Shown: in pieces, positions 1-64,000 of the stretch
Numbering within the stretch: position 1 is the stretch's first letter
Layout of the letters: every line of letters begins with the position of its first letter
NCBI GenBank assembly: GCA_014686905.1
Contig: GCA_014686905.1_4093.1
DNA length: 64,000 nucleotides
Direction: 5' to 3' (one strand)
DNA from: a phage
Notes under the pieces: generated by a model
What the model saw: only the letters and a program-made list of their open reading frames with translations
The model's database searches: none
Told to the model about the DNA's origin: nothing
Made by a program: the position numbers and the translations under genes

Positions 1-200
<200 letters not shown>

Positions 201-208
201 GAATTTAA

Positions 209-610
209 ATGAAAAAGAATGACTTGATCAAAATGCTTCAAGAAATTGACGGCAATCCAGAGATTGTTATTTGGAATGGATACGTCGATGATTATATGAA
301 CATCGAAAAAGGCTTGACTAAAATCACTCTAGTCAAAGAAACCGAACAGTTTCTTCAGGGTGCATTAGAGCACGAATGGTGTGAACGTAACAATACATTC
401 GACATTCCAGAAGACCAACGAACCAAGATTGCAGAACGTGCTAAAGAACTGCATAAGAAACGCGAATACGATTTCCAGAACCCATATGTCACTGAAGACG
501 AATTCAATCGCTGGTACGGTAAAAAGAAATTGACAAAGTATGTCCTTTCACCTAAACTACGTGGTAAGACTTCACTTGGTGTATTCAACGCCGCAGACTT
601 AAACTACTAG
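209..610 (+). CDS. hypothetical protein (133 aa)
   Basis: ORF from track; N-terminus MKKNDLIKMLQ paralogous to next gene. Confidence 0.6.
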   Translation: MKKNDLIKMLQEIDGNPEIVIWNGYVDDYMNIEKGLTKITLVKETEQFLQGALEHEWCERNNTFDIPEDQRTKIAERAKELHKKREYDFQNPYVTEDEFNRWYGKKKLTKYVLSPKLRGKTSLGVFNAADLNY

Positions 611-619
611 CGGGTATTA

Positions 620-984
<365 letters not shown>

Positions 985-985
985 T

Positions 986-1023
<38 letters not shown>

Positions 1024-1042
1024 AGAGGTACTTCGAGTATGC

Positions 1043-1170
<128 letters not shown>

Positions 1171-1172
1171 TA

Positions 1173-1229
<57 letters not shown>

Positions 1230-1230
1230 A

Positions 1231-1262
<32 letters not shown>

Positions 1263-1314
1263 TACCAAGCAGCTTGAAGAACTTTGTAGTGCTGCACCTA
1301 TGCCGACTCTTGGC

Positions 1315-1415
<101 letters not shown>

Positions 1416-1427
1416 TATCTTACTTCT

Positions 1428-1517
<90 letters not shown>

Positions 1518-1523
1518 TACACT

Positions 1524-1949
1524 ATGACATACAACATTGTTAAAATGGTGAACTATGTATTAAAAAACAACGCATGGTCACTGCATGATGTACAATTAGA
1601 AGATATTGGTGAAGTTAGAGTATTTTGCTATGATCCAGATTTGAATCAAACCACAGATTTGAGTAAATGTTTTAATATTTTTCTTGGTTATGAATTCAAT
1701 AATCATTTTTATTCATTTGATGTGTATTTTGAAAAAGTTATATTCAGAAGTTATGAATGTGATAATGAAGATTATGATTATGATGATGAATCAATTGAAT
1801 TGAATGTTAACGATATTGATACTGAAGAAAAATTCTTCCAGTACTGCCTCCTTAACGACATATTAGGATTAACATTTGAGGACATTAAAGCTATACTTAA
1901 AGTTCAAAAGTTGATTCCAGAAGAGGTACTAAATCCATTAAATGACTAG
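1524..1949 (+). CDS. hypothetical protein (141 aa); member of C-terminal FQY..D..GLT family
   Basis: ORF from track; C-terminal motif FFQYCLLNDILGLTFEDIKAIL shared with 3 neighbours. Confidence 0.6.
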   Translation: MTYNIVKMVNYVLKNNAWSLHDVQLEDIGEVRVFCYDPDLNQTTDLSKCFNIFLGYEFNNHFYSFDVYFEKVIFRSYECDNEDYDYDDESIELNVNDIDTEEKFFQYCLLNDILGLTFEDIKAILKVQKLIPEEVLNPLND

Positions 1950-2307
1950 TCTAATAGTACGTATAATGCAAGATGTTTGTAATAACCTTTATACAGGCAA
2001 TTTTGACGATCCGAACATAAAAATATTATGTTATGATGGTTTTACAATGGTACATCCAGCCTATTCAAATAATATCTACGTAGCATATACAGGTGAAAAT
2101 CTATTATATCAATTTGATATATATAGTACAATGACAAAGATAATTTTGGATGCATCTAAACCAGCAATCTTTATTGCTTCTCATGATTACCATTACACTG
2201 AAGAATCACTATTTCAGTACTCAATGATTAATGACATTGGTGGGTTGACATTGGATGAGGTTAATGCTATACTAGCTGTCTCACGTTTGGTTAAAACCCA
2301 CAATTAG
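1942..2307 (+). CDS. hypothetical protein (121 aa); same family
   Basis: ORF; C-terminal LFQYSMINDIGGLTLDEVNAIL; start overlaps upstream stop. Confidence 0.6.
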   Translation: MTSLIVRIMQDVCNNLYTGNFDDPNIKILCYDGFTMVHPAYSNNIYVAYTGENLLYQFDIYSTMTKIILDASKPAIFIASHDYHYTEESLFQYSMINDIGGLTLDEVNAILAVSRLVKTHN

Positions 2308-2316
2308 GAGATTCAT

Positions 2317-2508
2317 ATGTTCTGGAATTTATTATGCTTGTTTGGTCGTACATTGGTTCTTGCTATTATTCATACACCTGGTATTCGTAATTATGTTTCT
2401 TATGAATTTAAGAAAAATTATCACAACGGTACTGAAGTTCGTACAACTAAGATGTGCAAAAACTTCAAGGTAGATGTTCCACCATTCAAGAAGTACGAGG
2501 ATGAATAA
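2317..2508 (+). CDS. hypothetical small protein (63 aa)
   Basis: ORF with AGGAG upstream; stop overlaps next start (ATGA). Confidence 0.45.
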   Translation: MFWNLLCLFGRTLVLAIIHTPGIRNYVSYEFKKNYHNGTEVRTTKMCKNFKVDVPPFKKYEDE

Positions 2509-2792
2509 TGGAATTCATTGTTGCACCTGATGAACTTAAAACATTCACGTTCAGAGATAATAACAATTATCCTTATACAAATCATTCATTGAATTCATTA
2601 CATGTTATTGCAATCATTGCATCTGAATACAGGGATAATCCATGTATTGATTTTAAAACCACTGATGGCGAATATACATGGGTGATCCCAAAAGATAAAT
2701 ATAGTTATCAAGGGGCAGTAGAAATTCGTGACTCGATTCTAAAACAAATCGAAGATGGAAATACTCATCCTAAACTAAACACTCAGTACTGA
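2508..2792 (+). CDS. hypothetical protein (94 aa)
   Basis: ORF, translationally coupled to upstream. Confidence 0.5.
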   Translation: MEFIVAPDELKTFTFRDNNNYPYTNHSLNSLHVIAIIASEYRDNPCIDFKTTDGEYTWVIPKDKYSYQGAVEIRDSILKQIEDGNTHPKLNTQY

Positions 2793-3017
2793 AATCGTTT
2801 AACCCGATAGCTTCTAGTCAGTACTGATTCCTCCTTATGTATAGAAGCTATCACTTTTTTACGTATAATGATATTACCCTCAAATTCATTATATTCGTTA
2901 CCCTCTAACAGTATCTTTTTATTCCTCTTGGATGCTGTAATTTAGAAGTTGACTTTTTAACTTCTACTGTGTTATACTTAAGGCTGATTCGATGAATCGG
3001 CCTTTTTTCTTATATAG

Positions 3018-3446
3018 GTGAATGCAATGAGTTATTTGTTTACTTTAATTGATAAGTATGTTGACATTGTATACCGTCAAGTTTGTAGTGATACGTTTGA
3101 AACAAAAAATCCAATTAGAGATGGCATTTTTGATGTTGTCGTTGGATCATTTTTGAATGGATACACCGAGACATTATACAACAGTAATAATATTTTTATT
3201 TCAGTTCAATCCAGACATACATCAGACTATGCTGTTAGCATTGATATTTGGGAAAATAATATAGAAATAGATATAACGGAACATACTAACATTTGTGTTG
3301 ATGATACATTTAATCAATTAACTGAAGAAATGTACTTGCAGTTGAATTTTGTACATGATCTTACAAATATCAGTTATGATACATTAAGGAAAATATGTTT
3401 TCTTAGTGGGGTGATCCGTAGTAATATGAGTAAGGATAGGAAGTGA
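3018..3446 (+). CDS. hypothetical protein (142 aa); FQ..D..GLT-family member
   Basis: ORF; C-terminal LQLNFVHDLTNISYDTLRKICFLSGVIRS resembles family motif. Confidence 0.6.
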   Translation: MNAMSYLFTLIDKYVDIVYRQVCSDTFETKNPIRDGIFDVVVGSFLNGYTETLYNSNNIFISVQSRHTSDYAVSIDIWENNIEIDITEHTNICVDDTFNQLTEEMYLQLNFVHDLTNISYDTLRKICFLSGVIRSNMSKDRK

Positions 3447-3447
3447 A

Positions 3448-3864
3448 ATGTTAAAAATTCCACCTAAGTCGTTAACACATCTTATTGAATGTGGTGTAAT
3501 ATTTTCCGAAGGTGATACCTCATCATACACATTGGTCGATGAACCTTATAATTTTTCATACCAATCTTATAAAAATAATTCTAAAATTTCTTGTAGATAT
3601 GCTGAAAACATATTAATAGATGTTTCGTTACATAATGTTCCGAAATTTTACATTGATATCTTTGGTGATTCTTTGACAATTCGAACATATGATTATTTTA
3701 TTAACAAAGACCTCTTGAATCTTCCAATTGAACATGATAGTATAGATTCAGAACTTTTCTTTCAACTATCAACTGTTTATGATTTACAGGGTTTAACTGT
3801 TGAACAGTTGAATGGTATTTTTGAGATTTCACGAAACATACGAAGCAGGAACACAAATGTCTAA
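3448..3864 (+). CDS. hypothetical protein (138 aa); family member
   Basis: ORF; C-terminal FFQLSTVYDLQGLTVEQLNGIFEISRNIRS. Confidence 0.6.
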   Translation: MLKIPPKSLTHLIECGVIFSEGDTSSYTLVDEPYNFSYQSYKNNSKISCRYAENILIDVSLHNVPKFYIDIFGDSLTIRTYDYFINKDLLNLPIEHDSIDSELFFQLSTVYDLQGLTVEQLNGIFEISRNIRSRNTNV

Positions 3865-4267
3865 TATTTTAAATGAAAAAACAGTTGATGTTGCTATTGG
3901 CGTTCTTAACACCGCAACTTCATTTCAGAAGAAACACAGTGTTGTATACTTTGGTGAAGATTGTTGGCTGAACTATACTAATAATTCGTTTATAATTCGT
4001 GTAGAGGCTGATGATATTGGATTAACCGTTCAGGTAGGATATACCAAAACTGGTAAACAAATCACTGTCATTGTCGATAAACTTACGTCTTCTTTTTATG
4101 ATAGTATAAATGATTGTGAACACTATAGTTCAACATTTTATGATACCGAAGAAGAACATTTTATGGATAGTACTGTTAAAGAGTTAGCTATTCCATATAA
4201 TCTAATGAAAGCCGTGAGTGATTTAATTTTAAAATATAAAAAAATAGGAGTTACTAATGCAATTTAA
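3857..4267 (+). CDS. hypothetical protein
   Basis: ORF; likely start MSNILNEK at ~3857 (track ORF begins 3812). Confidence 0.5.
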   Translation: MSNILNEKTVDVAIGVLNTATSFQKKHSVVYFGEDCWLNYTNNSFIIRVEADDIGLTVQVGYTKTGKQITVIVDKLTSSFYDSINDCEHYSSTFYDTEEEHFMDSTVKELAIPYNLMKAVSDLILKYKKIGVTNAI

Positions 4268-4703
4268 TGGTAAAGTTTCCAAAGTAGGTTTGGTTTTTGA
4301 AAACTGTGAATTTGTTGATATTGATGTAAAGAATGTTTTATGGATGCATATTGCTGATGAGAAGACTCTTTGTAGCCGTTTTTCAAACGGACTGACAATT
4401 AGTACTGTTATCGGTGAGTTTGGTATTGCTTTACGCAGCAATACACCATCTGATTTCATGGATAACTCTACATTGTTGGAACGTTTGAAAATGCGTGACG
4501 TGACACACGTTTATCTTTATGATACTAACGGTGTTATTCAACGTTATGTAGTCGAATGGGCTGATTACAACCTTAATGGGCAATATTCAGTTAACCAGCG
4601 TGTTCAACTAACGCCCGGTGGAAATATTGTGTTTGTTAGTTCAACTGGCAAATTAATCAGTGTAGATGATAAAAACATTGACCTATTCACAGCATATAAC
4701 TAA
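4257..4703 (+). CDS. hypothetical protein (148 aa)
   Basis: ORF with AGGAG upstream. Confidence 0.6.
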   Translation: MQFNGKVSKVGLVFENCEFVDIDVKNVLWMHIADEKTLCSRFSNGLTISTVIGEFGIALRSNTPSDFMDNSTLLERLKMRDVTHVYLYDTNGVIQRYVVEWADYNLNGQYSVNQRVQLTPGGNIVFVSSTGKLISVDDKNIDLFTAYN

Positions 4704-4714
4704 TACGAGCTTCT

Positions 4715-5134
4715 ATGAAAACAATCAAAATTCATTTCAAAGACACTTGGACAGAAGTAAGTACTGGTAATATTCAGGATATTTTATATAGTACTGAAAC
4801 TATTCATGTTTATGATGAAGAAACTGCTGCCGAGCAGTTAAAAGTTTTGCATCGTAGTGTTGGTGAGCACACTGAATATGGAATTAAACATACTCGTGAA
4901 TTACTTAATACTAATCACATTGAAACCCGTAAAGCAAACTTATCAAAAGAAGAAATGTTTGATTTCATCCTGAACCATAAAGTTCATATTGAACCTGATG
5001 GGTCGATATGGGAGAACACTGCTGGACAAAAAGTGCTGAAAAAATATCATGTTTCTATTGATAATGTAAAAATGTCAGGGTATGATTTGGAAGATGCAAT
5101 TAATGAATATGTATCTAGGCAGAGGGCAAATTGA
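4715..5134 (+). CDS. hypothetical protein (139 aa)
   Basis: ORF in co-directional gene train. Confidence 0.6.
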   Translation: MKTIKIHFKDTWTEVSTGNIQDILYSTETIHVYDEETAAEQLKVLHRSVGEHTEYGIKHTRELLNTNHIETRKANLSKEEMFDFILNHKVHIEPDGSIWENTAGQKVLKKYHVSIDNVKMSGYDLEDAINEYVSRQRAN

Positions 5135-5505
5135 TGAGCTTGATCACATTTACAATTATTTGTTGCATTACTATTGTACTTTGTCGCCTGATTCATGTAT
5201 ACTCATATCATAAAGCGTTGCGAATCGAACAAGAGATTTACAACGAAAACCGAGAACCAGAACCAGTCAAGAAGCCACCTTCCCCTTATGGGTTGAAACG
5301 TGAGATGCATTCTCAAAGTAAAAAGTGGGGTTATGCAATTACTAAAAATGGCTACATCTACACTGCAAGTAATGGTTATTTTCAAATTCACCACGAATTA
5401 GAAGTGGCAGTTCAAATTTTGTGGGAGATGGAGGACATTGGTGGTTATGAGCGTACTAAGTTTGAATTCATATCAAATGATCCAGGAACTTCACGAGAAA
5501 CATGA
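5131..5505 (+). CDS. hypothetical protein (124 aa), N-terminal TM helix
   Basis: ORF, start overlaps upstream stop. Confidence 0.5.
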   Translation: MMSLITFTIICCITIVLCRLIHVYSYHKALRIEQEIYNENREPEPVKKPPSPYGLKREMHSQSKKWGYAITKNGYIYTASNGYFQIHHELEVAVQILWEMEDIGGYERTKFEFISNDPGTSRET

Positions 5506-5650
5506 TATAATTGTTGATGTGGAGAAGAAGGAAGTCGTTATGAAAACGCAAGCATATAGAATTTTAGAAGACTTCCATCTAAAAGCATTTATAATGAAGT
5601 TCTGTACAGATGAACATCTTACCGGACGAGTAATACGTAAGGAGTTGTAA

Positions 5651-5992
5651 ATGAACTTAAGTTCAACAATTCAGTACTTGAGCAGTAACTTCGAGAAAAT
5701 TATTTCTCGCGGTGGGATGATTGTACACCCAGAAACAGAGGAAATGTACATCATTGGATTTGATAAAAATTCTTATGATCAAGTACTTGTAATTTCCAAG
5801 TTAGAAAGTTATAATGAAGTTGTTCAGTTTTGCTGTACCGAATTTGGTATCTATATTAAAGACGCTGAAACTAATACAATTTCGCATTATTTTTATCACA
5901 CACTGATGGGTACTAAAGATTTCGGATTGAAGTTCAATGATTTAGTACAATGTCACTATATGTTTAAAACCTTCCCAGCTAGTGGGCACTAA
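5651..5992 (+). CDS. hypothetical protein (113 aa)
   Basis: ORF with GGAG upstream. Confidence 0.6.
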   Translation: MNLSSTIQYLSSNFEKIISRGGMIVHPETEEMYIIGFDKNSYDQVLVISKLESYNEVVQFCCTEFGIYIKDAETNTISHYFYHTLMGTKDFGLKFNDLVQCHYMFKTFPASGH

Positions 5993-6794
5993 GGAGTATA
6001 TCAATATGAGCAACATTTTCTTCAAAACTATTTCTTTCAAAAAAGCATCTTACTCCTACGCCTACGTTGATGGTAAAGTGCTTAATATTGTACTGGATGG
6101 TGTTGATGTACCAGTTGAATTTAAAACACATGAAGAAGCAGTTGAAGGTGCTAAAGAATTGAATTCAATTCTTAATGGTGAAGTAAGTCAAAAACAAAAT
6201 GTAAAATCTGATTTAGATGTACTTTTGGAAAAAATCAAAACTGGTGAAGTATTAGAAATTTTAGACAACTGTAATGAAAAACTTCGTAATGTAGTTAATA
6301 ATGTTCGTGACCAGATTCAAGAAAAAGCACTAGAGCAAGCATTCAAACATGTATCCAAGAATGCTGAATCTCGTATTGATGGTATGGTTAAAAATCTTGA
6401 TGATGTACTATCTCATCTCTTTACTAAAGAATACGAACAAGAAGTTGAAGAAGAACCAGTAAAAGAAACTAAAAAAGAAAAACGTAGCTTTGGCTCAGGT
6501 GATGATGTGTTTGGTTTTACGAATGTCCGAACAAGTGCAGATGAACCAAAAGAAATTAGTGAGATGCTCATTGGTGACATGACAACTAAGCAGCTTCGTA
6601 ATGAAATTGACAAGTTTGTAACTAGTTGTATCAAATCAGAACGTGCACAAAGTATGTTTAAAAGCATTAGTGAGAACTTTGGTCCAGAAGCAACTGAGCA
6701 GGCACTAACTGCATTTAAAGAATTGATTTATAATGTAGCCATTAGCAATCCAGATAAAACACTTGAAGAAGTTCTACGTGACAATTTCAAATAA
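5982..6794 (+). CDS. hypothetical acidic protein (270 aa)
   Basis: Long ORF, SD AAGGAG upstream, Glu/Lys-rich helical character. Confidence 0.65.
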   Translation: MGTKEYINMSNIFFKTISFKKASYSYAYVDGKVLNIVLDGVDVPVEFKTHEEAVEGAKELNSILNGEVSQKQNVKSDLDVLLEKIKTGEVLEILDNCNEKLRNVVNNVRDQIQEKALEQAFKHVSKNAESRIDGMVKNLDDVLSHLFTKEYEQEVEEEPVKETKKEKRSFGSGDDVFGFTNVRTSADEPKEISEMLIGDMTTKQLRNEIDKFVTSCIKSERAQSMFKSISENFGPEATEQALTAFKELIYNVAISNPDKTLEEVLRDNFK

Positions 6795-6808
6795 TTAGAT
6801 AAAATTAA

Positions 6809-6829
6809 AGCCACTACAATGTAGTGGCT
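6809..6829. terminator. bidirectional rho-independent terminator between convergent genes
   Basis: Hairpin AGCCACTAC-AAT-GTAGTGGCT flanked by A-run upstream and T-run downstream. Confidence 0.6.
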
Positions 6830-6836
6830 TTTTTTA

Positions 6837-7991
6837 TTATGCGTTGTAACCAACTATTACGACTGAGCAGTCAAGCGGTTCTACTACTTTAAGAATTACA
6901 TTATCATCTTCATCCACTTGTATTTCACTATGAACTACATGATTGTCTGAAGAATATAATTGAACTTGTGGTAGTGCTTTACCATGTTCAGTTACTGGAA
7001 CTGAGATAGAGTACATAGAGTCTTCACCGAGAACCCACTCACTTAAAGTATATTCTTTATGGAAAGGAGTAGTATGCAGTGTTTTTCCGATTATACTCAA
7101 AGAAACAGGTAAATTATCAGTTTGATACACAGTAATATTACCTTCTGCGTCTACAGAAAGATCTACACCAACTTGATATAAGTCACCACTGTATGCTTGA
7201 AGTGCTAAGTACTGTCCACGATCATGAACATCAAATGGAACAACCGCAGAAAATACACCTTCCGAAACAGGTTCAAATTGGGATAGAAGAACTGATGTAA
7301 CAAAATCAATATCCTCACCACTTTCAAGAACATCAAATTCCACCACTTTAGTGTTATAATATGGAGAAGTGAGCGTAGCAGTACCTTTCCCTGATTGTGT
7401 GATAACATCAACTGGAATTGTAAATGCATCATTAACAAATTGGGTAGTAAAGTATTCTGTCCCGTCTGGTAATACGATTGTTATTACCATACCGTTAGTA
7501 TCAATTTCTGAACCAGTGTTGAATAATTTACCACTAATTGAGTCATTACCAACAAATACTGGTGAAATGAGAATATTATCTATATCACGATCTATAATAC
7601 CACATTCAGGTGTATACATATGATACAAGGTTTGTGAACTACCTAAAATTGTTTTATGTAGCATAAATTTATATACAAATCCAGTATCAGTTTCTTGTGG
7701 CTCTTCAGAATATCCACGAACAAAGAAACAATTTTTATTAATTTCACTTAATAGTTGGTCATTAGTTTTATTGTAATTTAATAGATAACCTTTATTATCT
7801 TTAGTTGTTATTTGTACTTTACGATATATTATATTAGTTCTTGGATCAATTAAATCATATAATCTATGGCTTCTTTGGCGATAGATTCTAATATTTTTTA
7901 GTCTAGTTCCATCGTTGAGGATTGCACCATCAACAACATAACCACATTCACCAAACTTATAGTGTCCAGCCGCAGCAATTGACCTTGACAT
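6837..7991 (-). CDS. hypothetical protein (384 aa), possibly virion/structural
   Basis: Long - strand ORF; own promoter TATAAT plus GGAGGG immediately upstream on - strand (7992-8025). Confidence 0.65.
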   Translation of the reverse strand: MSRSIAAAGHYKFGECGYVVDGAILNDGTRLKNIRIYRQRSHRLYDLIDPRTNIIYRKVQITTKDNKGYLLNYNKTNDQLLSEINKNCFFVRGYSEEPQETDTGFVYKFMLHKTILGSSQTLYHMYTPECGIIDRDIDNILISPVFVGNDSISGKLFNTGSEIDTNGMVITIVLPDGTEYFTTQFVNDAFTIPVDVITQSGKGTATLTSPYYNTKVVEFDVLESGEDIDFVTSVLLSQFEPVSEGVFSAVVPFDVHDRGQYLALQAYSGDLYQVGVDLSVDAEGNITVYQTDNLPVSLSIIGKTLHTTPFHKEYTLSEWVLGEDSMYSISVPVTEHGKALPQVQLYSSDNHVVHSEIQVDEDDNVILKVVEPLDCSVVIVGYNA

Positions 7992-8107
7992 TTATCCCTC
8001 CATTGGTATAATTATTATAACGTATTTATTATGCATATCCAAAAAATGAGCTTGACTGGTGTATGATTTGGTGTTATCATGTAGTGAATGAATAATGAGG
8101 TGTTTTT

Positions 8108-8692
8108 ATGAATGTTATTGATAATAGATTAGTACTGAAAAATGGAAAAATGACTGTTAAGTTATATAAAGATGAAGCTGATTCTTTTATGGCAAAAGCG
8201 ATTGAAAAATCAGAACGATATAAACTTTTGGCTCCAGCCAGTAAATCGCCATATGGTTTTAATCATGCACATAGTCATTTTGTTGGTATGGTATGTGAGC
8301 ACGCATCTTTAGTACTTTTTAATGAAATTGAAAACAATACTGGTATTAAACTTAATATCGATCCAGCATTCCAAAATGAAGCACGTGACGGTGAATGTGA
8401 TATTAAGGTAAACAACCTTCGTATTGAAGTAAAAGGTATCAAGTATAAATCATGGACTGACTTTGGACCATGTGTTAGTACTCGACAGTTAAAAAATATC
8501 CAGAAAAAAGCTGACGTAATACTATGGGTATTGTATAATGAGAAAAAACAAGAGTTCACGTTTGAGGGATTCAACTATGTAAAAGATATTAGTTCTATCC
8601 CAGTTATCCTCACTGGTGTACCAGGGCGACCAATGATTGAAAATCACCCAGTACTCGGTATTATGAAACCACTACAGGAGTTACCATTGTGA
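8108..8692 (+). CDS. hypothetical protein (194 aa)
   Basis: ORF; TTGACT-N17-TATCAT promoter-like upstream. Confidence 0.6.
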   Translation: MNVIDNRLVLKNGKMTVKLYKDEADSFMAKAIEKSERYKLLAPASKSPYGFNHAHSHFVGMVCEHASLVLFNEIENNTGIKLNIDPAFQNEARDGECDIKVNNLRIEVKGIKYKSWTDFGPCVSTRQLKNIQKKADVILWVLYNEKKQEFTFEGFNYVKDISSIPVILTGVPGRPMIENHPVLGIMKPLQELPL

Positions 8693-8916
8693 TTACTGCA
8701 ACTGTATATCAAGATATCAATGAAGAATTTCATTCTAAAATTGCGTTCTTATCATTTCCTGTACTCCCAGCAGTTGGGTCAACGTTGAATCTTACCATTT
8801 GTGGTTTTGAGAAATATTATAAAGTACTAGATATTGAGTACTGTGCTGATGTATATTCATGTAATAGTGAAATTGCAATTCCAGTATCAATCGATATTAT
8901 TGTAAAAGAGGTTTGA
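8689..8916 (+). CDS. hypothetical protein (75 aa)
   Basis: ORF, overlapping coupling with neighbours. Confidence 0.5.
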   Translation: MITATVYQDINEEFHSKIAFLSFPVLPAVGSTLNLTICGFEKYYKVLDIEYCADVYSCNSEIAIPVSIDIIVKEV

Positions 8917-9374
8917 TTATGTTTAAGAATTTTATGGTTATCGTAGCAGTACTGTTTGGTACATCATGTTTCATTTCCCCAGTACACGCAGAAGAACAAC
9001 GTCAAACTATTAAAACTATTGGGACTGGTAAAACTCCCCCTAAACGTACTGCTGAAGAATACATGCCTGAAATGCGTGAACGTTATCGTCAGACATACAG
9101 GGAAAAACATGCTAATGATAAACCCATCAAGAAGCATAAATGGGAAGTTGTTAAATCTCCTTCATTTTGTGCTGGATATGCTAAAGTAAAGATTGAGCAG
9201 CACAAAAAACAGTACTATAAAGATATGTATTACTTCTATGACTCCAGAATTTCTGACACAGATATGATGGCAGGGAAGGTTGATAAAGAAGAATTTCTAC
9301 AAGGCTATGATATGATGGACGATGACAAAATCATGGAATGCGTTGAAGTGTATGAAAAATACAGAGGCTTCTGA
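8913..9374 (+). CDS. secreted hypothetical protein (153 aa)
   Basis: ORF; N-terminal signal peptide ending ...PVHA/EE. Confidence 0.6.
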   Translation: MIMFKNFMVIVAVLFGTSCFISPVHAEEQRQTIKTIGTGKTPPKRTAEEYMPEMRERYRQTYREKHANDKPIKKHKWEVVKSPSFCAGYAKVKIEQHKKQYYKDMYYFYDSRISDTDMMAGKVDKEEFLQGYDMMDDDKIMECVEVYEKYRGF

Positions 9375-9850
9375 TGTTAACAATAGTGTTGTTGGTAAGT
9401 CCATTTGTGTATTTTGTGCTGTATAATATTTTTAGTAATGCTAATCATTTTAAATATGCACAAACAATTGCAAAACATGAAGGATTTTGGAATTTTTTCC
9501 CAGCGTTACTATGCTCATATCTATACCATGAACGCTATTTCATTTTTCCTGAATATAAAAATTATGGTTATGATTCTAAAGTAAATGGTATAATTGAGTA
9601 CTGTATAAGAAATTATCTTAATAATAATGATAACGTCCAAGTAAGAATAGGAAATGGTAATATACCAAGAATAGTTTTCATACCTGATATACAAGACCCA
9701 ATATACTTATATCCATATGATTATAGTATTAGTGTAGGTTGTTCGATACATGGTAGTAAATCTATGTACGATTACTTTATCTTACCACCAACACAAATTA
9801 GATTAATAGAAAAATATTTGAGGGAAAAGTTTGACAACAAAGATTCTTAG
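9374..9850 (+). CDS. hypothetical protein (158 aa), N-terminal TM
   Basis: ORF from track. Confidence 0.55.
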   Translation: MLTIVLLVSPFVYFVLYNIFSNANHFKYAQTIAKHEGFWNFFPALLCSYLYHERYFIFPEYKNYGYDSKVNGIIEYCIRNYLNNNDNVQVRIGNGNIPRIVFIPDIQDPIYLYPYDYSISVGCSIHGSKSMYDYFILPPTQIRLIEKYLREKFDNKDS

Positions 9851-9891
9851 TATTATAATTAACACACCAAGTAACCCAAGGGGGATGGAAA

Positions 9892-10350
9892 ATGGATGTA
9901 TTAGCTACAAATTTCAAACGTAATGTTGAAGAGCGTGAAGGTTATTTTAGTATTAGTGAAGTTGTCGATGACAATTTTAAACAATACATTTTTAATAGTG
10001 CAATTAAATTAAAATGCACAAAGGATTCACCTGATCGTAGCTTTACTAAATGGATTGCATATTGGGAGGATTCACCAGTTGCAATTGAAATGACTGTGAT
10101 TACAACAGTACTTGAAACTGGTTACATCAAAGCCATTATAGTTGATAAGAAAGTCCGTACTCTTGATGAAATTAATCCATATCCAGCCCGAAATTCTAAA
10201 GTTTTTGGTGTGTTGGTTGATGGTAAATTTATGATAGAAAAAGATGCAAAGGAATATGTAATTAATAAACTTCAAACTACATCAGAAAAAAAGGAAGTAG
10301 TGGACCAAAACTCTGTTGATGCAATCAAAAAAGCATGGGGACTAAAGTAA
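9892..10350 (+). CDS. hypothetical protein (152 aa)
   Basis: ORF, SD GGGGGA upstream. Confidence 0.6.
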   Translation: MDVLATNFKRNVEEREGYFSISEVVDDNFKQYIFNSAIKLKCTKDSPDRSFTKWIAYWEDSPVAIEMTVITTVLETGYIKAIIVDKKVRTLDEINPYPARNSKVFGVLVDGKFMIEKDAKEYVINKLQTTSEKKEVVDQNSVDAIKKAWGLK

Positions 10351-10351
10351 T

Positions 10352-10774
10352 ATGTTCACACTAAGTAATGCAAAATATCTTTTTCTTATTAGTATTATTG
10401 GTTGGGTTATGGCTCCAGTGCTAAATGCACTGGGGTTTTCCGATGAACATAAACTTGTAAATGTTTCAGGTTTAATTCAGGGTATTTCATGGTATACATT
10501 AATTACATTTTCAGTGTGCATCAATACATTTGCCCGTGATTATCGACGTTTGTTATATCTGAAAGTATTTGGAACTACACGATATAGTTTTGTTTACACT
10601 TTCATTTTAGTACCGTGTATGTTATATGCATTTGTATTTGATTACTATACATATCTATGGGTATGTGGAACTATGTTTGTTATGTTGGAATACATCAGAA
10701 CTGTTCAAAACTCATATGCCGATGAGTTTCATGATCTAGAAGTTAAACGAAAATTAACGGAGCTAAACAAATGA
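10352..10774 (+). CDS. hypothetical membrane protein (140 aa)
   Basis: ORF with several hydrophobic segments. Confidence 0.55.
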   Translation: MFTLSNAKYLFLISIIGWVMAPVLNALGFSDEHKLVNVSGLIQGISWYTLITFSVCINTFARDYRRLLYLKVFGTTRYSFVYTFILVPCMLYAFVFDYYTYLWVCGTMFVMLEYIRTVQNSYADEFHDLEVKRKLTELNK

Positions 10775-11196
10775 GAGGCTATAATAAGATTTGTATTTTT
10801 GTATTTTTAGTTTGTGCATTCAATTCGTTTGGTTACTACTGTACAGAAAATAATATTTCATATGGTTTAAATCCTTTGTGGTTTACAATTTCTAATGTAG
10901 CACAAATTGGTATTGCTCTTATGTCTGCACTTATGTTCTGTTCAATTGTCACAATGGATACTGATCATGAAAGGCTTGTATTTCTCCGTGATACTGGAGA
11001 CGAACCTTACAGTAGATTAATTGTGTTGTATCCATTTATTGTTATTTTAGGTACTAACATCCAACTTGGGTCATTATCTAATAGTGTTACATCAGCAGCT
11101 ATTGCTATATTTGCATTCACATTTTTTATGGTACACAAATCAGTACTTAATTGGTATATCACAAAAATGGCAGAAGAAGGTACTAAAAATACTTGA
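10771..11196 (+). CDS. hypothetical membrane protein (141 aa)
   Basis: ORF with several hydrophobic segments. Confidence 0.55.
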   Translation: MRGYNKICIFVFLVCAFNSFGYYCTENNISYGLNPLWFTISNVAQIGIALMSALMFCSIVTMDTDHERLVFLRDTGDEPYSRLIVLYPFIVILGTNIQLGSLSNSVTSAAIAIFAFTFFMVHKSVLNWYITKMAEEGTKNT

Positions 11197-11255
11197 CATA
11201 ATTTAGTATGTTATATATAATTATTTTGTTAAAAACAAATTAGAGTAAGGAACTT

Positions 11256-11507
11256 ATGAACATCGATAAGGTCAAAGAACTTAGTGCTGCACTAATTAAG
11301 AATGAAGAAGTTTGTGAAGAACTTCGCAGTACTATCAAAGTTGAGTACGCACGACTCCAAGGTATGCTTCAAGAATCAGAATGGGTAGTAACTAAATCTA
11401 TCGAAGCAATCTATAAGGATATTGAATCCCTTTTCAACAAGAAAAGTAAGATTGAATCTGATTCATATAACAAACGTAAAGAGTTATCTACTGCACTTGG
11501 TATCTAA
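11256..11507 (+). CDS. hypothetical protein (83 aa)
   Basis: ORF, SD AAGGA upstream. Confidence 0.5.
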   Translation: MNIDKVKELSAALIKNEEVCEELRSTIKVEYARLQGMLQESEWVVTKSIEAIYKDIESLFNKKSKIESDSYNKRKELSTALGI

Positions 11508-11581
11508 AAGTATTTTACATAACAAATAATATGGAGTACAATGTGCTCCTAATTTAATTATCAGCTAAAAAGGAAAACATT

Positions 11582-11842
11582 ATGAAATCTATTCTCGTTG
11601 CAGTTAACCTGGTTGCTTCCCCATCTTTCAACTTCAAACAAGTTGTTGCTGATAATCTGAAGAAGATCTGTCCAAACGCTGAATTGACTTTCTGTGTATT
11701 TGATTCAGAAAAAGTAACTAAAGTTGATCTAAACTATCTTTTGAACGAAGTACAAAGCGTTTCTGGTGAAAGTAACTTAAAAGTTCTTCATGAGATTGCA
11801 GAAGATTATGATGACACTCTAGTAATTTCGGAGAAATTCTAA
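11582..11842 (+). CDS. hypothetical protein (86 aa)
   Basis: ORF, SD AGGAAA upstream. Confidence 0.5.
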   Translation: MKSILVAVNLVASPSFNFKQVVADNLKKICPNAELTFCVFDSEKVTKVDLNYLLNEVQSVSGESNLKVLHEIAEDYDDTLVISEKF

Positions 11843-11847
11843 ATCAA

Positions 11848-12267
11848 ATGATTACATTCATTCAGTACTTAATCATTAAATTTTTTGGCTATTATACGAT
11901 TGAGGGCAAAGCTACGCTTGCACATAAAATCTTTGTAGCATTATGTACGGGTGATTATGACGTATTGAATAAGTACTGTAAATCTAAAGAATGTATTGAT
12001 ATAATGGCACTTCGTATCTATGAGTGCCGATCCAATAGATACAATTTTTACCAGTACAGATTTGATAAAGAAGAATTTGATAGCATCAAAATGCTAAAGA
12101 ATTTATGTAACAATAAAAAGAATATGCATATATCAGAATTTGTTGCTTTGTATTTTTATTTAAAAAGTTCATTGTATATGAACACGATGCAAAGATTCGA
12201 TACTAGAATTAATGTATTCACCGATAAAGAATTTTATATATACGATAAATTCTTAGATAAGGTTTAA
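11848..12267 (+). CDS. hypothetical protein (139 aa)
   Basis: ORF from track. Confidence 0.5.
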   Translation: MITFIQYLIIKFFGYYTIEGKATLAHKIFVALCTGDYDVLNKYCKSKECIDIMALRIYECRSNRYNFYQYRFDKEEFDSIKMLKNLCNNKKNMHISEFVALYFYLKSSLYMNTMQRFDTRINVFTDKEFYIYDKFLDKV

Positions 12268-12268
12268 T

Positions 12269-12766
12269 ATGACAACTGTTTATATTGATAAACGATTAAA
12301 TTTATTGATTACCGATTCTAGAGTTACGTCAACTATACCACGAAACTTATTTGGTTTTTTCCCACTAAGACCAAAATATCAATATGGAGTTGTTAATCAA
12401 AAAACTTTATATGTACATGACCGTTTATTCAGTGCTAGTGGGTCAGTAAGTGAAATTGATAAAGTACTGGATTGGTTAATTAATAAAGTACCAGTTATAC
12501 CTGACAGAAAGTTAAGTTGCCATTGTGTGCTTCTTTCTAAAGATTATGTTATTCATATGATTTTAACTAAAGGAAAGTTTATTAAAAAACTTGAATATCT
12601 ACATGAAGACTACACTTTCTTTATGGGAAGTGGTGGAGAATACATGCTAGATGCTGCTATTCATGAAGAACATACAACTTTATATGATAAAGTGTTTAGT
12701 ACTTTCATGGATGTGCATAACCATGATTGCTTCACAGATGATAATATTAATGTATATCGATTTTGA
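12269..12766 (+). CDS. hypothetical protein (165 aa)
   Basis: ORF from track. Confidence 0.55.
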   Translation: MTTVYIDKRLNLLITDSRVTSTIPRNLFGFFPLRPKYQYGVVNQKTLYVHDRLFSASGSVSEIDKVLDWLINKVPVIPDRKLSCHCVLLSKDYVIHMILTKGKFIKKLEYLHEDYTFFMGSGGEYMLDAAIHEEHTTLYDKVFSTFMDVHNHDCFTDDNINVYRF

Positions 12767-12787
12767 TTTCGTCATTAGGAGATGTAA

Positions 12788-13753
12788 GTGAAAAAGCTTG
12801 ATTTAAATACAATTGCCGAAGAAGTTCTGGATGAATGTTTTGCTAATGAAGAAGTCAACACACTAGAAGCCTTAGATTTCGTTGAAGATAAAGATGAAAA
12901 TGAAGGTAAAGTACAAAGCAGTTTCAAATATAATATTACACTTAAGCGACCACCAAATGTTTCCAATGAAGATCTAATTCGTGATATTCAAGCTGGTATC
13001 AATATAAAGAAAAACACTGAACTGTTAGTTCGTTACAATTATGGACTTATTATTGATGTAGCAAGTAAATGTACTTGTTATATCCCATTTGAAGATAAGA
13101 TTTCATATGGTGTTGAGGGGTTCATGAGAGCACTAAAAACCTTTGATCTTAATAAGAATGTTAAGTTCATTACCTATGCTTCTTCTAGTATTTACATGAC
13201 AGTTTATAACGAAAGTTCTGACGCTAACTATATGGTACACTTCCCACGTTATATGAGTGTTCATAAGATCAAAGTAAAAAGATTCTGCCAGGAATATATG
13301 CGTAAACATGGTGTTCGCCCAACTCCTGAAATAATCTCAGAGGGTACTGGGATTGAGATTCAGCATGTTAATAACTGTTTGTTATTTCAAAGCGAATACA
13401 CTTCTCTGGATGCACCATTAGACGGTGTTACCGATGGTACACTAGGTGACATTATTCATTCACCTGCTTCTGATTTTAACCTCAATGTTGATAGTATTCG
13501 TGCACCTTTACGTTATGCTATCAATGAACTGACTAACGAATTGAGTACTAAAGAACGTGAGATTATCCAGCGTGTTCATGGTCTAGGTGAATATGAACCT
13601 GAAACGCTTCGTGAGATTGCTGATAATGGTTTTGTTGATGATAATGGAAAATATGTTAAATCCCGTTCATCAATACACCGAAAGTACAGTGAAGCTATGC
13701 AAAAGCTTAAGAAGTTAGTACTTGCAAAAGGGTACGAATACGAAGATTTCTAA
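12788..13753 (+). CDS. sigma-70 family RNA polymerase sigma factor (321 aa, GTG start)
   Basis: Region 2/3-like FITYASSSIYMTV...HFPRYMSVHKIKVKRFCQEYMRKHGVRPTPEII, region 4-like LSTKEREIIQRVHGLGEYEPETLREIA...SRSSIHRKYSEAMQKLKK; SD AGGAG 6 nt upstream. Confidence 0.8.
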   Translation: MKKLDLNTIAEEVLDECFANEEVNTLEALDFVEDKDENEGKVQSSFKYNITLKRPPNVSNEDLIRDIQAGINIKKNTELLVRYNYGLIIDVASKCTCYIPFEDKISYGVEGFMRALKTFDLNKNVKFITYASSSIYMTVYNESSDANYMVHFPRYMSVHKIKVKRFCQEYMRKHGVRPTPEIISEGTGIEIQHVNNCLLFQSEYTSLDAPLDGVTDGTLGDIIHSPASDFNLNVDSIRAPLRYAINELTNELSTKEREIIQRVHGLGEYEPETLREIADNGFVDDNGKYVKSRSSIHRKYSEAMQKLKKLVLAKGYEYEDF

Positions 13754-13761
13754 AGAACAAG

Positions 13762-13787
13762 GGTTGGCTTATGCCAACCTTTTTTTA
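13762..13787 (+). terminator. rho-independent terminator
   Basis: Hairpin GGTTGGC-TTAT-GCCAACC followed by T7. Confidence 0.65.
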
Positions 13788-13789
13788 TG

Positions 13790-14404
13790 GGATGAAGTAA
13801 AAGTTTGTGATATAATTATCTTGTACAATTCTGTTGGCATGATATTCATGTACCTGATCCACTCGAAAACGTAGAGGGCAGTTGAGCAGTCCGACAGTGC
13901 GAACAGCAAAAGAAACCCGTTAGATGTGGGCATAGTTTGAACCCCTCACGGCAATGCGGCTGTATAAAGAACCACGTTAGGATAGCTGGTGGTTCCTTGA
14001 TAGACATATAAGGATAACACCTTACGAATTATCTAAGGGAGAGTTATCGAATTTTGTACAGGAAAGTTGCGTCCAAAATTTGAGTACTCACATTAAGTAT
14101 TTGATTGCATAGATACTTAATGAAGATACACTATGTTTAAAAGTGTAGACCGTCATATGAAACTGAAGTAGAGAGAAACAGGATGACCCGCTTTCGCACT
14201 CGTTATGAGTAATCTTCAATGCAATAGCTCTGATACCATCAGCGTCAAATTTCCCTCCTTGTGGGGGGGAAGAAAAATCCCTTCCTCAAATCCCGTCAAT
14301 ATTAAAAGTCCTTGACAGTTATTAATCATTCGCGTAGAATACGTAGTATTAGAAGCGAACAGACATCTCGAAGAGATGGATGATTAACCATTAAGGAATA
14401 TCCA
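13790..14404. other. ORF-free, GC-richer structured region (candidate ncRNA or regulatory region)
   Basis: No ORF of 60 aa or more on either strand; several perfect hairpins (e.g. CATTAAGTAT...ATACTTAATG, GAACCAC...GTGGTTC). Confidence 0.25.
14313..14340 (+). promoter_or_regulatory. sigma70-like promoter TTGACA-N16-TAGAAT
   Basis: Consensus -35 and near-consensus -10, ~65 nt upstream of ATG 14405. Confidence 0.4.
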
Positions 14405-14614
14405 ATGAATTCAGTAATCTTTTTAGTAGTAGCTCTTTCCATGCAAAGCGGTGTACAAATCACTCCAATGAATTCCATGAATCAATGTATTTCTGTTCGT
14501 GATAGTACCTACGAACAGGTCAATAAAAATATCTGGATGTCTATTAACAAAGAACAGATGTGGTGTTATAACAGTAATACAAAAGTTAAACTGTTTGTTG
14601 GTGAGAAAGAATAA
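14405..14614 (+). CDS. hypothetical small protein (69 aa), signal-like N-terminus
   Basis: ORF, SD AAGGAA upstream. Confidence 0.4.
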   Translation: MNSVIFLVVALSMQSGVQITPMNSMNQCISVRDSTYEQVNKNIWMSINKEQMWCYNSNTKVKLFVGEKE

Positions 14615-14691
14615 TAGTTGACATATAAGAAGTACTAGAGTATACTTTCTATATTGAGTTCTAAAATAAAACATTAATTAAGAGGTTTATC

Positions 14692-14874
14692 ATGCAAATT
14701 ATCATTCTTATTGTTGGTATTATGCTGGGTGTGTATGGTCATAGTTGGATGCAGGAGAAGTTTCCTAATACACGTCCTGACTATTGCAGTTCTAATGTAT
14801 TCCAGAATGGTGAGAAACCAAAGGAAAGCATTGGTAAAAAGCTGGATAAAGTACTTGATGTGATCAATGAATAA
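14692..14874 (+). CDS. hypothetical small membrane protein (60 aa)
   Basis: ORF, SD AGAGG upstream. Confidence 0.4.
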   Translation: MQIIILIVGIMLGVYGHSWMQEKFPNTRPDYCSSNVFQNGEKPKESIGKKLDKVLDVINE

Positions 14875-15085
14875 GGGCCATAAAATGTTTAAACCGAATT
14901 CCAATGTTGGAAAGAAAGTTCAATTACTTGAGGATGTATCCACTCTGAGTGGCATTTTCCCAAGAGGTCACATCATGACTATTATTGCCGAAACATCCCG
15001 TGGGTGGGATTTGGAAGATGCTGATGGTAATCGCATCCTTGAGGCTGGATTCTATGGTCATCGTGAATATAAAATCATTGATTAA
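14867..15085 (+). CDS. hypothetical protein (72 aa)
   Basis: ORF overlapping upstream stop. Confidence 0.45.
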   Translation: MNKGHKMFKPNSNVGKKVQLLEDVSTLSGIFPRGHIMTIIAETSRGWDLEDADGNRILEAGFYGHREYKIID

Positions 15086-15181
15086 GGATACAACATGACT
15101 TTAGAGATTGTCTTTGGTATTGTTAGCTTAGTCGTCTGTGTGGGTTGGTTTGGGTATCTGATGATTTTTGGTGATTAATAC

Positions 15182-15209
15182 TTGACATAAGATATCAGTA
15201 CTGTATAAT
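15182..15209 (+). promoter_or_regulatory. sigma70-like promoter TTGACA-N16-TATAAT with CAGTACTG in spacer
   Basis: TTGACA 15182-15187, TGTATAAT 15202-15209, followed by conserved GTTTATATCAAA. Confidence 0.55.
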
Positions 15210-15239
15210 GTTTATATCAAACGAAATCCACTTTAACAA

Positions 15240-15533
15240 ATGATAGGAAATATTATGTCTTTTTCTAAAGAAGAACGTGACCTTATTAAAAAAGCAATCT
15301 GGTTTTATGCTAATGAAGGGAAGTGCGATGAAGAAAAAGCACGTGAACTGTGTAATATCTTTGAGAAGAAACAAGATCTAAAAGTGTATCGTATCCGTGA
15401 TTTGGATGAAGGGGATCGTATTGTCCTAGCTGAAACAAAAGAAGAAGCAGAACAAATCTTCACTGATAAAAACGAAAATCCACATTGGATGGAAGAAGTC
15501 TGTGATGTTAAAAAAGGTACTTATATCGATTGA
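15240..15533 (+). CDS. hypothetical protein (97 aa)
   Basis: ORF downstream of promoter 15182. Confidence 0.55.
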   Translation: MIGNIMSFSKEERDLIKKAIWFYANEGKCDEEKARELCNIFEKKQDLKVYRIRDLDEGDRIVLAETKEEAEQIFTDKNENPHWMEEVCDVKKGTYID

Positions 15534-15558
15534 CAGTACTGAATAATAGCAGTATAAT
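15530..15558 (+). promoter_or_regulatory. sigma70-like promoter TTGACA-N17-TATAAT
   Basis: TTGACA 15530-15535, TATAAT 15553-15558, same GTTTATATCAAA downstream box; leader hairpin GCAGTGA...TCACTGC. Confidence 0.55.
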
Positions 15559-15651
15559 GTTTATATCAAAGGGAATGCAGTGAAAGGAAAGACAGCATAA
15601 TCGTACTCGTCACTGCGTTTCCACCCTTTTAAATTAATTAAGGAATTAACT

Positions 15652-15960
15652 ATGTTTCAAACTAACACTCAAGGTTTTGTAATCATCGATTTGAATCAAA
15701 ACAGCGGTTATTGGATGAAACCTACTGACGCATGTATGCAGTTTGATTTCTTAGGTTACAGAATTAGTGTAAGTACTGGTGCTTCTGTACTGAGGGGTGG
15801 TTGTATCGTTGAACATCTGGTAACTGATCCAGAAGGTCGTGAGTATGAAATCGCAGGTTCAGTACAAGATGCCATTATGTTTGTATGTCAGCGTGAAATG
15901 AATGGTTCGAACTCAAATGCACTGACTCATGCTCTTTCTCAAGAAGTGGAGGTTCGTTAA
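15652..15960 (+). CDS. hypothetical protein (102 aa)
   Basis: ORF, SD AAGGAA upstream. Confidence 0.55.
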   Translation: MFQTNTQGFVIIDLNQNSGYWMKPTDACMQFDFLGYRISVSTGASVLRGGCIVEHLVTDPEGREYEIAGSVQDAIMFVCQREMNGSNSNALTHALSQEVEVR

Positions 15961-16211
15961 TGAAATACATTGTAGCAGTACTCGTCGCATTTTTACTCAC
16001 TGCATGTGATGCTTCAACCAAAGAACGCACAAGTGATTTTGAACTCCCTACTGAATTAAAAGAAGCAGGATGTAAGATTTATCGTATGCAACAGGAAGGT
16101 GCTGGTGCAACGTTGTATACAGTTTATTGTCCTAATGCAAACACCAGTACTGGATACACTAGCGGAAAAACACGAATCAACACTTCAGTGATTAATGGAG
16201 TACAACAATGA
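15960..16211 (+). CDS. putative lipoprotein (83 aa)
   Basis: Signal peptide with lipobox LLTAC. Confidence 0.55.
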   Translation: MKYIVAVLVAFLLTACDASTKERTSDFELPTELKEAGCKIYRMQQEGAGATLYTVYCPNANTSTGYTSGKTRINTSVINGVQQ

Positions 16212-16576
16212 GCCTTGATACAACCCGTGCAACAGATTTATTCACTCGTCTGAATGATGAAGAATATCTTGCTGAAATAAAGTACAAGCTTGAAAAACTG
16301 GCTCGAAGTGCTGAAGTAATTGAAGTTAAAGGTCATTTACCAATGGATCAATTCCATACGTTCAAAGAAGATATGGTTTATTATCCAAATGAAATTTGGA
16401 TTGAGTGGGAACATTGGACTAACAAAACTCTACGCATTGAAGGTTATTGTGTGAATTATGAATCTGAACCTGGTGATGTTACAAAAACTCTCTCCATTTG
16501 GTGTACAAAAACACATGAACTCGTTGAGGTGAATTTGAATTATATGAAAGGTTTCCGTTGGGGTGATGTTCAATGA
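16208..16576 (+). CDS. hypothetical protein (122 aa)
   Basis: ORF, overlapping coupling. Confidence 0.6.
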   Translation: MSLDTTRATDLFTRLNDEEYLAEIKYKLEKLARSAEVIEVKGHLPMDQFHTFKEDMVYYPNEIWIEWEHWTNKTLRIEGYCVNYESEPGDVTKTLSIWCTKTHELVEVNLNYMKGFRWGDVQ

Positions 16577-16848
16577 TTAAAAAACTATTGACAGTTGTCT
16601 TTGTATTCTGTACAATGTTTCTTACAGCATGTAATGATGACGGCAGGTTTAGTGCAAAAGACTTAGTTCGTCAGGATTGTACATTCACAGGTAAGTCTTT
16701 TATTAACGAGTATGAAATATGCACACAATCAGGTCGTATCTGTGGTGGTTGGGAAAAACGTCAGGAGCGATTGTATGTATATGAATGCCCTGGTCATCTC
16801 AACAAAGTACTGAGCACTCACAAACTTGTTTATGATAAGGTTGAATAA
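16573..16848 (+). CDS. putative lipoprotein (91 aa)
   Basis: Signal peptide with lipobox FLTAC. Confidence 0.55.
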   Translation: MIKKLLTVVFVFCTMFLTACNDDGRFSAKDLVRQDCTFTGKSFINEYEICTQSGRICGGWEKRQERLYVYECPGHLNKVLSTHKLVYDKVE

Positions 16849-17063
16849 TGACTACCAATGAAATGATGCAGGTCATCTGGGATAAAGGTTGCGATCTTAA
16901 AATCACCAGTACTGATGTTCGTGTATTCAAAACTGAATATATGGAGTACTTGGACCTTGATACTTATAATAATATTGTATCAATTGAACACAAAGGTGCA
17001 GTACTGGAAACAATTGACGTAGTACTGAAGAAAGCTACCGACCTATTAGGAGCGGCAGTGTGA
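16848..17063 (+). CDS. hypothetical protein (71 aa)
   Basis: ORF, overlapping coupling. Confidence 0.5.
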   Translation: MTTNEMMQVIWDKGCDLKITSTDVRVFKTEYMEYLDLDTYNNIVSIEHKGAVLETIDVVLKKATDLLGAAV

Positions 17064-17216
17064 ATAACAAAGAGTGGGAAGAGTACCGTAAGAAGTGCAG
17101 GGAGTTTGATAAAGAACTAACTGGTACAGTGAATGCAGTAATGTGGGTATCTGTAATTATTGCAGTTCTTGCGTTGGGTGCTATTATTATTAATAAATTA
17201 TTCTAAGGCGAATATC

Positions 17217-17417
17217 ATGTTTACTTTATATCTCGCAGTAGTTCTCACCAATGGTGAAATCACTCGTACTATTGGTGAAGGTGTATATAAAACACCAGAC
17301 CAGTGCTACTCTGCTACTCATTGGCCTCGCGATAGTGGGGATGAAACTCGCACTGAATTCAAATGCATGAAAGTAAAAGGTGATTTTGTTAACCTTAAGG
17401 TTATCGAGGCGAAATAA
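17217..17417 (+). CDS. hypothetical small secreted protein
   Basis: Probable start MFTLYLAV within track ORF 17160..17417. Confidence 0.4.
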   Translation: MFTLYLAVVLTNGEITRTIGEGVYKTPDQCYSATHWPRDSGDETRTEFKCMKVKGDFVNLKVIEAK

Positions 17418-17932
17418 TGGATATTAATGAGTTGTTGATCTTATTGTTTAATCGTGGAAATGATGTAAGACGTTCTGAATATCAAGACAAAATTCACATT
17501 GAAACTGATAAATGTTATGGTAAAACAACTCATGAGATTTTGAAGCCAAATGGCAAACGATATGCCGATGTATGTTTTCATGAACGAAGTGATGGTAGTG
17601 AAATAATCAGTACTGAAATTGTGTTTTATGATAGATCCTCGGCAGGTTCGTATGAAATAGAACTTATATATTGTCCTGGTTCAGAAACACACAATAAACG
17701 TCAGATATTATATGATGTTTATTCACCTCCAGGTGTAGCTGAATATTTTGTTATTGATTACAGTACTGAAGAAAGTGTGTTTCAACAGAGCTTGATTCAT
17801 AACTTCCAGTTGAATGATCCAAATGTACCAAAGTTGTTCAAACTACTCGATACTATCGATGTTGATTTTGAATTTGTTATGTGCATTAGAACTTCCTTGA
17901 TCGATGAATTTATGGAACTACTTAATATATGA
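17417..17932 (+). CDS. hypothetical protein (171 aa)
   Basis: ORF, overlapping coupling. Confidence 0.6.
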   Translation: MDINELLILLFNRGNDVRRSEYQDKIHIETDKCYGKTTHEILKPNGKRYADVCFHERSDGSEIISTEIVFYDRSSAGSYEIELIYCPGSETHNKRQILYDVYSPPGVAEYFVIDYSTEESVFQQSLIHNFQLNDPNVPKLFKLLDTIDVDFEFVMCIRTSLIDEFMELLNI

Positions 17933-18150
17933 ATCGTTACTACATTGTGTATGAGCATGTATCTGAGTTTAATAATGTACGTGGTTATAAGAAAGAAGTA
18001 CAGAAGATTGATGTATTTGTTCGTGCATTAAGTCCAACACATGCACTATTTAAATTGTTTGATGAAGTAACTAAGTACAACACACCAAAAACACAACGCT
18101 ATATTGAAACAGTACATAGTGTAATACTCACTGAATATGATGGAGAATGA
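17929..18150 (+). CDS. hypothetical protein (73 aa)
   Basis: ORF from track. Confidence 0.5.
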   Translation: MNRYYIVYEHVSEFNNVRGYKKEVQKIDVFVRALSPTHALFKLFDEVTKYNTPKTQRYIETVHSVILTEYDGE

Positions 18151-18153
18151 CAA

Positions 18154-18372
18154 ATGAATTTATATCTAGTTGAAGGGTCAGTACAAGTATCCAAGCAAGA
18201 CGGAGAAGGGTATCGTTTTTCACATGTAGAATATTTTAAGTACGTAGTAAAGGCCGATGGTCAGTACGACGCAGAAATTCAGGTTGAAGAATCATTCCGT
18301 AAGAAGAATGATATTGGTAAATTTGAATACCAAGACTTACAATTCACTGTATGGCCTAGCATTAATGACTAA
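18154..18372 (+). CDS. hypothetical protein (72 aa)
   Basis: ORF from track. Confidence 0.5.
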   Translation: MNLYLVEGSVQVSKQDGEGYRFSHVEYFKYVVKADGQYDAEIQVEESFRKKNDIGKFEYQDLQFTVWPSIND

Positions 18373-18612
18373 GATGTGGTGGTGTCATGGTGTCTACAAT
18401 GTCTATGAATATGGTAGATTCAAAATGAGCAGCACCTATGCCAGACGTGTTAATGCGAACAACCAAGTTGATGCTGCTTGTGAGATCATTGAGTGGTATG
18501 CTGAGTTCAATGCACCTGACTATATGTACGAAATAGTTACAATAAATGTTGTACAAATCGATACATCTTTGATACAATAACCACATCAAAAAAATTGCAT
18601 CTGAGGATACTT

Positions 18613-19275
18613 ATGTTAGTTAATCTTAATTTCATCACTTCACCTGACTGGGCATTACGTGGAGTTTCTTTAAACTTCAAGGAAACTATGTTTGACTACA
18701 TTGGTGAGTGTACATTGGTAAATGCAACTTTTGATCCAAATCATCCGTTTTGGGCTGAAATTCATGATCCAAATGTAAACAACAATACATCTGTTATGAC
18801 TATTGTCCAGACTAAACATGCAGGTATCCTTGCAGGTTATCGACCTGCACATGCAATTGAACACTTCACTGATTACGATGTCGTGGATGAATACCCAATG
18901 ATCCATGAAGATGGAAGTCTATACACATCTGAAGACTTCCGTGCTATCTTTAATAGTACTGATGATATTCTACCAAGTGGACGTCCACGTCCTGAGTCTT
19001 ATCTTATGCATCCATCTTATGGTGTAGCAGATACGCTTGAACAGATTATGAATAAGTACAAGAACCTAATTGAAGGTCCAGAAGAAATTGTCCTGTGCTA
19101 TCACCCAGTACTGAAGTCTGAACAACCAAAGGATGGTGGATGGCGTTGGCATAAGAATGGTGAGTATATCGGTACTAAACGAAGTAAAGAACGTTTTGAG
19201 TACTTGTATGATGAGCCAGATGTTGATGTGGTTTTGTGTTATAATTTTATTAAGGTGAAAAAGAAATGTATCTAG
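18613..19275 (+). CDS. hypothetical protein (~220 aa)
   Basis: ORF; start MLVNLNF with SD GAGGA 6 nt upstream. Confidence 0.6.
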   Translation: MLVNLNFITSPDWALRGVSLNFKETMFDYIGECTLVNATFDPNHPFWAEIHDPNVNNNTSVMTIVQTKHAGILAGYRPAHAIEHFTDYDVVDEYPMIHEDGSLYTSEDFRAIFNSTDDILPSGRPRPESYLMHPSYGVADTLEQIMNKYKNLIEGPEEIVLCYHPVLKSEQPKDGGWRWHKNGEYIGTKRSKERFEYLYDEPDVDVVLCYNFIKVKKKCI

Positions 19276-19508
19276 TACTAAGTTTTGTTGTTGCACTATT
19301 GTTTATGTTCTATCCTACACTAGTGGCATTAGCCACTAGACGAACGATGGTAGATCTCACTACTGTATTCTTGCTAAACGTGGCATTAGTACTGGTTTCT
19401 ATTATCATTCCAGTGAGCTTTACAGTTATTGATATTATTTCGGTATTACTCTTCGTGTTAAGTTATCTTATGCTTATTGAAGAAACAAATGTTGACAAAC
19501 GTTCGTAG
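19266..19508 (+). CDS. hypothetical membrane protein (80 aa)
   Basis: Two hydrophobic segments. Confidence 0.5.
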   Translation: MYLVLSFVVALLFMFYPTLVALATRRTMVDLTTVFLLNVALVLVSIIIPVSFTVIDIISVLLFVLSYLMLIEETNVDKRS

Positions 19509-19566
19509 TACTGTATAATGGTTCCTGTAGTCTGAAACTTAACACTTAAACTTGAGGTAAAAAAAT

Positions 19567-19893
19567 ATGCTATCAGTACTAATTTCAATTCCGTCTTTAA
19601 TTCTGATTTGGCTTCTGGTTTACGAATGCTTCATTACTGATGATAATGATAAAAAAGAGTTCTCTGAGTTGTTTATGCTTGATTCACCGATTGTGCGTAT
19701 TTTCTATGCAGTCGTTGTGGTTTCAGTAATTGTATGGGTTTTGAGTTTTATCTTCCCACTCGGTGCAGTAGTTAAAACTTTGGATTTAGTTGAGAACTTT
19801 GTTGCAATTATGTGGCTAATCAAAGCACTATTTGCAGGAAATGTTAAAATTTGGATTGATATTATCAAATTCAAGTTCACGAATAAGATGTAA
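19567..19893 (+). CDS. hypothetical membrane protein (108 aa)
   Basis: Hydrophobic segments, SD GAGG upstream. Confidence 0.55.
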   Translation: MLSVLISIPSLILIWLLVYECFITDDNDKKEFSELFMLDSPIVRIFYAVVVVSVIVWVLSFIFPLGAVVKTLDLVENFVAIMWLIKALFAGNVKIWIDIIKFKFTNKM

Positions 19894-19971
19894 CAGTGAA
19901 AATATCTCTATAGTATTAAATACTTCTGTACATATATATAGTACAGAAGTATTTCTCGTTAGAGGTTTGTT

Positions 19972-20331
19972 ATGAAGAGTTATATAAAATTAATAGCACT
20001 TGTGTGTGCATTATTTTCATGTTTTAGTTATGGTGCAGCAGCAGAAACATATTGTCGTAGTACTAAGGGAACGTGGCATGTATTGACTAACGACCCTAGA
20101 AATGGTAAAAATATAGTTGTTGATGGTGTGATTTATCGTTTTAAAGTAGAAAGTATTATCGGTAATAAAAAAATCTCGACTTATAGAGATGATTCTGGTA
20201 CATTAGCAAACGTAATATTAATTGTAGACCCAAGAACTGGTAATGGTGATATCTATATAGTAATTTACTTGGACTCATCGGTACGCCGTGACCTAGATAT
20301 AGATAAATTGAACTTACACTGTGAAATATAG
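19972..20331 (+). CDS. secreted hypothetical protein (119 aa)
   Basis: Signal peptide ...SYGAAA/ET. Confidence 0.55.
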   Translation: MKSYIKLIALVCALFSCFSYGAAAETYCRSTKGTWHVLTNDPRNGKNIVVDGVIYRFKVESIIGNKKISTYRDDSGTLANVILIVDPRTGNGDIYIVIYLDSSVRRDLDIDKLNLHCEI

Positions 20332-20341
20332 GACTTAAAAA

Positions 20342-20719
20342 ATGGTAAACACTATTTTACTTTTGTTGTTGAATATTCCAATTATTCTGTCTTTTTTAAT
20401 TTCTATTTTTATGGCAGGATATTGTTTAGTTGCAGTAATTCATTTCATTTTAACAAACAAATATGTCCTAATTTCTAAGCTTGATTCTATTTTTGCTTGC
20501 GATTCGATTGCTTATAACTTGTGGTTAATTTGTTCTTGCATTATGGGAGTAACTTTCCTTCTGTATGTATTTGATGTCCTTGACCAAAAGTTCGTATACA
20601 TCAGTACTGGATTGGCTCTTTATCCTGCTACGTGGTACTTGATTTACGTTGGTGATATATGGTATAGTACTTATAAAGAATATCAGTACAAGAAATCACT
20701 TAACGTTGGAGGAAAATAA
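20342..20719 (+). CDS. hypothetical membrane protein (125 aa)
   Basis: Multiple TM-like segments. Confidence 0.55.
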   Translation: MVNTILLLLLNIPIILSFLISIFMAGYCLVAVIHFILTNKYVLISKLDSIFACDSIAYNLWLICSCIMGVTFLLYVFDVLDQKFVYISTGLALYPATWYLIYVGDIWYSTYKEYQYKKSLNVGGK

Positions 20720-20721
20720 TC

Positions 20722-21072
20722 ATGAAAATTATTTTATTTTTTGTATGTATGTTAATGTGTGGATTGTCATATGCTGAACCATTGGAAGGTTTAGTTTGTA
20801 CCGATGGTAATATTAAACATATCTATCAAGGTGATAGTGACGATCGAGATATTGTATATATTGATGGACAATCATATACGTTTGTTAAAGAGCATACAGT
20901 AGGCGACATTAGCTTCACTGAGTTTTCTAACGACACAGACCCTAACTTCTTAGCGTTTATTGAAGTAGATGTATATGAAGATAGTAATGGTACACAATAT
21001 GCTAAATTAGTTATGATGCGTCGTGGTGCTAAAGAAACTAGTTTTGGTGGCTTGTGTAAATATAAGGATTGA
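20722..21072 (+). CDS. secreted hypothetical protein (116 aa)
   Basis: Signal peptide ...LSYA/EP; loosely paralogous to 19972..20331. Confidence 0.55.
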   Translation: MKIILFFVCMLMCGLSYAEPLEGLVCTDGNIKHIYQGDSDDRDIVYIDGQSYTFVKEHTVGDISFTEFSNDTDPNFLAFIEVDVYEDSNGTQYAKLVMMRRGAKETSFGGLCKYKD

Positions 21073-21076
21073 TATT

Positions 21077-21268
21077 ATGTTGATTTATCAAGGTGATAAT
21101 ATTCGTGTTATGCAGCATCCCTACTTACAAATCTTTGATGTGCAGCAGTATATGGAAGGTGATGACCCAAGAACCTATGGTCGTAAGTATGATTACTTCA
21201 CTGTAAAGCAGTGTAACAATATTAACGAAGTACGACAATTAGTTCAAGAACTTCAAAACAAAGGTTGA
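21077..21268 (+). CDS. hypothetical protein (63 aa)
   Basis: Start MLIYQGDN with SD AAGGA; track ORF starts 21023. Confidence 0.45.
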   Translation: MLIYQGDNIRVMQHPYLQIFDVQQYMEGDDPRTYGRKYDYFTVKQCNNINEVRQLVQELQNKG

Positions 21269-21294
21269 CTTCGGTCAGCCTTTTTTGTTATAAT
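21263..21294 (+). terminator. terminator-promoter cassette (UUCG hairpin whose 5' arm is the -35 box)
   Basis: GGTTGACTTCGGTCAGCC + T6, then TATAAT 18 nt after TTGACT. Confidence 0.65.
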
Positions 21295-21322
21295 TCTCTT
21301 AATAAATTAGAGGATTTTAATT

Positions 21323-21763
21323 ATGTATGTATATCGTTTTGAACTTAAATTTAGTTACATTGAACCTAACTTAGATCCTGCACGAACTGTAGGTCCGTTT
21401 GCACGGTATTCAACCAGATACAGTACTAAAAATGGATTTGACCGTTTGCTCATGACTACACCTTCTCAATTCCAACCTGAACCAACTGAGGATGGGATCT
21501 ATTCAATCAAAAGTGGATGGGTATTTGGCTGTCAAAGTTTGAAAGATTTGTTCAGATTCTTCACTATGGACTTAGGTAAATTGCATCGTGCTGGGTTTGC
21601 TATATCTGTATATGAAGTTCCAGACCACCATGTAGACATTGGTCGTAATCAGGTTCAGTACTATTGCGGTAGTGCTAAATTAGTTCGTATCATGTCAGTT
21701 AAGGAAGCAAAGGATGAGTTCCGACAAAGTAAAAGAGAAACACATGAGGTAATATATGGATAA
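21323..21763 (+). CDS. hypothetical protein (146 aa)
   Basis: ORF downstream of cassette, SD AGAGGA. Confidence 0.6.
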   Translation: MYVYRFELKFSYIEPNLDPARTVGPFARYSTRYSTKNGFDRLLMTTPSQFQPEPTEDGIYSIKSGWVFGCQSLKDLFRFFTMDLGKLHRAGFAISVYEVPDHHVDIGRNQVQYYCGSAKLVRIMSVKEAKDEFRQSKRETHEVIYG

Positions 21764-22100
21764 AACTCAAATAGAATTAAAGAAATTTGTTTCATTCTAT
21801 CTTCCTGATGACCCACGTAATTCACAAAAAGATATTGAATATTATAATATCCTATCTAAACAGTTAATGATAAAGTTTCAACAGTGTTTAACTATATTCA
21901 ATACAGATGGAAGACGTAGATACCGAATCGTTTCAATGAATGATGAAAACGCAAATTTCTTTGATTACGATGTGGTTTTTAGAGCATATAATGATGATCG
22001 TATAAAATTAAATTATGATCAAATTATACTTGACCTGAATGTTATATGTGTTATAATCACTCACGTAGCCGAACTTAATGGTTTTAAAGAATGGTATTGA
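21756..22100 (+). CDS. hypothetical protein (114 aa)
   Basis: ORF from track. Confidence 0.55.
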   Translation: MDKTQIELKKFVSFYLPDDPRNSQKDIEYYNILSKQLMIKFQQCLTIFNTDGRRRYRIVSMNDENANFFDYDVVFRAYNDDRIKLNYDQIILDLNVICVIITHVAELNGFKEWY

Positions 22101-22114
22101 ATAAAGGATAACAT

Positions 22115-22381
22115 ATGAAGCTTAAATTACAATATAATGGATTTACTTTACGTAATGATACTGAATTTATTAATCGTTCTCCTGGTGCTGAACTGTTTTT
22201 ACGAGAGATGAACATTCCTTTCATCATTACTACAGTGGGCGACCGTGAAGTTCTACAATACGCAGAGCATCCGATCATTGATGTTCCTTGGTACTCTGAG
22301 CATATGTACATGGATATGGCACGTCGCTACAACTGTAAGTTCGTAGTTGAAGGTGATAAAATTACAGTCGAATTTAAATAA
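22115..22381 (+). CDS. hypothetical protein (88 aa)
   Basis: ORF, SD AAAGGA. Confidence 0.55.
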   Translation: MKLKLQYNGFTLRNDTEFINRSPGAELFLREMNIPFIITTVGDREVLQYAEHPIIDVPWYSEHMYMDMARRYNCKFVVEGDKITVEFK

Positions 22382-22392
22382 GGTAAATTAAA

Positions 22393-22686
22393 ATGATCAG
22401 TACTTCAGTTAATGAAAGCATCGTCGCTGACGTAGAAATGGTTAAAGAATGTGCAGATGAAACTCTTCGTGATATGTACATTAATGATTTAATTACTGAA
22501 TACGGTAGTCGTGGTGTACACGAATTTATTCGTTTAAGTGGAGAGTTGATGAAAAATCGAATTCGTATGAAGCTTAACGTACATCCAAAAGCATGGGCAT
22601 TTACATTAAAATACGCAGAAGATATTGTTAATTTACGTCGAACTGAAGCATATGAACGTTTACACAATGGTATGTTAGATAAATGA
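22393..22686 (+). CDS. hypothetical protein (97 aa)
   Basis: ORF from track. Confidence 0.55.
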   Translation: MISTSVNESIVADVEMVKECADETLRDMYINDLITEYGSRGVHEFIRLSGELMKNRIRMKLNVHPKAWAFTLKYAEDIVNLRRTEAYERLHNGMLDK

Positions 22687-22738
22687 TTGTAAAATAGGAA
22701 TTCTTAAATGAATTCCTTTTTGTTTATAAGGTATTGTA

Positions 22739-22960
22739 ATGAAATATATAGTACTTGTACTGATATTATTCAGTACTGTTGTAAGTGCTAAACAAAAAGA
22801 ATATGTTAAATGTATAAATTATGAAGAGAAATATGTTGAAACATATAAAAAAAGTATAATTAAAAACGTTTCGATTACTAACAGAGCAACAATCATTGTA
22901 CTTAAAAATGGGTTAATTATGCTATATAAACCACACGTTAAATGTGAAATTATTAATTGA
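22739..22960 (+). CDS. secreted hypothetical protein (73 aa)
   Basis: Signal peptide ...VVSA/KQ. Confidence 0.5.
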   Translation: MKYIVLVLILFSTVVSAKQKEYVKCINYEEKYVETYKKSIIKNVSITNRATIIVLKNGLIMLYKPHVKCEIIN

Positions 22961-22967
22961 GGAAATT

Positions 22968-23540
22968 ATGAATCGTAAAGGTCGTTTTAAAGTATCAAAA
23001 AAGAACAAAAGTTCTAGGTTTAAACCTATTGTTTTAACAGTTAAATCTAACAAAGAATTAACTGCACTTAGTAAAAAGATAATTTCATCTAAGATTGAAG
23101 TATCATACGTAAATTCATTAAAATATATGAATGTCAAACCACTGGACCAACTCATTTCACTTATATTTGAACGTAATGATTTTGAGATATCAGTAGATGA
23201 TTATAGAGCCTATAATGCTGGTTTCATTAATGTTACTTGTAATAAAAAACTAACTGAGTTGGAAAATTTGTCATGTATAATAAATCTAGATAAAGGTGTT
23301 GTGAAGTACCATTTTGTACATTTCACTAATATCAATAATGGAATGGGTGTACAATCCAGACCTATAGTACCTACATGTGATGTTACTAAATTAGCAAAGC
23401 TCAATGATGAAGAATATTTTCAAGAAAGTATTGTGACTGAGCATTTAGATGATATAATAGCTACTTACAAAGAGTGCATATGGGTTTTGAATGCTATAAA
23501 GCCTAAATTGTGTTTAATGAATATTGTTCGTGATTTATGA
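22968..23540 (+). CDS. hypothetical protein (~190 aa)
   Basis: Start MNRKGRFK with SD GAGGA. Confidence 0.55.
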   Translation: MNRKGRFKVSKKNKSSRFKPIVLTVKSNKELTALSKKIISSKIEVSYVNSLKYMNVKPLDQLISLIFERNDFEISVDDYRAYNAGFINVTCNKKLTELENLSCIINLDKGVVKYHFVHFTNINNGMGVQSRPIVPTCDVTKLAKLNDEEYFQESIVTEHLDDIIATYKECIWVLNAIKPKLCLMNIVRDL

Positions 23541-23553
23541 ATGGGGAATCGTA

Positions 23554-23997
23554 ATGAGTTGGGTAAATGTTAATAGTATTGAACTTAACGAACAAGATAT
23601 TTTTGCATTTGTAAATTTAACCAATAATACAGTACTAAAAGGGCGTTTGTTCAGTGCGAGTGATGGATATAAATGGATCTCTTTGATGGATGATAGTGGT
23701 GTGATTTATAATGTAATGCAATTACCCCAATGGGTATATAGTAACACTGCTGACGATGTTCTTGCCGCAGTTATGCGTGAGTTTGAAAAACTCCCAGGTG
23801 GTGATATCAAAAACAAAGTTTTTAATGCAGAACGTAAAAATTATACAGCACAGCAATTGGAATCCCTTGCCATTGCTGCTTATCAAGCTGCTATTAAGAA
23901 GCCAGAGTGCGTTATTCTTAAGTATGTACCAGACTTAAAACTTACGTTGGAAGACATGGATGCATTCATTTTTACATCTGAACTTGATCAGTACTAA
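23554..23997 (+). CDS. hypothetical protein (~147 aa)
   Basis: Probable start MSWVNVN within track ORF 23524..23997. Confidence 0.5.
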   Translation: MSWVNVNSIELNEQDIFAFVNLTNNTVLKGRLFSASDGYKWISLMDDSGVIYNVMQLPQWVYSNTADDVLAAVMREFEKLPGGDIKNKVFNAERKNYTAQQLESLAIAAYQAAIKKPECVILKYVPDLKLTLEDMDAFIFTSELDQY

Positions 23998-24112
23998 TTT
24001 AACTTTGGGACAACCATTCTTATTATGATATAATGTTTTATGTCATTCGATATAAATGACAACGGAACTATAAATATTATAGTAAAATTTATCTCTTATA
24101 GGAGTTATAAAA

Positions 24113-24496
24113 ATGGTTGATAAATGGAATAAGAAAGATCCATCACATGATGTTGATATTTCTGGTCTAGACAATGCACATAAGCACAAGTATCTAGATT
24201 CACTAGGTCTTCTAAAACCAGACCAAAGTCTTGCACATGATCGTCCATCCCGTGAAAAAGCATTTAGCCTAGAATCACTAGGTCATGAGCTTAATCGTGT
24301 GTTTGAGGATCACCCAATCTATGTACGTGATATTATCGAGAAACTTAAAGTAACTCCTAAAGAGCACTTTAAAGCAACAGTACACTCTGCATTCCGTGCA
24401 TTGCATGATTCTCTCAAGAAAACTCACAATCTTCGTAAAATTCATGATGAAATCGTGAATGCAATCGAAAGTGAAAAACATAAGTTCAAGAAGTAA
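24113..24496 (+). CDS. hypothetical protein (127 aa)
   Basis: ORF, SD AGGAG. Confidence 0.6.
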   Translation: MVDKWNKKDPSHDVDISGLDNAHKHKYLDSLGLLKPDQSLAHDRPSREKAFSLESLGHELNRVFEDHPIYVRDIIEKLKVTPKEHFKATVHSAFRALHDSLKKTHNLRKIHDEIVNAIESEKHKFKK

Positions 24497-24503
24497 TAAA
24501 AAG

Positions 24504-24536
24504 GGGTTGACTAAGGTCAGCCCTTTGTTGTATCAT
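24504..24536 (+). terminator. terminator-promoter cassette (variant loop TAAG, weaker -10 TATCAT)
   Basis: GGGTTGACTAAGGTCAGCCC + T-rich. Confidence 0.5.
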
Positions 24537-24565
24537 AACTTCTCAATATAACTGAGGTATCATAT

Positions 24566-24679
24566 ATGCAAGGTTTGAAATTTGTAGTTGCTGCACTCAT
24601 CGCCGCAGTACTGGTTGGTGGTGTATTCTATGTAGTGGATCAAAAAGTAAATCCACCTGCACAAGAACAATCTAAGTAA
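24566..24679 (+). CDS. small hydrophobic peptide (37 aa)
   Basis: MQGLKFVVAALIAAVLVGGVFYVV..., SD GAGGT upstream; below track threshold. Confidence 0.4.
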   Translation: MQGLKFVVAALIAAVLVGGVFYVVDQKVNPPAQEQSK

Positions 24680-24687
24680 CAAAATAA

Positions 24688-24719
24688 GGTTGACTTCGGT
24701 CAGCCTTTTCTTTATACTA
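24688..24719 (+). terminator. terminator-promoter cassette
   Basis: GGTTGACTTCGGTCAGCC + T-run, -10 TATACT 18 nt after TTGACT. Confidence 0.6.
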
Positions 24720-24741
24720 TAAATATAGACATAGAGAAAAA

Positions 24742-26295
24742 ATGAAATCTATGGAGAGAAATCAAATGCCAAGTAATTTTACTGATAAAAATGGTGGTAA
24801 CATGGCTGGTCACTCTGATAAATGGAGTGAACGCAACCGCCGTCCAAATAGTTATCAAGCAGGTCAAGGTTCACGTGGGTCACGTAATCAAGGAACTGGT
24901 CTAGCTGGTAAAGCAAACGCAGAAGCAGGTGAAGTTAAGAGTACTGAGAACATGACTGAGCTAGAAAAGCTACGTTATGTTAATTCATTGGGACTTCTTA
25001 ATGCTACACAAAAACAACGCCTAGCTGATATGGAACGTGAAGAAAAAGAAAAGTCTTCTCCTGCGAAAGAAGAACCAAAACAAGAAGCACCAAAGGCGGT
25101 TAACCCTGTCAAAGAATTGTCTGATAAGTTAGGTAAGATTTTTGCTAATAAACCACAACTTATCCAAGGTATTGTGAAAGAATTGCAATCTGTACCTAAA
25201 GAAGAATTAAAAGTCAAAGCACAAGCTGTACTTGATGCAATGAGTGGAAATACCAGTACTGAACCAACTGAAGTATTCAGTACTATAATGCGTGCACTTG
25301 AAGGTAAACCACAGGGTGACGAGACTGCACAAGAGGAAGTAAGTCTTGAAAGCGTACTTAAAACATTTGATAGTATTGGTAAAGAAGACCGTGCTAATGC
25401 TCAACAAGTTAAGAATGTACTAGCTAAGTTAGAAAACCGTCTGGAAGGTAAAGACGATAAGATTAAATTAGTATCTGATGCAGTTAACGATGCACTTAAA
25501 TCTTACGTACAAGGTGAAAAGAGTCGTTTTGTAACTGCAATGGATGCTGCATTCAATACTATGAAAAAGTATGAAGCTGATCATGGTGAGAAGGTTACAC
25601 GAGATGGTTATCTGATGCGTGATGATGAAGAAGGTGCAGTTGACCAGAAAGATGCTGAAACATCTCATGATGATTTACCTGATACTGTTGATATGGATGG
25701 TTACATTCATCGTCCAGAAATGGGAGAGTTTGGTTCTGACAAAGAAGGATTTGAACATGCAATGGCAGTGTACAAAGCTCTCGTGGACAATCCAGATTAT
25801 GCCAACCGATTTGTAGATGAGTTTGATAGTGCATGGAACAACTACAAAGACAAAGGTTATGACTTCCCTGCTGAGGCAGCATTCTTTGAACTTGGTAAAC
25901 TATTAGCTAAACATGGAATTGATGTAGGTTCTAAAGATGGTACTGATACTGATGGCATGGAAGCAGAATTGGCTAAAGATCGTGAAATGAACGACAACTC
26001 CATTCATGAACTCCAAAAGCTAATGATGTGGATATCCGATATTGGTAAAAAAGCTGGTGCTGATAATAAGAGTATCAACAAAAACATTAGTTGGATTAAA
26101 AGTAATGTTGGTAAAAATGCTCGTAAACTACAAAAAGCATGGACTGATTTAGTAAATGGTGCTGATGATGTTGACATTGAATCACCTGAAGCATACGAAT
26201 ATGCATTAACTACTCTTGATAATTCCTTTAAAGATTACGATAACGGTAACGTAACTCATTGGGAAAAGGACATCATGAGCAAATACGGTAAATGA
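24742..26295 (+). CDS. large acidic hypothetical protein (517 aa)
   Basis: Longest ORF in window; Glu/Asp/Lys-rich; alternative start 24751. Confidence 0.65.
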   Translation: MKSMERNQMPSNFTDKNGGNMAGHSDKWSERNRRPNSYQAGQGSRGSRNQGTGLAGKANAEAGEVKSTENMTELEKLRYVNSLGLLNATQKQRLADMEREEKEKSSPAKEEPKQEAPKAVNPVKELSDKLGKIFANKPQLIQGIVKELQSVPKEELKVKAQAVLDAMSGNTSTEPTEVFSTIMRALEGKPQGDETAQEEVSLESVLKTFDSIGKEDRANAQQVKNVLAKLENRLEGKDDKIKLVSDAVNDALKSYVQGEKSRFVTAMDAAFNTMKKYEADHGEKVTRDGYLMRDDEEGAVDQKDAETSHDDLPDTVDMDGYIHRPEMGEFGSDKEGFEHAMAVYKALVDNPDYANRFVDEFDSAWNNYKDKGYDFPAEAAFFELGKLLAKHGIDVGSKDGTDTDGMEAELAKDREMNDNSIHELQKLMMWISDIGKKAGADNKSINKNISWIKSNVGKNARKLQKAWTDLVNGADDVDIESPEAYEYALTTLDNSFKDYDNGNVTHWEKDIMSKYGK

Positions 26296-26305
26296 TAAAA
26301 CTAAA

Positions 26306-26337
26306 GGTTGACTTCGGTCAGCCTTTTTTTGTAAATA
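26306..26337 (+). terminator. terminator-promoter cassette
   Basis: GGTTGACTTCGGTCAGCC + T7; -10-like TAAATA. Confidence 0.6.
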
Positions 26338-26365
26338 CAAAAGAGGAATTAAGAAGAGGATTACA

Positions 26366-26617
26366 ATGAAAAAATATATTATATTTGGAATTGTATTATT
26401 TTCCAGTACTGCTTATGGTGCAGATTATCATTGCTCCGTAGCAAGGCAGGATTTCAGAAATGGGGAGTTCTATACTACCTCATACACAAAAGGAATAATA
26501 CACGACACCGACAGAACTATTGGATTTAATGCGTTTGACAACAAAGATTCATATACTTCAGGTATACTATCTGAGCGTAAGACGGATGTACTCGGAATAG
26601 AAAAAGAGTTTCGGTGA
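26366..26617 (+). CDS. secreted hypothetical protein (83 aa)
   Basis: Signal peptide ...TAYG/AD. Confidence 0.55.
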   Translation: MKKYIIFGIVLFSSTAYGADYHCSVARQDFRNGEFYTTSYTKGIIHDTDRTIGFNAFDNKDSYTSGILSERKTDVLGIEKEFR

Positions 26618-26621
26618 TTCC

Positions 26622-26945
26622 GTGGCAATGTGTAATGACATTGAAAGTACTAAAAAAATTTATTATAATAATGAAATAAATTATCGTTTTCATAATTTAA
26701 CCACAAATAAAAGTTTACTATTTTACAATTGTAAAGAAGTAAAACTCCCACCAGACAATAGCTGTAACCCAACAAACCCATCACCAGCACAATGTAATAC
26801 TCCAACTGAATCTGATACCAATAAAAAAGACAAAGATAAAAAAGAAGACAAAAAACCATTAAAAGATAAAAGGAAAGATAAAAAACCTAATCCTTTTAAA
26901 AATAATAAACCAGCACAACCCGATATGACGTGTAAAATAAAATAA
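26622..26945 (+). CDS. hypothetical Lys/Pro-rich protein (107 aa)
   Basis: ORF; low-complexity KDKDKKEDKK tail. Confidence 0.45.
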   Translation: MAMCNDIESTKKIYYNNEINYRFHNLTTNKSLLFYNCKEVKLPPDNSCNPTNPSPAQCNTPTESDTNKKDKDKKEDKKPLKDKRKDKKPNPFKNNKPAQPDMTCKIK

Positions 26946-26954
26946 GGATATATA

Positions 26955-27374
26955 ATGAAAAAGATTTTTTTAAGTATTATTTTAGTACTTCTTAGTTTTA
27001 ATGTATATGCAGCAGATGCTAAACAGGTTGCTAATACAGTAAAAGATGTTATAGTAGACAATGCTCCTACCTTAGAGGAAATTGGGGTAAAAACTTGTGA
27101 TATTGTAATATATAATTTAGTTAATGATGAACGAGTTATGTTGAATACGTATGAACAAGTAGTCCCATTGGTTGAATCTGGTGATGCTTTTAGCTTTACA
27201 TATAAAGTTAAATTAACAGGAGGGGTTGAAGTTAATCTTGACATTGATACCGCTTCAGTACTAAAAGATAAACTAGGATATGTGTTCAATCGTATTCGTG
27301 AAGAAGGTCATCTTAAGTATGTTTATGAAAGTAAAATACTAAAACGTGCAATAGTTATAGAAAACTGTAAATGA
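26955..27374 (+). CDS. secreted hypothetical protein (139 aa)
   Basis: Signal peptide ...NVYA/AD. Confidence 0.6.
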   Translation: MKKIFLSIILVLLSFNVYAADAKQVANTVKDVIVDNAPTLEEIGVKTCDIVIYNLVNDERVMLNTYEQVVPLVESGDAFSFTYKVKLTGGVEVNLDIDTASVLKDKLGYVFNRIREEGHLKYVYESKILKRAIVIENCK

Positions 27375-27383
27375 TAATAAAAG

Positions 27384-27415
27384 GGTTGACTTCGGTCAGC
27401 CTTTTTTGTTATGAT
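27384..27415 (+). terminator. terminator-promoter cassette
   Basis: GGTTGACTTCGGTCAGCC + T6, -10 TATGAT. Confidence 0.6.
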
Positions 27416-27443
27416 GTTGATATTAACTACAGAGGATAAAGTA

Positions 27444-28085
27444 ATGACTAAGCAAGAAATATTCAAAACTTTAATTGACATTTTGCGTCCATCAAAAACT
27501 CGTTGTGCGATGGAGTTTGATATTCCTTATGCTGAACGCGTAATCTTTCCACAAGTTAAAGCTGCTGGACTTACTTTGCTTGGAATGGGGATGTACTCTG
27601 TAGTAGTTGAACATAAAAACTATCCTGGACGTGCATTTAAAGTAACCACTTCCCGCTGGGATGGTTTTCGTGCTTATGCAAAGTACTGCATTGAAAACGC
27701 AGGAACCAAGTTTCTTCCAGTGATCTACAGTGCCAACGAACAAGGAAACTTTGGATGGTATGAGATGGACAAGTACTATCCTATAATTAAACAAAAAAAT
27801 AATTATGATGACTTTGTTAGTACTAAAATTGGAGATTTGTATTCGTATGCACATGCTGGTCAGTACGCAACTTCAGTGAATGATATGCGTGGAAATTCTG
27901 AAGAGATTGCTATTGCAACGGTCGCTGCTAACATCATGAAAGAGTTTCACGGGCGTTTTGTACCAGACATTCATTCAAGTAATGTGATGATGGATAAAGA
28001 TGGGAATGTATTCATTACTGATCCTCTTTCGTGTGATGTGCGTAGAGAAATACCAATTACTGAAGAAGATCCAGTTTTTTATTGA
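27444..28085 (+). CDS. protein-kinase-like protein (~213 aa)
   Basis: AFKV (beta3 Lys), DIHSSN (DxxxxN catalytic loop), ITDP (DFG-like); start MTKQEIF with SD GAGGA. Confidence 0.5.
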   Translation: MTKQEIFKTLIDILRPSKTRCAMEFDIPYAERVIFPQVKAAGLTLLGMGMYSVVVEHKNYPGRAFKVTTSRWDGFRAYAKYCIENAGTKFLPVIYSANEQGNFGWYEMDKYYPIIKQKNNYDDFVSTKIGDLYSYAHAGQYATSVNDMRGNSEEIAIATVAANIMKEFHGRFVPDIHSSNVMMDKDGNVFITDPLSCDVRREIPITEEDPVFY

Positions 28086-28146
28086 CAGAACTGATGTTCT
28101 GATGTATTCTTAATAAACCATAAAAATTGCGGTAAAGGATAAAATC

Positions 28147-28428
28147 ATGCGTTCATTTGAAAACTTAATAGGTAAGCATCTTTTATCTGAAATTGATGCA
28201 GACGTTAAAGAATTATCCAAATCAAAAAGTTACATTCATTTGGATGAACTGTTTGTTAAGTACGGTGAGATTGGTTTTAAGTCATTATTTGTTTTTACTA
28301 TGAAAGTACATAGTTTAAAGTACTTCGATTTGAGTGCTAAAGATGGTGAACCGAATCTATATTACATGTATTACCTTAAGAACAAAGATGAAGCTAATAC
28401 ATTACTCTCTGAATATATATTGGGGTAA
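28147..28428 (+). CDS. hypothetical protein (93 aa)
   Basis: ORF, SD AAAGGA. Confidence 0.55.
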   Translation: MRSFENLIGKHLLSEIDADVKELSKSKSYIHLDELFVKYGEIGFKSLFVFTMKVHSLKYFDLSAKDGEPNLYYMYYLKNKDEANTLLSEYILG

Positions 28429-28430
28429 AA

Positions 28431-28769
28431 ATGGAACAATATTTTGAATTAATAAACAAAGTATCATTTTATGTAGTATCTTTGGTTTGGGTGTATTATA
28501 TGTTTTGCTACATTATTGCATTCTTCCGATACACTACTTTATATGAACGTATCTACTATGATGCCCCAATTTCATTCTTGATGTTTTGTGCATGTACGTG
28601 GGGAATATTAGAAGTACTGATATGTGGGTATAGTACTGATGAATTAAATCTGGTATCGGTCTTGACTGGGTTTTCATTTGTTGTTATGATAGCTGCCGTT
28701 CCAGTATGGTTGTTCTTTGGACTAGTTCATCGCATTGATATATGGCGTTCTAATATCCCTGAAAAGTAA
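28431..28769 (+). CDS. small membrane protein, YFK-family member
   Basis: TM segments; C-terminal ...RSNIPEK. Confidence 0.55.
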   Translation: MEQYFELINKVSFYVVSLVWVYYMFCYIIAFFRYTTLYERIYYDAPISFLMFCACTWGILEVLICGYSTDELNLVSVLTGFSFVVMIAAVPVWLFFGLVHRIDIWRSNIPEK

Positions 28770-28772
28770 GGA

Positions 28773-29120
28773 TTGGTAATGATTTATTACACTAACATGT
28801 TTGCCTATGCTGTTGCTTGCATTTACATTGTTTACTTCTTATTCGGTGGAGTACTGTGCTTCTTTAAGTACAAAACGTTGTTCAACCGAATGTACCCAAA
28901 TCATCCAATTGTAGTTGTACTTTTGATTCTTTCAGTTTCTCAAATAATCGTTGAAACTACAATGGGTATCAGTAGTGTACATTATAGTTTTGGCACTATA
29001 GTAATTATTACTATGCTTATTGCATACATTTTAGTACTTGGATATGGTATCTTTGGTAATATTAGTATGAAAATGTATCATCGAATTAAAACATTACGTG
29101 ATAATCTACCGGAGCGTTGA
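28773..29120 (+). CDS. small membrane protein, family member
   Basis: TM segments; FFKYK; C-terminal ...RDNLPER. Confidence 0.55.
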   Translation: MVMIYYTNMFAYAVACIYIVYFLFGGVLCFFKYKTLFNRMYPNHPIVVVLLILSVSQIIVETTMGISSVHYSFGTIVIITMLIAYILVLGYGIFGNISMKMYHRIKTLRDNLPER

Positions 29121-29121
29121 T

Positions 29122-29466
29122 ATGTATAATTTGAACCTAATCTCATATATTATAACAACACTGTTTACATTCTATGCCTTTGTTGGTATAATCCTACTGT
29201 ACTTTAAATTTTATAAAGTGTTTAACCGTTTCTATCCTTCAATGGAGAATGAGTTTTTCTTTGTGTTGTACGTAGGTTACACATTAATGGCTACATGTTT
29301 CACTGTAGCCGATGGTGTCATCGGCATTAAAACTGATTCCCCAAATGGTAGTACGCTGGTTGCATTTATTCTTACTGGATTCCTTGCAACTTATATTGCC
29401 TTCATTACAACATGGTCAGTGGTTGAATTTCTCTTGCGACTACGAAAGAATATGCCGAATCGATAG
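29122..29466 (+). CDS. small membrane protein, family member
   Basis: Start MYNLNLIS with SD GGAG; YFKFYK; C-terminal ...RKNMPNR. Confidence 0.55.
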   Translation: MYNLNLISYIITTLFTFYAFVGIILLYFKFYKVFNRFYPSMENEFFFVLYVGYTLMATCFTVADGVIGIKTDSPNGSTLVAFILTGFLATYIAFITTWSVVEFLLRLRKNMPNR

Positions 29467-29475
29467 GAGACAAAT

Positions 29476-29730
29476 ATGTTTGCGTTGCGTAATAAAAACA
29501 CTAAAGAATTATTATGTATTGATACCGTATGGGATTGTGCGGGGTCAACTACAGTTCTTGAAGAAGGAACTGGATATTGCGTGTTTGTTGTACATGATAG
29601 GAATGAACTCGAATTATTACTTGCTGAGTTCAATGCTGGTGGTAATCCTAACAGTACTGAATACCCTGAGATTATCAATCCAGCACCACCAGGCTCTTAT
29701 GAAATTCTACAACTGTGGGAGTTGAAGTAA
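29476..29730 (+). CDS. hypothetical protein (84 aa)
   Basis: ORF, SD AGGAGA. Confidence 0.55.
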   Translation: MFALRNKNTKELLCIDTVWDCAGSTTVLEEGTGYCVFVVHDRNELELLLAEFNAGGNPNSTEYPEIINPAPPGSYEILQLWELK

Positions 29731-30110
29731 TGCGACAAATGTACAAAGTAACCGAGCTAAACAAGCGTCTGGTTAAACAATCTATGTTTGAGGATAAAGA
29801 GTCTTACTATAACTTTAAACGTGCAGTAGAGGCTTCTATCCACATTCAGAAGCTTAAAGAACGTGGTTGTATTATTCTGGAAAATGGTTCGGAAGTTGTA
29901 ACGGATGACTTTAGTGTAGCGTTTGATGTTTCACCTGACGGGACGCTATCAATGCCCCGCTTAGGAACTGGAAACATGACTGTTTGGGTTGGCTTCACTA
30001 TGGGGAATGTACCTGGTACTGTGTACGTAGATGATGCAGAATTGAAAGACAGTTTCAAAAACTTATCTTATCTTGAACCACAATACGCACATGAAATGAA
30101 TTTATTTTGA
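29730..30110 (+). CDS. hypothetical protein (~126 aa)
   Basis: Start MRQMYKV with SD GGGAG. Confidence 0.55.
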   Translation: MRQMYKVTELNKRLVKQSMFEDKESYYNFKRAVEASIHIQKLKERGCIILENGSEVVTDDFSVAFDVSPDGTLSMPRLGTGNMTVWVGFTMGNVPGTVYVDDAELKDSFKNLSYLEPQYAHEMNLF

Positions 30111-30112
30111 GT

Positions 30113-30139
30113 TGACAAACACATTCAGTACTGTATAAT
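30113..30139 (+). promoter_or_regulatory. sigma70-like promoter TTGACA-N15-TATAAT with CAGTACTG spacer
   Basis: TTGACA 30113-30118, TGTATAAT 30132-30139. Confidence 0.5.
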
Positions 30140-30186
30140 GCTTATCAAGGGGATGAACTTCTCATCCCTACAATCGAGGAACTACC

Positions 30187-30741
30187 ATGATTACTTTTAA
30201 GAAAACTGCTAACCACATCCATGAAATCTACATTAACGGTCACAAAGCTGGCCTTCTTCGTTTACTCGCCCATCACCCTGATGCTACCGTATCTGATAAT
30301 GAACCTAAAGATTGGCGTGTCTTTTTCTTTGGAAAGTACAGTGATTTTCAAGTATCAAACCTGAAGAACATTCGTTCAGTATGCACGTTAAATGAAATTA
30401 AAGAAAAGTTAGCACAAGCATTGAAAACTAATCCAGATGGTGTTCTTCCACCTGATAACTTTGTAGAGAAAGGTTATGCCTTAGCTCATTTCAAAGATGG
30501 TACTATTCAATCTATCAGTACTGAATATGAATATCATTGGACTGAGTACTTCACTTATGGTTCGAGTAATACATTGATGGATTCACGTAGTAAATTGGAA
30601 GAAGTACTGACTCGTATGAATGAACGCGAGCGTCAGTTATATGACAAACCAGAAATGTGGAGTTCAACTTACATTGACCGTATTGACTATGTTATTATGA
30701 CTCCAATCTTTGACACTGCTTACTATGATTCTTTGAAATAA
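30187..30741 (+). CDS. hypothetical protein (184 aa)
   Basis: ORF, SD GAGGAA. Confidence 0.6.
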   Translation: MITFKKTANHIHEIYINGHKAGLLRLLAHHPDATVSDNEPKDWRVFFFGKYSDFQVSNLKNIRSVCTLNEIKEKLAQALKTNPDGVLPPDNFVEKGYALAHFKDGTIQSISTEYEYHWTEYFTYGSSNTLMDSRSKLEEVLTRMNERERQLYDKPEMWSSTYIDRIDYVIMTPIFDTAYYDSLK

Positions 30742-30752
30742 GGATAACTTAT

Positions 30753-30929
30753 ATGAAACTACGTACTCGTAATCGACTGATGGATGCACTGTACCATGAA
30801 CAGCTTTCACTGAATGAAGTGAAGCGTCAGTTAATGTACACATATCAGTTTCCCGCTCGCATTGCAAAACAACGTGCTAAAGAATTGCTGAAAGAAGCAG
30901 TCGAGTACTGGGAATCTGATTCGTACTAA
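30753..30929 (+). CDS. hypothetical small protein (58 aa)
   Basis: MKLRTRNRLMDALYHEQ..., SD AAGGA; below track threshold. Confidence 0.4.
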   Translation: MKLRTRNRLMDALYHEQLSLNEVKRQLMYTYQFPARIAKQRAKELLKEAVEYWESDSY

Positions 30930-30968
30930 TATTACGTGATATGTCACGTTAATTAAGTGAGGCGATAA

Positions 30969-31220
30969 ATGAAAATATTATTAGTTCTAATACTACTAAT
31001 AGTTTTACCATTTACTTTAGTATCCCCTGGACTTGCATGGAATGTATTTGTGTACTTAGTATGTACTATTGTAGTAAATGGTATCTTGTTCTTAGTTCTA
31101 TTCATAAATGGAATAGGACACGGTGGAGGATGGACCAGTACTGCTGATATTGTACATAAAACCACTATGTCTTTATTTGTAATGTGGAATTTATTCTGGA
31201 CTTGGTTTGTGTTCTTCTAA
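30969..31220 (+). CDS. hypothetical membrane protein (83 aa)
   Basis: Hydrophobic throughout, SD GAGG. Confidence 0.5.
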   Translation: MKILLVLILLIVLPFTLVSPGLAWNVFVYLVCTIVVNGILFLVLFINGIGHGGGWTSTADIVHKTTMSLFVMWNLFWTWFVFF

Positions 31221-31228
31221 TTAAAAAT

Positions 31229-31600
31229 ATGAATATAGATTTGAAAGGTGCAACACGAACTGTTATCCTCATTGGGGAATATGCTATCAAGATTCCAACC
31301 TTTAAAAGTTGGAAGCTATTCTTAACAGGGATGATAGCTAACCTCAATGAACGTTCGTGGATGCAGTACTCCAATCGTAGTGATAGTAGTATCTGTCCTA
31401 CGTTGTGGTCATCATGTACTGGACTAGTAACTGTACAGAAACGTTGTAAGCCAGTTCAACATAGGGGTTTATTTTGGGTGGAGTTGTGTGCTTTAGCATT
31501 GAATTCAGAGTTAAGTACTGACTTCTTCTATTCAGATGCGAAGCCAGAAAACTTTGGGTATCTGGGTGGTAAGTTAGTTAAACTTGATTATGGAGATTAA
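31229..31600 (+). CDS. mini protein-kinase-like protein (~124 aa)
   Basis: EYAIKIP (beta3 Lys), DAKPENFGY (HRDxKPxN-like catalytic loop), KLDYGD (DFG-like). Confidence 0.5.
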   Translation: MNIDLKGATRTVILIGEYAIKIPTFKSWKLFLTGMIANLNERSWMQYSNRSDSSICPTLWSSCTGLVTVQKRCKPVQHRGLFWVELCALALNSELSTDFFYSDAKPENFGYLGGKLVKLDYGD

Positions 31601-31601
31601 T

Positions 31602-31871
31602 ATGTACGCACTGTATAATAAAGAAAAGAAACGATTTGCTAAGGTTGAAATTTCGATTGATACATTTGATATGTTGGAGTACTGTATTGTAACTGACCTA
31701 TATGCTAACTTGTATTACGTTCTTGATGACGTATCAGTACTGCAACGATTGCTTGAGAATTCCAAAAGTCAATGCCAGGGCATCCATGATGGTTCATCTT
31801 ATGAAACACCTGAGTGTTCCTACGGCTATCTGGACGGGTATGAGATTGTGAAGTTGGGGAACATTGAATAA
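31602..31871 (+). CDS. hypothetical protein (~89 aa)
   Basis: Start MYALYNKEK within track ORF 31584..31871. Confidence 0.5.
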   Translation: MYALYNKEKKRFAKVEISIDTFDMLEYCIVTDLYANLYYVLDDVSVLQRLLENSKSQCQGIHDGSSYETPECSYGYLDGYEIVKLGNIE

Positions 31872-31877
31872 AGAAAA

Positions 31878-31910
31878 GGGTTGACTTCGGTCAGCCCTTT
31901 TTGCTATAAT
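31878..31910 (+). terminator. terminator-promoter cassette (consensus copy)
   Basis: GGGTTGACTTCGGTCAGCCC + T5, TATAAT 18 nt after TTGACT, then ATTATTTCATCAA box. Confidence 0.7.
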
Positions 31911-31938
31911 TATTTCATCAAGACGAGAGGATGAATAC

Positions 31939-32454
31939 ATGACACGCATTAACTTAGTACACGTTAAAGAACTTGCTGACCAACATCTGATGGCTGAATA
32001 TCGTGAACTCCCACGTGTATTTGGTGCTGTACAAAAACACGTTCAAGCACGTAAGCGTGTACGTGATTTCAAAATTAACAGTACTTATCTGTTAGGTTCA
32101 GGTCATGTGACATTCTTTTACGACAAGTTGCTGTACTTACAGAAGCGTCATATCGATATTGTTAACGAATGTTTGCGTCGTGGTATGAAGATTCAAAACA
32201 CTGAAGTAAACGACATTAGCGGCTTCCCTGCTGAGTTTTGTAATGACTACGTACCAACGGAGTCAGAGATTAAAATGTCTCGTGATCGTTTGATTGAGAA
32301 GCTCCAGATGAAGCCTACGTGGTATAAGTTTACTGATGTTGAATGTCCACAGTACGTTAAAGATATGCAGAACGTAAGTAGTAAGAACGAATCTAGTACT
32401 GATATGTTCGACGAAATTGAAGAACAAATCAAAGATGAAATGAATAATTATTAA
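31939..32454 (+). CDS. denV: pyrimidine-dimer DNA glycosylase / endonuclease V (T4 DenV-like)
   Basis: N-terminus [35 protein letters not shown]...KRVRDFKI and ...[10 protein letters not shown]...PTWYK match my recollection of T4 endonuclease V, including catalytic Thr2. Confidence 0.85.
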
Positions 32455-32492
32455 AGGAAAGGGTTGACTTCGGTTACACAAAGGAACATAAC

Positions 32493-32687
32493 ATGTTATT
32501 AGTATATTCAAAGCGTTTCTGGATTTCTTTTATTGTACTATCGCTAATCGGCTTCGGTTTGAGTATACTCTTTTCGTGGGATGAATTGGGTACATGGTAT
32601 TATGAAGTCCCGTGGTACATGAAGATAGCTCCTTGTTATGCGGCATTGTTCGTGTCATTCCTTATTGTTGTCTTCAGCGAGGATTAG
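32493..32687 (+). CDS. hypothetical small membrane protein (64 aa)
   Basis: Two TM-like segments; preceded by degenerate cassette copy 32459-32478. Confidence 0.45.
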   Translation: MLLVYSKRFWISFIVLSLIGFGLSILFSWDELGTWYYEVPWYMKIAPCYAALFVSFLIVVFSED

Positions 32688-32793
32688 TTGATGTAGTATG
32701 TGCTACACCAAAGTATTTGGATATTTTAGATATAAACATTGACACCTGTTCTATCTTTCTGTATTATGTACATCACCAAATGAGGAATACAAC

Positions 32794-33153
32794 ATGGCAT
32801 CTTTAAGTGAAATCGCAGAATACAACCCACTAACAATCTCAACAATTCAACGTACAAAAACTTTTTATTTCCGTCCTGCTGATGGATGGAAACGTGGAAT
32901 GAATGGTGACTATCGAGTACTGGAAGATTCACTAATCGAGCGTATCAACTCTGAACTACAGAAGTATGAAGGTGTTAAAGTTGTGCGTTCAACTTCTCGT
33001 TATTTTGAGTACTACATTGAGTCTTCAACTGTAAATGAAAACTCATCATTCTCGGTGGACAACACTGATATTCTTCGTAATGCTGTTGGTCTTTTATGCA
33101 GGATTGCAGAAGAAATTGGATTAACTATCACCACAATGAGTGAGTTAGAATAA
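32794..33153 (+). CDS. hypothetical protein (119 aa)
   Basis: ORF, SD GAGGAA. Confidence 0.55.
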   Translation: MASLSEIAEYNPLTISTIQRTKTFYFRPADGWKRGMNGDYRVLEDSLIERINSELQKYEGVKVVRSTSRYFEYYIESSTVNENSSFSVDNTDILRNAVGLLCRIAEEIGLTITTMSELE

Positions 33154-33159
33154 CATAAA

Positions 33160-33192
33160 GGGTTGACTTCGGTCAGCCCTTTTTGCTATAAT
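33160..33192 (+). terminator. terminator-promoter cassette
   Basis: GGGTTGACTTCGGTCAGCCC + T5 + TATAAT + ATTATTTCATCAA. Confidence 0.7.
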
Positions 33193-33218
33193 TATTTCAT
33201 CAACACAAGAGGTAACAA

Positions 33219-33455
33219 ATGAAACTATCTTTTATACGATTAGCTGAATTCTTCGGTACTGATGTAATTACTTTACAACAAATTGCAGATAATACTTCAT
33301 TAAGTACACAAGAAGTACTTGACTTAGATGTAATTCAGTGCGATAATACTTCCATCGATTTCAAAGAAGGTCTTGTCGAAAAAGATAAGATTAAAGCTAA
33401 GATTAATGGTGCTGGGCGGGTTCAGTACTGGAAAGGAGTATTAAGTAATGTTTGA
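33219..33455 (+). CDS. hypothetical protein (78 aa)
   Basis: ORF, SD AGAGGT. Confidence 0.5.
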   Translation: MKLSFIRLAEFFGTDVITLQQIADNTSLSTQEVLDLDVIQCDNTSIDFKEGLVEKDKIKAKINGAGRVQYWKGVLSNV

Positions 33456-34566
33456 ACAGTATTATTTAAATGAAGATGGTGAAAAAGTTTATTTTCATGA
33501 AGAACTTGGTATGCGTTTTGAATGGATGAAGCCTGAAGATATAAAAAGGGTTTCAAAAGGACTCACTGCTAAGGATCATGTTGATGACATAGAAGCAAAA
33601 TTAAAAAACAAAGATATTGACAATATTACTATTATTGGATTATCAGTTAAATCATCACGTGAGTTTGGTAAAAACGGAAATAGTAATAACAATTTACTGA
33701 TTATGTATAATGGGGTATTGTATGATAATTATAAAATAACTGGTTTAAAAACAAAGCTTGAAAAAATAACAAACAATAAATTCAAGCCATCATTTACCTA
33801 TACAGATGAAAATTATTATTACTATGTAACCAAATTGGGTTCTCTTGAGGAAAGAGGATGCTATATATATGAAAATGAACATTTAGACAATGGGATAATG
33901 TCATATATTAAATTCACATATTCCGATGGATTTACACAACCACGAAGAATAAATGATATAATTACAAAAACATCAATGAACGTTAGATATTTTATAACAC
34001 CTGAAATGCGTGAAACAATTGCTAACACACGCTGTAATGAACTAGGATATACATTAAAAGAAGTTTACAAGAAATCAAATGGTCGTTATTATGTAAAATA
34101 TATATGTGATAAAGGACACGAGTGTAATCAAGACTATTATGCGTTTACTAGTAAACAAGCACAAAAGTGTGGATGCTGTTCCCAATTAGAAACACACTCA
34201 TTTGGTCATAATGATTGTAAAGAGTTTTTGAGAGGAATGTTTGTTACTGAAAGAGAGAAAACATTTCCTGATTTAAAAAATAAATCAAAACTTCCATATG
34301 ATTTTTATATTCGTGATATTAATACGTTATTTGAATATGATGGTAGTAATCACTTTGAAGAACGTGAATCAGGATGGGGAAACGGACTTATGAGGAAAAA
34401 ACACGATAAAATCAAAACAGAATACGCAATAAAAAATGGATATAACTTCATTCGTATTGCGTATTATGAAGACCATATTGGAGCATTGAAATCTTTCCTT
34501 AAACTCATTGAAGAGAATCCAGGAAAGCAAATCGTGCAGATCTATGGTGAAGTACAAATTATCTAA
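33448..34566 (+). CDS. putative endonuclease-like protein with Cys cluster (372 aa)
   Basis: CDKGHECNQ...CGCCS Zn-finger-like cluster, then PYDFYIRDINTLFEYDGSNHFEE resembling a restriction-endonuclease-like core. Confidence 0.45.
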   Translation: MFEQYYLNEDGEKVYFHEELGMRFEWMKPEDIKRVSKGLTAKDHVDDIEAKLKNKDIDNITIIGLSVKSSREFGKNGNSNNNLLIMYNGVLYDNYKITGLKTKLEKITNNKFKPSFTYTDENYYYYVTKLGSLEERGCYIYENEHLDNGIMSYIKFTYSDGFTQPRRINDIITKTSMNVRYFITPEMRETIANTRCNELGYTLKEVYKKSNGRYYVKYICDKGHECNQDYYAFTSKQAQKCGCCSQLETHSFGHNDCKEFLRGMFVTEREKTFPDLKNKSKLPYDFYIRDINTLFEYDGSNHFEERESGWGNGLMRKKHDKIKTEYAIKNGYNFIRIAYYEDHIGALKSFLKLIEENPGKQIVQIYGEVQII

Positions 34567-34574
34567 AACAAAAG

Positions 34575-34606
34575 GGTTGACTTCGGTCAGCCCTTTTTGC
34601 TATAAT
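34575..34606 (+). terminator. terminator-promoter cassette
   Basis: GGGTTGACTTCGGTCAGCCC + T5 + TATAAT + ATTATTTCATCAA. Confidence 0.7.
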
Positions 34607-34634
34607 TATTTCATCAACTGATGAGGATAACGAA

Positions 34635-35405
34635 ATGACCAGAGAAGCACGTAGCATTCAAATCCAGAAAAACTTCAACTCCATGATGGTTGCTCTTGAG
34701 TGTTTGCTCGACGATAGCAGTACTGTAAAAAGTATGGTTGTCAGTGGTGCTCCTGGTGTTGGTAAGACTTACACCCTGTCTAAACGCCTCCAGAAAGCTC
34801 ATGACGCAGCAGAATGGAACGTAGCTACTATCAGTGGTAAGATGACTACACTGGCTCTGTACGAAGTTCTGTACAAGAATCGTCACAGCACCAACGTGTT
34901 AGTACTGGATGATATGGACAGCATCTTTGATTCTGAAGACGGTATGAACCTGCTCAAAGCTGTTTTGGATAGTGGTAAGCGTACTGTATCTTATATGACT
35001 AGCTCTAAGTACTTGAGCACTAACGGCATTCCTAATAGCTTTGATTTTAATGGTCGCATCGTATTCATTACTAACAAAGATTTAGCGTTAGATGCTAAAG
35101 CTAAAACTAAAATGTCTGCTCATTATGCTGCTCTTATGTCTCGTTCTGTGTACGTGGATTTACAGATTCAGACTAAAAGTGATATCATGATTCATATTGA
35201 AAATGTAATGACTAAGACTAATATTCTTGCATCTAAAGGTGTTAACAGTAACGGCAGTAAAGCAATTCTGAACTGGATGTTAAAACATGAAGATAATCTT
35301 CGTGCACCATCCCTGCGTATGCCTTTGTTGATTTCAGCAGTATATAACAACAATCCGTATGATTGGGAAGAACAATGTGAAAACTTGTTCCTTGAGAAAA
35401 TCTAA
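34635..35405 (+). CDS. P-loop NTPase / AAA-type ATPase (256 aa)
   Basis: Walker A GAPGVGKT, Walker B VLVLDDMD. Confidence 0.7.
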   Translation: MTREARSIQIQKNFNSMMVALECLLDDSSTVKSMVVSGAPGVGKTYTLSKRLQKAHDAAEWNVATISGKMTTLALYEVLYKNRHSTNVLVLDDMDSIFDSEDGMNLLKAVLDSGKRTVSYMTSSKYLSTNGIPNSFDFNGRIVFITNKDLALDAKAKTKMSAHYAALMSRSVYVDLQIQTKSDIMIHIENVMTKTNILASKGVNSNGSKAILNWMLKHEDNLRAPSLRMPLLISAVYNNNPYDWEEQCENLFLEKI

Positions 35406-35472
35406 TTACATATGTTGACAGTACTACCATAGTGTAGTACTATAACTTAATATTCACCACCGGAGATACGAT

Positions 35473-35814
35473 ATGCTTGAGTTTTTTAATTCAGATACAA
35501 TGCTTGGTATCACGCTAATTTACATGTTTGTATTTTTGTGTTATCATTCAATTGTAATTAGTCTGTGGTATTTTAAAAGGAAAATTGTTTTTAAATTGTA
35601 TTCGGATGATAATGTAGTCTTAGTTTTATATAGTATTATCCAAGGTGGGTTTATTTTATTTGGTGTGATGACATATGCGATTTACATGTTACAAATTGAT
35701 AATACACCACACATTACACAATATCTTGTGTTTTCAGGTCTAATCGTGTGGTTGTTGGTGTGTAGCATATACTTTATTATTAAAGCTCGTGATAGAATTA
35801 AAGGGGATTTCTAA
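35473..35814 (+). CDS. small membrane protein, YFK-family
   Basis: TM helices, WYFKRKIVFKLY, C-terminal RDRIKGDF. Confidence 0.55.
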   Translation: MLEFFNSDTMLGITLIYMFVFLCYHSIVISLWYFKRKIVFKLYSDDNVVLVLYSIIQGGFILFGVMTYAIYMLQIDNTPHITQYLVFSGLIVWLLVCSIYFIIKARDRIKGDF

Positions 35815-36152
35815 TGTTAACATTCTTTAAGTCAGATACAATGCTTAGTATTACTTTGATTTATCTTTTTGGTTTTTTCTTTTATCATGCACTGGTTGTA
35901 GTACTATGGTATTTTAAAAAGAAAATTGTTTTTAAACTGTATCCAGTGAGGAATTCATCACTAGTTCTTTACACAATTGTTCAAGGTTTGTTTGCAATTG
36001 TTGGTCTTATGGCACACTTAATTTATTGTGCTAATCCTCACTTGAACTCAATCTCACAATATATTGTATTCTTTGGGTTGTTCATTTGGTTAGGTGTATA
36101 CTTAATCCATCTCATTATTCATGGTAGAGATAAAATTCGCGGAGACTTCTAA
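35814..36152 (+). CDS. small membrane protein, YFK-family
   Basis: Close paralog of 35473 (WYFKKKIVFKLY ... RDKIRGDF). Confidence 0.55.
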   Translation: MLTFFKSDTMLSITLIYLFGFFFYHALVVVLWYFKKKIVFKLYPVRNSSLVLYTIVQGLFAIVGLMAHLIYCANPHLNSISQYIVFFGLFIWLGVYLIHLIIHGRDKIRGDF

Positions 36153-36499
36153 TGTTTGAAGCTTATCTTGAGTTTTTAAGGAGTAGTCCAGTTGCACATT
36201 CACTTGCAGGGATTATTCTAACAACTTATGTATCATTTTGGGTAGTTATGTTTCTAGGATGGTATTTTAAACGACAATTCTATAAACGTAATGGTGAAGA
36301 TTTTATGAATTCTGTCATTAATCAATCGTTGTTTGCATCAACATTGATTGCATGTATTGTAGCAACACTCACAGGAAAGGTACTACCAGCTTTTTCCGCA
36401 GTTTACGGCACACTTGGGATGATATGTTTAACTTTTATATTGACCATTAAAATTTGTTGTGTTATGATTGAACTTCGAAATAAGATACCGGAGGAATGA
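36152..36499 (+). CDS. small membrane protein, YFK-family
   Basis: WYFKRQFYKR, C-terminal ELRNKIPEE. Confidence 0.55.
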   Translation: MFEAYLEFLRSSPVAHSLAGIILTTYVSFWVVMFLGWYFKRQFYKRNGEDFMNSVINQSLFASTLIACIVATLTGKVLPAFSAVYGTLGMICLTFILTIKICCVMIELRNKIPEE

Positions 36500-36834
36500 T
36501 GGAGTACTTTATTGATTTACTGCCGTGGTATATGAAAGTTAGTACCATGTACTATATTATTAGTGCTGGATTCTACTTTCTGATGTGGTTCTTTAAACGA
36601 CCAATTTCAGTATTCATCGCTGATAACATGCTGCAATTAAAATTACACGCATGGTTTGGTCTGGCGATGATTATGCCTATTATTCACTACTCAATGATTA
36701 GTAGAGGTTTCCGTTCTAATGGTGAACCAATTGTATTAGTATTCTATTGGGGTTCAACTATTGCATATGTAAGTTTGTTGTTGTTCCCAGTCGTTCATAA
36801 GTTACGTGCTAAAGTTCCTGATGCGAGGTACTAA
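36496..36834 (+). CDS. small membrane protein, YFK-family
   Basis: WFFKRPISVF, C-terminal LRAKVPDARY. Confidence 0.55.
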   Translation: MMEYFIDLLPWYMKVSTMYYIISAGFYFLMWFFKRPISVFIADNMLQLKLHAWFGLAMIMPIIHYSMISRGFRSNGEPIVLVFYWGSTIAYVSLLLFPVVHKLRAKVPDARY

Positions 36835-37148
36835 TGGATATAGTAACATTGATTTACACGTTGTATTCATTCTATTTCATTATGTGTTGGGTTGGATTTT
36901 TATTTGTACTCAAGATGTTTGATTATGTTGAAAAACAGATAAAAGAATTTTGTATTCCTTTTATCGGTTCAACCATTATTAGTGTTTCTTGTGTGTATTT
37001 TTTGGTTTTTGATCCACCAGATAACACTGCAATGATTGACTTGATGTTACTACCAACAACTGTTACTTTTTTATGTAGTCTGATGCCGCCGATTAGCCGT
37101 GGACTAACAGAATTTAGACGCAATCAAAAGCGTAAACGAGGGATGTAA
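36834..37148 (+). CDS. small membrane protein (104 aa)
   Basis: TM helices, basic C-terminal tail. Confidence 0.5.
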   Translation: MDIVTLIYTLYSFYFIMCWVGFLFVLKMFDYVEKQIKEFCIPFIGSTIISVSCVYFLVFDPPDNTAMIDLMLLPTTVTFLCSLMPPISRGLTEFRRNQKRKRGM

Positions 37149-37516
37149 TGGAAATTGCTCTTATTATCTTAACTGCTATGTTGTTTATTAGTACTGTGGT
37201 TATAATTGGTAAATTCTTTTGTGTATCATTTTTAGAAACGGTATACGATGAAATTGCTGATGATTATGAACTACAAGCCGGATTTTTCATTACGTATTGG
37301 CTTAGTTTATTTTGTCTAGTCATTGCTTGGATTTTACATATCTTTAAATGGGGTATGGTAGACGGTGATCCTATTATGGCAATTATTGTTCTAGTGTTTG
37401 GTATCCTTGGTGGTGCAGTGCATAATCTAATGGTTATCTGGCAAACTGTTCAATATGTTTTGGTTCCCTATTTCGAAAAGATGCACAGTACAATTAAAAA
37501 ACGTAAACGAGGTTAG
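37148..37516 (+). CDS. small membrane protein (122 aa)
   Basis: TM helices, basic tail IKKRKRG. Confidence 0.5.
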   Translation: MEIALIILTAMLFISTVVIIGKFFCVSFLETVYDEIADDYELQAGFFITYWLSLFCLVIAWILHIFKWGMVDGDPIMAIIVLVFGILGGAVHNLMVIWQTVQYVLVPYFEKMHSTIKKRKRG

Positions 37517-37517
37517 T

Positions 37518-37880
37518 ATGAACGGGATAGAATTATCTTTCGTTGGTCAATTACTAGTAATGGCGTATACATTTATCTTCTCACTGAATGCATTCGTGTG
37601 CATTGGGAAGTACTTCCATAAGCGACCATTATCAAATATATATGATGTAATCCAAAAGAGATATAGTCCAGCATATACTGTGTTGGGTACAGTATTCAAT
37701 TTTGGTTTTATTGTATTAATAATTGGACTGTTCACATCCTCTTTGAATACAATAACCTTCGGTCTTATGATATGTTCATTGGTATTAGCCGTAATTATAT
37801 GTTGTTTAGTACTGCACCTTGTGGTACTATTGTATATAAAGATCTCTGAAATCCACCAACGTTTGGGTATGAGGAAATAA
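37518..37880 (+). CDS. small membrane protein (~120 aa)
   Basis: Start MNGIELSF with SD GAGG; TM helices. Confidence 0.5.
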   Translation: MNGIELSFVGQLLVMAYTFIFSLNAFVCIGKYFHKRPLSNIYDVIQKRYSPAYTVLGTVFNFGFIVLIIGLFTSSLNTITFGLMICSLVLAVIICCLVLHLVVLLYIKISEIHQRLGMRK

Positions 37881-37881
37881 T

Positions 37882-38253
37882 ATGAGTTACCGTGAGATAT
37901 TTTCCATTATTTCAATTATTATGTTCAGTACTGGAACACTGGTATGGTTATTATACTTCTTCTGTATTAATCCAGTGTATAATATGTTATGTAATATTAA
38001 ATCAAGTGCCGGATATATCACTTTTATGGTCTTTATGGGATATTATTGTCTAAGCATTTTAGGTGTTGTTTTGGTTGTTATATTTGATGTGGGACCAAAT
38101 AGTGATGGTATGGAAATACATGAATTAATAACCATGTTTGGATGTATGATACCAACAGCACTACTGTTTGTAGCTACTGGTAGTGGATTGATAAAATTAT
38201 ATAATTATTTAAAATCCATTCATAATTCCATTCATAATAAGCGTATGTCATAA
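37882..38253 (+). CDS. small membrane protein (123 aa)
   Basis: TM helices, SD GAGGAA. Confidence 0.5.
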   Translation: MSYREIFSIISIIMFSTGTLVWLLYFFCINPVYNMLCNIKSSAGYITFMVFMGYYCLSILGVVLVVIFDVGPNSDGMEIHELITMFGCMIPTALLFVATGSGLIKLYNYLKSIHNSIHNKRMS

Positions 38254-38258
38254 TAAAA

Positions 38259-38283
38259 ATCCAGTACTATTAAGTACTGGATT
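38259..38283 (+). terminator. perfect hairpin (possible terminator or processing site)
   Basis: AATCCAGTACT-ATTA-AGTACTGGATT; no clear T-run. Confidence 0.35.
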
Positions 38284-38294
38284 AATAAGGAGTT

Positions 38295-38957
38295 ATGATG
38301 AAAACAAAATTAGGTTTGTTTTATAAAAATTATTTCGTTAAACAGCGTAAATTTATAAAAAAATATTTCTCTGGTGAGAAGTCTAGTCCTATAATTTTTA
38401 AAAGACCAAGTTATAATACTTACTTAGCTGGTGCTAAACAGTCTAAGAAATTTATTACTCTTTTAAATAAAAACAAAATTAAAGCTTCTTATGTTGAAAC
38501 GAGAAGAAACTCATCAATAACTCCTGGTGATTTTATTGAGTACGGATGTTTCAATATTAAGTACAATGATAATACATACTTTATGGATATTGATTGTAAT
38601 ACATCCAATCTTTTTAACATTGTAGTAAATCCATTAAAACAATATAATGTTTATGGTGATTCTATTATCAAATTAATCAAAAACAAAGATAGCTTTGATT
38701 TTGAAATAAATGTTTTAGATGATAATTTTGACGAAGTACCAGTAAACCCTGAAATCTGTGATATTTTAAACAGTTTAAAAGGTAGTACCTACAATATATC
38801 ATCTGATTTAATGTTTCAGTACTCATTAATCCATAAAGATATTGAAAAGTATATTGAATGCTCCAAAATTTTGAATTATCTTTACGATGAATTTAAAAAG
38901 AGTTCTAAAATAACTGCATACACTTTGTACAATATTCCTAAAATGGTGAATCTTTGA
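38295..38957 (+). CDS. hypothetical protein (220 aa)
   Basis: ORF, SD AAGGAG; 3' end converges on the RCC1 array. Confidence 0.55.
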   Translation: MMKTKLGLFYKNYFVKQRKFIKKYFSGEKSSPIIFKRPSYNTYLAGAKQSKKFITLLNKNKIKASYVETRRNSSITPGDFIEYGCFNIKYNDNTYFMDIDCNTSNLFNIVVNPLKQYNVYGDSIIKLIKNKDSFDFEINVLDDNFDEVPVNPEICDILNSLKGSTYNISSDLMFQYSLIHKDIEKYIECSKILNYLYDEFKKSSKITAYTLYNIPKMVNL

Positions 38958-40090
38958 CAAATACAGTACTGGCAACTCCACCGTCTGTAATATATTGTCC
39001 AGTACTGTAAATTTGTATACCATCGGTTAAGTAAGTTCTGTATAAAGTTGCTGTAACATATACGTTATTCATATTCATCTCTATTGGTAGTACACATTTG
39101 GTATAGGCCGACACATCTGTTTGTGTACCTATACCCAATTGACCTGCGTTATCGCCTGTGTTATAACCAGTTGCGTAAACACCTAATGAAGTTATAATAT
39201 GATTAGAAAAATATGAATAACCCACACTGCTTCTTATTATATCACCTGGTGCTTGTGTTGTTTGTCTTAACGAAATATATGTTTGTGATGTAGAACCATT
39301 TGCTAACTGACCAAAGTACTGTCCACCACCATGATATGCAAATAATTTATTAGTACTATTATTACTTGCTATAGCAAAAGCGAAGTAACTTGAGTTTGTT
39401 GTATAATCTTTCACCGTATAGGTATTAGTTATTTGAGAACATAACGTGTACTTTGAATATAACGTCATGTCGGTTGTACCTACGCCTGATATTGCACCAG
39501 TATAATACAATCTCCCATCGGTTCCAATAAATCCTTGCATAAGAAAATTTGCCAGTATTTTGGATGGTGTTACTCCAGTAGGTACTGTTCCTTGTACAAA
39601 TGATGAAAGTGAATCGGTACTTCTACCATTTCCCAGTTGTCCATAACTACCATAACCAGTATTCCATATCGTGTTGTCTGTACATAATACGCTTAATGCA
39701 CCTGCACTAACTGCAATTTGTTTTATTGTTTTTCCTAGGGCTGTTATTCTATCAAACACTATCTTTGCAGAAGCCCACGTAGTAGACTTATCAGTTGATA
39801 AACCCAATGATGCACCATTCCCAGCGTACCACATCGTATTATCTTTCTTTTTTATTAAAGTTGACTCATACCCGCACCCATATATCTTCTACGTTTGTAT
39901 TGCATAAAACCCATTGGGTCTGTGTTATAATATTACCTATACCCATTTGCCCAAACTCTTGAGAGCCTCTACTGTATAGTGTCCCGTCTGACATAAGGGC
40001 AAAAACTGTCGTATCAGATGAAGATATTTTGGTAACAGTAGGGGGTAGGTTCTTTTTTGATGATGTGATAATTCTTCCAAAGGGTAGCAT
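38938..40090 (-). pseudogene. RCC1-like repeat protein, paralog 1, interrupted by frameshift near 39870-39890
   Basis: N-part starts MLPFGRII and stops at 39866; RCC1-like body continues in another frame (track ORF 38938..39834); indel in a C-run. Confidence 0.6.
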
Positions 40091-40162
40091 TGTATCCTCC
40101 AAATGTAAATCGTTATTATATTTAGGACAAAAAAATGCCAGTACAAGGCACTGGCATAAAAT

Positions 40163-41332
40163 CTAAGCAGAAGGCATATCCTTCATTTTAATAAATGAAA
40201 ATTGTGTACCAGTATTTGTGGTTTGATCAGTAAAATATGAATTACTACCAGCCCAGTACAATTCATTATTAACTATACAATATATAACAGAACTCGAACT
40301 CTGTGAATACACACGACTTATATTTGATGGTTCTACTCCAGTACTGAACTGAACCGAACCCAACTGTGAACTTGGTATCACATCAGTTGGTCTACCTAAA
40401 CCATTAACACCAGCCCCACCACCACATGTATATACCCCAGTACTATCAGTTGATATATTAACATAACCATTTCCGGCATTTTCAAATAGTATTTCACTGG
40501 GAACAACACCAAATCCAGTAAGATCTATTTTCCTGAATGTAGTGTAAACAGTAGAACCACCAACACCTCTTCCACCATAATCATTAGAACCAGCCATATA
40601 GATACTATATCCAGAACTTCCTAAACATAATAACTGTACGTTGTCATATAATATTTGCATAGATATAACGTTATCAGGAATACTCAATACCGTAAAAGTA
40701 GTTAAAGAAGAACTTCCAATATTACTACCAACCGATGTTCCACATCTGTAGTACTTACCGCCTTTTATATAATGGAACGATGAACCGCCTAACTTATGTG
40801 CTCCTATTGTACTTACCCCAGTATCTATAAGAATGGGAGATACAACTTTGTTATTAACACCTAACTCAGATCTACTGTTCATACCGAACCCATATAAACG
40901 ACCATCTAACATCAATATTAGTGTACTACCGGAAGTACCCGCTGACGTAAATTCTATATTCTTTATTTGCGACACGTCAATACCTACAAATAATGAAGTT
41001 ACTTCAGTCCAGTTAACATATGAACCACTAGCCCCAAAATATCCACCCATGTATAGACCTGCACAATATAATTTATTATCAACAGTCTTTATTAATGTAC
41101 CGGATACACACGCCCAAAAATCATCAACTTCATAGGGTACATGTACCCAACCACCTAATACATCACTAGCATCCCCTGTACCTAATTTATAGTTCGAACC
41201 AGAACCACGCATGTACATATTCCCTGTACTATAAAGTAATCCGACATGTAATTGACTACCATCCAATTTCTTTATTTCAGGAAGAGTTGGTTTAATATTT
41301 CCGTACTTTAACATTCTTCCAAAAGGTAACAT
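40163..41332 (-). CDS. RCC1-like repeat (beta-propeller) protein, paralog 2
   Basis: MLPFGRMLKYGNI leader; G-x-N-x-x-GxLG repeats (GFGMNSRSELGVNN); SD GGAGAA. Confidence 0.75.
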   Translation of the reverse strand: MLPFGRMLKYGNIKPTLPEIKKLDGSQLHVGLLYSTGNMYMRGSGSNYKLGTGDASDVLGGWVHVPYEVDDFWACVSGTLIKTVDNKLYCAGLYMGGYFGASGSYVNWTEVTSLFVGIDVSQIKNIEFTSAGTSGSTLILMLDGRLYGFGMNSRSELGVNNKVVSPILIDTGVSTIGAHKLGGSSFHYIKGGKYYRCGTSVGSNIGSSSLTTFTVLSIPDNVISMQILYDNVQLLCLGSSGYSIYMAGSNDYGGRGVGGSTVYTTFRKIDLTGFGVVPSEILFENAGNGYVNISTDSTGVYTCGGGAGVNGLGRPTDVIPSSQLGSVQFSTGVEPSNISRVYSQSSSSVIYCIVNNELYWAGSNSYFTDQTTNTGTQFSFIKMKDMPSA

Positions 41333-41342
41333 AATTTTCTCC

Positions 41343-42522
41343 TTAAATTGGTGGCAATTGGTATTCAGTTAAAGTCCATGTACCAACAACTGTCCCTACT
41401 GGAGACATACCAGTGTAGTATAATTTGCCATTCACATATGCAAATAATGCATTGTCATTCGCAGCAACCAACGATGTTGACGGATCATAAACTACAGAAT
41501 TTGGAAATTGTGCTTGGACGAAAATTGAAGCATTATTAGATGAATTGTTACCAAGCTGTCCATAATTATTATACCCTGTTCCAAAAATACGACTTCCATT
41601 TCTATATAATAATCCCCTAGGATTTTGTGAATATGTTTGTATAAATTCAAAATCGGAAACATTAGTTAATTGTAAATAAGTACTTTGTGGCGTTAAAGAT
41701 ATCTTATTAGTATTAGATAGAACACCATTTCCTAATTGTCCGTGAATTTTGTGACCCTACACCATATAGCGGATAAGTATTATCTACATTAAGAACTATA
41801 CCCAACATATTGTTATATGAAATTATATCAACGGGGTACTGGCCTGTAGGAAAACTATACTTTGTCCAACTCGTCAAAGTATCAGTAGCAGAACCAGTTA
41901 ACAATGTACCAGTACTAGTTTTACCACATCTCCATGCTGAATTATCATTTTTAATTATCCAAGTTGGACTATTGAAAAATGAACTAACCTTTTTAACATT
42001 AATATTAACCTGTGTAAATGATGTAAGTGTAGATGAACTACTACCCAACTCATAGGTTGAATTATCACCTATTGCGTAAAGAACACTATCATTTGTTAGT
42101 AAAAACATATTACGAACATTTGGATATATCTCCTTGATATTATCCACATTAAAACCTGAAAAATAAGACGTACAATCAACAAATGTAGTACTTTGAACTG
42201 CACTAGATGTACCAGTCCAAAGGTTCCAACCTGCATAATAAAATTTATTATCATTGGTCTGAACTAAGCTATATGAAGCATTCCTTGTGCACCAAAAATT
42301 TTTCACATTTTGCATTAAGCGAACCCATTTGGTCTGTGTCGTTGTATTTCCAAGACCGAATATACCAGCATTGTTACCGCCAATACCCCACAAATCACCG
42401 TTCTTATACAGAATCATCAATGTGTTGTTGGTAAAAGCCGATGGTGCTTGCATTTTAATTACACTAGATTCATATATAGGTGCAATATTCCCGTACTTTA
42501 ACATTCTTCCAAAAGGTAACAT
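41343..42522 (-). pseudogene. RCC1-like repeat protein, paralog 3, frameshifted near 41740-41760
   Basis: N-part (track 41713..42600, true start MLPFGRML at 42522) ends ...RTIRKWCSI; body continues in shifted frame (HGQLGNG..., GTGYNNYGQLGNN) to stop at 41343. Confidence 0.6.
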
Positions 42523-42603
42523 AATTCCTCCTTTATTCATTATACTATATTTAATACAAATAAGAAAGCCAGCACTCTGTACTGGCTTTTTGATATACAT
42601 ACT

Positions 42604-43791
42604 TCATATACCCAATTTAATTGGCTCATATTGAAATAGTGTAGGATTGGAGTCAGGGTAGTTCACCACTTCTGTTCCTGGATATGCACCATACCCGTTG
42701 AATGCACCTGAACCATATACTATACCATCGGTGCTAATTAATGCAGAATAATTGTTTCCCATACCAACTGACAGTACTGTCATTGTTGATGTACCTTCTG
42801 GTAGGTTTATAACCTGCTCTCTGAAACTATTACCAGAAGCTGTTGGAACACTAAATCCTAATCTGCCATTGCTACTATTAGTAGAGCCAGTTGCATAACG
42901 TGTACCTGTACTCAAATCCTGAATCCAACACGATGGTCCTTGACCCTCTGGATCAGTCCAGTATCTAAAATTAGCACTATCGTATGTAAAGGGAAGAACT
43001 GCTAATCTGTTAGTTCCCTGGGAACCTGAAGTATACGTCAATCCATACAATGAAGTAAGCAAACCACGAACATATAATCCAGTACTCTTGGTGTATAACA
43101 ATGAGCCTCCTGAACCATCTGAATTGATTGAAAGGATATCAGTATCACCTATATTTGTGAATACCTTAATATCAGATGACCCCGATGTTAATCCATAATT
43201 ACCACAGAACCAAGCTGTGTTATCGTTCTTTAACACAACAACTGTTTCATAAGAACAGGTTACCACATCTTTACAGTTAGTATTGATTTGTACAAATTCA
43301 CCAATCTTCCCAGTTAGGGTATTATTACCAAACTGTCCACGGTTATTTGAACCCATAGCATATAATATTCCAGTACTATTCAATGCGTATATTGTACTAG
43401 TTCCTGGTGTTTCACGGCGTGTAATTGCAATCTTTGTAATAGTTCCTAATGTGCTGAAAAATGAACTCACATCAACGAAACTTGTTTGTGAACCTAATCC
43501 AAATTGACTTAAATTCCCCGCCGCCATATATCTTCCATCATTCATTAGACATATAGTATATGCTGGATGACAGTATATCATAGCTACATTTATAAGAACT
43601 AAGCTAGGCACTCCACCAACAATCGAAGTGGTTGGTGTACCAAAACGATACTCATTGTTTGACCCATATGCAAATAACTTACCATCAGTAGTTAAAAATA
43701 AATGCCCTAATCCATAAGTATTAATCTTGCGGATACCAGCGGGTGGTGGTATCTTATTCCCGTACTTTAACATTCTCCCAAAAGGTAACAT
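42604..43791 (-). CDS. RCC1-like repeat protein, paralog 4
   Basis: MLPFGRMLKYGNK leader; AMGSNNRGQFGNN, AYGSNNEYRFG repeats. Confidence 0.75.
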   Translation of the reverse strand: MLPFGRMLKYGNKIPPPAGIRKINTYGLGHLFLTTDGKLFAYGSNNEYRFGTPTTSIVGGVPSLVLINVAMIYCHPAYTICLMNDGRYMAAGNLSQFGLGSQTSFVDVSSFFSTLGTITKIAITRRETPGTSTIYALNSTGILYAMGSNNRGQFGNNTLTGKIGEFVQINTNCKDVVTCSYETVVVLKNDNTAWFCGNYGLTSGSSDIKVFTNIGDTDILSINSDGSGGSLLYTKSTGLYVRGLLTSLYGLTYTSGSQGTNRLAVLPFTYDSANFRYWTDPEGQGPSCWIQDLSTGTRYATGSTNSSNGRLGFSVPTASGNSFREQVINLPEGTSTMTVLSVGMGNNYSALISTDGIVYGSGAFNGYGAYPGTEVVNYPDSNPTLFQYEPIKLGI

Positions 43792-43799
43792 ATTCCCTC

Positions 43800-44975
43800 C
43801 TATTCCGGTAAAATCATTTTCTTCATTTTAACTTGTTGTGTACCTGCACTCTGTTCCTGGAACATAGAACCACTACCACACCAGTAAACCTCATTTGTCC
43901 CCACTAATGCGTATAACACACCGGAACCCCCCTGCTCTGCAAAAGCATTAACATCAAGTGCAGTATCTGAATCCTCAAATAGTACTGGATAGTACGCCGT
44001 TCTAGGTGTCGATGCAGTGATTTCTCTACCAAGAGCAACACCATTACCACATGTATACAATTTACCACCCTGTGTCATCGCAATCATATGAGAATTAATA
44101 CAAGAATTATTCAGTGATGCCGCATCTGGTACAATACCATAAATTGGAGGTGTAGCACTAAATGGACTCATTATTATACTGGTATCTCCATAACCAATAC
44201 CTAACGTATAATCGGTATTCGTCCCAGCACTATACACTCTAATAGTACCATTATATGATGTCAGTACTGAAGTCGCATTTGTAGTACATGCAATCCCTAG
44301 TACGGTTCCTGTGATATCTGTACTTACCGTAAATGTAGATAAAACAGAAGAGCTTGTTCCTAGGTTGTAGCGAGCATTACTCCCACATCTGTAGTACTGA
44401 CCATTTTTCACATAATGTAACGCCGCCGCACGGTCTGTGCCAGCAATTAAAGTAACACCTGTGTCAATCTTAAGTGCAGTTGATTGGATTCCAGAAACGC
44501 CTAATACACCACCACCATTACGACCTATACCATATAAGTCCCCGTTGCTTAACAAAATTAATATAGCACCATTGGAAATTGTAGTCTCAGTATAAGCTAT
44601 GTTTTGTATAGTACTAAGTGCAGGTATTGAGGATAAATTAGATGTAATATTAGTCCATCCAGGTACGCTCGCTGCAACTACACCAACATAACCCAATTGT
44701 CCAGCTAAGTATAATTCACCACTTGTAGTAAGTATAATAGTCGCGTAAGTTAAGCACCAAACATCAGCAACGCTATATTGGCACTTAACCCAACCATTCT
44801 GTACGAATCCAGTACTGTCATTTCCTAACTTATACTCACCACCATTCCCACGTAGATATAAATTTCCATTATCGAATAACATCCCAACGTGACTAATGGA
44901 AGTACTAATTTTCTTCACACCAGCACGTTTGGGTATAGTATTCCCGTACTTTACCATTCTTCCAAAAGGTAACAT
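43800..44975 (-). CDS. RCC1-like repeat protein, paralog 5
   Basis: MLPFGRMVKYGNT leader; YGIGRNGGGVLGVSG repeats. Confidence 0.75.
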   Translation of the reverse strand: MLPFGRMVKYGNTIPKRAGVKKISTSISHVGMLFDNGNLYLRGNGGEYKLGNDSTGFVQNGWVKCQYSVADVWCLTYATIILTTSGELYLAGQLGYVGVVAASVPGWTNITSNLSSIPALSTIQNIAYTETTISNGAILILLSNGDLYGIGRNGGGVLGVSGIQSTALKIDTGVTLIAGTDRAAALHYVKNGQYYRCGSNARYNLGTSSSVLSTFTVSTDITGTVLGIACTTNATSVLTSYNGTIRVYSAGTNTDYTLGIGYGDTSIIMSPFSATPPIYGIVPDAASLNNSCINSHMIAMTQGGKLYTCGNGVALGREITASTPRTAYYPVLFEDSDTALDVNAFAEQGGSGVLYALVGTNEVYWCGSGSMFQEQSAGTQQVKMKKMILPE

Positions 44976-45045
44976 ACTTCCCTCCTTTATTCATTATACT
45001 ATATTTAATCAAAAAGAAAAGCCAGTACTCTGTACTGGCATAATT

Positions 45046-46188
45046 TCAATAAACATCCCAAGGTAATGGTGTCTTCCTAAATCCATACCTGGTTGTGGTT
45101 GCACCATCACCAGCAATGTATCTACCGATGCCACATTGGTATAACTCCGTACTACTACATATAGCACCACCAATAGTACCACTACTCCACTGAATTATAT
45201 TAGAATATGTTATTGGCAAATCACTACATTTAGTATATACACCAACGGTAGCAGCACCACTAATACCACCAAACATACTTCGGTTAGCACCAGTATAATA
45301 TATACCATCTGGACTCATAAATGCAGAGGTGTAAGTTGTACTACAATCCACTGGACTTCTTATAGTATTAAGATCGCCTGGGTATGTTCTAGCAGCATAT
45401 ACGTAAACATTACCATCAGTAGTAATACCATTGCCCAACTGACCACTGTTCTGACCACCACACGTAACTAACGATGCAGAACCAGAAACAATTGCAGTAG
45501 CATTATACGAAGTACCCATTGCAATAGAAGCACCAGACAATAGTTTTGGGGTAACGATAGCTGTTGTATTACCCTGGCCTAATTCACCATTTGTGTTTCG
45601 TCCCCATGCGTATATAGAAGTCGTATCCAATCGACATAGTACTGAACCATAACTAAACGTATATCGCATGTCATTTACAGCAGAAGGCAAATTAACCTTA
45701 GTTGCAACACTAATAACACCACCAGTAACACCACTGTTTGCGTTCATGTTACGACCATATGCATATAAAGAACCATCTGAAGTTTTAATATGCATCATAC
45801 CATCTGTGCAATATAATGCATCGATGCTATCCACCGCAACCGGACCCATACTGGCAGTTATATCGGTCCACCCAAGAGTAGTAGTACTAGAAATTAAGTT
45901 ATTTCCTGCGTAAAGGATTCTATTATTATTAGTAACTACCACTGTATATCTAGCAGTAACTCCAATTAATCGAACATCAGTATATATCTTAGACCACGCA
46001 CCTAGTGAATTGGTATTTGCATCCAAAAAGCCTAACTGCCCATCTGTATTGTATCCAATACCCCATGCATCACCTGCACTGTCCAATAACACTTCATGTG
46101 AAAAGCCAATCTTAAAATCTTTTATTGTAGGAACTACTGGAACTGGTGCAATATTCCCGTACTTAACCATTCTTGCAAAAGGTAACAT
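45046..46188 (-). CDS. RCC1-like repeat protein, paralog 6
   Basis: MLPFARMVKYGNI leader; WGIGYNTDGQLGF, YAWGRNTNGELGQGN, CGGQNSGQLGNG. Confidence 0.8.
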   Translation of the reverse strand: MLPFARMVKYGNIAPVPVVPTIKDFKIGFSHEVLLDSAGDAWGIGYNTDGQLGFLDANTNSLGAWSKIYTDVRLIGVTARYTVVVTNNNRILYAGNNLISSTTTLGWTDITASMGPVAVDSIDALYCTDGMMHIKTSDGSLYAYGRNMNANSGVTGGVISVATKVNLPSAVNDMRYTFSYGSVLCRLDTTSIYAWGRNTNGELGQGNTTAIVTPKLLSGASIAMGTSYNATAIVSGSASLVTCGGQNSGQLGNGITTDGNVYVYAARTYPGDLNTIRSPVDCSTTYTSAFMSPDGIYYTGANRSMFGGISGAATVGVYTKCSDLPITYSNIIQWSSGTIGGAICSSTELYQCGIGRYIAGDGATTTRYGFRKTPLPWDVY

Positions 46189-46194
46189 AATTCC

Positions 46195-46253
46195 CCTCCT
46201 TATTCATTATACTATATTTAATACAAATAAGAAAGCCAGTATCAAGTACTGGC
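46195..46253 (-). promoter_or_regulatory. representative module: upstream terminator hairpin + -35-less promoter + SD
   Basis: On - strand: GCCAGTACTTGATACTGGC hairpin, T-rich, TTAAATATAGTATAATGAATAAGGAGG, then ATG; repeated before most paralogs. Confidence 0.5.
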
Positions 46254-46260
46254 CTATATT

Positions 46261-46929
46261 TTAGACTGAATTGTTAGGATAATATCTCCCACGTCCCCAT
46301 ATTATTCGCACAGCACCACCACTACCAGCACCACCATTATATGAACCATCGTATCTACCGCCAATACCATTAGCACCTTGAACAATGATACCAGTACCAC
46401 CACCCGTACCAATGAACGAGGTATTATAGAATGCACCACCACCACCGCCGCCGCCAGCACCATTTTCACCAGTGATTGCATCTCCGTTACCACCTTTACC
46501 AGTGTAGCCACCAGCACCACCACCAATGACTGCACCACCACTTACACCAGCGTTGCCCCCATTACCACCACCATCATTAATAGCGTTAGCAGCTTTCCCA
46601 CCTAGTCCACCAACCCTATATTCACCAGTGAAGCTAACACATAGTTTTTCAGTTCCACGATATAAACCGTTTTCAACTGCTGTAGTAGTGTTGGGATGTG
46701 TAAGAGAAACACTTAAGTACTCACCACTAGTAACCGGAATATTATTACGCCACGATAAGCCGCCACCAGCACCACGTTGACCACCCGGCGAAATAACACA
46801 TACTGATATTTCGGTAACGCCAGCAGGAACTGTAAATTGTGTTGTTCCTATTGTCGTGATTAATTGTTCACCATCTGGCTTATATTCAATTTTATTCCCG
46901 TACTTTACCATTCTTCCAAAAGGTAACAT
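46261..46929 (-). CDS. Gly-rich protein sharing the MLPFGRM leader (paralog 7, divergent body)
   Basis: MLPFGRMVKYGNK leader, then Gly-rich low-complexity body (GGNGGNAGVSGGAVIGGGAGG...). Confidence 0.7.
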   Translation of the reverse strand: MLPFGRMVKYGNKIEYKPDGEQLITTIGTTQFTVPAGVTEISVCVISPGGQRGAGGGLSWRNNIPVTSGEYLSVSLTHPNTTTAVENGLYRGTEKLCVSFTGEYRVGGLGGKAANAINDGGGNGGNAGVSGGAVIGGGAGGYTGKGGNGDAITGENGAGGGGGGGAFYNTSFIGTGGGTGIIVQGANGIGGRYDGSYNGGAGSGGAVRIIWGRGRYYPNNSV

Positions 46930-47000
46930 ACTTCCTCCTTTATTCATTATACTATATTTAATACAAATAAGAAAGCCAGTACTTTGTACTGGCGAAATTA

Positions 47001-48191
47001 TTACAATTGTCTAGGTGTATCCAGAACATATCTATTTGTACTAGGTCCACCATCATCATACGTTCCGGTTGAATATATATTTTTCATATCAGCAGTTAGA
47101 AAAGTACGATACGAACCGCGATATATTTTTATTTTATCATACATAGAATATGATATTTCTGCTGGCATTGGACATATAGTAAATCTACCAATAGTAACAT
47201 TAGAACCAACACCTAATGTACCAGCATAACCACTCGCATTTAAACCAGTTGCATATACACCTGTACTCGTAACTAGTATACTAGATTGTGCTGCATATCC
47301 AGTATGGATTGAATAATAAGTTCCTGATGGTAATGTAGTACTATTATTCCCTAATACTGCTAGTGCTGTACTATTCGTAGTGTTATTACCCCATGCCCCA
47401 TTATTAGCGTTACCACCTACTAGGAACTGACGTGCTCCTGTACTTGGATTCTCTACTAAAGCACTGACAGCACCAATTGAACAACCAGTATATTGTAATG
47501 TTTTTGTATATGTGGTACTTGGCTTATACAAAGTATATTCATTAAATGGTGTCCATGTGGTACTAGTACTTATGCCAGATGTACTACCACCAATATATAA
47601 ATTATTTTGTGTATCAAAAAACATTACACAGTAATTTGTTGACTGTATTTGTGCAATATCTACATCTGGTGTTACCGCTTTAACAAATGAACCATCTGAT
47701 ATTTGATAAGTAGTTCCTGTACCATCTGCGAATTGTCTAGCACTATTCCACCCTGTACTCCATATTGTATTATTATCCATTAAGAAAGTAAACCACGTAG
47801 TACCTGCATACATCTGTTTAATTGAAGTACTTGAACTTTGTGTGTACAAATTTTCAATATATTGGTTATAACTTAAAAATGATGTAGTACTAGTTTCTAA
47901 ACCAATATGACTACCATATCCACAATAAAAATAATTTAAGTCCTTATCTTGAACTAACAAAGTTCCTTGTGTCATCCAGCAATCTTTGACATTTTCTCTA
48001 ATTAATGTCCACGACCTTACTGCATTATTATTTCCTCTACCAAACTTCCCAAAACTATTACTGCCTCGTGCGTATAGTTGACCATCAGTATAAAGTACAA
48101 CAACATCAGTATCAGTTGGTATTATTTTCTTAATTTGTAGTGGTACAGGCACAATATTCCCATAATTCATCATTCTTGCAAAAGGTAACAT
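47001..48191 (-). CDS. RCC1-like repeat protein, paralog 8
   Basis: MLPFARMMNYGNI leader; YARGSNSFGKFGRGNNN. Confidence 0.75.
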   Translation of the reverse strand: MLPFARMMNYGNIVPVPLQIKKIIPTDTDVVVLYTDGQLYARGSNSFGKFGRGNNNAVRSWTLIRENVKDCWMTQGTLLVQDKDLNYFYCGYGSHIGLETSTTSFLSYNQYIENLYTQSSSTSIKQMYAGTTWFTFLMDNNTIWSTGWNSARQFADGTGTTYQISDGSFVKAVTPDVDIAQIQSTNYCVMFFDTQNNLYIGGSTSGISTSTTWTPFNEYTLYKPSTTYTKTLQYTGCSIGAVSALVENPSTGARQFLVGGNANNGAWGNNTTNSTALAVLGNNSTTLPSGTYYSIHTGYAAQSSILVTSTGVYATGLNASGYAGTLGVGSNVTIGRFTICPMPAEISYSMYDKIKIYRGSYRTFLTADMKNIYSTGTYDDGGPSTNRYVLDTPRQL

Positions 48192-48244
48192 AATTCCCTC
48201 CTTTATTCATTATACTATATTTAATACAAATAAGAATGCCAGTA

Positions 48245-49432
48245 TCAAGTACTGGCATTGATTGTTGGAAGTGGGAACTCTTTCATGACAGATGAACTAC
48301 TTGCTGAAATATTATCAGGGGATTTCCCCGCGTAGTATAATTTATTATTAATGTACATATACAACGTTGCATCGTTCCCAGCTACAAGTGATTCACTTTT
48401 CTTAAAATTAACACCATCAGGTAAAATTGCTTCAACAAATGAACCAGAATTAATTGTACTGTTATTTGCCAATTGACCATTGTTATTATAACCAGTACTA
48501 TAAATTTTACCAGAGCTATAATATACCAGGCCACGGGATGAGATGTTTTCAATTCGAATGAATTCACTATCATCTGGAACGGTTTTCGATAACGTTGGCG
48601 TTAATTTATAACCCCCTGCTGTAGTATTATTACCCAACTGACCATCAGCTTGATAGCCCATTGTATACATAGGACATGATTCTGGTGTACCTTTAGTTAT
48701 AATACCAATATAACTCGCACTACAAAAAACGTCTATAGCTTCGGTAACAGGTGTGCCCTTATATTGAACCCAAGGAAATATATATGTGTTTTGAACTCCA
48801 TTTCCCAACGTTCCATGAGATGTTGTCCCAGTACGCCATATTGTATTATCTAGTTTAATAATCCAGTTAGAGGGTGTGATGGATGAACAGAATTTTTTAA
48901 CATTATCGACTAAAAATGTAAATTTATTAAAATATGATGCAGTGTTTAAACCAAACTTTGAATTTTTATTATCACCTAACAAATATAAACTATTATCAGT
49001 ACCTAAAATCAAAGCATAATCAAGACCTACATATATCTCTTTGATTTTTGAAATACCAAATTGTGTAAAATAACTCGTACATTCAGTGAATGTTGTTACA
49101 GTATTTGTTGTATTATTACCTAGCCATTTATCTAAACCACTATAAAAGAATCTATCATCATTTGTTCGTATTAGACAAAACCCATTCCCTGTACTGCACC
49201 AAAAATCTTTAACATTGCTATATATTTTTGTCCATTCAGTAACCTGTGTAGTATTCCCTAACCCAAAAATTCCACCATTCTGAAGACCCATAGCCCACAC
49301 TGATCCATTTACATCCAGCAGCATTGTGCATGTAAATGAATAACCAACTGCTGGGGTGACTAATTTAGTAAAATTGGGAACATATGGAATGACTTTATTC
49401 CCGTACTTAACCATTCTTGTAAAAGGTAACAT
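48245..49432 (-). CDS. RCC1-like repeat protein, paralog 9
   Basis: MLPFTRMVKYGNK leader (track ORF extends upstream through promoter); MGYQADGQLGNN, YSTGYNNNGQLANN. Confidence 0.75.
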   Translation of the reverse strand: MLPFTRMVKYGNKVIPYVPNFTKLVTPAVGYSFTCTMLLDVNGSVWAMGLQNGGIFGLGNTTQVTEWTKIYSNVKDFWCSTGNGFCLIRTNDDRFFYSGLDKWLGNNTTNTVTTFTECTSYFTQFGISKIKEIYVGLDYALILGTDNSLYLLGDNKNSKFGLNTASYFNKFTFLVDNVKKFCSSITPSNWIIKLDNTIWRTGTTSHGTLGNGVQNTYIFPWVQYKGTPVTEAIDVFCSASYIGIITKGTPESCPMYTMGYQADGQLGNNTTAGGYKLTPTLSKTVPDDSEFIRIENISSRGLVYYSSGKIYSTGYNNNGQLANNSTINSGSFVEAILPDGVNFKKSESLVAGNDATLYMYINNKLYYAGKSPDNISASSSSVMKEFPLPTINAST

Positions 49433-49502
49433 AATTCCTCCTTTATTCATTATACTATATTTAATCAAAAAATAAAAACCAGTATCAAGTACTGGCTTTA
49501 AT

Positions 49503-50651
49503 TCATTGTATAAATGACATATCAACTTCGGTATATCTTGTAGTGTACTGCCCAGAACTTCCACCCATTACTAGATTGGAAAAACCAGTATAAAATAACT
49601 TCCCTTCATCTGTGAGAATCAAACTACCGATGTTATTCAGTACTAAACTGTAAGAACTATTAAAATTTTCATAAGACTTGGTATAATAGAACTGATTTGT
49701 AAGATTACCAACACCCAATTGCCCACCAGTGTTAACCCCAGATGCAAATATTGTAGTCCCAAATCTGAGAATATGTGAAGCCATATTACCAACACAACAG
49801 TATATATTCTGTACATCCGAATTCAATAAAGTTGGTGTTGTGTATTGCTTAAGTGTTGTGCCTGTGCCGAATTCATTACCATATGATACTCCATATTGTG
49901 TACCACAAGCGTACAATTTATTATCATCTTTAATAAAAAATGTACTCTGATAACTTACATCGACATCTATAACATTAGTCTGTATTCTAACAACACCAGT
50001 ACTAGCAGTTTGATTGCCTGTCCCTAACTGATAGTAAGTGTTAATACCACAACCCCATAATGTATTATCTTCTTTTAGGTATATGTTACCAACAGCTTTT
50101 TTTACCGATGATATGGCTTCAATCTTAACAAAGGCGTTAAATGAATTTGTATTTGTGCCATTACCAAAAGATGATCTGGTTGATGTGCTGTTTGTTCCGC
50201 AGCAATATAAAGTACCATCAGTTGTTATCAAATTCACTTTAAGATCACTGTAACTACTCATGTATTTTATATCAGAAACATTAATACCACTGGATGTTAT
50301 CCATGAAGTACAATCTGTCCACGTGTTATAATATGCACCTGAACCAGAAAACGCACTCGGACTTCCAGTTATAAACACTTTTCCAGTACCGTCTTCTTCA
50401 TATAATTGACAACCACTACTGTTATTTTCCAAAAGGACTCTTTTAACATTAGTCGCACTAAGAATAAATTTACTCGACGCTACACCAGTTCCAGTACCCT
50501 GACTGACTGCCGCTGATGCATACAAATTTTTCGTGTATGTATCATGAAAATACATAGCACTACCGCCGGAATATATTTTAAAACGTGTACTAGGATCAGG
50601 CGGGTTAGGTGCAATATTTCCGTACTTAATCATTCTTCCAAAAGGTAACAT
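49503..50651 (-). CDS. RCC1-like repeat protein, paralog 10
   Basis: MLPFGRMIKYGNI leader; WGCGINTYYQLGTGNQ, FASGVNTGGQLGVGN. Confidence 0.8.
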   Translation of the reverse strand: MLPFGRMIKYGNIAPNPPDPSTRFKIYSGGSAMYFHDTYTKNLYASAAVSQGTGTGVASSKFILSATNVKRVLLENNSSGCQLYEEDGTGKVFITGSPSAFSGSGAYYNTWTDCTSWITSSGINVSDIKYMSSYSDLKVNLITTDGTLYCCGTNSTSTRSSFGNGTNTNSFNAFVKIEAISSVKKAVGNIYLKEDNTLWGCGINTYYQLGTGNQTASTGVVRIQTNVIDVDVSYQSTFFIKDDNKLYACGTQYGVSYGNEFGTGTTLKQYTTPTLLNSDVQNIYCCVGNMASHILRFGTTIFASGVNTGGQLGVGNLTNQFYYTKSYENFNSSYSLVLNNIGSLILTDEGKLFYTGFSNLVMGGSSGQYTTRYTEVDMSFIQ

Positions 50652-50722
50652 ATTTCCCTCCTTTATTCATTATAGTATATTTAATACAAATAAGAATGCC
50701 AGTATCAAGCACTGGCATTATG

Positions 50723-51832
50723 TTATTTTGGTAAATCAATTTTAGTAAAGACTGCAACATCCTCGATTGCACCTGGAATGGCGTAATACGATCCAGTACT
50801 ATACACATCTCCATTTTTGGTTAATATCGATGTCAAACCATCACTAAAAAGAACATCTCTAATCTCACTAACTTCAACGGGTAATTGTAAATTGGTAGCA
50901 CTATATATAGCACCAGTTTGAGAATTGTTTAATCCCAAACCACGGTTCGCCCCAACACCCTTCTGATATGTACTAGTAATTACCATTTGTGTAGCAGTAT
51001 TTAATGCAGGTGAATTCGTCATAAACAACGGAGAACTATTAGGCAAAGTACTTACAGGAACTGCACGGAATGTAGTCGTACCTGAACTAAGAAAGTTTGG
51101 AGTTTGACCACATACGAAATATGATGTACCATTATAGTAATTTAATGCATTACCACCAATGGCTGCATCGATTACACCAGAACTACGCAATCCCCAAGTG
51201 TTAATTTGTGTTTGGTTCCCCGTACCATGCTGCCCACTACTATTCCATCCAGAACTATATAGCTTATTATCTAATGTAAGATACATACTATCATTCGCAT
51301 TGGTCATTACTTTACGAACGTTCGTAGCACATTGAGTTAATGTATAAATTGATGATGAACCAATACCCAAAGAACCACGATATCCATTATCTCCTGCACC
51401 ATAGAGTACTGAATTAGTGCTAAGTACAAATATTAAACCATTTGTACATACAATATTAGCAATTTCACTTACTGGTATAGCATTGGTAAACCAATTAGTC
51501 CTTTCAACTAATACAGTACTGTAAGAAGTAGTCGTAGAAGATGAGAACCAGTACGTTTGACCTGATGTCCATATAGTATTATCATTTTTAATAATAACAA
51601 GTGTACGATCACCCACGAAAAAATTAGAAACATCTGCACTTACTAATATCCATGAAGATACCGTGTTGGTATTACCATTTCCAGATTCACCACCTTGATT
51701 TCTACCTATGTAATATAAATCATGTGAATCAGTCAATAAGAATTGACCTTGTGTAGAAGCACCAACTTTAATTATATTTTTAGGACCAGGTACAATATTT
51801 CCGTACTTAACCATTCTTCCAAAAGGTAACAT
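50723..51832 (-). CDS. RCC1-like repeat protein, paralog 11
   Basis: MLPFGRMVKYGNI leader; LYSSGWNSSGQHGTGNQ, YGAGDNGYRGSLGIG. Confidence 0.75.
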   Translation of the reverse strand: MLPFGRMVKYGNIVPGPKNIIKVGASTQGQFLLTDSHDLYYIGRNQGGESGNGNTNTVSSWILVSADVSNFFVGDRTLVIIKNDNTIWTSGQTYWFSSSTTTSYSTVLVERTNWFTNAIPVSEIANIVCTNGLIFVLSTNSVLYGAGDNGYRGSLGIGSSSIYTLTQCATNVRKVMTNANDSMYLTLDNKLYSSGWNSSGQHGTGNQTQINTWGLRSSGVIDAAIGGNALNYYNGTSYFVCGQTPNFLSSGTTTFRAVPVSTLPNSSPLFMTNSPALNTATQMVITSTYQKGVGANRGLGLNNSQTGAIYSATNLQLPVEVSEIRDVLFSDGLTSILTKNGDVYSTGSYYAIPGAIEDVAVFTKIDLPK

Positions 51833-51905
51833 AAATCCCTCCTTATTCATTATACTATATTTAATACAAAAAAGAAAAGCCAGCATCAAGTACTGGCATA
51901 TCAAA

Positions 51906-53054
51906 TCACTGCAAAAATGACATATCGACTTCGGTATAATTAAGAACGTTCTGTCCAGCAATACCTCCCATTACTACAATTGAAGCCCCACAATAATATA
52001 ACTTCGAAGTGTCAGTAAGTATAAGTGAACCAGATGGGGTGCGTACCAAATTACACGAAGTATTAAACGAAGTATATGAAGGGGTATAAGAGTACTGATT
52101 AATATTATTACCAACACCTAATTGACCAGACGAGTTGCTTCCAGATGCATAAAGTACTTCATCACCTTTAACTATATGTGACGCCATGTTACCAACACAA
52201 GTATATAAACTATAAACTCCTGAACTCAATAATGTTGGAGTTTTGTATTGTATATCTGTAGATGAAGAAGTACCACCTGTGCCAAATTCGTTCCCGTATT
52301 GTGCACCGAACTGTTTACCACATGCGTACAAATTATTATCTGATTTAATAAAAAATGTACTCTGATAACTTACATCAAAATCTATAACATCCGAAGCAAT
52401 CATCGTCACCCCAGTAATAGAAGTTTGATTACCTGTACCTAACTGATAGTAATAGTTAAAACCACAACCCCATAAAGTATTATCTTCTTTTAGGTATATG
52501 TTACCAACTGCCTTTTTAACCGAAGTTATAGTATCTACCCTTTTGAATGTGTTAAAAGAATTAATGTTTGTACCATCACCAAATGATGATAGGTTAGAGT
52601 TATTGTTAGCTCCACAACAATACAATGTACCATCGTTTGTTATCAAATTTACCTTCATATCATTAAAACTACTCATGTATTTTATATCAGAAACATTAAT
52701 ACCACCTGATGTTATCCACGTAGTACATTCCGTCCACAAAGTTTTTCTATCAGTTACACCAGTGAATGCCTTCGTGTTACCAGTGATAAAAACTTTTCCA
52801 GTACCTTTCTCTTCATACAATTGACAATCACTACTGTTATTTTCCAATAGAACTCGTTTAACATTCTCCGCACTAAGAATAAATTTACTCGACGAAACAC
52901 CTGTTCCAGTACCCCAATTCGTCGCAGAAGATGCATACAACTTATCAGTATAAGTATCATGAAGATACATGGAATCACTGGAATATATTTTAAAACGTCC
53001 ATCATCACCAGGGGCAATATTCCCGTACTTAATCATTCTAACAAAAGGTAACAT
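51906..53054 (-). CDS. RCC1-like repeat protein, paralog 12 (close duplicate of paralog 10)
   Basis: MLPFVRMIKYGNI leader; long blocks near-identical to 49503..50651. Confidence 0.8.
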   Translation of the reverse strand: MLPFVRMIKYGNIAPGDDGRFKIYSSDSMYLHDTYTDKLYASSATNWGTGTGVSSSKFILSAENVKRVLLENNSSDCQLYEEKGTGKVFITGNTKAFTGVTDRKTLWTECTTWITSGGINVSDIKYMSSFNDMKVNLITNDGTLYCCGANNNSNLSSFGDGTNINSFNTFKRVDTITSVKKAVGNIYLKEDNTLWGCGFNYYYQLGTGNQTSITGVTMIASDVIDFDVSYQSTFFIKSDNNLYACGKQFGAQYGNEFGTGGTSSSTDIQYKTPTLLSSGVYSLYTCVGNMASHIVKGDEVLYASGSNSSGQLGVGNNINQYSYTPSYTSFNTSCNLVRTPSGSLILTDTSKLYYCGASIVVMGGIAGQNVLNYTEVDMSFLQ

Positions 53055-53102
53055 ATTTCCCTCCTTATTCATTATATCATATTTACCCCATAAAGAAAAC
53101 CC

Positions 53103-53131
53103 TTGACATCCTTTCAGTACTGGTGTACTAT
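53103..53131 (+). promoter_or_regulatory. sigma70-like promoter TTGACA-N17-TACTAT for small-ORF array
   Basis: TTGACA 53103-53108, TACTAT 53126-53131, SD AAGGAG before ATG 53157; divergent from RCC1 array. Confidence 0.5.
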
Positions 53132-53156
53132 AGAAGGAATATAAGGAGAACTACAC

Positions 53157-53384
53157 ATGACAAATACTCTTAAGCACTACCTCAATACTCTAAATGAACT
53201 AGAGTACGGGGAATTTCTCGCGGATAGTTCGTGGCTAATTGAGCTAAAAAATTATAATAGTCCAGGATGCACCCTTATGATGAACAATGCAATTGATACC
53301 CTCATTGTGAGTATTTTACACAGCAACATCTGCGGGGATAGCAATAAACAATTATCAAAAATCTTAGTACTGCTATCTATATGA
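53157..53384 (+). CDS. small-ORF array member 1 (75 aa)
   Basis: First ORF of head-to-tail array; hydrophobic C-terminus ILVLLSI. Confidence 0.5.
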   Translation: MTNTLKHYLNTLNELEYGEFLADSSWLIELKNYNSPGCTLMMNNAIDTLIVSILHSNICGDSNKQLSKILVLLSI

Positions 53385-53584
53385 ACATTGAACAGTACTA
53401 CATCGATGCACTACCAACAAAAGGTCTACGAGAAAGCCTACTGTATACACAAAATACTTTTATACACTACAAACGTTGTCCTAAACTCCTGAACTCGTAC
53501 AGGAGTAATATCATAAGAAATGCTTTACAAGGGGCAGAAAGTATGCAATACTATTATATCCTTGCCCTTTTAATCGAGTACTAA
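53381..53584 (+). CDS. small-ORF array member (67 aa)
   Basis: MNIEQYYIDALP...ILALLIEY; start overlaps upstream stop. Confidence 0.55.
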   Translation: MNIEQYYIDALPTKGLRESLLYTQNTFIHYKRCPKLLNSYRSNIIRNALQGAESMQYYYILALLIEY

Positions 53585-53585
53585 T

Positions 53586-53795
53586 ATGAATACTGAACAT
53601 AAAGAATTCTACACCAAATACCTTAGCAACGAAGAACAATTGTTTCTAAGGAGTGTATCACCTGTAAGTACCAATACTCACTTCGGTAGAGATTGCTTTA
53701 ATAATTGTATACGTAGTACTCTAGAAGCAATCGAATGCAATAACAAAAATATTATGTACTCAGGTTTAATAGGACTAATCTACTTCTATGAATAA
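53586..53795 (+). CDS. small-ORF array member (69 aa)
   Basis: MNTEHKEFYTKYLS...IGLIYFYE. Confidence 0.55.
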   Translation: MNTEHKEFYTKYLSNEEQLFLRSVSPVSTNTHFGRDCFNNCIRSTLEAIECNNKNIMYSGLIGLIYFYE

Positions 53796-53982
53796 TCATA
53801 AAGATTTCTATGGTAGTAAACTACACAAGCAAGACCAGCTATCATTCTCTTTAGCACCACCTATGAGAAAGGATAATCTATATTACAATTACGATTTCAG
53901 GATGGCGACACGTTATGCAATAGAACATCAGTTCCCTGAAACTAAGTACCGCTCTATCCTGAACCTCATCTTTAAGTTCTAA
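53788..53982 (+). CDS. small-ORF array member (64 aa)
   Basis: MNNHKDFYGSKL...LNLIFKF. Confidence 0.55.
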   Translation: MNNHKDFYGSKLHKQDQLSFSLAPPMRKDNLYYNYDFRMATRYAIEHQFPETKYRSILNLIFKF

Positions 53983-54034
53983 AAGGTGCAACAGGAACCG
54001 AGTACTTTAATATAGTAAGGCTAATTACATTATA

Positions 54035-54220
54035 ATGAATCATATAAGCTACTACTACCAACAACTATCCGACAGAGACAAGTACAGTCACAACTCCCAT
54101 GTGTGGTACTACAAACGCGGCAGTATAAGAGACAAACAACATTACTTCTGTATTTCTATTAAAGAAGCACTGACAACTAAGTACACGTACCGAGCAGTAC
54201 TGAAACTTATTGAAATGTAA
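54035..54220 (+). CDS. small-ORF array member (61 aa)
   Basis: MNHISYYYQQL...VLKLIEM. Confidence 0.5.
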   Translation: MNHISYYYQQLSDRDKYSHNSHVWYYKRGSIRDKQHYFCISIKEALTTKYTYRAVLKLIEM

Positions 54221-54228
54221 GGAAGAAA

Positions 54229-54411
54229 ATGAACATAGAATTCTATTTAACTAAACTACAACACGCCGAAAGATTCAACTTCAATAAGTTCAATATTTTC
54301 TACAATTGCGGGAACAAAAAAGATAAACACACCTTCCTATATGTCGTCACAAGAGATGCACAAAACGAAAAGTACACATACAGAGAAGTAATGAAACTAA
54401 TCGCTATTTAA
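54229..54411 (+). CDS. small-ORF array member (60 aa)
   Basis: MNIEFYLTKLQ...VMKLIAI. Confidence 0.5.
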   Translation: MNIEFYLTKLQHAERFNFNKFNIFYNCGNKKDKHTFLYVVTRDAQNEKYTYREVMKLIAI

Positions 54412-54419
54412 GGAATACT

Positions 54420-54599
54420 ATGCAACAATTCTATAGAGAACGTATAACCATAAAAGACCGTTTCATGTACGACACCTTCGTGAAGTACTACAAACTAGGA
54501 ACAAAAAGTACTAAAAATATTAATCTCAATAGCTGCATTTATGCTGTACTAACACAAGATAATCCCTACAGGGAAATCCTCGCCCTGGCATCTATATAA
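54420..54599 (+). CDS. small-ORF array member (59 aa)
   Basis: MQQFYRERITIK...ILALASI; below track threshold, found by reading. Confidence 0.45.
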   Translation: MQQFYRERITIKDRFMYDTFVKYYKLGTKSTKNINLNSCIYAVLTQDNPYREILALASI

Positions 54600-54609
54600 A
54601 GGAAACCAA

Positions 54610-55281
54610 ATGAAACTTAATGCACACAGCAAACAATACCTTAAGCACTTTAAGTACCTCAATAGTATTCAGGCAGAATCAGTTACATCTGCATATACGT
54701 ATCACCCGAATGTACTAAAGAAACGAAATAAAAAGGAAAAATCCAGTACAAATGGAGTTAACGTATCAAAGAACCTTGAATTGTACATGAAGAAAAATAA
54801 TATAGCTGTTCATTATATGAATATCTATAATACTGATTTAAAAGTATTGAGTACTAATACGAGCACAAAGGTACTAAAGAACGCATCCTTCATCATCAAT
54901 ATGCAGTTGGATAATACCCCGTGCACTTTAATGCTATACTTCGGGAATACATACTTCTTCGGGAATTGTAACACCTCCCACGATGTCAATACAGCACAAT
55001 TCCAAATGGGTGGCATATACAATATGGGTTCAAAAAAAGTACACGAGAATATGCACTTCTGGCAAGCACAACGTACAGAAGAAACTAAATCAATTGTAGA
55101 TTTCCTCAAAGAACTAGAACACAAAGAACTACAGGAAGAAGAACTATTCATGTACAGTACTGTAATCGATAATCCAGTACTCTATAAAAACGCGTACAAT
55201 CTGACAAAACATGTACAGGAAATTATCAGTACTAATAAGAAAATGCATCACCTCATTACGTATATTACAAACTATGTATAA
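54610..55281 (+). CDS. hypothetical protein (223 aa) embedded in small-ORF array
   Basis: Long ORF; stop overlaps start of next small ORF. Confidence 0.55.
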   Translation: MKLNAHSKQYLKHFKYLNSIQAESVTSAYTYHPNVLKKRNKKEKSSTNGVNVSKNLELYMKKNNIAVHYMNIYNTDLKVLSTNTSTKVLKNASFIINMQLDNTPCTLMLYFGNTYFFGNCNTSHDVNTAQFQMGGIYNMGSKKVHENMHFWQAQRTEETKSIVDFLKELEHKELQEEELFMYSTVIDNPVLYKNAYNLTKHVQEIISTNKKMHHLITYITNYV

Positions 55282-55456
55282 AGAATACTACCAAGAACAT
55301 CTCCCAATGCATCTCCAACACCTTGTACCCAAAGAACCAATAGGAATAAAAGATCACGCAAAAATAATGTTCCAACAATGTACTAAGTACACGCTCATAT
55401 ACGATGATAATCCATATATGCTGTACTACGTAGTAATGCTAACATTCAGGTACTAA
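55274..55456 (+). CDS. small-ORF array member (60 aa)
   Basis: MYKEYYQEHLPMHLQHLVP...VVMLTFRY. Confidence 0.55.
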   Translation: MYKEYYQEHLPMHLQHLVPKEPIGIKDHAKIMFQQCTKYTLIYDDNPYMLYYVVMLTFRY

Positions 55457-55457
55457 T

Positions 55458-55637
55458 ATGCACAAACATAAAGAATTCTACCTCTCGTACCTTAATTCCG
55501 ATATAGTAACATCCAATACCTTCAGTACTAAAATTATCTATAATGAATTAATAAAAGAATGTATTAAAGGTGCTATTAACCCTAAAGATACGTATGACTT
55601 GTACTATGCAGTACTAACCCTTGTTTTCACGAAATAA
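55458..55637 (+). CDS. small-ORF array member (59 aa)
   Basis: MHKHKEFYLSYL...AVLTLVFTK; TAATATG junction. Confidence 0.5.
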   Translation: MHKHKEFYLSYLNSDIVTSNTFSTKIIYNELIKECIKGAINPKDTYDLYYAVLTLVFTK

Positions 55638-55645
55638 CACATAAT

Positions 55646-55837
55646 ATGAATAACCACAAAGAATACTACATAGAGAAACTCCCAATGTATCTCCAACACC
55701 TTGTACCAAACGTTGCATTGGGTATAGAAAAAAACTACGAAAAAGACTACTTCATTCAGTGCACTAAATCCTCGATATATATTGACGACTATAATCGAGT
55801 ACTGTATCACATCCTTTTACTAATATATAGGTACTAA
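55646..55837 (+). CDS. small-ORF array member (63 aa)
   Basis: MNNHKEYYIEKLPMYLQHLVP...ILLLIYRY. Confidence 0.6.
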   Translation: MNNHKEYYIEKLPMYLQHLVPNVALGIEKNYEKDYFIQCTKSSIYIDDYNRVLYHILLLIYRY

Positions 55838-55838
55838 T

Positions 55839-56021
55839 ATGCACAAAGAATACTACACACAATTTCTCCCCAGCATTTTTGAACACTACGCCAGATATAA
55901 AGTCCCTCTGGATAACGATTTGGCAGTACTGGGATTCAATAACTGCATAGAACGAAGTATAGAAAATAGTAGTAGTTATGACCAGCTATATAACACTATC
56001 CTACTTATATTCAGGTACTAA
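55839..56021 (+). CDS. small-ORF array member (60 aa)
   Basis: MHKEYYTQFLP...ILLIFRY; TAATATG junction. Confidence 0.6.
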   Translation: MHKEYYTQFLPSIFEHYARYKVPLDNDLAVLGFNNCIERSIENSSSYDQLYNTILLIFRY

Positions 56022-56022
56022 C

Positions 56023-56211
56023 ATGCATAAAGAATACTACACAAAATATTTCCCAATGTACCTCAGAACTAATCTATTAGATAAACCTCGCGGTATCAAT
56101 GCACAAAATGATAAAGTGTATTTTACTATGTGCACTAAAGCATGTATACTAGATTTTGACAGCTACCATCGAGTACTGTATCATACCCTGTACCTAGCTT
56201 TCGTATTCTAA
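56023..56211 (+). CDS. small-ORF array member (62 aa)
   Basis: MHKEYYTKYFPMYL...LYLAFVF. Confidence 0.55.
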   Translation: MHKEYYTKYFPMYLRTNLLDKPRGINAQNDKVYFTMCTKACILDFDSYHRVLYHTLYLAFVF

Positions 56212-56220
56212 GAGAACAAT

Positions 56221-56406
56221 ATGCATAAAGAATTCTACTTAAGCCACCTCGATCTAAACTCCCAAATGCTTATACCACAAATCCCAATAGATATCAAGGA
56301 TAAGAAAAATACCGAACAATTCATTTACCATACACAGTGTGCGATCACCCCAAATTACATTCCATATGAATTGTACTACATTCTCGCCCTAATATATAGG
56401 TACTAA
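56221..56406 (+). CDS. small-ORF array member (61 aa)
   Basis: MHKEFYLSHL...ILALIYRY. Confidence 0.6.
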   Translation: MHKEFYLSHLDLNSQMLIPQIPIDIKDKKNTEQFIYHTQCAITPNYIPYELYYILALIYRY

Positions 56407-56407
56407 T

Positions 56408-56593
56408 ATGCATAGAGAATACTACACACAATTTGTTAAAGGGAACTACAAACATGCCGTACCCAGAACCCCTTTAAATTTTCATGACCCAAGTACTATA
56501 TTCTTGTTTAATGACGCAATACGTACAGTACTCAATACTAAAGATGAAGATGTGCAGTACGTATTCTTACTATTACTTATATACAGACACTAA
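56408..56593 (+). CDS. small-ORF array member (61 aa)
   Basis: MHREYYTQFV...LLLLIYRH. Confidence 0.6.
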   Translation: MHREYYTQFVKGNYKHAVPRTPLNFHDPSTIFLFNDAIRTVLNTKDEDVQYVFLLLLIYRH

Positions 56594-56598
56594 CTAAT

Positions 56599-56808
56599 AT
56601 GAATAAAGAACATAAAGAATTCTACTCCAAATACATAAGCCCCTCAGAACAAATGTTTCTAAGGACTACACCACCTTTAAGTACTAATACATATTTCGGC
56701 AGAGTATGCTACAATAATTGTATTCAAATGACTTTAAACGCAAACGAAGATGATAACAGTACTAACCTGTACTCAGGTATCATAGGTATACTATTCCTGT
56801 ATGAATAA
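56599..56808 (+). CDS. small-ORF array member (69 aa)
   Basis: MNKEHKEFYSKYIS...IGILFLYE (close to 53586 member). Confidence 0.6.
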   Translation: MNKEHKEFYSKYISPSEQMFLRTTPPLSTNTYFGRVCYNNCIQMTLNANEDDNSTNLYSGIIGILFLYE

Positions 56809-56989
56809 TTACAAAGACTTCTATTTGAATACACTACCTACTGTACTTTCTCTAAGTGCTCAATGTAAAATCCCGCTGGATAATGCTTACGCCAGATATA
56901 GCTATTCCATAACTGTTAATCGATGTATAGAGAATCATTGCAGTACTAACCAGTACTATAACATAATCCTACTTATATTCAGGTACTAA
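56801..56989 (+). CDS. small-ORF array member (62 aa)
   Basis: MNNYKDFYLNTLP...IILLIFRY. Confidence 0.6.
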   Translation: MNNYKDFYLNTLPTVLSLSAQCKIPLDNAYARYSYSITVNRCIENHCSTNQYYNIILLIFRY

Positions 56990-56990
56990 T

Positions 56991-57173
56991 ATGAATAAAG
57001 AACATAAAGAATTCTATATACGAAAACTAACATTCGTCCCCGTAAGAATATATAAAGAATGCGACCCAAGATTATACCTATGGCACTTCAATGAGTGCAT
57101 AAAAGATTCTATATACCCTAAGAACTACAAAGAACAATTGTGCTCAGTACTAACACTAGTACTATCATATTAA
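56991..57173 (+). CDS. small-ORF array member (60 aa)
   Basis: MNKEHKEFYIRKL...VLTLVLSY. Confidence 0.55.
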   Translation: MNKEHKEFYIRKLTFVPVRIYKECDPRLYLWHFNECIKDSIYPKNYKEQLCSVLTLVLSY

Positions 57174-57188
57174 TTAATAGAGAATACT

Positions 57189-57380
57189 ATGTATAAAAAC
57201 TTCTATATAAGTAAACTAAAAGAAAATGAACAAGTATGGATTAGATCTATAATTCCACTGGCATTTAATAGATATGCATTTAACAGATGTACCGAGATTG
57301 CTATAGACCCTTATAATATTAAAGAGAATGTACAGTATAATCAGTACTACTATATCTTAATGCTTATATATAGGAAGTAA
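57189..57380 (+). CDS. small-ORF array member (63 aa), last unit
   Basis: MYKNFYISKL...YILMLIYRK. Confidence 0.55.
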   Translation: MYKNFYISKLKENEQVWIRSIIPLAFNRYAFNRCTEIAIDPYNIKENVQYNQYYYILMLIYRK

Positions 57381-58429
57381 TTAAACACAAGTAGACAGGG
57401 GAAGCTCCTAGTGAACAACCTTTATGTACAGGCGAATTGTTAAAATTCAGCCTGGACAAATGCGATCACTAGGATTCTCCCCAGGCTAAACCCCGTAATC
57501 ATAGGTAGTCATAAGTAATCATATATAAACATTTATATGAGCACCGTAGAATCACAGAATGATTATATATGATTCAGTACTGATTAGTATAGACAAGAAT
57601 GCTCAAGAATGCACGGGAAGGATTCAGTACTGATATGCCACTAAGTAGGCAGAGGAAGTCTGCCGTACTTTTTAGTTTCCAAGCTCCTTTTCCATTTTTC
57701 AAATTACATCAAATGTAATCAAAAGTAATCACGCAATGATTAGTACTGAATTATTACTTTCACCTTAATTTCAATTACCCCTTTACCCTTCGGGGTAAAA
57801 TTCAATTACCCCTTGAGGCTCCAGCAAAAAGTTGGTTAGTACTCCATCCTAAATCTCGATCCTAAAAATTTTGGAGTACCTATGAAATAAAAGTTGGATC
57901 TTCGAAAGTTGAAATTTACGTTGGGACGTTTATGATTTGTGGGATATAATGATGTTTGTAGTCGGGTAGTTCTCAAGAATATCAGTACTGAATAATGAAA
58001 GAAAGCTATTGACATTATGATTCAGTACTGTATAATGTTCTACATAGAGAGATGAGTTGCTGCGAACAATTCATTTACTCTATCTCCTGTCGTGAGACAG
58101 TACAGAAAAGATAGTTCCTCCTGTGGTGGTACATCTTTTTGAACCTCATATGAAAATCGTAATAACAGTACTGATATTAACAGAATGGTGTCAGTACTGA
58201 TTTTAATCTAAAGCATTATGCCACCAGCTTGTGCTGGTGGATTCCCTCTAACAGTATTCAGTACTACATGATGGTCTTCATCCTCCTAGGGTAACATAGT
58301 GAGGGCTATGATGGCAGTACTGAATACTCCCTTTCAAAAGATAGATCTATGGTATAGTACTGACGGATTTTGGGTGTAGTTACCCTGGATGGATTTTGGG
58401 CGTAGATATGTCTAGCCCTCCAGAAGTCT

Positions 58430-58545
58430 GGAAGTAAAGATGGCTATCCATCTAGACGGCTAAACGGCTAGATGGCTGGATGGCTAGACGTTTGGACGGC
58501 TAAACGGCTAGATGGTTACACGTCTGGAAGTATAGACGGCTAAAT
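58430..58545. repeat. iteron-like short direct repeats
   Basis: GACGGCTAAACGGCTAGATGG twice plus partial third copy; GTCTGGAAGTA twice. Confidence 0.6.
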
Positions 58546-59158
58546 CAAAATTTTATTTTGTTTTTCCAATAGTTCCCCTACCGCGTGGGGATAGTTTCCC
58601 CGCAGTATCTGGCGTTAGATTTTTCTGAATCTGGAATCATTATCTTATAAACTGGGGGCAATGTCAACGACCTGGACGGATATTTTTAAAAATTTTTTCA
58701 GTACTGAATTTTGGGCGTAACTATGCACCCGGTGGGCTTGAGTCTTTCTCGACTTGATGGAACTATTATACAGTACTGGAAAAATAAAGCAATACCCTGG
58801 ATGAAAAAAGTTTTAATTAATTTGCTTGCCATCCTGGGCCGGACTATGGTACTATATTTCAGTACTGAGAAAGTGCGTTTACCTGCTAGGGTGCGGGAGT
58901 GTATCCTTTTTTTATATCTTGAATTTTGGACGGATCTTCCCACCCCCTGGGGTATCCGCTTTCTCGCGTCTATGTAGTAATTATACGCTTTTTCAGGATC
59001 AAGTCAATACCTAAAAACAAAATAATTGAAAATAATTTAACGCGTTTAAACGGCCCGTAACGCCCTGGAATGATTAGAATGGTGCAAATGTATAGCTTAG
59101 GTGTATTAATGCGTTAGAATGCGTCTGAGGCCGTTTTATGGGGTGTAGTAGTGATTTG

Positions 59159-59251
59159 GTTGATTCAGTACTGAATAATAGTACTCCTATATAGAAAGAT
59201 AGTTCCCCTGGATTGATTCAGTACTGAATAATAGTACTCCTATATAGAAAG
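59159..59251. repeat. ~38-bp direct repeat, two copies
   Basis: TTGATTCAGTACTGAATAATAGTACTCCTATATAGAAAGA twice, separated by ~15 bp. Confidence 0.7.
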
Positions 59252-59283
59252 AAAACTATTTTAAAAGTATTTGTAGAAAGTAC

Positions 59284-59343
59284 TTGCACCGTACTGATAA
59301 AAGCGTATAATGTTTTACATCGAGAGCGGGAACACTTCCCGCT
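59284..59343 (+). promoter_or_regulatory. PeSL-like cassette: promoter + 5' stem-loop
   Basis: TTGCAC-N16-TATAAT, GTTTTACAT, stem AGCGGGAA-CAC-TTCCCGCT. Confidence 0.6.
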
Positions 59344-59366
59344 ACACTTTAAGAGAGATTAATACG

Positions 59367-59729
59367 ATGGCAACTCAAATCACCAAAATTATTGCTAACC
59401 TGGTTAACTTCCGCGACGAGATGAAAGATCTTCCGGCGGCGACGGTTAAAACTCACATTGACGCATACCGCGAACTGATTAAAATGCTGCCGCTTAAGCG
59501 TGAACAATACGCCGCTACCGTGATGCTTGATGCGATGATCCATAAGATGATCGCCAGTGATTTGACGATGGTTTATCAGTATATGGGCGAAAATTTCGCG
59601 GTGTGTAGTAAGCCAGTACCAGGGATGGCAACAACTGAGGAATTGCACGGCTTAAACTTAAAACAAGATGCATGGGATAATATGCCTCGTTTCCTGGTAT
59701 GGGCTGACAGTGGCAAAATTTACAAATAA
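59367..59729 (+). CDS. hypothetical protein (~120 aa)
   Basis: Start MATQITKI after SD AGAGAGA; GC-richer codon usage. Confidence 0.6.
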   Translation: MATQITKIIANLVNFRDEMKDLPAATVKTHIDAYRELIKMLPLKREQYAATVMLDAMIHKMIASDLTMVYQYMGENFAVCSKPVPGMATTEELHGLNLKQDAWDNMPRFLVWADSGKIYK

Positions 59730-59743
59730 GTTTAATAAAGTAC

Positions 59744-59802
59744 TTGCAAACTATGTTTAATGGCGTATAATGTTTTACATCAGGTGGGGAATAGTTCCCC
59801 AC
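59744..59802 (+). promoter_or_regulatory. PeSL-like cassette
   Basis: TTGCAA-N16-TATAAT, GTTTTACAT, stem GTGGGGAA-TAG-TTCCCCAC (covaries with other copies). Confidence 0.6.
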
Positions 59803-59824
59803 TATATAAGAGGATTAAAAAAAA

Positions 59825-60064
59825 ATGGCTAAATCAAAAATGTTCTTAGGTCACAAAAACAAAACTCATTGGAATGTAAGCCTGTGGATTAATAACGATG
59901 AGGGATTGTATCGGTTGGCCCTGGACTTTATTGCCGCCAATACTAATCGCAATGATGCGGCCCGTCATATGATGTTATTTTTAGAACAGACTGGACAAGA
60001 TAAAACACCGGACGGATTCAAATATAGCACTACTGCGATCCGTGCGGCGATGGTTGGAATGTAA
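59825..60064 (+). CDS. hypothetical protein (79 aa)
   Basis: ORF, SD AGAGGA. Confidence 0.55.
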   Translation: MAKSKMFLGHKNKTHWNVSLWINNDEGLYRLALDFIAANTNRNDAARHMMLFLEQTGQDKTPDGFKYSTTAIRAAMVGM

Positions 60065-60150
60065 TAGAATTTATTTAAAGTACTATCATTTTTTTGCGAT
60101 AGTACTTTATAATAGTGTTTTATTCATACACCAACGATAAGGGCAACAGC

Positions 60151-60417
60151 ATGAATATTAAGTATTTTGCGACGCGTGAACAAGCTCGGATCGCCGCACG
60201 CCAGGACGGGGCAACGTTTAAAGATATGGGAGCGGGATCGGCAAGTGGTGAACGTTGGGCCATTGTAAAGCGTAGTACGGCCAGATCATTACAGTACTGG
60301 TTAGCGGCCTTAAAAAGTCCCGATAGTGTATCGCGTCGAGTGGTAGAAATAAAGCTCGACCGAAAGGGCAACCGCGTGACCGTGTACCGTACTAAAAAGA
60401 TTGCAGTACTTGAATAA
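60151..60417 (+). CDS. hypothetical protein (~88 aa)
   Basis: Start MNIKYFATRE within track ORF 60115..60417. Confidence 0.55.
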   Translation: MNIKYFATREQARIAARQDGATFKDMGAGSASGERWAIVKRSTARSLQYWLAALKSPDSVSRRVVEIKLDRKGNRVTVYRTKKIAVLE

Positions 60418-60424
60418 AAAGTAC

Positions 60425-60483
60425 TTGCAAACTATGTTTAAAGGCGTATAATGTTTTACATCGAGAGCGGGAACTCTTCCCGC
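60425..60483 (+). promoter_or_regulatory. PeSL-like cassette
   Basis: TTGCAA-N16-TATAAT, GTTTTACAT, stem GCGGGAA-CTC-TTCCCGC. Confidence 0.6.
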
Positions 60484-60504
60484 CTATAACCTGGAGTAAT
60501 AAAA

Positions 60505-60735
60505 ATGACTAATATGTATATGACTGAAGTTAAAACCGTAAAAGATACTACCACGAATAAAACTACTTACTTACAGCGGATCTGTGGTGTATGGCAACGT
60601 ATCAGCAAATCAAAGTACTTTAAATTAACATCATATGCAAACCGTTCTGATTCATTCAGTACTGAAATAAAAGGTAATAAAGTACACCAATACGGCACTT
60701 ATTATTATTACAGCCTGGACGCGATTGCAGTATAA
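60505..60735 (+). CDS. hypothetical protein (76 aa)
   Basis: ORF, SD GGAG. Confidence 0.55.
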   Translation: MTNMYMTEVKTVKDTTTNKTTYLQRICGVWQRISKSKYFKLTSYANRSDSFSTEIKGNKVHQYGTYYYYSLDAIAV

Positions 60736-60984
60736 GCAGTTTACAAATCTTTACAATTGCCGGTATTGACTTATTTTGTCAGTACTGGCATAATGTATTC
60801 ATTGGCAGATAAGCCGTAGCCCATAGGGTGCGGGAGTGTATCTATAGAAAAATTAGTTTAGTATAGTTACAATTGTGCACCCGGTGGGTTAGCTGTTGTC
60901 ATGGGGTATATTATGCCAGTACTTGATAATGCTGTCAATACTTTTTTTTACTATCCAGTACAGAAAACTATTTTTAAAAAGTAC

Positions 60985-61053
60985 TTGCAAACTATGTTTA
61001 AAGGCGTATAATGTTTTACATCAGGACGGGGAACGAAATAAGTAACTTCCCGT
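60985..61053 (+). promoter_or_regulatory. PeSL-like cassette (longer loop)
   Basis: TTGCAA-N16-TATAAT, GTTTTACAT, stem ACGGGGA...TCCCGT; no ORF immediately downstream. Confidence 0.5.
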
Positions 61054-61103
61054 TAAGTAGCCCAGGAGTAAGGCACACGAAAAACTCCCCTGATAAAATA
61101 GTT

Positions 61104-61130
61104 TGACAAATGTTTTTAAAAGCGTATAAT
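61104..61130 (+). promoter_or_regulatory. sigma70-like promoter TTGACA-N15-TATAAT
   Basis: Directly upstream of gene 61163; tandem with cassette at 60985. Confidence 0.5.
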
Positions 61131-61162
61131 ACTTACATCAACTACTGAATGAGGGTTATAAA

Positions 61163-61774
61163 ATGAAAACTATCACTACTACTACTTTCGTTATGGATTT
61201 TTCTGAATTGAACGCAGAACAAAAAACGTCAGCTATCGAACTGGTTCGGGAACGTGAAAAAAACTCAAACGACAATTATTTTTCTGAAAGTGAAATTGAA
61301 TACTATAAAGAAACAGTACTACCGGAATATGGCATTAATGACGCTGAAATACAATTCAGTGGTTTTTGGTCCCAGGGTGACGGTGCATCAATCAGTACTG
61401 ACCACGTTGACGCAGTGAAGTTTTTACGCAAGGTTAGAGCGTTAACTAAGTATCGCTCAATCCGTCACCTGCTGAATGAAGATGATTTGGCGATGAGTGT
61501 AAAGCGTTCTCACTCCCACTACTCGCATGAGAATACTGTAAGCGGGTACATTGAATCGGCTTACACTGATTTAACCGCAAAACAAGAAACGTTAGTTAAT
61601 GAGCTTGAGGAACTACTCACTGATACTATTCGTGAATTGTCCCGTAAGTTGTACCGTGATTTAGAGAATGCATATGAGGATCAATTCACTACTGAAAACA
61701 TTACGGCACTGATTGAGGGTAACGAATATCAATTCAATGTTATTGATGGCGTAGTAGAATCAATCGAATATTAA
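61163..61774 (+). CDS. hypothetical protein (203 aa)
   Basis: ORF, SD GAGGG. Confidence 0.6.
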   Translation: MKTITTTTFVMDFSELNAEQKTSAIELVREREKNSNDNYFSESEIEYYKETVLPEYGINDAEIQFSGFWSQGDGASISTDHVDAVKFLRKVRALTKYRSIRHLLNEDDLAMSVKRSHSHYSHENTVSGYIESAYTDLTAKQETLVNELEELLTDTIRELSRKLYRDLENAYEDQFTTENITALIEGNEYQFNVIDGVVESIEY

Positions 61775-61784
61775 TTCAAAAAGT

Positions 61785-61844
61785 ACTGGACACTAAGCAA
61801 TAAAGGCGTATAATACTTTATATCGAGAGCGGGAATAGTTCCCG
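61785..61844 (+). promoter_or_regulatory. PeSL-like cassette
   Basis: TGGACA-N16-TATAAT, stem AGCGGGAA-TAG-TTCCCGCT. Confidence 0.55.
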
Positions 61845-61866
61845 CTACTAATGAGGAATACTACAA

Positions 61867-62031
61867 ATGAATACTTTTACCTTCGCTCAATTGAACGCCC
61901 TGGATGTATTGTCTGATGCTTTGCGGGATGCAACTGAAAGCGGTTTATTTGACAATGTTGACATTCACCCTGATGTAATTAATAATTTTTGTGATGCTAT
62001 CGCAGAAGTACTGGAAGATCTAAAAAAATAA
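61867..62031 (+). CDS. hypothetical small acidic protein (~54 aa)
   Basis: MNTFTFAQLNALDVL..., SD GAGGAA; coordinates +/-1. Confidence 0.45.
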   Translation: MNTFTFAQLNALDVLSDALRDATESGLFDNVDIHPDVINNFCDAIAEVLEDLKK

Positions 62032-62041
62032 TAGAAAGTAC

Positions 62042-62100
62042 TTGCAATTAGTTTTTAGTACTGTATAATAGTTTACATAGAGGGGAGAAATGGTTCTCCC
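62042..62100 (+). promoter_or_regulatory. PeSL-like cassette
   Basis: TTGCAA-N16-TATAAT (CAGTACTG spacer), stem GGGAGAA-ATGG-TTCTCCC. Confidence 0.55.
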
Positions 62101-62119
62101 TGGTAATGAGGAAAATAAA

Positions 62120-62341
62120 ATGGCTAATATCACTACTCTTTCTCAACTGGAAGCACTGGTTAAATCTATGCGGGAACATGCAGACAATATCGGCGTAAAA
62201 GATCCAGCCGTTTGCTTCTGCGACGAAATGAATGATGATACACTGGTAATAGCAGAAGTACAAGATATTTCTAACTATTCATCGCGTTACACTGGCGGCG
62301 TAGCAAATAAAGGTGACTTCTGTTTATACCTTACCAAATAA
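62120..62341 (+). CDS. hypothetical protein (~73 aa)
   Basis: Start MANITTLSQ after SD GAGGAA; the track ORF's ATG at 62090 lies in the stem-loop. Confidence 0.55.
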   Translation: MANITTLSQLEALVKSMREHADNIGVKDPAVCFCDEMNDDTLVIAEVQDISNYSSRYTGGVANKGDFCLYLTK

Positions 62342-62509
62342 CAACGCGGGGAGATAATAACTCCCCGTTACTTTTTCAGTACTGAATCATTTAATAGACG
62401 GATCTCGGCACCCTGTGGGTTAGTGACTGTATCGTCTTTATGTAGTAATTATGCCAGTACTGGATGCAGTTGTCAACAATTATTTTTCAAATACTTTTTA
62501 TTAAAATAC

Positions 62510-62564
62510 TTGCTATTAGTTTTTAAACGCGTATAATGTTTTGCATAGGGGGAGCGGTTCCCCC
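62510..62564 (+). promoter_or_regulatory. PeSL-like cassette
   Basis: TTGCTA-N16-TATAAT, GTTTTGCAT, stem GGGGGA-GCGGT-TCCCCC. Confidence 0.55.
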
Positions 62565-62585
62565 TGGTAACTAAGGAATAAGAAA

Positions 62586-62819
62586 ATGCTTGAACAAATC
62601 AAATCAACGTCTGCTAATGTAACGGGAACGGTATCACACTTTATTGGTGATGAATCGCGGGGCGTTCCCTATTGTGCTGTACATGTAAACACTGAGGGTA
62701 ACTACTGGTTTACGGTTTACGGATCATATTCATTTGGACGGCCAGGGCATCAAAAAATTCTGGATAAAGTACAACCAACGGGTAAAAATATCACTGCCGA
62801 AATGTTTTATAAAAACTAA
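62586..62819 (+). CDS. hypothetical protein (77 aa)
   Basis: ORF, SD AAGGAA. Confidence 0.55.
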   Translation: MLEQIKSTSANVTGTVSHFIGDESRGVPYCAVHVNTEGNYWFTVYGSYSFGRPGHQKILDKVQPTGKNITAEMFYKN

Positions 62820-62828
62820 TAAAATACT

Positions 62829-62886
62829 TGATAATAGTTTTTAGTACTGTATAATATTTTACATAGCACGGGGGAGCGGTTCCCCC
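62829..62886 (+). promoter_or_regulatory. PeSL-like cassette (stem-loop identical to 62510 copy)
   Basis: TTGATA-N15-TATAAT, stem GGGGGA-GCGGT-TCCCCC + CTGGTAACTAAGGA. Confidence 0.55.
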
Positions 62887-62906
62887 TGGTAACTAAGGAT
62901 AATCAA

Positions 62907-63206
62907 ATGAAAATTGCAATCATCGCCCTGGCTTTATCTGTTTCCTCTTTCTCTGTTAATGCGTCGTTAGATGTACCTAGTGAAAAATTCATTCAGTGCA
63001 CCGTAGCGATGACCGATGAAAGTACTGGCGAGATTGTTTTAAAGGATTTAGAGATCCAGCCAGAAGCATTTAAAAACGGCCCGTTCCATGAAGAAGACGA
63101 AAACGGTAGCACAACAATTTATTATGATGCAAGTACTAAACGCGGTTCGGTCACTGTAATGGATACAGAGAAAGTAACACACACAGGAGTAATTAACTGT
63201 TTATAA
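62907..63206 (+). CDS. secreted hypothetical protein (99 aa)
   Basis: Signal peptide ...SVNA/SLD. Confidence 0.6.
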   Translation: MKIAIIALALSVSSFSVNASLDVPSEKFIQCTVAMTDESTGEIVLKDLEIQPEAFKNGPFHEEDENGSTTIYYDASTKRGSVTVMDTEKVTHTGVINCL

Positions 63207-63212
63207 ATCACT

Positions 63213-63238
63213 AGCCCACTCATACAGTGGGCTTTTTT
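63213..63238 (+). terminator. rho-independent terminator
   Basis: AGCCCACT-CATA-CAGTGGGCT + T6. Confidence 0.65.
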
Positions 63239-63283
63239 ATTTTTGTAGTACTGCATACTTTGAAAATAGTTTTAAGAAAGTAG

Positions 63284-63311
63284 TTGACATTACCGCAGAA
63301 AAGCGTAGAAT
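63284..63311 (+). promoter_or_regulatory. sigma70-like promoter TTGACA-N16-TAGAAT
   Basis: Followed by GTATTACAT and long leader. Confidence 0.45.
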
Positions 63312-63434
63312 GTATTACATCAAGACGGGGAGCACTAAGTAGACCGCCAGTAAGTCGAACGAAAAACTGGACACGTCGAGAAAACTTTGATACACTATCT
63401 AACGTAAACTAAACTTTAATTGAGGAATTATATA

Positions 63435-63917
63435 ATGGCTAATGTAAAATCATTCATCAAAGCACTGGTAGCAAATGAAACTAACGTAGCGGCAGAGATC
63501 CTGGCAGAACTGGATAACGATACCATGAAAGCAGTACGCAACAATTTTAACATTGCGTACAGTGAAGCTAAAGAACTGCAAGCCAAAAAGGTAGCAGAAC
63601 TGGAAGAACAGAAAAAAGCCCGTGAAGCAGAACTACAAGCAACAATTGAAAGTATCCAGTCGGCGGTGTCTGGATTGGATCTGGAAGTGGTTGTTGAAAT
63701 GGCACATAAAGCCCTGGCGGTTAAGTACGGTGAAGATAAGCCGGAATCTAAGCCTAAAAAATGGATTCAGGAACGCGTAGCGGTAGTACTTGATAACGGT
63801 GAAGAACATTTGATTCCTGTACGCGGTAACTGCATTGCGGTAGTACTGGACGCTATCAAAGAAAGCGGTATGACTCGCGAGGAATGGATCGAAGCTCATC
63901 GCAAAGTTGAAGCATAA
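63435..63917 (+). CDS. hypothetical protein (~160 aa)
   Basis: Start MANVKSFIK after SD GAGGAA; helical Ala/Glu/Lys-rich. Confidence 0.6.
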   Translation: MANVKSFIKALVANETNVAAEILAELDNDTMKAVRNNFNIAYSEAKELQAKKVAELEEQKKAREAELQATIESIQSAVSGLDLEVVVEMAHKALAVKYGEDKPESKPKKWIQERVAVVLDNGEEHLIPVRGNCIAVVLDAIKESGMTREEWIEAHRKVEA

Positions 63918-63937
63918 CAATTAAAGTACTGAATCAA

Positions 63938-63966
63938 TAGCCCACCTTAAACAGTGGGCTTTTTTG
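63938..63966 (+). terminator. rho-independent terminator
   Basis: AGCCCAC-loop-GTGGGCT + T6. Confidence 0.6.
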
Positions 63967-64000
63967 TGTCTATAGTATTCCAGTCCACTAGCACCGCCTA

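Follow-up and report, generated by a model that had tools for sequence, protein, structure and literature searches.

Repeated promoter and leader-hairpin cassettes in the terminal-repeat gene array of an Asteriusvirus jumbo phage

The last part of a 64,000-nt stretch of phage DNA (contig GCA_014686905.1_4093.1; the whole stretch is called the window) contains a row of small genes preceded by similar promoters and G-rich/C-rich stem-loops, which raises the question of whether the stem-loop acts on transcripts arriving from upstream or in the mRNA of the gene that follows it. The first-pass annotation had assigned these units to the promoter-early stem-loops (PeSLs) described in hyperplastic regions of T4-type phages. 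The phage type had to be corrected: the source genome is an Asteriusvirus, a 121Q/PBECO4-like jumbo coliphage. The cassettes do flank genes of a hyperplastic region, and every gene of the array is of unknown function. The array continues about 14 kb past the window end. In the relative vB_Ec-M-J it has the same extent as the annotated 21,525-bp direct terminal repeat, with 35 of 35 sense matches inside the repeat and none in the adjoining 10.5 kb.

Anatomy of the cassettes

Sequence inspection and scripts resulted in eight cassettes of about 90 bp within 59276-62909, which verified the repeated promoter, hairpin and Shine-Dalgarno (SD) unit. The order is an A/T-rich stretch, a TTGCAA-like -35, N16, TATAAT, GTTTTACAT, a G-rich/C-rich hairpin of 7-9 bp, SD and ATG. 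The -35 elements start at 59284, 59744, 60425, 60985, 61787, 62042, 62510 and 62828. The 16-nt spacer and TATAAT are present in all eight, followed by GTTTTACAT or a variant with 1-3 changed positions. Two promoters of the same family (61103, 63284) have no hairpin; thus the earlier count of about nine copies fits the promoters but not the hairpins, which are carried by eight. The four stems quoted in that annotation are all present in the window. SD and ATG directly follow the hairpin in seven of the eight cassettes, the exception being the 60985 cassette; the gene g3 has no cassette.

All the cassettes, promoters and genes g1-g10 lie on the plus strand. Cassette 1 (59276-59369; -35 TTGCAC at 59284-59289, -10 at 59306-59311, GTTTTACAT, SD, ATG at 59367; 83.3 bits with model R1) carries the 8-bp stem AGCGGGAA/TTCCCGCT with loop CAC (59325-59343) and precedes g1 (59367-59729; 120 aa, phrog_7352). 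In some records g1 starts at 59310, at the ATG within TATAATG. Cassette 2 (59736-59827; -35 at 59744, -10 at 59766, ATG at 59825; 82.4 bits) has the 9-bp stem GGTGGGGAA/TTCCCCACT with loop TAG (59783-59803) and is followed by g2 (59825-60064; 79 aa, DUF7249/phrog_871). Ahead of g3 (60151-60417; 88 aa), an inverted repeat, AGTACTATC/GATAGTACT (60079-60106), adjoins a TATAAT at 60108. Cassette 3 (60417-60507; -35 at 60425, -10 at 60447, ATG at 60505; 90.0 bits) has the 7-bp stem GCGGGAA/TTCCCGC with loop CTC (60467-60483), and g4 (60505-60735; 76 aa) follows.

Cassette 4 (60977-61095; -35 at 60985, -10 at 61007) is a variant without an ORF directly after it. Its stem GACGGGGA/TTCCCGTT (61025-61054) encloses a 14-nt loop; a second hairpin lies 3' of it, and CAGG/CCTG closes both. 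This structured leader is followed by the promoter without hairpin at 61095-61165 (TTGACA N16 TATAAT at 61103-61130, SD, ATG at 61163; 40.0 bits) ahead of g5 (61163-61774; 203 aa, phrog_5162). Cassettes 5 and 6 form the left and right edges of a variable slot. Cassette 5 (61779-61869; -35 TGGACA at 61787, -10 at 61809, ATG at 61867) has the 8-bp stem AGCGGGAA/TTCCCGCT with loop TAG (61828-61846) and precedes g6 (61867-62031; 54 aa, no family). Cassette 6 (62034-62122; -35 at 62042, -10 at 62064, ATG at 62120) has the stem GGGGAGAA/TTCTCCCT, 8 bp including one G.U, with loop ATGG (62082-62101), and precedes g7 (62120-62341; phrog_33522). The start of g7 in public records is 62090, an in-frame ATG within the hairpin loop.

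A bidirectional intrinsic terminator (62346-62368) ends g7 and a small minus-strand unit. Cassette 7 (62502-62588; -35 at 62510, -10 at 62532, ATG at 62586) has its hairpin although this terminator precedes it (62547-62565; stem AGGGGGAG/TTCCCCCT, 8 bp with a G.U closing pair), and g8 follows (62586-62819; 77 aa, phrog_9227). Cassette 8 (62820-62909; -35 at 62828, -10 at 62850, ATG at 62907) has the 7-bp stem GGGGGAG/TTCCCCC (62870-62886) and precedes g9 (62907-63206; 99 aa, signal-peptide-like N-terminal segment, phrog_31669), after which a terminator is located at 63213-63233. In the promoter at 63276-63437 (-35 at 63284; TTGACA N16 TAGAAT GTATTACAT; 30.6 bits, z = +1.24) the 5' arm is degenerate, and a leader of about 120 nt separates it from g10 (63435-63917).

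Repetition of the cassette and selection on stem pairing

The 16-mer GTATAATGTTTTACAT occurred 13 times with at most 3 mismatches, four of the copies being exact, compared with 3.9 ± 2.1 occurrences in shuffled sequences, none of which (0/100) reached 13. The cassette repetition exceeds chance. A covariance model detected 109 copies across eight sources, all of them in gene sense. In the alignment of 101 distinct rows, which as a covariance-model alignment is biased towards structure and contains many orthologues, 97.5% of the stem cells pair and all eight stem pairs have double compensatory changes. The number of double-change cells was 121, compared with 33.5 ± 5.2 in shuffles (0/500 reached 121) and 15 or fewer in slid controls. 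MAFFT and RNAalifold, run independently, recovered the same helix. The hairpins comprise 36 distinct sequences with 29 distinct arm pairs, and paired changes are seen between orthologues, with GGGGGAG/TTCCCCC in the window corresponding, for instance, to GGGGAG/TTCCCC in G17 and slurp01. The covariation proposed earlier is therefore real, and selection acts on the pairing of the stem.

Covariation by itself does not tell a selected RNA from a selected single-stranded DNA. Among the distinct hairpins 16 G.U and 9 A.C pairs were counted, the A.C pairs being mostly terminal or loop artefacts. When read on the opposite strand, 6 of 45 hairpins lose at least 3 kcal/mol and the reverse case was found in 0 of 45, while the strand test overall was not significant (Wilcoxon p = 0.14). 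The wobble-pair asymmetry leans to sense-strand RNA but is statistically not decisive. The 5' arm is 92% purine, and this arm and the apical pairs (GAA...UUC) are conserved beyond the needs of stability alone, which could reflect recognition by a factor or merely recent common descent.

Cassettes at gene junctions and across phage lineages

A comparison with relatives for swapped ORFs, as suggested in the first-pass annotation, revealed insertions, replacements and relocations with junctions in the cassettes. Of the six distinct sites at which G17, 121Q, PBECO4 and SP27 show a junction, five fall in cassettes, which is partly expected because most non-coding DNA of the array belongs to cassettes. 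The junction positions are spread over the cassette, with offsets from -5 to +90. In the variable slot g6 is swapped for other genes in all four relatives, and a g2 paralogue with 73% identity occupies the slot in PBECO4 and SP27. In 121Q, g8 is located elsewhere.

The array has cassettes and cassette-plus-gene modules in common with Stephanstirmvirinae and a Klebsiella jumbo phage, and such modules in common with unrelated phi92-like phages. The segment 60440-60738, cassette 3 from the spacer on together with g4, has 88% identity to Justusliebigvirus JLBYU50, and the core of cassette 5 (61802-61845) is about 93% identical to phi92-like intergenic DNA. Outside Asteriusvirus, g2 was found in phages of about 150 kb and g8 in phages of about 137-145 kb (W70, A7_1, LTH01). 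The genome comparisons support a PeSL-like shuffling role of the cassettes, which mark places of gene swapping between phages.

Position and possible role of the hairpin

The stem begins 9-14 nt past the -10 and thus beyond the transcription start, as predicted from the -10. Between the assumed +1 and the stem lie 2-11 nt (median 6), and between the stem and the ATG 16-24 nt (median 20). The 8 nt 3' of the stem contain on average 2.1 T residues, and the longest T-run after the stem is 3 nt or less in 45 of 46 cases; real terminators occur near the array. Hairpin energies of -12 to -14 kcal/mol were calculated. The MFE folds leave the SD free in all eight cassettes and the AUG free in all but cassette 1, where a 5' CAUCG pairs with CGAUG across the start codon. 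The hairpin has been kept at 59284 and 62510, where a terminator precedes it or no sense-strand gene lies upstream, which favours a role in the gene's own mRNA. About one quarter of the array promoters have no hairpin, so it would be dispensable for expression.

PeSLs are known in the T4-like phages RB49/phi1, PST/T4 and nt-1/KVP40 (Arbiol et al. 2010, PMC2839356; Comeau et al. 2014, PMC4122927). Their stem-loops lie upstream of, inside or just ahead of the promoter start site and, according to PMC2839356, terminate or attenuate transcription arriving from upstream. The proposed match is good for the composite of about 100 bp, with its A/T-rich stretch, near-consensus sigma70-type putative early promoter, G-tract/C-tract stem-loop, SD and ATG, for its many repeats among small genes of unknown function and for its location at insertion, deletion and replacement junctions of close relatives. 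In contrast to PeSLs, the present array fills a terminal repeat in a phage that is not T4-type, and its stem-loop is located past the predicted +1, where it would belong to the 5' UTR of the gene itself, and lacks a T-run, which makes a terminator role unlikely and a different, 5'-UTR role likely. The hairpin is read as part of the transcribed 5' UTR, where it would most likely stabilise the mRNA and insulate the RBS, and not as a promoter-embedded terminator of the classical PeSL type.

On balance, the cassettes appear to be modular expression units of immediate-early genes in the Asteriusvirus direct terminal repeat, with a hairpin acting in cis on the mRNA and with portable homology. The A/T-rich UP-like stretch and the near-consensus sigma70 promoter would serve the unmodified host RNA polymerase, and each unit would supply a conserved initial transcribed sequence and an exposed SD. 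The sense RNA hairpin, forming some 6 nt into the predicted transcript and some 20 nt ahead of the AUG, would hinder in cis the 5'-end-dependent attack of RNase E or RNase G and would give all genes one RBS context, in transcripts from their own promoter or in read-through transcripts; both effects would leave translation unblocked. With about 25-35 repeats, the unit would also provide portable homology, and it is at these units that genes are inserted, replaced, relocated or exchanged, also with unrelated coliphages.

Classical 5'-terminal hairpins protect with a single-stranded 5' segment of 2-4 nt. The predicted segment of the cassettes is longer than that, so any protection would be achieved by an internal obstacle and not by an end cap. 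The arms of the present hairpins have a counterpart in the T7 gene 10 leader, in which the 5' arm is purine-rich and of GGGAGA type and the 3' arm of UUUCCC type. A stable hairpin near the mRNA 5' end with an exposed RBS downstream is common to the cassettes, the T7 gene 10 leader and the ompA and papA leaders (refs 93-95 in PMC3997798); the cassettes differ by a predicted 5' tail beyond the end-capping limit and by a hairpin that belongs to a repeated mobile unit. Protection of E. coli mRNAs from RNase E by 5'-terminal stem-loops is known from the work of Emory, Bouvet and Belasco (listed in PMC3997798), and the decay of T4 early mRNAs depends in large part on RNase E (PMC3014915).

It is unlikely that the stem-loop serves as in the classical PeSLs, as a terminator, attenuator or 3'-exonuclease barrier for upstream transcripts that insulates neighbouring genes. 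Its G-tract/C-tract composition and intergenic position are those of the RB49/phi1 stem-loops, one of which lowered lacZ expression to an extent similar to rrnB T1 (PMC2839356), and most array genes have no other terminator between them. However, a stem past the predicted +1 would attenuate its own promoter too, the T-run is missing, canonical terminators serve where the array is interrupted, and the hairpins at 59284 and 62510 are kept. A regulon-wide RNA operator, through which a phage or host repressor or endoribonuclease would read all the immediate-early hairpins and jointly time their shut-off or activation, by analogy with T4 RegB or RegA on early mRNAs, is likewise doubtful. Such recognition would suit the two loop-proximal pairs, which are A-U in 88 and 79 rows, respectively, out of about 95 and are followed by G-C further down the stem, the purine-rich 5' arm, the narrow hairpin-to-ATG distance and the presence of the element in two unrelated phage groups. 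The loops, on the other hand, vary in sequence (CAC, TAG, CTC, CGG, TGG, ATGG, ATGA, AAAC, ATATC) and in size (3-5 nt, 14 nt in 60985-type copies), the outer stem is free to vary, no candidate protein was identified, and the conservation may stem from recent duplication.

An element acting at the DNA level, either a cruciform or single-stranded hairpin (recombination site or N4-type promoter) or a palindromic operator of a dimeric repressor at +14 to +30, is very improbable. With its 7-9 bp and 3-nt loop the stem resembles N4 virion-polymerase promoters, a structure kept under varied sequence recalls integron attC sites, and the junctions of relatives fall in the cassettes. Their scatter, however, is what homologous exchange predicts, a protein-bound palindrome would not select compensatory changes, the arm spacing varies (again 3 to 5 nt, or 14 nt), and the G.T pairs of the sense strand are A.C mismatches on the template strand. 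The hairpin can hardly be a functionless passenger of a promoter spread by duplication: the cassettes are clearly paralogues and some family promoters presumably work without it, but drift would have broken the stems, whereas 29 distinct arm pairs retain nearly complete pairing with double changes at every position.

The proposed immediate-early expression from host-type promoters has parallels in the T5 pre-early genes and in the clusters of RpoD-type promoters that CBB, a related jumbo phage, has over short hypothetical genes. There, too, many strong host-type promoters serve small genes in or beside a long direct terminal repeat, presumed to be the first into the cell. In CBB, 11 of 18 RpoD-like promoters, with UP-like elements, lie in such a region, and three are on the terminal repeat (PMC5259590). 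Within the limited literature covered, no leader hairpin or cassette structure is described for T5 or CBB.

The present genome has a second repeated promoter-plus-hairpin composite: seven terminator hairpins that enclose a -35 lie in the 21-35 kb part of the window. In the example at 31881-31910 the 9-bp hairpin GGGTTGACT tcg GTCAGCCC contains the -35 and, differently from the cassettes, the T-run is the promoter spacer. These composites have the classical PeSL geometry with a canonical intrinsic terminator.

Architecture of the cassettes and covariation of the stem

Eight units of like build were found in the flagged stretch by reading of the sequence and by scripted extraction (-35 starts at 59284, 59744, 60425, 60985, 61787, 62042, 62510 and 62828; cassettes 1 to 8). 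Each unit begins with an A/T-rich stretch (81% A+T in the upstream 8-9 nt), the last bases of which are AAAGTAC, followed by a -35 hexamer (TTGCAA, TTGCAC, TTGCTA, TTGATA or TGGACA), a spacer of 16 nt, TATAAT, and then GTTTTACAT or a version of it with 1-3 positions changed. The two hexamers of most copies matched the consensus at 10-12 of 12 positions, and those of the copy at 59284 (TTGCAC) at 9. After a linker of 0-5 nt comes a hairpin (-12 to -14 kcal/mol) with a 7-9-bp stem, a G/A-rich 5' arm (92% purine), a loop of 3-4 nt and a C/T-rich 3' arm; the Shine-Dalgarno (SD) sequence and ATG follow 5-10 nt further on. The repeated promoter/hairpin/SD units reported in the first-pass annotation were confirmed as these eight hairpin units plus two promoters of the same family without hairpin (61103 and 63284), and all four stems quoted there are present in the sequence. 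The core 16-mer with at most 3 mismatches occurred 13 times in the window compared with the 3.9 expected, and hairpin cassettes of this family were confined to 59.2-63 kb within the window. The cassette at 60985 differs in its loop, which has 14 nt, and in the additional hairpin and promoter downstream of it. In this unit (60985-61130) the cassette promoter leads into a structured RNA of about 75 nt with two hairpins and CAGG/CCUG as closing sequences, and the second promoter comes next, ahead of the small gene g5; a paralogue of the entire unit, 85% identical, lies at another place of the array (13299-13488 of locus L002).

For the analysis of pairing, a covariance model with an 8-bp stem was seeded from ten in-register copies; the copy with the 4-nt loop and copy 59766, both one column off register in the first MAFFT alignments, were left out. 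The sequences searched with the model were the window, four loci of Asteriusvirus phages, one Justusliebigvirus, one Klebsiella jumbo phage and phi92. With a cut-off of E <= 1e-5 there were 109 matches, all in the gene sense; 36 distinct hairpins and 29 distinct arm pairs were counted. Standard pairs occupied 97.5% of the alignment cells, and changes on both sides were detected at 8 of the 8 stem pairs. The number of double-change cells was 121, compared with 33.5 +/- 5.2 in column shuffles (0 of 500 reached 121), and it was 15 or lower in the control where the 3' partner was slid by 1-3 columns. Since an alignment fitted by a model is biased towards the structure of that model, a separate MAFFT and RNAalifold run was added with 22 leaders; it recovered this helix too, and compensatory changes were seen at 5 of 7 pairs even with slips of one column. 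Among orthologues, the stem of cassette 8 shows a paired change between the window (GGGGGAG/TTCCCCC) and G17 and slurp01 (GGGGAG/TTCCCC), and the 121Q orthologue of cassette 1 carries the stem GACGGGGG/CTCCCGTT. The z-scores of single-sequence folding were just -1.2 to -3.8 because shuffled G-runs and C-runs also fold, and the case was therefore based on position and covariation, not on energy. The covariation of the cassette stems, which the first-pass annotation had set as a check, stands.

Relatives, terminal repeat and gene exchange

The flagged stretch was 95-97% identical over its full length to the Escherichia jumbo phages EC.P1, slurp01, JP4 and E9.1 (Asteriusvirus); 121Q, PBECO4 and G17 are further relatives. 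By sequence identity the genome is an Asteriusvirus and not a T4-type phage. Several close relatives covered just 51-69% of the stretch, which was taken as a pointer to differences in gene content.

Such differences were located by BLAST of window positions 58900-64000 against G17, 121Q, PBECO4 and SP27. Collinearity with G17 was lost within the 3' arm of cassette 5 (61843) and restarted at 62035, the first base of cassette 6, with three other genes replacing the 54-aa gene g6 (61867-62031). The breaks in 121Q were at 61778 and 62035; in addition, its orthologue of g8 (ATG at 62586) lies upstream of that of g7 (ATG at 62120), with junctions at 62546/62549 and 62817/62909, and all the 121Q junctions are within cassettes. 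In PBECO4, cassette 2 (59739-59818) is present in two copies, with an additional gene inserted between them. In SP27, breaks were detected at 61869 and 62023, together with one insertion outside the cassettes (63199/63227). The comparison for ORF swaps between cassettes, recommended at the first reading, revealed gene insertion, replacement and relocation, with 5 of the 6 distinct junction sites in cassettes, a proportion that was not significant against a background limited to non-coding DNA. As the cassettes make up most of the local non-coding DNA, this is consistent with cassette-mediated homologous exchange and is not proof of it. The spread of the junction offsets, from -5 to +90, fits homologous rather than site-specific exchange.

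Similarity reached beyond the genus. Single genes with part of a cassette were 80-93% identical to coliphages of about 137-152 kb outside Asteriusvirus; those checked, phi92 and JLBYU50 (Justusliebigvirus), belong to Stephanstirmvirinae. The core of cassette 5 alone matched intergenic DNA of phi92-like phages at about 93% identity. Both phi92 and JLBYU50 have small-gene arrays of their own with similar promoter-hairpin-SD units and other stems, e.g. GCGGGGAAA/TTTCCCCGC and GGGCGGCA/TGCCGCCC, and a Klebsiella jumbo phage also carries such units (e.g. GGAATGAA/TTCATTCC). Outside Asteriusvirus, cassettes of similar sequence were found in Stephanstirmvirinae and this Klebsiella phage only, and a scan of IMG/VR with a degenerate pattern gave multi-copy matches only in contigs of Asteriusvirus size, with no wider spread. 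The accessible literature on Asteriusvirus, RaK2, CBB, PA5oct, rV5 and phi92 contains generic lists of RpoD-like promoters only and no description of the leader hairpin.

The array extends past the end of the window, with about 14 kb more of like units in G17 and slurp01; slurp01 has about 27 hairpin cassettes and about a dozen promoters without hairpin. In vB_Ec-M-J, the depositor-annotated direct terminal repeat is 21,525 bp long. Within the first 32 kb of this genome, all 35 sense-strand model matches were inside the repeat and none in the following 10.5 kb, where the genes are tightly packed. The start of the repeat (position 1 of vB_Ec-M-J) maps to 57,644 of the window, and several other records start no more than about 50 bp away. 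The location of the repeat start and of all the matches identifies the flagged region as the beginning of a terminal-repeat gene array. The genes of the array are probably expressed first in infection, by analogy with T5 and with a proposal made for the related phage CBB (PMC5259590). No function is known for any of the ten genes of the flagged stretch; matches to PHROG families of unknown function were found for nine and a match to DUF7249 for one, and g6 had no match.

Predicted position of the hairpin in the leader and its possible role

The A of ACAT, about 7 nt after the -10 hexamer, was assumed to be the transcription start. The first base of the stem is 9-14 nt past the -10, that is, 2-11 nt (median 6) from the predicted 5' end, and its end is 16-24 nt (median 20) from the ATG. 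In the MFE folds of the predicted leaders the SD was unpaired in 8 of 8 and the AUG in 7 of 8 cassettes; in cassette 1, CAUCG at the 5' end and CGAUG, which covers the start codon, are paired in the MFE fold as well as in the centroid fold. The 8 nt past the stem contained 2.1 T on average, the T-run was not longer than 3 in 45 of the 46 distinct cassettes, and a terminator scan picked up none of the cassette hairpins, while true terminators were found after g7, g9 and g10. Due to the missing U-tract and the result of the scan, the hairpin was ruled out as an intrinsic terminator, and the sequence likewise speaks against the stem acting as a terminator or attenuator of upstream transcription. 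The hairpin is kept in the cassettes at 62510 and 59284, which stand after a terminator or without a sense-strand gene upstream; this argues for a role in the mRNA of the downstream gene itself and not at the 3' end of an upstream one.

These properties bear on the comparison with the promoter-early stem-loops (PeSLs) of T4-type phages. By definition, a PeSL comprises an early promoter of sigma70-like type, an A/T-rich region upstream of it, a poly-G/poly-C stem-loop and, at its end, an SD and ATG (PMC2839356). Their stem-loop sites form five subclasses (5' of the -35, covering the -35, between the two boxes, covering the -10 and directly ahead of the start site), and a role as terminator of upstream transcription has been proposed and shown in one case (PMC2839356). 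PeSLs are concentrated in hyperplastic regions, adjoin ORFans and undergo recombination (PMC2839356; PMC4122927). The cassettes resemble them in the near-consensus early promoter, the A/T-rich upstream region, the G-tract/C-tract stem and the SD and start codon at the 3' end. They also lie in a hyperplastic region, here a terminal repeat, beside genes without known function, and sit at insertion, deletion and replacement junctions between close relatives. The match to PeSLs made in the first-pass annotation thus held for composition and context; it failed for the placement of the stem, which is past the predicted +1 and not upstream of, within or just before the start, and for the phage group, Asteriusvirus instead of T4-type. 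For these two reasons the cassettes were not filed as strict PeSLs, and we call them a PeSL-like variant with a leader hairpin. Seven composites of the strict PeSL form aaaGGGTTGACTtcgGTCAGCCCtttttgcTATAAT were found in the same window (-35 starts at 21265, 24507, 24690, 27386, 31881, 33163 and 34577). In these composites, which read aaaGGGTTGACTtcgGTCAGCCCtttttgyTATAAT, the -35 lies within a canonical terminator hairpin whose T-run serves as the spacer. The composite also drives several small non-coding units of the array. The motif 'promoter plus stem-loop' hence comprises at least two devices, a terminator within a promoter and a leader hairpin, both present in one window.

Two further arrangements were tried and rejected. 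In a translational switch the C-rich 3' arm would pair with its own SD, but the duplex had -3.8 kcal/mol, equal to the -3.8 kcal/mol with the SDs of other cassettes, compared with about -11 to -14 kcal/mol for the hairpin. A lambdoid nut/boxB site has a conserved loop and an adjacent boxA, whereas the cassette loops vary in sequence and length and had no Rfam match. In Rfam searches no cassette was matched either in the whole window at the gathering threshold, where one tRNA was the only match, or in 57300-64000 at an E-value threshold, where two sub-threshold Trp_leader matches, both on terminators, were the only ones.

Selection on the covarying arms could act on DNA or on RNA. A DNA palindrome bound by a protein would not select for compensatory changes, nor would it tolerate an arm spacing of 3-5 nt and, in the 60985-type copies, 14 nt. 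Among the distinct hairpins there were 16 G.T pairs with G in the 5' arm and 9 A.C, the latter mostly at stem ends or as alignment artefacts of loop size. In folding of both strands, 6 of 45 hairpins lost 3-4.7 kcal/mol on the opposite strand and the reverse loss never exceeded 1.4, an overall difference that was not significant (p = 0.14). The wobble pairs, the strand folding and the uniform gene-sense orientation lean towards sense RNA as the selected structure. In an integron-like reading, the hairpin cassettes would be structure-specific recombination sites of virulent phages, recognised on single-stranded DNA by their conserved fold and not by sequence, and one-gene-one-cassette units would be captured and exchanged between Asteriusvirus, Stephanstirmvirinae and Klebsiella jumbo phages. 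This reading is very improbable: attC sites of integrons have one fixed crossover position, whereas the junctions here are spread over the cassette, and the wobble pairs fit a sense-strand RNA. With good confidence, the units can be regarded as sigma70 promoter cassettes whose hairpin is transcribed, under selection and not a terminator, and which also serve as homology for recombination.

As to function, a modular immediate-early expression cassette is proposed, in which the hairpin would work as a leader element in the sense RNA, most likely as a guard against 5'-end-dependent decay and as a constant context for the ribosome-binding site. Stabilisation of E. coli mRNAs by 5' stem-loops is described in work referenced in PMC3997798, and RNase E is a major factor in the decay of T4 early mRNA (PMC3014915). 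In the ompA type of 5' stabiliser the hairpin is within a few nt of the mRNA 5' end, and the predicted tail of the cassettes is 2-11 nt with a median of 6. A weak point of the account is that the classical limit on the 5' tail for protection is shorter than this predicted tail. Another is an apical stem more conserved than stability requires, which keeps alive the model of the hairpin as a protein operator. The full model of a modular immediate-early cassette with the hairpin as mRNA protector and constant RBS context is somewhat favoured. If it is right, a whole class of immediate-early phage genes is under a single portable control unit, present about 25-35 times per genome and located in the DNA that presumably enters the cell first. 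Such genes, many of them probably for host takeover or anti-defence, could then be found by sequence alone. The model would further provide a concrete, testable route for gene movement between unrelated coliphages and a natural collection of strong promoters and 5'-UTR parts for which compensatory variants have already evolved.

Other elements in and around the array

A family of small ORF-less units with their own promoters was found in the gaps of the array at 60766-60860 (+), 60938-60850 (-), 62476-62347 (-) and 58790-58690 (-), with variants at 58826-58910 (+) and 59007-58930 (-) and at 9655, 11319, 13258, 16531 and 18794 of L002. The units are on both strands, two of them converging, and contain an invariant R-CCC-AYN-GGG-TGC about 25 nt past a sigma70-like promoter; the exact motif occurred 4 times in the window compared with 0.2 expected. 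One copy is conserved in a Klebsiella jumbo phage. The family had no match in Rfam, and RNAalifold returned an invariant 4-bp hairpin only, with no covariation.

The hexamer AGTACT occurred 224 times in the 64 kb, about 10-fold above the expectation from base composition, in coding and non-coding DNA (e.g. 59279-59284 and 62056-62061), and in many promoters it directly precedes the -35 and closes the spacer. CAGTACTG had 56 occurrences in the window. A 50-kb stretch of slurp01 contained 211 copies of AGTACT, and the phi92 locus had none. Of the two in JLBYU50, one is in the module common with the window and the other 12 nt past the end of that module, at the start of the next cassette; this distribution suggests that the module came from an Asteriusvirus-like donor.

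Around the repeat start, 1.9 kb (57,380-59,280) contain no convincing ORF, and an 8-bp periodic repeat, CTAGACGG, is present there in about 11 copies (58,452-58,542). Directly before the genome end, about 11 paralogues of about 60 aa (MHKEYY...LLIFRY) follow closely on each other in tandem at 55,211-57,380 (+). At 58009-58130 (+), a perfect TTGACA-N16-TATAAT and the same start region as in the cassettes, GTTCTACAT, precede two hairpins and no ORF. The first hairpin is long, with a stem of 16 bp in the MFE fold and 10 bp without gaps, and the element is conserved in G17, slurp01 and 121Q.

The public starts of g1 and g7 are likely mis-called. The start of g1 in G17 is at 59310, with the ATG within TATAATG, and an ATG with a proper SD is at 59367. 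The start of g7 in G17 and slurp01 is at 62090, an in-frame ATG of the hairpin loop (GGGGAGAA-ATGG-TTCTCCC), and the ATG with a proper SD is at 62120. An automatic start finder was misled by ATG(G/A) loops after a purine-rich arm, and the public g7 annotation seems to have been caught in the same trap.

An inverted repeat, AGTACTATC N10 GATAGTACT, at 60079-60113 upstream of g3 ends 1 nt ahead of a TATAAT, so that the stem-loop adjoins the -10; a clear -35 is not present at this site. Outside the array, a lone promoter at 30104-30190 (+), TTGACA N16 TATAAT followed by an SD and ATG, has a leader hairpin of 8 bp with the unrelated arms GGGGATGA/TCATCCCC (z = -3.7), a cassette-like architecture of different sequence.

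Follow-up and report, generated by a model that had tools for sequence, protein, structure and literature searches.

Genes and regulatory cassettes at the locus

Here we analysed a window of 64,000 nucleotides of phage DNA, which belongs to an Asteriusvirus (PBECO4/121Q-like) jumbo coliphage, and in particular the block between 59300 and 64000. Ten open reading frames were found in this block, as the initial annotation had stated, and the repeated promoter and stem-loop cassettes that it had described were recovered as a unit of ~70 nt present in 8-9 copies. Genes and cassettes lie on the plus strand, and the cassettes follow one plan, comprising an AT-rich upstream stretch, a sigma-70 promoter (AAAGTACTTGCAA-N16-TATAAT), a hairpin, a ribosome-binding site and a small open reading frame. 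Eight of the ten genes have a promoter matching at 9-12 of 12 positions with a TATAAT -10 element; gene 3 matches at 8/12, and gene 10 has TTGACA-N16-TAGAAT upstream. The hairpin consists of a G-run and a C-run pairing over 8-9 bp and begins ~12 nt after the -10 element, that is, at the 5' end of the mRNA; seven of the ten genes carry it, with folding energies of -12 to -16 kcal/mol. The 47 hairpins of 47 cassettes keep a constant offset and comprise 25 different pairs of complementary arms, and a T-run followed the hairpin in just two. Judged from its sequence, the 5' hairpin is most likely an mRNA stabiliser and not a classical terminator.

Cassette 1 (59274-59342; promoter and 5' hairpin, repeat family D1, fold of -12.5 kcal/mol) precedes gene 1 (59367-59729; 120 aa, GC3 0.50, phrog_7352), a homologue of phi92 gp227 and rV5 gp179 whose 3' two-thirds (59488-59729) show 72-73% nucleotide identity to ZYD and phi92. 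Cassette 2 (59734-59802), also an indel breakpoint, is followed by gene 2 (59825-60064; 79 aa, DUF7249, Pfam PF23907), which is common to Stephanstirmvirinae and Vequintavirinae, with 76-93% nucleotide identity to phi92 gp232, W70, ZYD and Phapecoctavirus. Gene 3 (60151-60417; 88 aa, GC 0.48), with its weak promoter match and no hairpin, has homologues at 30-35% amino acid identity in RaK2, K64-1 and Muenster, in the last of these within the annotated terminal repeat. Cassette 4 (60415-60483; repeat unit and fold) stands before gene 4 (60505-60735; 76 aa, GC3 0.32), a shared gene with 87-88% nucleotide identity to genes of ZYD and of a 146-kb record named 'Campylobacter phage A145'. There follows an orphan cassette (60975-61100) that has a structured leader of ~85 nt (fold z = -2.3) but no open reading frame, and copies of which are present elsewhere in the terminal repeats of relatives; directly past it a second promoter (61103-61130) serves gene 5 (61163-61774; 203 aa, phrog_5162), a widespread gene whose homologues reach 59% amino acid identity among rV5-like phages and 37-46% among other jumbo phages.

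Cassettes 6 (61777-61845; ~92-93% identity with the cassette that precedes phi92 gp232) and 7 (62032-62100) form the left and right edges of a hypervariable slot, occupied here by gene 6 (61867-62031; 54 aa) and in G17, PBECO4, SP27 and vB_Ec-M-J by 2-4 different genes. Gene 7 (62120-62341; 73 aa) is followed by a two-way terminator (62346-62368), and cassette 8 (62503-62574; repeat unit and fold) by gene 8 (62586-62819; 77 aa), a shared gene that, its cassette included, matches the 5' portion of a gene carried by the Vequintavirinae W70, A5-4 and LTH01 at 80-93% nucleotide identity. After cassette 9 (62818-62886; repeat unit and fold) comes gene 9 (62907-63206; 99 aa, with a signal peptide and a terminator at 63213-63233), the homologue of which is annotated as 'spackle' in fEgEco12, a label that gained no support from sequence comparison. 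Solved Spackle structures are presumably present in the PDB, and sequence comparison of gene 9 gave no PDB chain at E<=1 and no Pfam or PHROG function. Cassette 10 (63274-63434; TTGACA-N16-TAGAAT and a leader of ~120 nt) precedes gene 10 (63435-63917; 160 aa, GC 0.43, terminator at 63939-63960), with homologues at 31-36% amino acid identity in RaK2, K64-1, Munch and fENko-Kae01. Because genes 3 and 10 have homologues in RaK2-like phages at 30-35% amino acid identity, with that of gene 3 in Muenster and that of gene 10 in fENko-Kae01 lying inside the annotated terminal repeat, these comparisons identify both as old residents of the jumbo-phage terminal repeat. Pfam and PHROG comparisons yielded a known function for none of the ten proteins.

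The block as part of a direct terminal repeat

In alignments with relatives, position 57644 of the window corresponds to base 1 of fEgEco12, the stretch 57644-63196 matches fEgEco12 1-5573 at 96.6%, and vB_Ec-M-J is also matched from its base 1. Since the ends of the fEgEco12 genome have been confirmed by experiment (PMC13070987), the alignment places 57644-64000 (plus strand, 6.36 kb) as the first ~6.4 kb of a direct terminal repeat (DTR) of ~21 kb, collinear with the mapped end of this close relative. In the window, unique right-end sequence leads straight on into the repeat, like the right junction of fEgEco12. The DTR is a one-way array of ~55 small single-gene cassettes, and the cassettes are confined to it: a strict scan recorded six in 57644-64000 (0.94 per kb) versus one in 1-57643 (0.02 per kb), and 15 within the DTR of fEgEco12 versus none beyond it.

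The repeat opens with a leader (57644-59261) in which no ATG-started open reading frame of at least 60 aa was found. Twelve CAGTACTG palindromes crowd into 57575-59226, ten of them inside the leader, which also holds a terminator-like hairpin (57648-57664), a perfect promoter, TTGACA-N16-TATAAT (58009-58036), and 8/40-nt tandem repeats (58439-58544).

Base composition

The rise in GC that had been placed at ~59.3 kb is real and exceeds chance, but its starting point, size and extent have to be corrected. GC was 0.3429 in 1-57643, 0.3909 in 57644-64000 and 0.3931 in 59300-64000, a modest increase of about five points, with the block lying at z = 2.9 relative to all 4.7-kb windows of 1-57643, none of which (0/1059) was as high. 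The nearest of them reached 0.3923 at 42.2 kb, driven by GC2 and with low GC3; the backbone at 42-47 kb thus almost matches the block in GC. The single fitted change point fell at 58220 (LLR = 24.7, against at most 11.4 in 200 block-shuffles), and the step lies at ~57.6-58.2 kb and not at 59.3 kb, starting ~1.1-1.7 kb earlier than annotated and inside the stretch free of open reading frames. Over its first ~0.5 kb the repeat is AT-rich, the change point not coinciding with 57644, and GC reaches 0.44 between 58.2 and 58.6 kb.

The GC-rich zone continues beyond the end of the window and is ~21 kb long in relatives. In two relatives it stops ~20 bp from the right edge of the DTR (change point 21547 versus DTR end 21525 in vB_Ec-M-J; 21014 versus 20993 in fEgEco12), and in fENko-Kae01, a distant Klebsiella jumbo phage, the change point is 19578 versus an annotated DTR end of 19736, with GC3 of 0.319 versus 0.275 (p = 0.003). 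The GC and codon shift is hence confined to the DTR, and a signal read from sequence, the step in GC3 and codons, is tied to a physical landmark of the genome. With only ~20-160 bp between the change point and the right repeat end, as mapped or annotated, in these three Rak2-like phages, composition could help to locate the termini of jumbo-phage genomes, many of which have been deposited as collapsed circular assemblies.

Codon usage

Median GC3 was 0.357 in the ten block genes and 0.256 in 95 backbone open reading frames (Mann-Whitney p = 2e-4), with genes 3 and 10 being among the GC-richest of the block and gene 4 and genes 6-9 showing only mildly raised GC3 (0.28-0.36). The codons singled out in the initial annotation are indeed enriched 3-5 times (RSCU in block versus backbone: CTG 2.05 versus 0.51, CCG 1.26 versus 0.25, GCG 0.95 versus 0.29). 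The codon adaptation index calculated with E. coli ribosomal-protein weights was also higher in the block (0.457 versus 0.336; p<=2e-3), and the share of codons read by phage tRNAs was lower (0.20 versus 0.33; p<=2e-3). The same three contrasts in the 53 DTR genes of fEgEco12 gave p values of 1e-9 to 1e-11. Across the 29 codons ending in G or C, the increase follows E. coli usage (rho = 0.52-0.60). When codon usage of the block was correlated with that of other sequences, the coefficient was 0.94 for the whole DTR, 0.80 for the W70 array, 0.68 for phi92 and 0.62 for the backbone, and its correlation with E. coli (0.56-0.68) was no better than that with the backbone.

Gene turnover and exchange between phages

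Gene content differs among near-identical Asteriusviruses, and the turnover is bounded by cassettes: the indel breakpoints among relatives (59739-59818, 61833-61857, 62023-62029 and 63196-63233) all lie at cassettes or a terminator. In vB_Ec-M-J and PBECO4 two copies of the first of these segments flank an additional gene, and relatives carry an extra gene at the last. Sharing extends across families, as genes 1, 2, 4 and 8 have 72-93% nucleotide identity to rV5-like (Vequintavirinae) or phi92-like (Stephanstirmvirinae) coliphages. The rest of the DTR also gives cross-family nucleotide matches, and a 25-kb backbone control gave none among the 40 records listed out of 88. One cassette of Vequintavirus ZYD is chimeric, joining an Asteriusvirus-type promoter half with phi92. 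The direction of exchange is ambiguous; the ZYD junction suggests export from Asteriusvirus to Vequintavirus.

Origin of the compositional shift

Taking these results together, we consider it probable that the block is the left 6.4 kb of a DTR made of self-promoted early-gene cassettes with host-like codons that are swapped with unrelated coliphages. The DTR genes would be immediate-early genes of the host-takeover or anti-defence type, which host RNA polymerase transcribes in its unmodified form and which are translated before the tRNAs of the phage itself build up. Selection may then hold them on codons frequent in the host (CTG, CCG, CGC, GGC, ATC) and off those served by phage tRNAs (ACA, AGA, ATA), and such a preference would increase GC3. 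The cassettes, conserved over ~70 nt, also provide homology for recombination, and genes are gained, lost and swapped among Asteriusviruses as well as with coliphages of the rV5 and phi92 types. As we found no expression data for Asteriusvirus in the searched literature, the term early is inferred from promoters and position. Other observations that speak against this reading are the 20-fold rise of CGG, the correlation with E. coli that does not surpass that with the backbone, the small size of the GC gain, the backbone stretch of similar GC at 42-47 kb and the mildly raised GC3 of gene 4 and genes 6-9. The ~55 small genes per genome are candidates for first-minute host-takeover and anti-defence functions.

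The initial annotation had read the block as recently acquired genes of foreign origin. An imported island of ten genes, whose GC would mirror that of a GC-richer donor, would account for the close matches of genes 1, 2, 4 and 8 and of several cassettes to Vequintavirinae and Stephanstirmvirinae, for the patchy gene content of close relatives and for a codon usage closest to the arrays of those phages, and to this extent the claim holds. We nevertheless regard a single recent import as unlikely, for the shift spans the whole 21-kb DTR, ends at its boundary and recurs in the distant Klebsiella phage. Moreover, the old genes 3 and 10 equal the shared ones in GC, and gene 4, one of the most clearly shared, has one of the lowest GC contents in the block. 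Matches were found in other phages; megablast of the block against 5,426 complete E. coli genomes gave none, and at least one junction, that in ZYD, suggests export from Asteriusvirus. The initial interpretation is partly supported, and we read the region as a probable early-gene, cassette-shuffling zone with host-adapted codons and not as one recently imported island.

Neither do we give much credence to codon adaptation driven purely by expression, according to which vertically inherited DTR genes owe their raised GC3 solely to selection for host tRNAs during the first minutes of infection, exchange being incidental. The rise limited to codons frequent in E. coli, the avoidance of phage-tRNA codons and the conservation of the pattern in a distant relative would fit such a process. 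However, CGG, which is rare in highly expressed E. coli genes, is up 20-fold whereas CAG and GTG are not up, and the pattern is therefore not one of pure translational selection; GC1 is also raised (0.51 versus 0.43), which synonymous selection could not reach, and exchange is demonstrably frequent. Very improbable is the view that the two repeat copies recombine in each cycle and that GC-biased repair lifts the GC of the repeat whatever the function of its genes: the GC and repeat boundaries agree to ~20 bp at the right end, but the enrichment is codon-specific and not uniform over G/C-ending codons, the first ~0.5 kb of the repeat departs from it, and the cassette array of phi92 is GC-richer (0.399 versus 0.370) yet lies outside the 343-bp repeat of that phage.

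A terminal repeat of exchanged early-gene cassettes with host-like codons remains our preferred explanation. The equivalent arrays of rV5-like and phi92-like phages have a GC of ~0.39-0.40, the same as the block, and the most similar codon usage. We propose, tentatively and with slightly more doubt than confidence, that the promoter-hairpin cassettes are a shared recombination currency by which virulent coliphages from no fewer than three unrelated lineages (Asteriusvirus jumbo phages, Vequintavirinae and Stephanstirmvirinae) trade ready-to-express immediate-early genes both ways, the distinct GC (~0.39-0.40) and codons in all three, whatever their backbone, being the signature of a pool tuned to E. 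coli.

Comparison with known systems

T4-like phages show a split in codon usage between early and late genes that is tied to phage tRNAs. The presumed early genes analysed here similarly avoid phage-tRNA codons (ACA, AGA, ATA and others), but here the split follows a sharp regional boundary, that of the terminal repeat. The terminal redundancy of SPO1 and Kayvirus and the pre-early (first-step-transfer) region of T5 are long terminal repeats with early or host-takeover genes, and the DTR resembles them in being a long direct end repeat with many small co-oriented genes, each with a strong host-type promoter; Pfam and PHROG comparisons showed no homology to their modules, and the likeness is one of gene layout.

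Terminal repeats of ~20-22 kb have been published for the Rak2-like phages fEgEco12, vB_Ec-M-J, Sharanji, G17 and CBB (PMC13070987, PMC11895373, PMC6563267, PMC5259590) and are the same physical feature as the DTR of the window. The CBB paper suggests a possible continuation of the early region through RpoD-like promoters of the repeat, and just three are reported there, as opposed to the cassette array described here. In the available text of the fEgEco12 and Sharanji papers, term searches returned neither 'promoter' nor GC or codon usage of the repeat, and we found no mention of cross-family cassette sharing in the available parts of the published accounts of Rak2-like terminal repeats.

A close parallel in anatomy is offered by the promoter-early stem-loop (PeSL) cassettes described for T4-type phages, namely RB49/phi1, PST/T4 and nt-1/KVP40 (Arbiol et al. 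2010, PMC2839356; Comeau et al. 2014, PMC4122927). In both systems a sigma-70 promoter close to consensus, preceded by AT-rich sequence, adjoins a G-run/loop/C-run stem-loop, in units conserved over ~70-100 nt that are repeated before small ORFans in hyperplastic regions, and in both the indels and replacements of close relatives are bounded by cassettes. They differ in that the carrier here is an Asteriusvirus (closest records Caudoviricetes; Asteriusvirus) and not a T4-type genus, and in that the hairpin is fixed ~12 nt downstream of the -10 element, in the 5' UTR, and rarely followed by a T-run (2/47), whereas the PeSLs of RB49 lie mostly in or over the promoter. The array here also fills a 21-kb terminal repeat, and near-identical cassettes occur in three phage families. 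PeSL-type modular shuffling is in this way extended past T4-type phages to exchange between families, with the chimeric cassette of ZYD as a concrete junction.

Compositional step and the direct terminal repeat

The initial annotation had proposed a GC-richer gene block from about 59.3 kb onwards, marked by codons such as CTG, CCG and GCG. Sliding-window analysis demonstrated that the step is present: in 1-kb steps GC content stays mostly within 0.30-0.37 as far as 57 kb and lies at 0.38-0.41 from 58 kb, and it amounts to 0.3931 in the block (59300-64000, genes 1 to 10, all on the plus strand) vs. 0.3429 in the backbone (1-57643), a block value that none of the 1059 upstream sliding windows of 4.7 kb equalled (the nearest being 0.3923 at 42.2 kb). 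The boundary, however, was misplaced by approximately 1-1.7 kb: the change-point fit set the step at 58220 (LLR = 24.7; shuffles ≤ 11.4), within an ORF-free stretch 1.1 kb upstream of gene 1 (59367..59729), and the direct terminal repeat (DTR) begins at 57644. The three codons named are indeed enriched in the block (RSCU of 2.05, 1.26 and 0.95 for CTG, CCG and GCG vs. 0.51, 0.25 and 0.29 in the backbone), CGC, GGC, ATC and CGG are also increased while AGA, ATA and ACA are decreased, and the median GC3 is 0.357 in the ten block genes vs. 0.256 in 95 backbone ORFs (P = 2e-4). The compositional step in the window is real and of modest effect size.

The GC-rich region near 42.2 kb is a signal of a different kind from that of the block, because its peak corresponds to minus-strand paralogues of approximately 390 amino acids that are GC-rich at codon position 2 but show GC3 values of just 0.16-0.27. 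Apart from the block, the window has only one GC-rich stretch (0.38-0.42 at 43-47 kb). It is due to the minus-strand genes of 38938-53072, about ten paralogue-sized genes of 228-439 amino acids in which codon position 2 is GC-rich (0.41-0.57) and GC3 is low; a AGTACTTGATACTGG...TTATTTGTATTAA motif is repeated upstream of several genes in this series.

Megablast searches with 59300-64000 matched Asteriusvirus jumbo coliphages, including slurp01 (96%), JP4, EC.P1 and the PBECO4/121Q group; the remainder of the window also matches Asteriusvirus, and the records of several relatives start approximately 1.6 kb upstream of the block. The vB_Ec-M-J record carries 'Direct Terminal Repeats' annotated at 1-21525. 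In fEgEco12 a direct terminal repeat of 20,993 bp was identified with PhageTerm and then verified by restriction digests (PMC13070987). For Sharanji and G17 the reported terminal repeats measure about 20 kb, and that of the more distant CBB measures 22.5 kb. In local blastn, the first base of fEgEco12 and that of vB_Ec-M-J both align with position 57644 of the window, and the unique right end runs uninterrupted into the repeat, like the right-hand junction of fEgEco12. This correspondence and the unbroken junction place the block in the first section of the DTR (57644-64000), with about 15 kb more of the repeat past the window end.

The same coincidence of composition and repeat is seen in relatives. 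In vB_Ec-M-J, GC is 0.386 within the repeat and 0.320 after it, with a change point at 21547 vs. the annotated end at 21525, and in fEgEco12 the change point (21014) lies next to the repeat end (20993). In the Klebsiella phage fENko-Kae01, assigned to a different genus cluster in the table of the fEgEco12 paper (PMC13070987), GC is 0.373 in the DTR vs. 0.338 after it (change point at 19578 vs. DTR end at 19736) and GC3 is 0.319 vs. 0.275 (P = 0.003). At the left side of the repeat the GC rise comes about 0.4-0.6 kb behind the genome end, due to the first few hundred bases being AT-rich. Because the GC-rich zone is the DTR in all three phages, the compositional island is a long-standing trait that belongs to the repeat across this group of phages and not to ten particular genes.

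Promoter and hairpin cassettes

Genes in the repeat are co-oriented with about 80-100 bp between them, and packing is tight past the repeat. Present in 8-9 copies in the window, a unit of about 70 nt (the cassette) comprises, in this order, an AT-rich stretch, AAAGTACTTGCAA, a 16-nt spacer, TATAAT, about 12 nt, a hairpin of 8-9 bp and about 20 nt with the ribosome-binding site, followed by ATG. The 5' arm of the hairpin is a purine-rich G-run and the 3' arm a C-run (-12 to -16 kcal/mol). The initial annotation's PeSL cassettes were recognized, but not for every gene: genes 3 (60151..60417) and 5 (61163..61774) have a promoter match without a hairpin, that of gene 3 being weak (8/12). Gene 10 (63435..63917) has a leader of about 120 nt.

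Cassettes were counted by an explicit promoter-plus-hairpin scan, in a strict version for density; a covariance model was given up, as MAFFT left hairpins with unequal stem lengths out of register. The strict scan found six units in 57644-64000 vs. one in 1-57643, and 15 in the fEgEco12 repeat; the stretches of 3 kb and 10.5 kb scanned past the repeats contained no unit; all units were on the plus strand and shuffled sequence yielded none. The sole cassette in the 57.6 kb of backbone scanned (30107-30160, -10 at 30134) lies upstream of the ORF 30187-30741, and its spacer contains CAGTACTG.

Across 47 cassettes from six loci there are 25 distinct 5' arms, every one with a matching 3' arm, which indicates that the pairing has been kept through compensated changes. 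The hairpin stands at a constant offset (median of 12 nt past the -10) and is followed by a T-run in just 2 of the 47, and it lacks the appearance of a classical intrinsic terminator. As transcripts are predicted to start just a few bases away from it, a putative mRNA-stabilising 5' element is the most economical reading.

An orphan cassette (60975-61100) has a leader of about 85 nt without an ORF (fold z = -2.3) and contains a 33-nt stretch that recurs in gene 10's long leader (63316-63400); copies with 86-88% identity occur elsewhere in the repeats of relatives (L002, 13587-13777; L001, 14111-14308).

Gene turnover and exchange with other coliphages

The content of the block is variable: only eight records cover at least 80% of it and many cover just about 50-60%. 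In the alignment with five Asteriusviruses all breaks fall at a cassette or a terminator: an indel breakpoint at 59739-59818, a segment that vB_Ec-M-J and PBECO4 carry twice, on either side of an additional gene; another at 63196-63233, with an extra gene in three relatives; and a variable slot bounded by 61833-61857 and 62023-62029 that holds gene 6 (61867..62031) here and two to four other genes in G17, PBECO4, SP27 and vB_Ec-M-J.

Several segments of the block are found at 72-93% nucleotide identity in coliphages of about 130-150 kb that belong to the Vequintavirinae (rV5-like) and to the Stephanstirmvirinae (phAPEC8- and phi92-like). They comprise gene 2 (59818-60066), genes 4 (60440-60738) and 8 (62525-62813), each together with its cassette, the 3' two-thirds of gene 1 (phi92 gp227, rV5 gp179) and cassette 6, about 92-93% identical to the one upstream of phi92 gp232. 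For the other 15 kb of the fEgEco12 repeat, the majority of the 125 matching records listed are rV5-like or Stephanstirmvirinae coliphages; a 25-kb backbone control gave, among the matches listed, only jumbo relatives and a few very short matches. The rV5-, phAPEC8- and phi92-like arrays have the same layout: their genes are small, the gaps between them measure about 80-90 bp, and every gene has its own TTGACA-N17-TAnnnT and a hairpin of the GGCGGGAAA/TTTCCCGCC type. The phi92 array occupies the right genome end, adjoining a 343-bp repeat. In the Vequintavirus ZYD, the gene-2 homologue is preceded by a chimeric cassette with a promoter half of Asteriusvirus type and a hairpin and leader half identical to those of phi92, an intra-cassette recombination junction. 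This Asteriusvirus-type half in ZYD shows that transfer need not have been into the jumbo phage.

The records of 'Campylobacter phage' A145, A110a, B15, A141 and A13b (140-150 kb) contain coliphage cassette genes at 84-88% nucleotide identity, matching 60440-60738 and L002, and look like rV5/phAPEC8-type coliphages. The 'Klebsiella phage phiKp_21' record (51.8 kb) may be a jumbo-phage fragment, since it carries homologues of genes 3, 4 and 10 together with backbone DNA.

The proposal that the ten genes are recent foreign acquisitions holds only in part. Sharing across families is found for genes 1 (3' two-thirds), 2, 4 and 8, but genes 3 and 10 have distant homologues (30-35% amino acid identity) in RaK2, K64-1, Muenster, Munch and fENko-Kae01, lying within annotated terminal repeats in Muenster (gene 3) and fENko-Kae01 (gene 10). 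Gene 5 has homologues in rV5-like phages (59%), in other jumbo phages (37-46%) and even in Bacillus phages. GC richness is not tied to evidence of transfer, because genes 3 and 10 have GC contents of 0.48 and 0.43 whereas gene 4, clearly shared across families, has a GC3 of just 0.32. A search for a host origin of the block DNA gave no match among 5,426 genomes of E. coli. None of the ten proteins could be assigned a function with Pfam, PHROGs or PADLOC; the gene 2 product matches DUF7249, and the 'spackle' label of gene 9 (62907..63206) had no PDB sequence match.

Causes of the codon shift

The evidence points to two mixed causes, host-like codon choice and a shared gene pool. In the codon-adaptation analysis, with 30 genes for ribosomal proteins and elongation factors of E. 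coli as the reference set, CAI is higher in the block than in the backbone (0.457 vs. 0.336, P = 2e-3; P = 5e-9 for 53 repeat genes of fEgEco12). The increase across the 29 G/C-ending codons is correlated with how often E. coli uses them (rho = 0.52-0.60), with no rise for the E. coli-avoided CCC, CTC, GGG, AGG and TCG. The seven tRNAs of phage G17 correspond to ACA, AGA, TCA, GGA, AGT, AAY and the codon of a CAT-anticodon tRNA; the share of ACA, AGA, TCA, GGA, AGT and ATA (ATA included assuming an Ile-lysidine-type CAT tRNA) is 0.20 in the block vs. 0.33 in the backbone (P = 1e-3), a deficit that would fit genes translated before the phage tRNAs are available. ARAGORN found one tRNA in the window, far from the block: a tRNA-Thr (UGU) at 1434-1507, one of the seven found in G17, the rest lying outside the window.

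Translational selection alone is not the whole story, since CGG rises 20-fold while CAG and GTG stay flat. In codon usage, the correlation of the block with the whole repeat is 0.94; the value is 0.80 for the W70 array, 0.68 for the phi92 array and 0.62 for the backbone of the same phage. The arrays of Asteriusvirus (backbone 0.34), phi92 (backbone 0.37), ZYD and W70 all have a GC content of 0.39-0.40. Uniform GC-biased repair across the repeat, which would raise GC there, is disfavoured: the phi92 array is GC-richer though outside phi92's short repeat, and the increase is confined to particular codons among the G/C-ending ones, for which reason an explanation by uniform GC pressure was rejected as well.

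The repeat leader and adjacent sequences

The first 1.6 kb of the repeat (57644-59261) is without a credible ORF. A terminator-like hairpin lies right at the outer edge of the repeat (57648-57664), and a promoter of perfect consensus (58009-58036) is followed by 1.3 kb without a gene. Further along are 11 copies of a tandem repeat of CTAGACGG type (58439-58544) and two perfect 40-nt direct copies (59160-59199 and 59213-59252). In the whole window there are 224 occurrences of the palindrome AGTACT vs. about 22 expected, and the 8-mer CAGTACTG 56 times vs. about 0.9 (34 within ORFs, 22 intergenic), most densely at 57575-59226 and in four promoters as the spacer directly before the -10. The same palindrome excess is present in vB_Ec-M-J, fEgEco12 and fENko-Kae01; 50 kb of phi92 had none vs. 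13 expected.

Four short ORF-less promoter-to-terminator units are possible small RNAs: 62476-62346 and 60938-60850 on the minus strand, with extended -10 promoters (TTGACA-N17-TGnCATAAT) and GCACCC-GTGGGTTA in common, and 60766-60850 and 58826-58907 on the plus strand, with AGGGTGCGGGAGTGTATC in common. Their folding z values are weak (-0.1 to -2.1). Folding covered 60795-60860 and 58856-58915 on the plus strand, 62447-62345 and 60909-60850 on the minus strand, and the leaders 61016-61100 and 63316-63400; z was as low as about -2.1 to -2.3 in no more than two of these, and hence we make no claim of small RNAs. Rfam at gathering thresholds gave a single tRNA match in the whole window, and at E ≤ 1 over 57.4-64 kb only sub-threshold Trp-leader-like matches on two terminators.

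Directly before the repeat, about 19 ORFs of about 60 amino acids lie tightly packed in tandem at 53157-57380, thirteen in one paralogous family (M-x-KE-F/Y-Y ... LIYRY) and three in a second, with codon usage unlike that of the repeat and of the backbone. Past the left repeat, fEgEco12 and vB_Ec-M-J have a comparable packed array, with ORFs of about 70 amino acids.

Relation to known systems

The terminal repeat is already published for Asteriusvirus. Term searches of the fEgEco12 and Sharanji papers did not return 'promoter', those of the papers on these repeats returned nothing on composition or codon usage, and the passages on published terminal repeats make no mention of cassette sharing across families. 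The CBB paper notes just three RpoD-like promoters in the repeat, as possibly continuing the early region. Our literature search found no Asteriusvirus transcriptome. The block is largely explained as a putative early-gene region with PeSL-like cassettes in the terminal repeat of a known phage genus, and its moderate interest resides in that composition marks the physical repeat precisely and that the same cassettes circulate among unrelated coliphages.

In overall layout the block is similar to the host-takeover regions that SPO1-like phages have in their terminal repeats, and to the pre-early region of T5, with no homology seen. The cassettes themselves fit the definition of the PeSLs of RB49 and phi1, which also combine a strong sigma-70 promoter with a G-run/C-run stem-loop, lie in hyperplastic regions and bound indels; the cassettes of the window differ from them in the position of the hairpin, in being without T-runs, in their lineage and in being shared across families.
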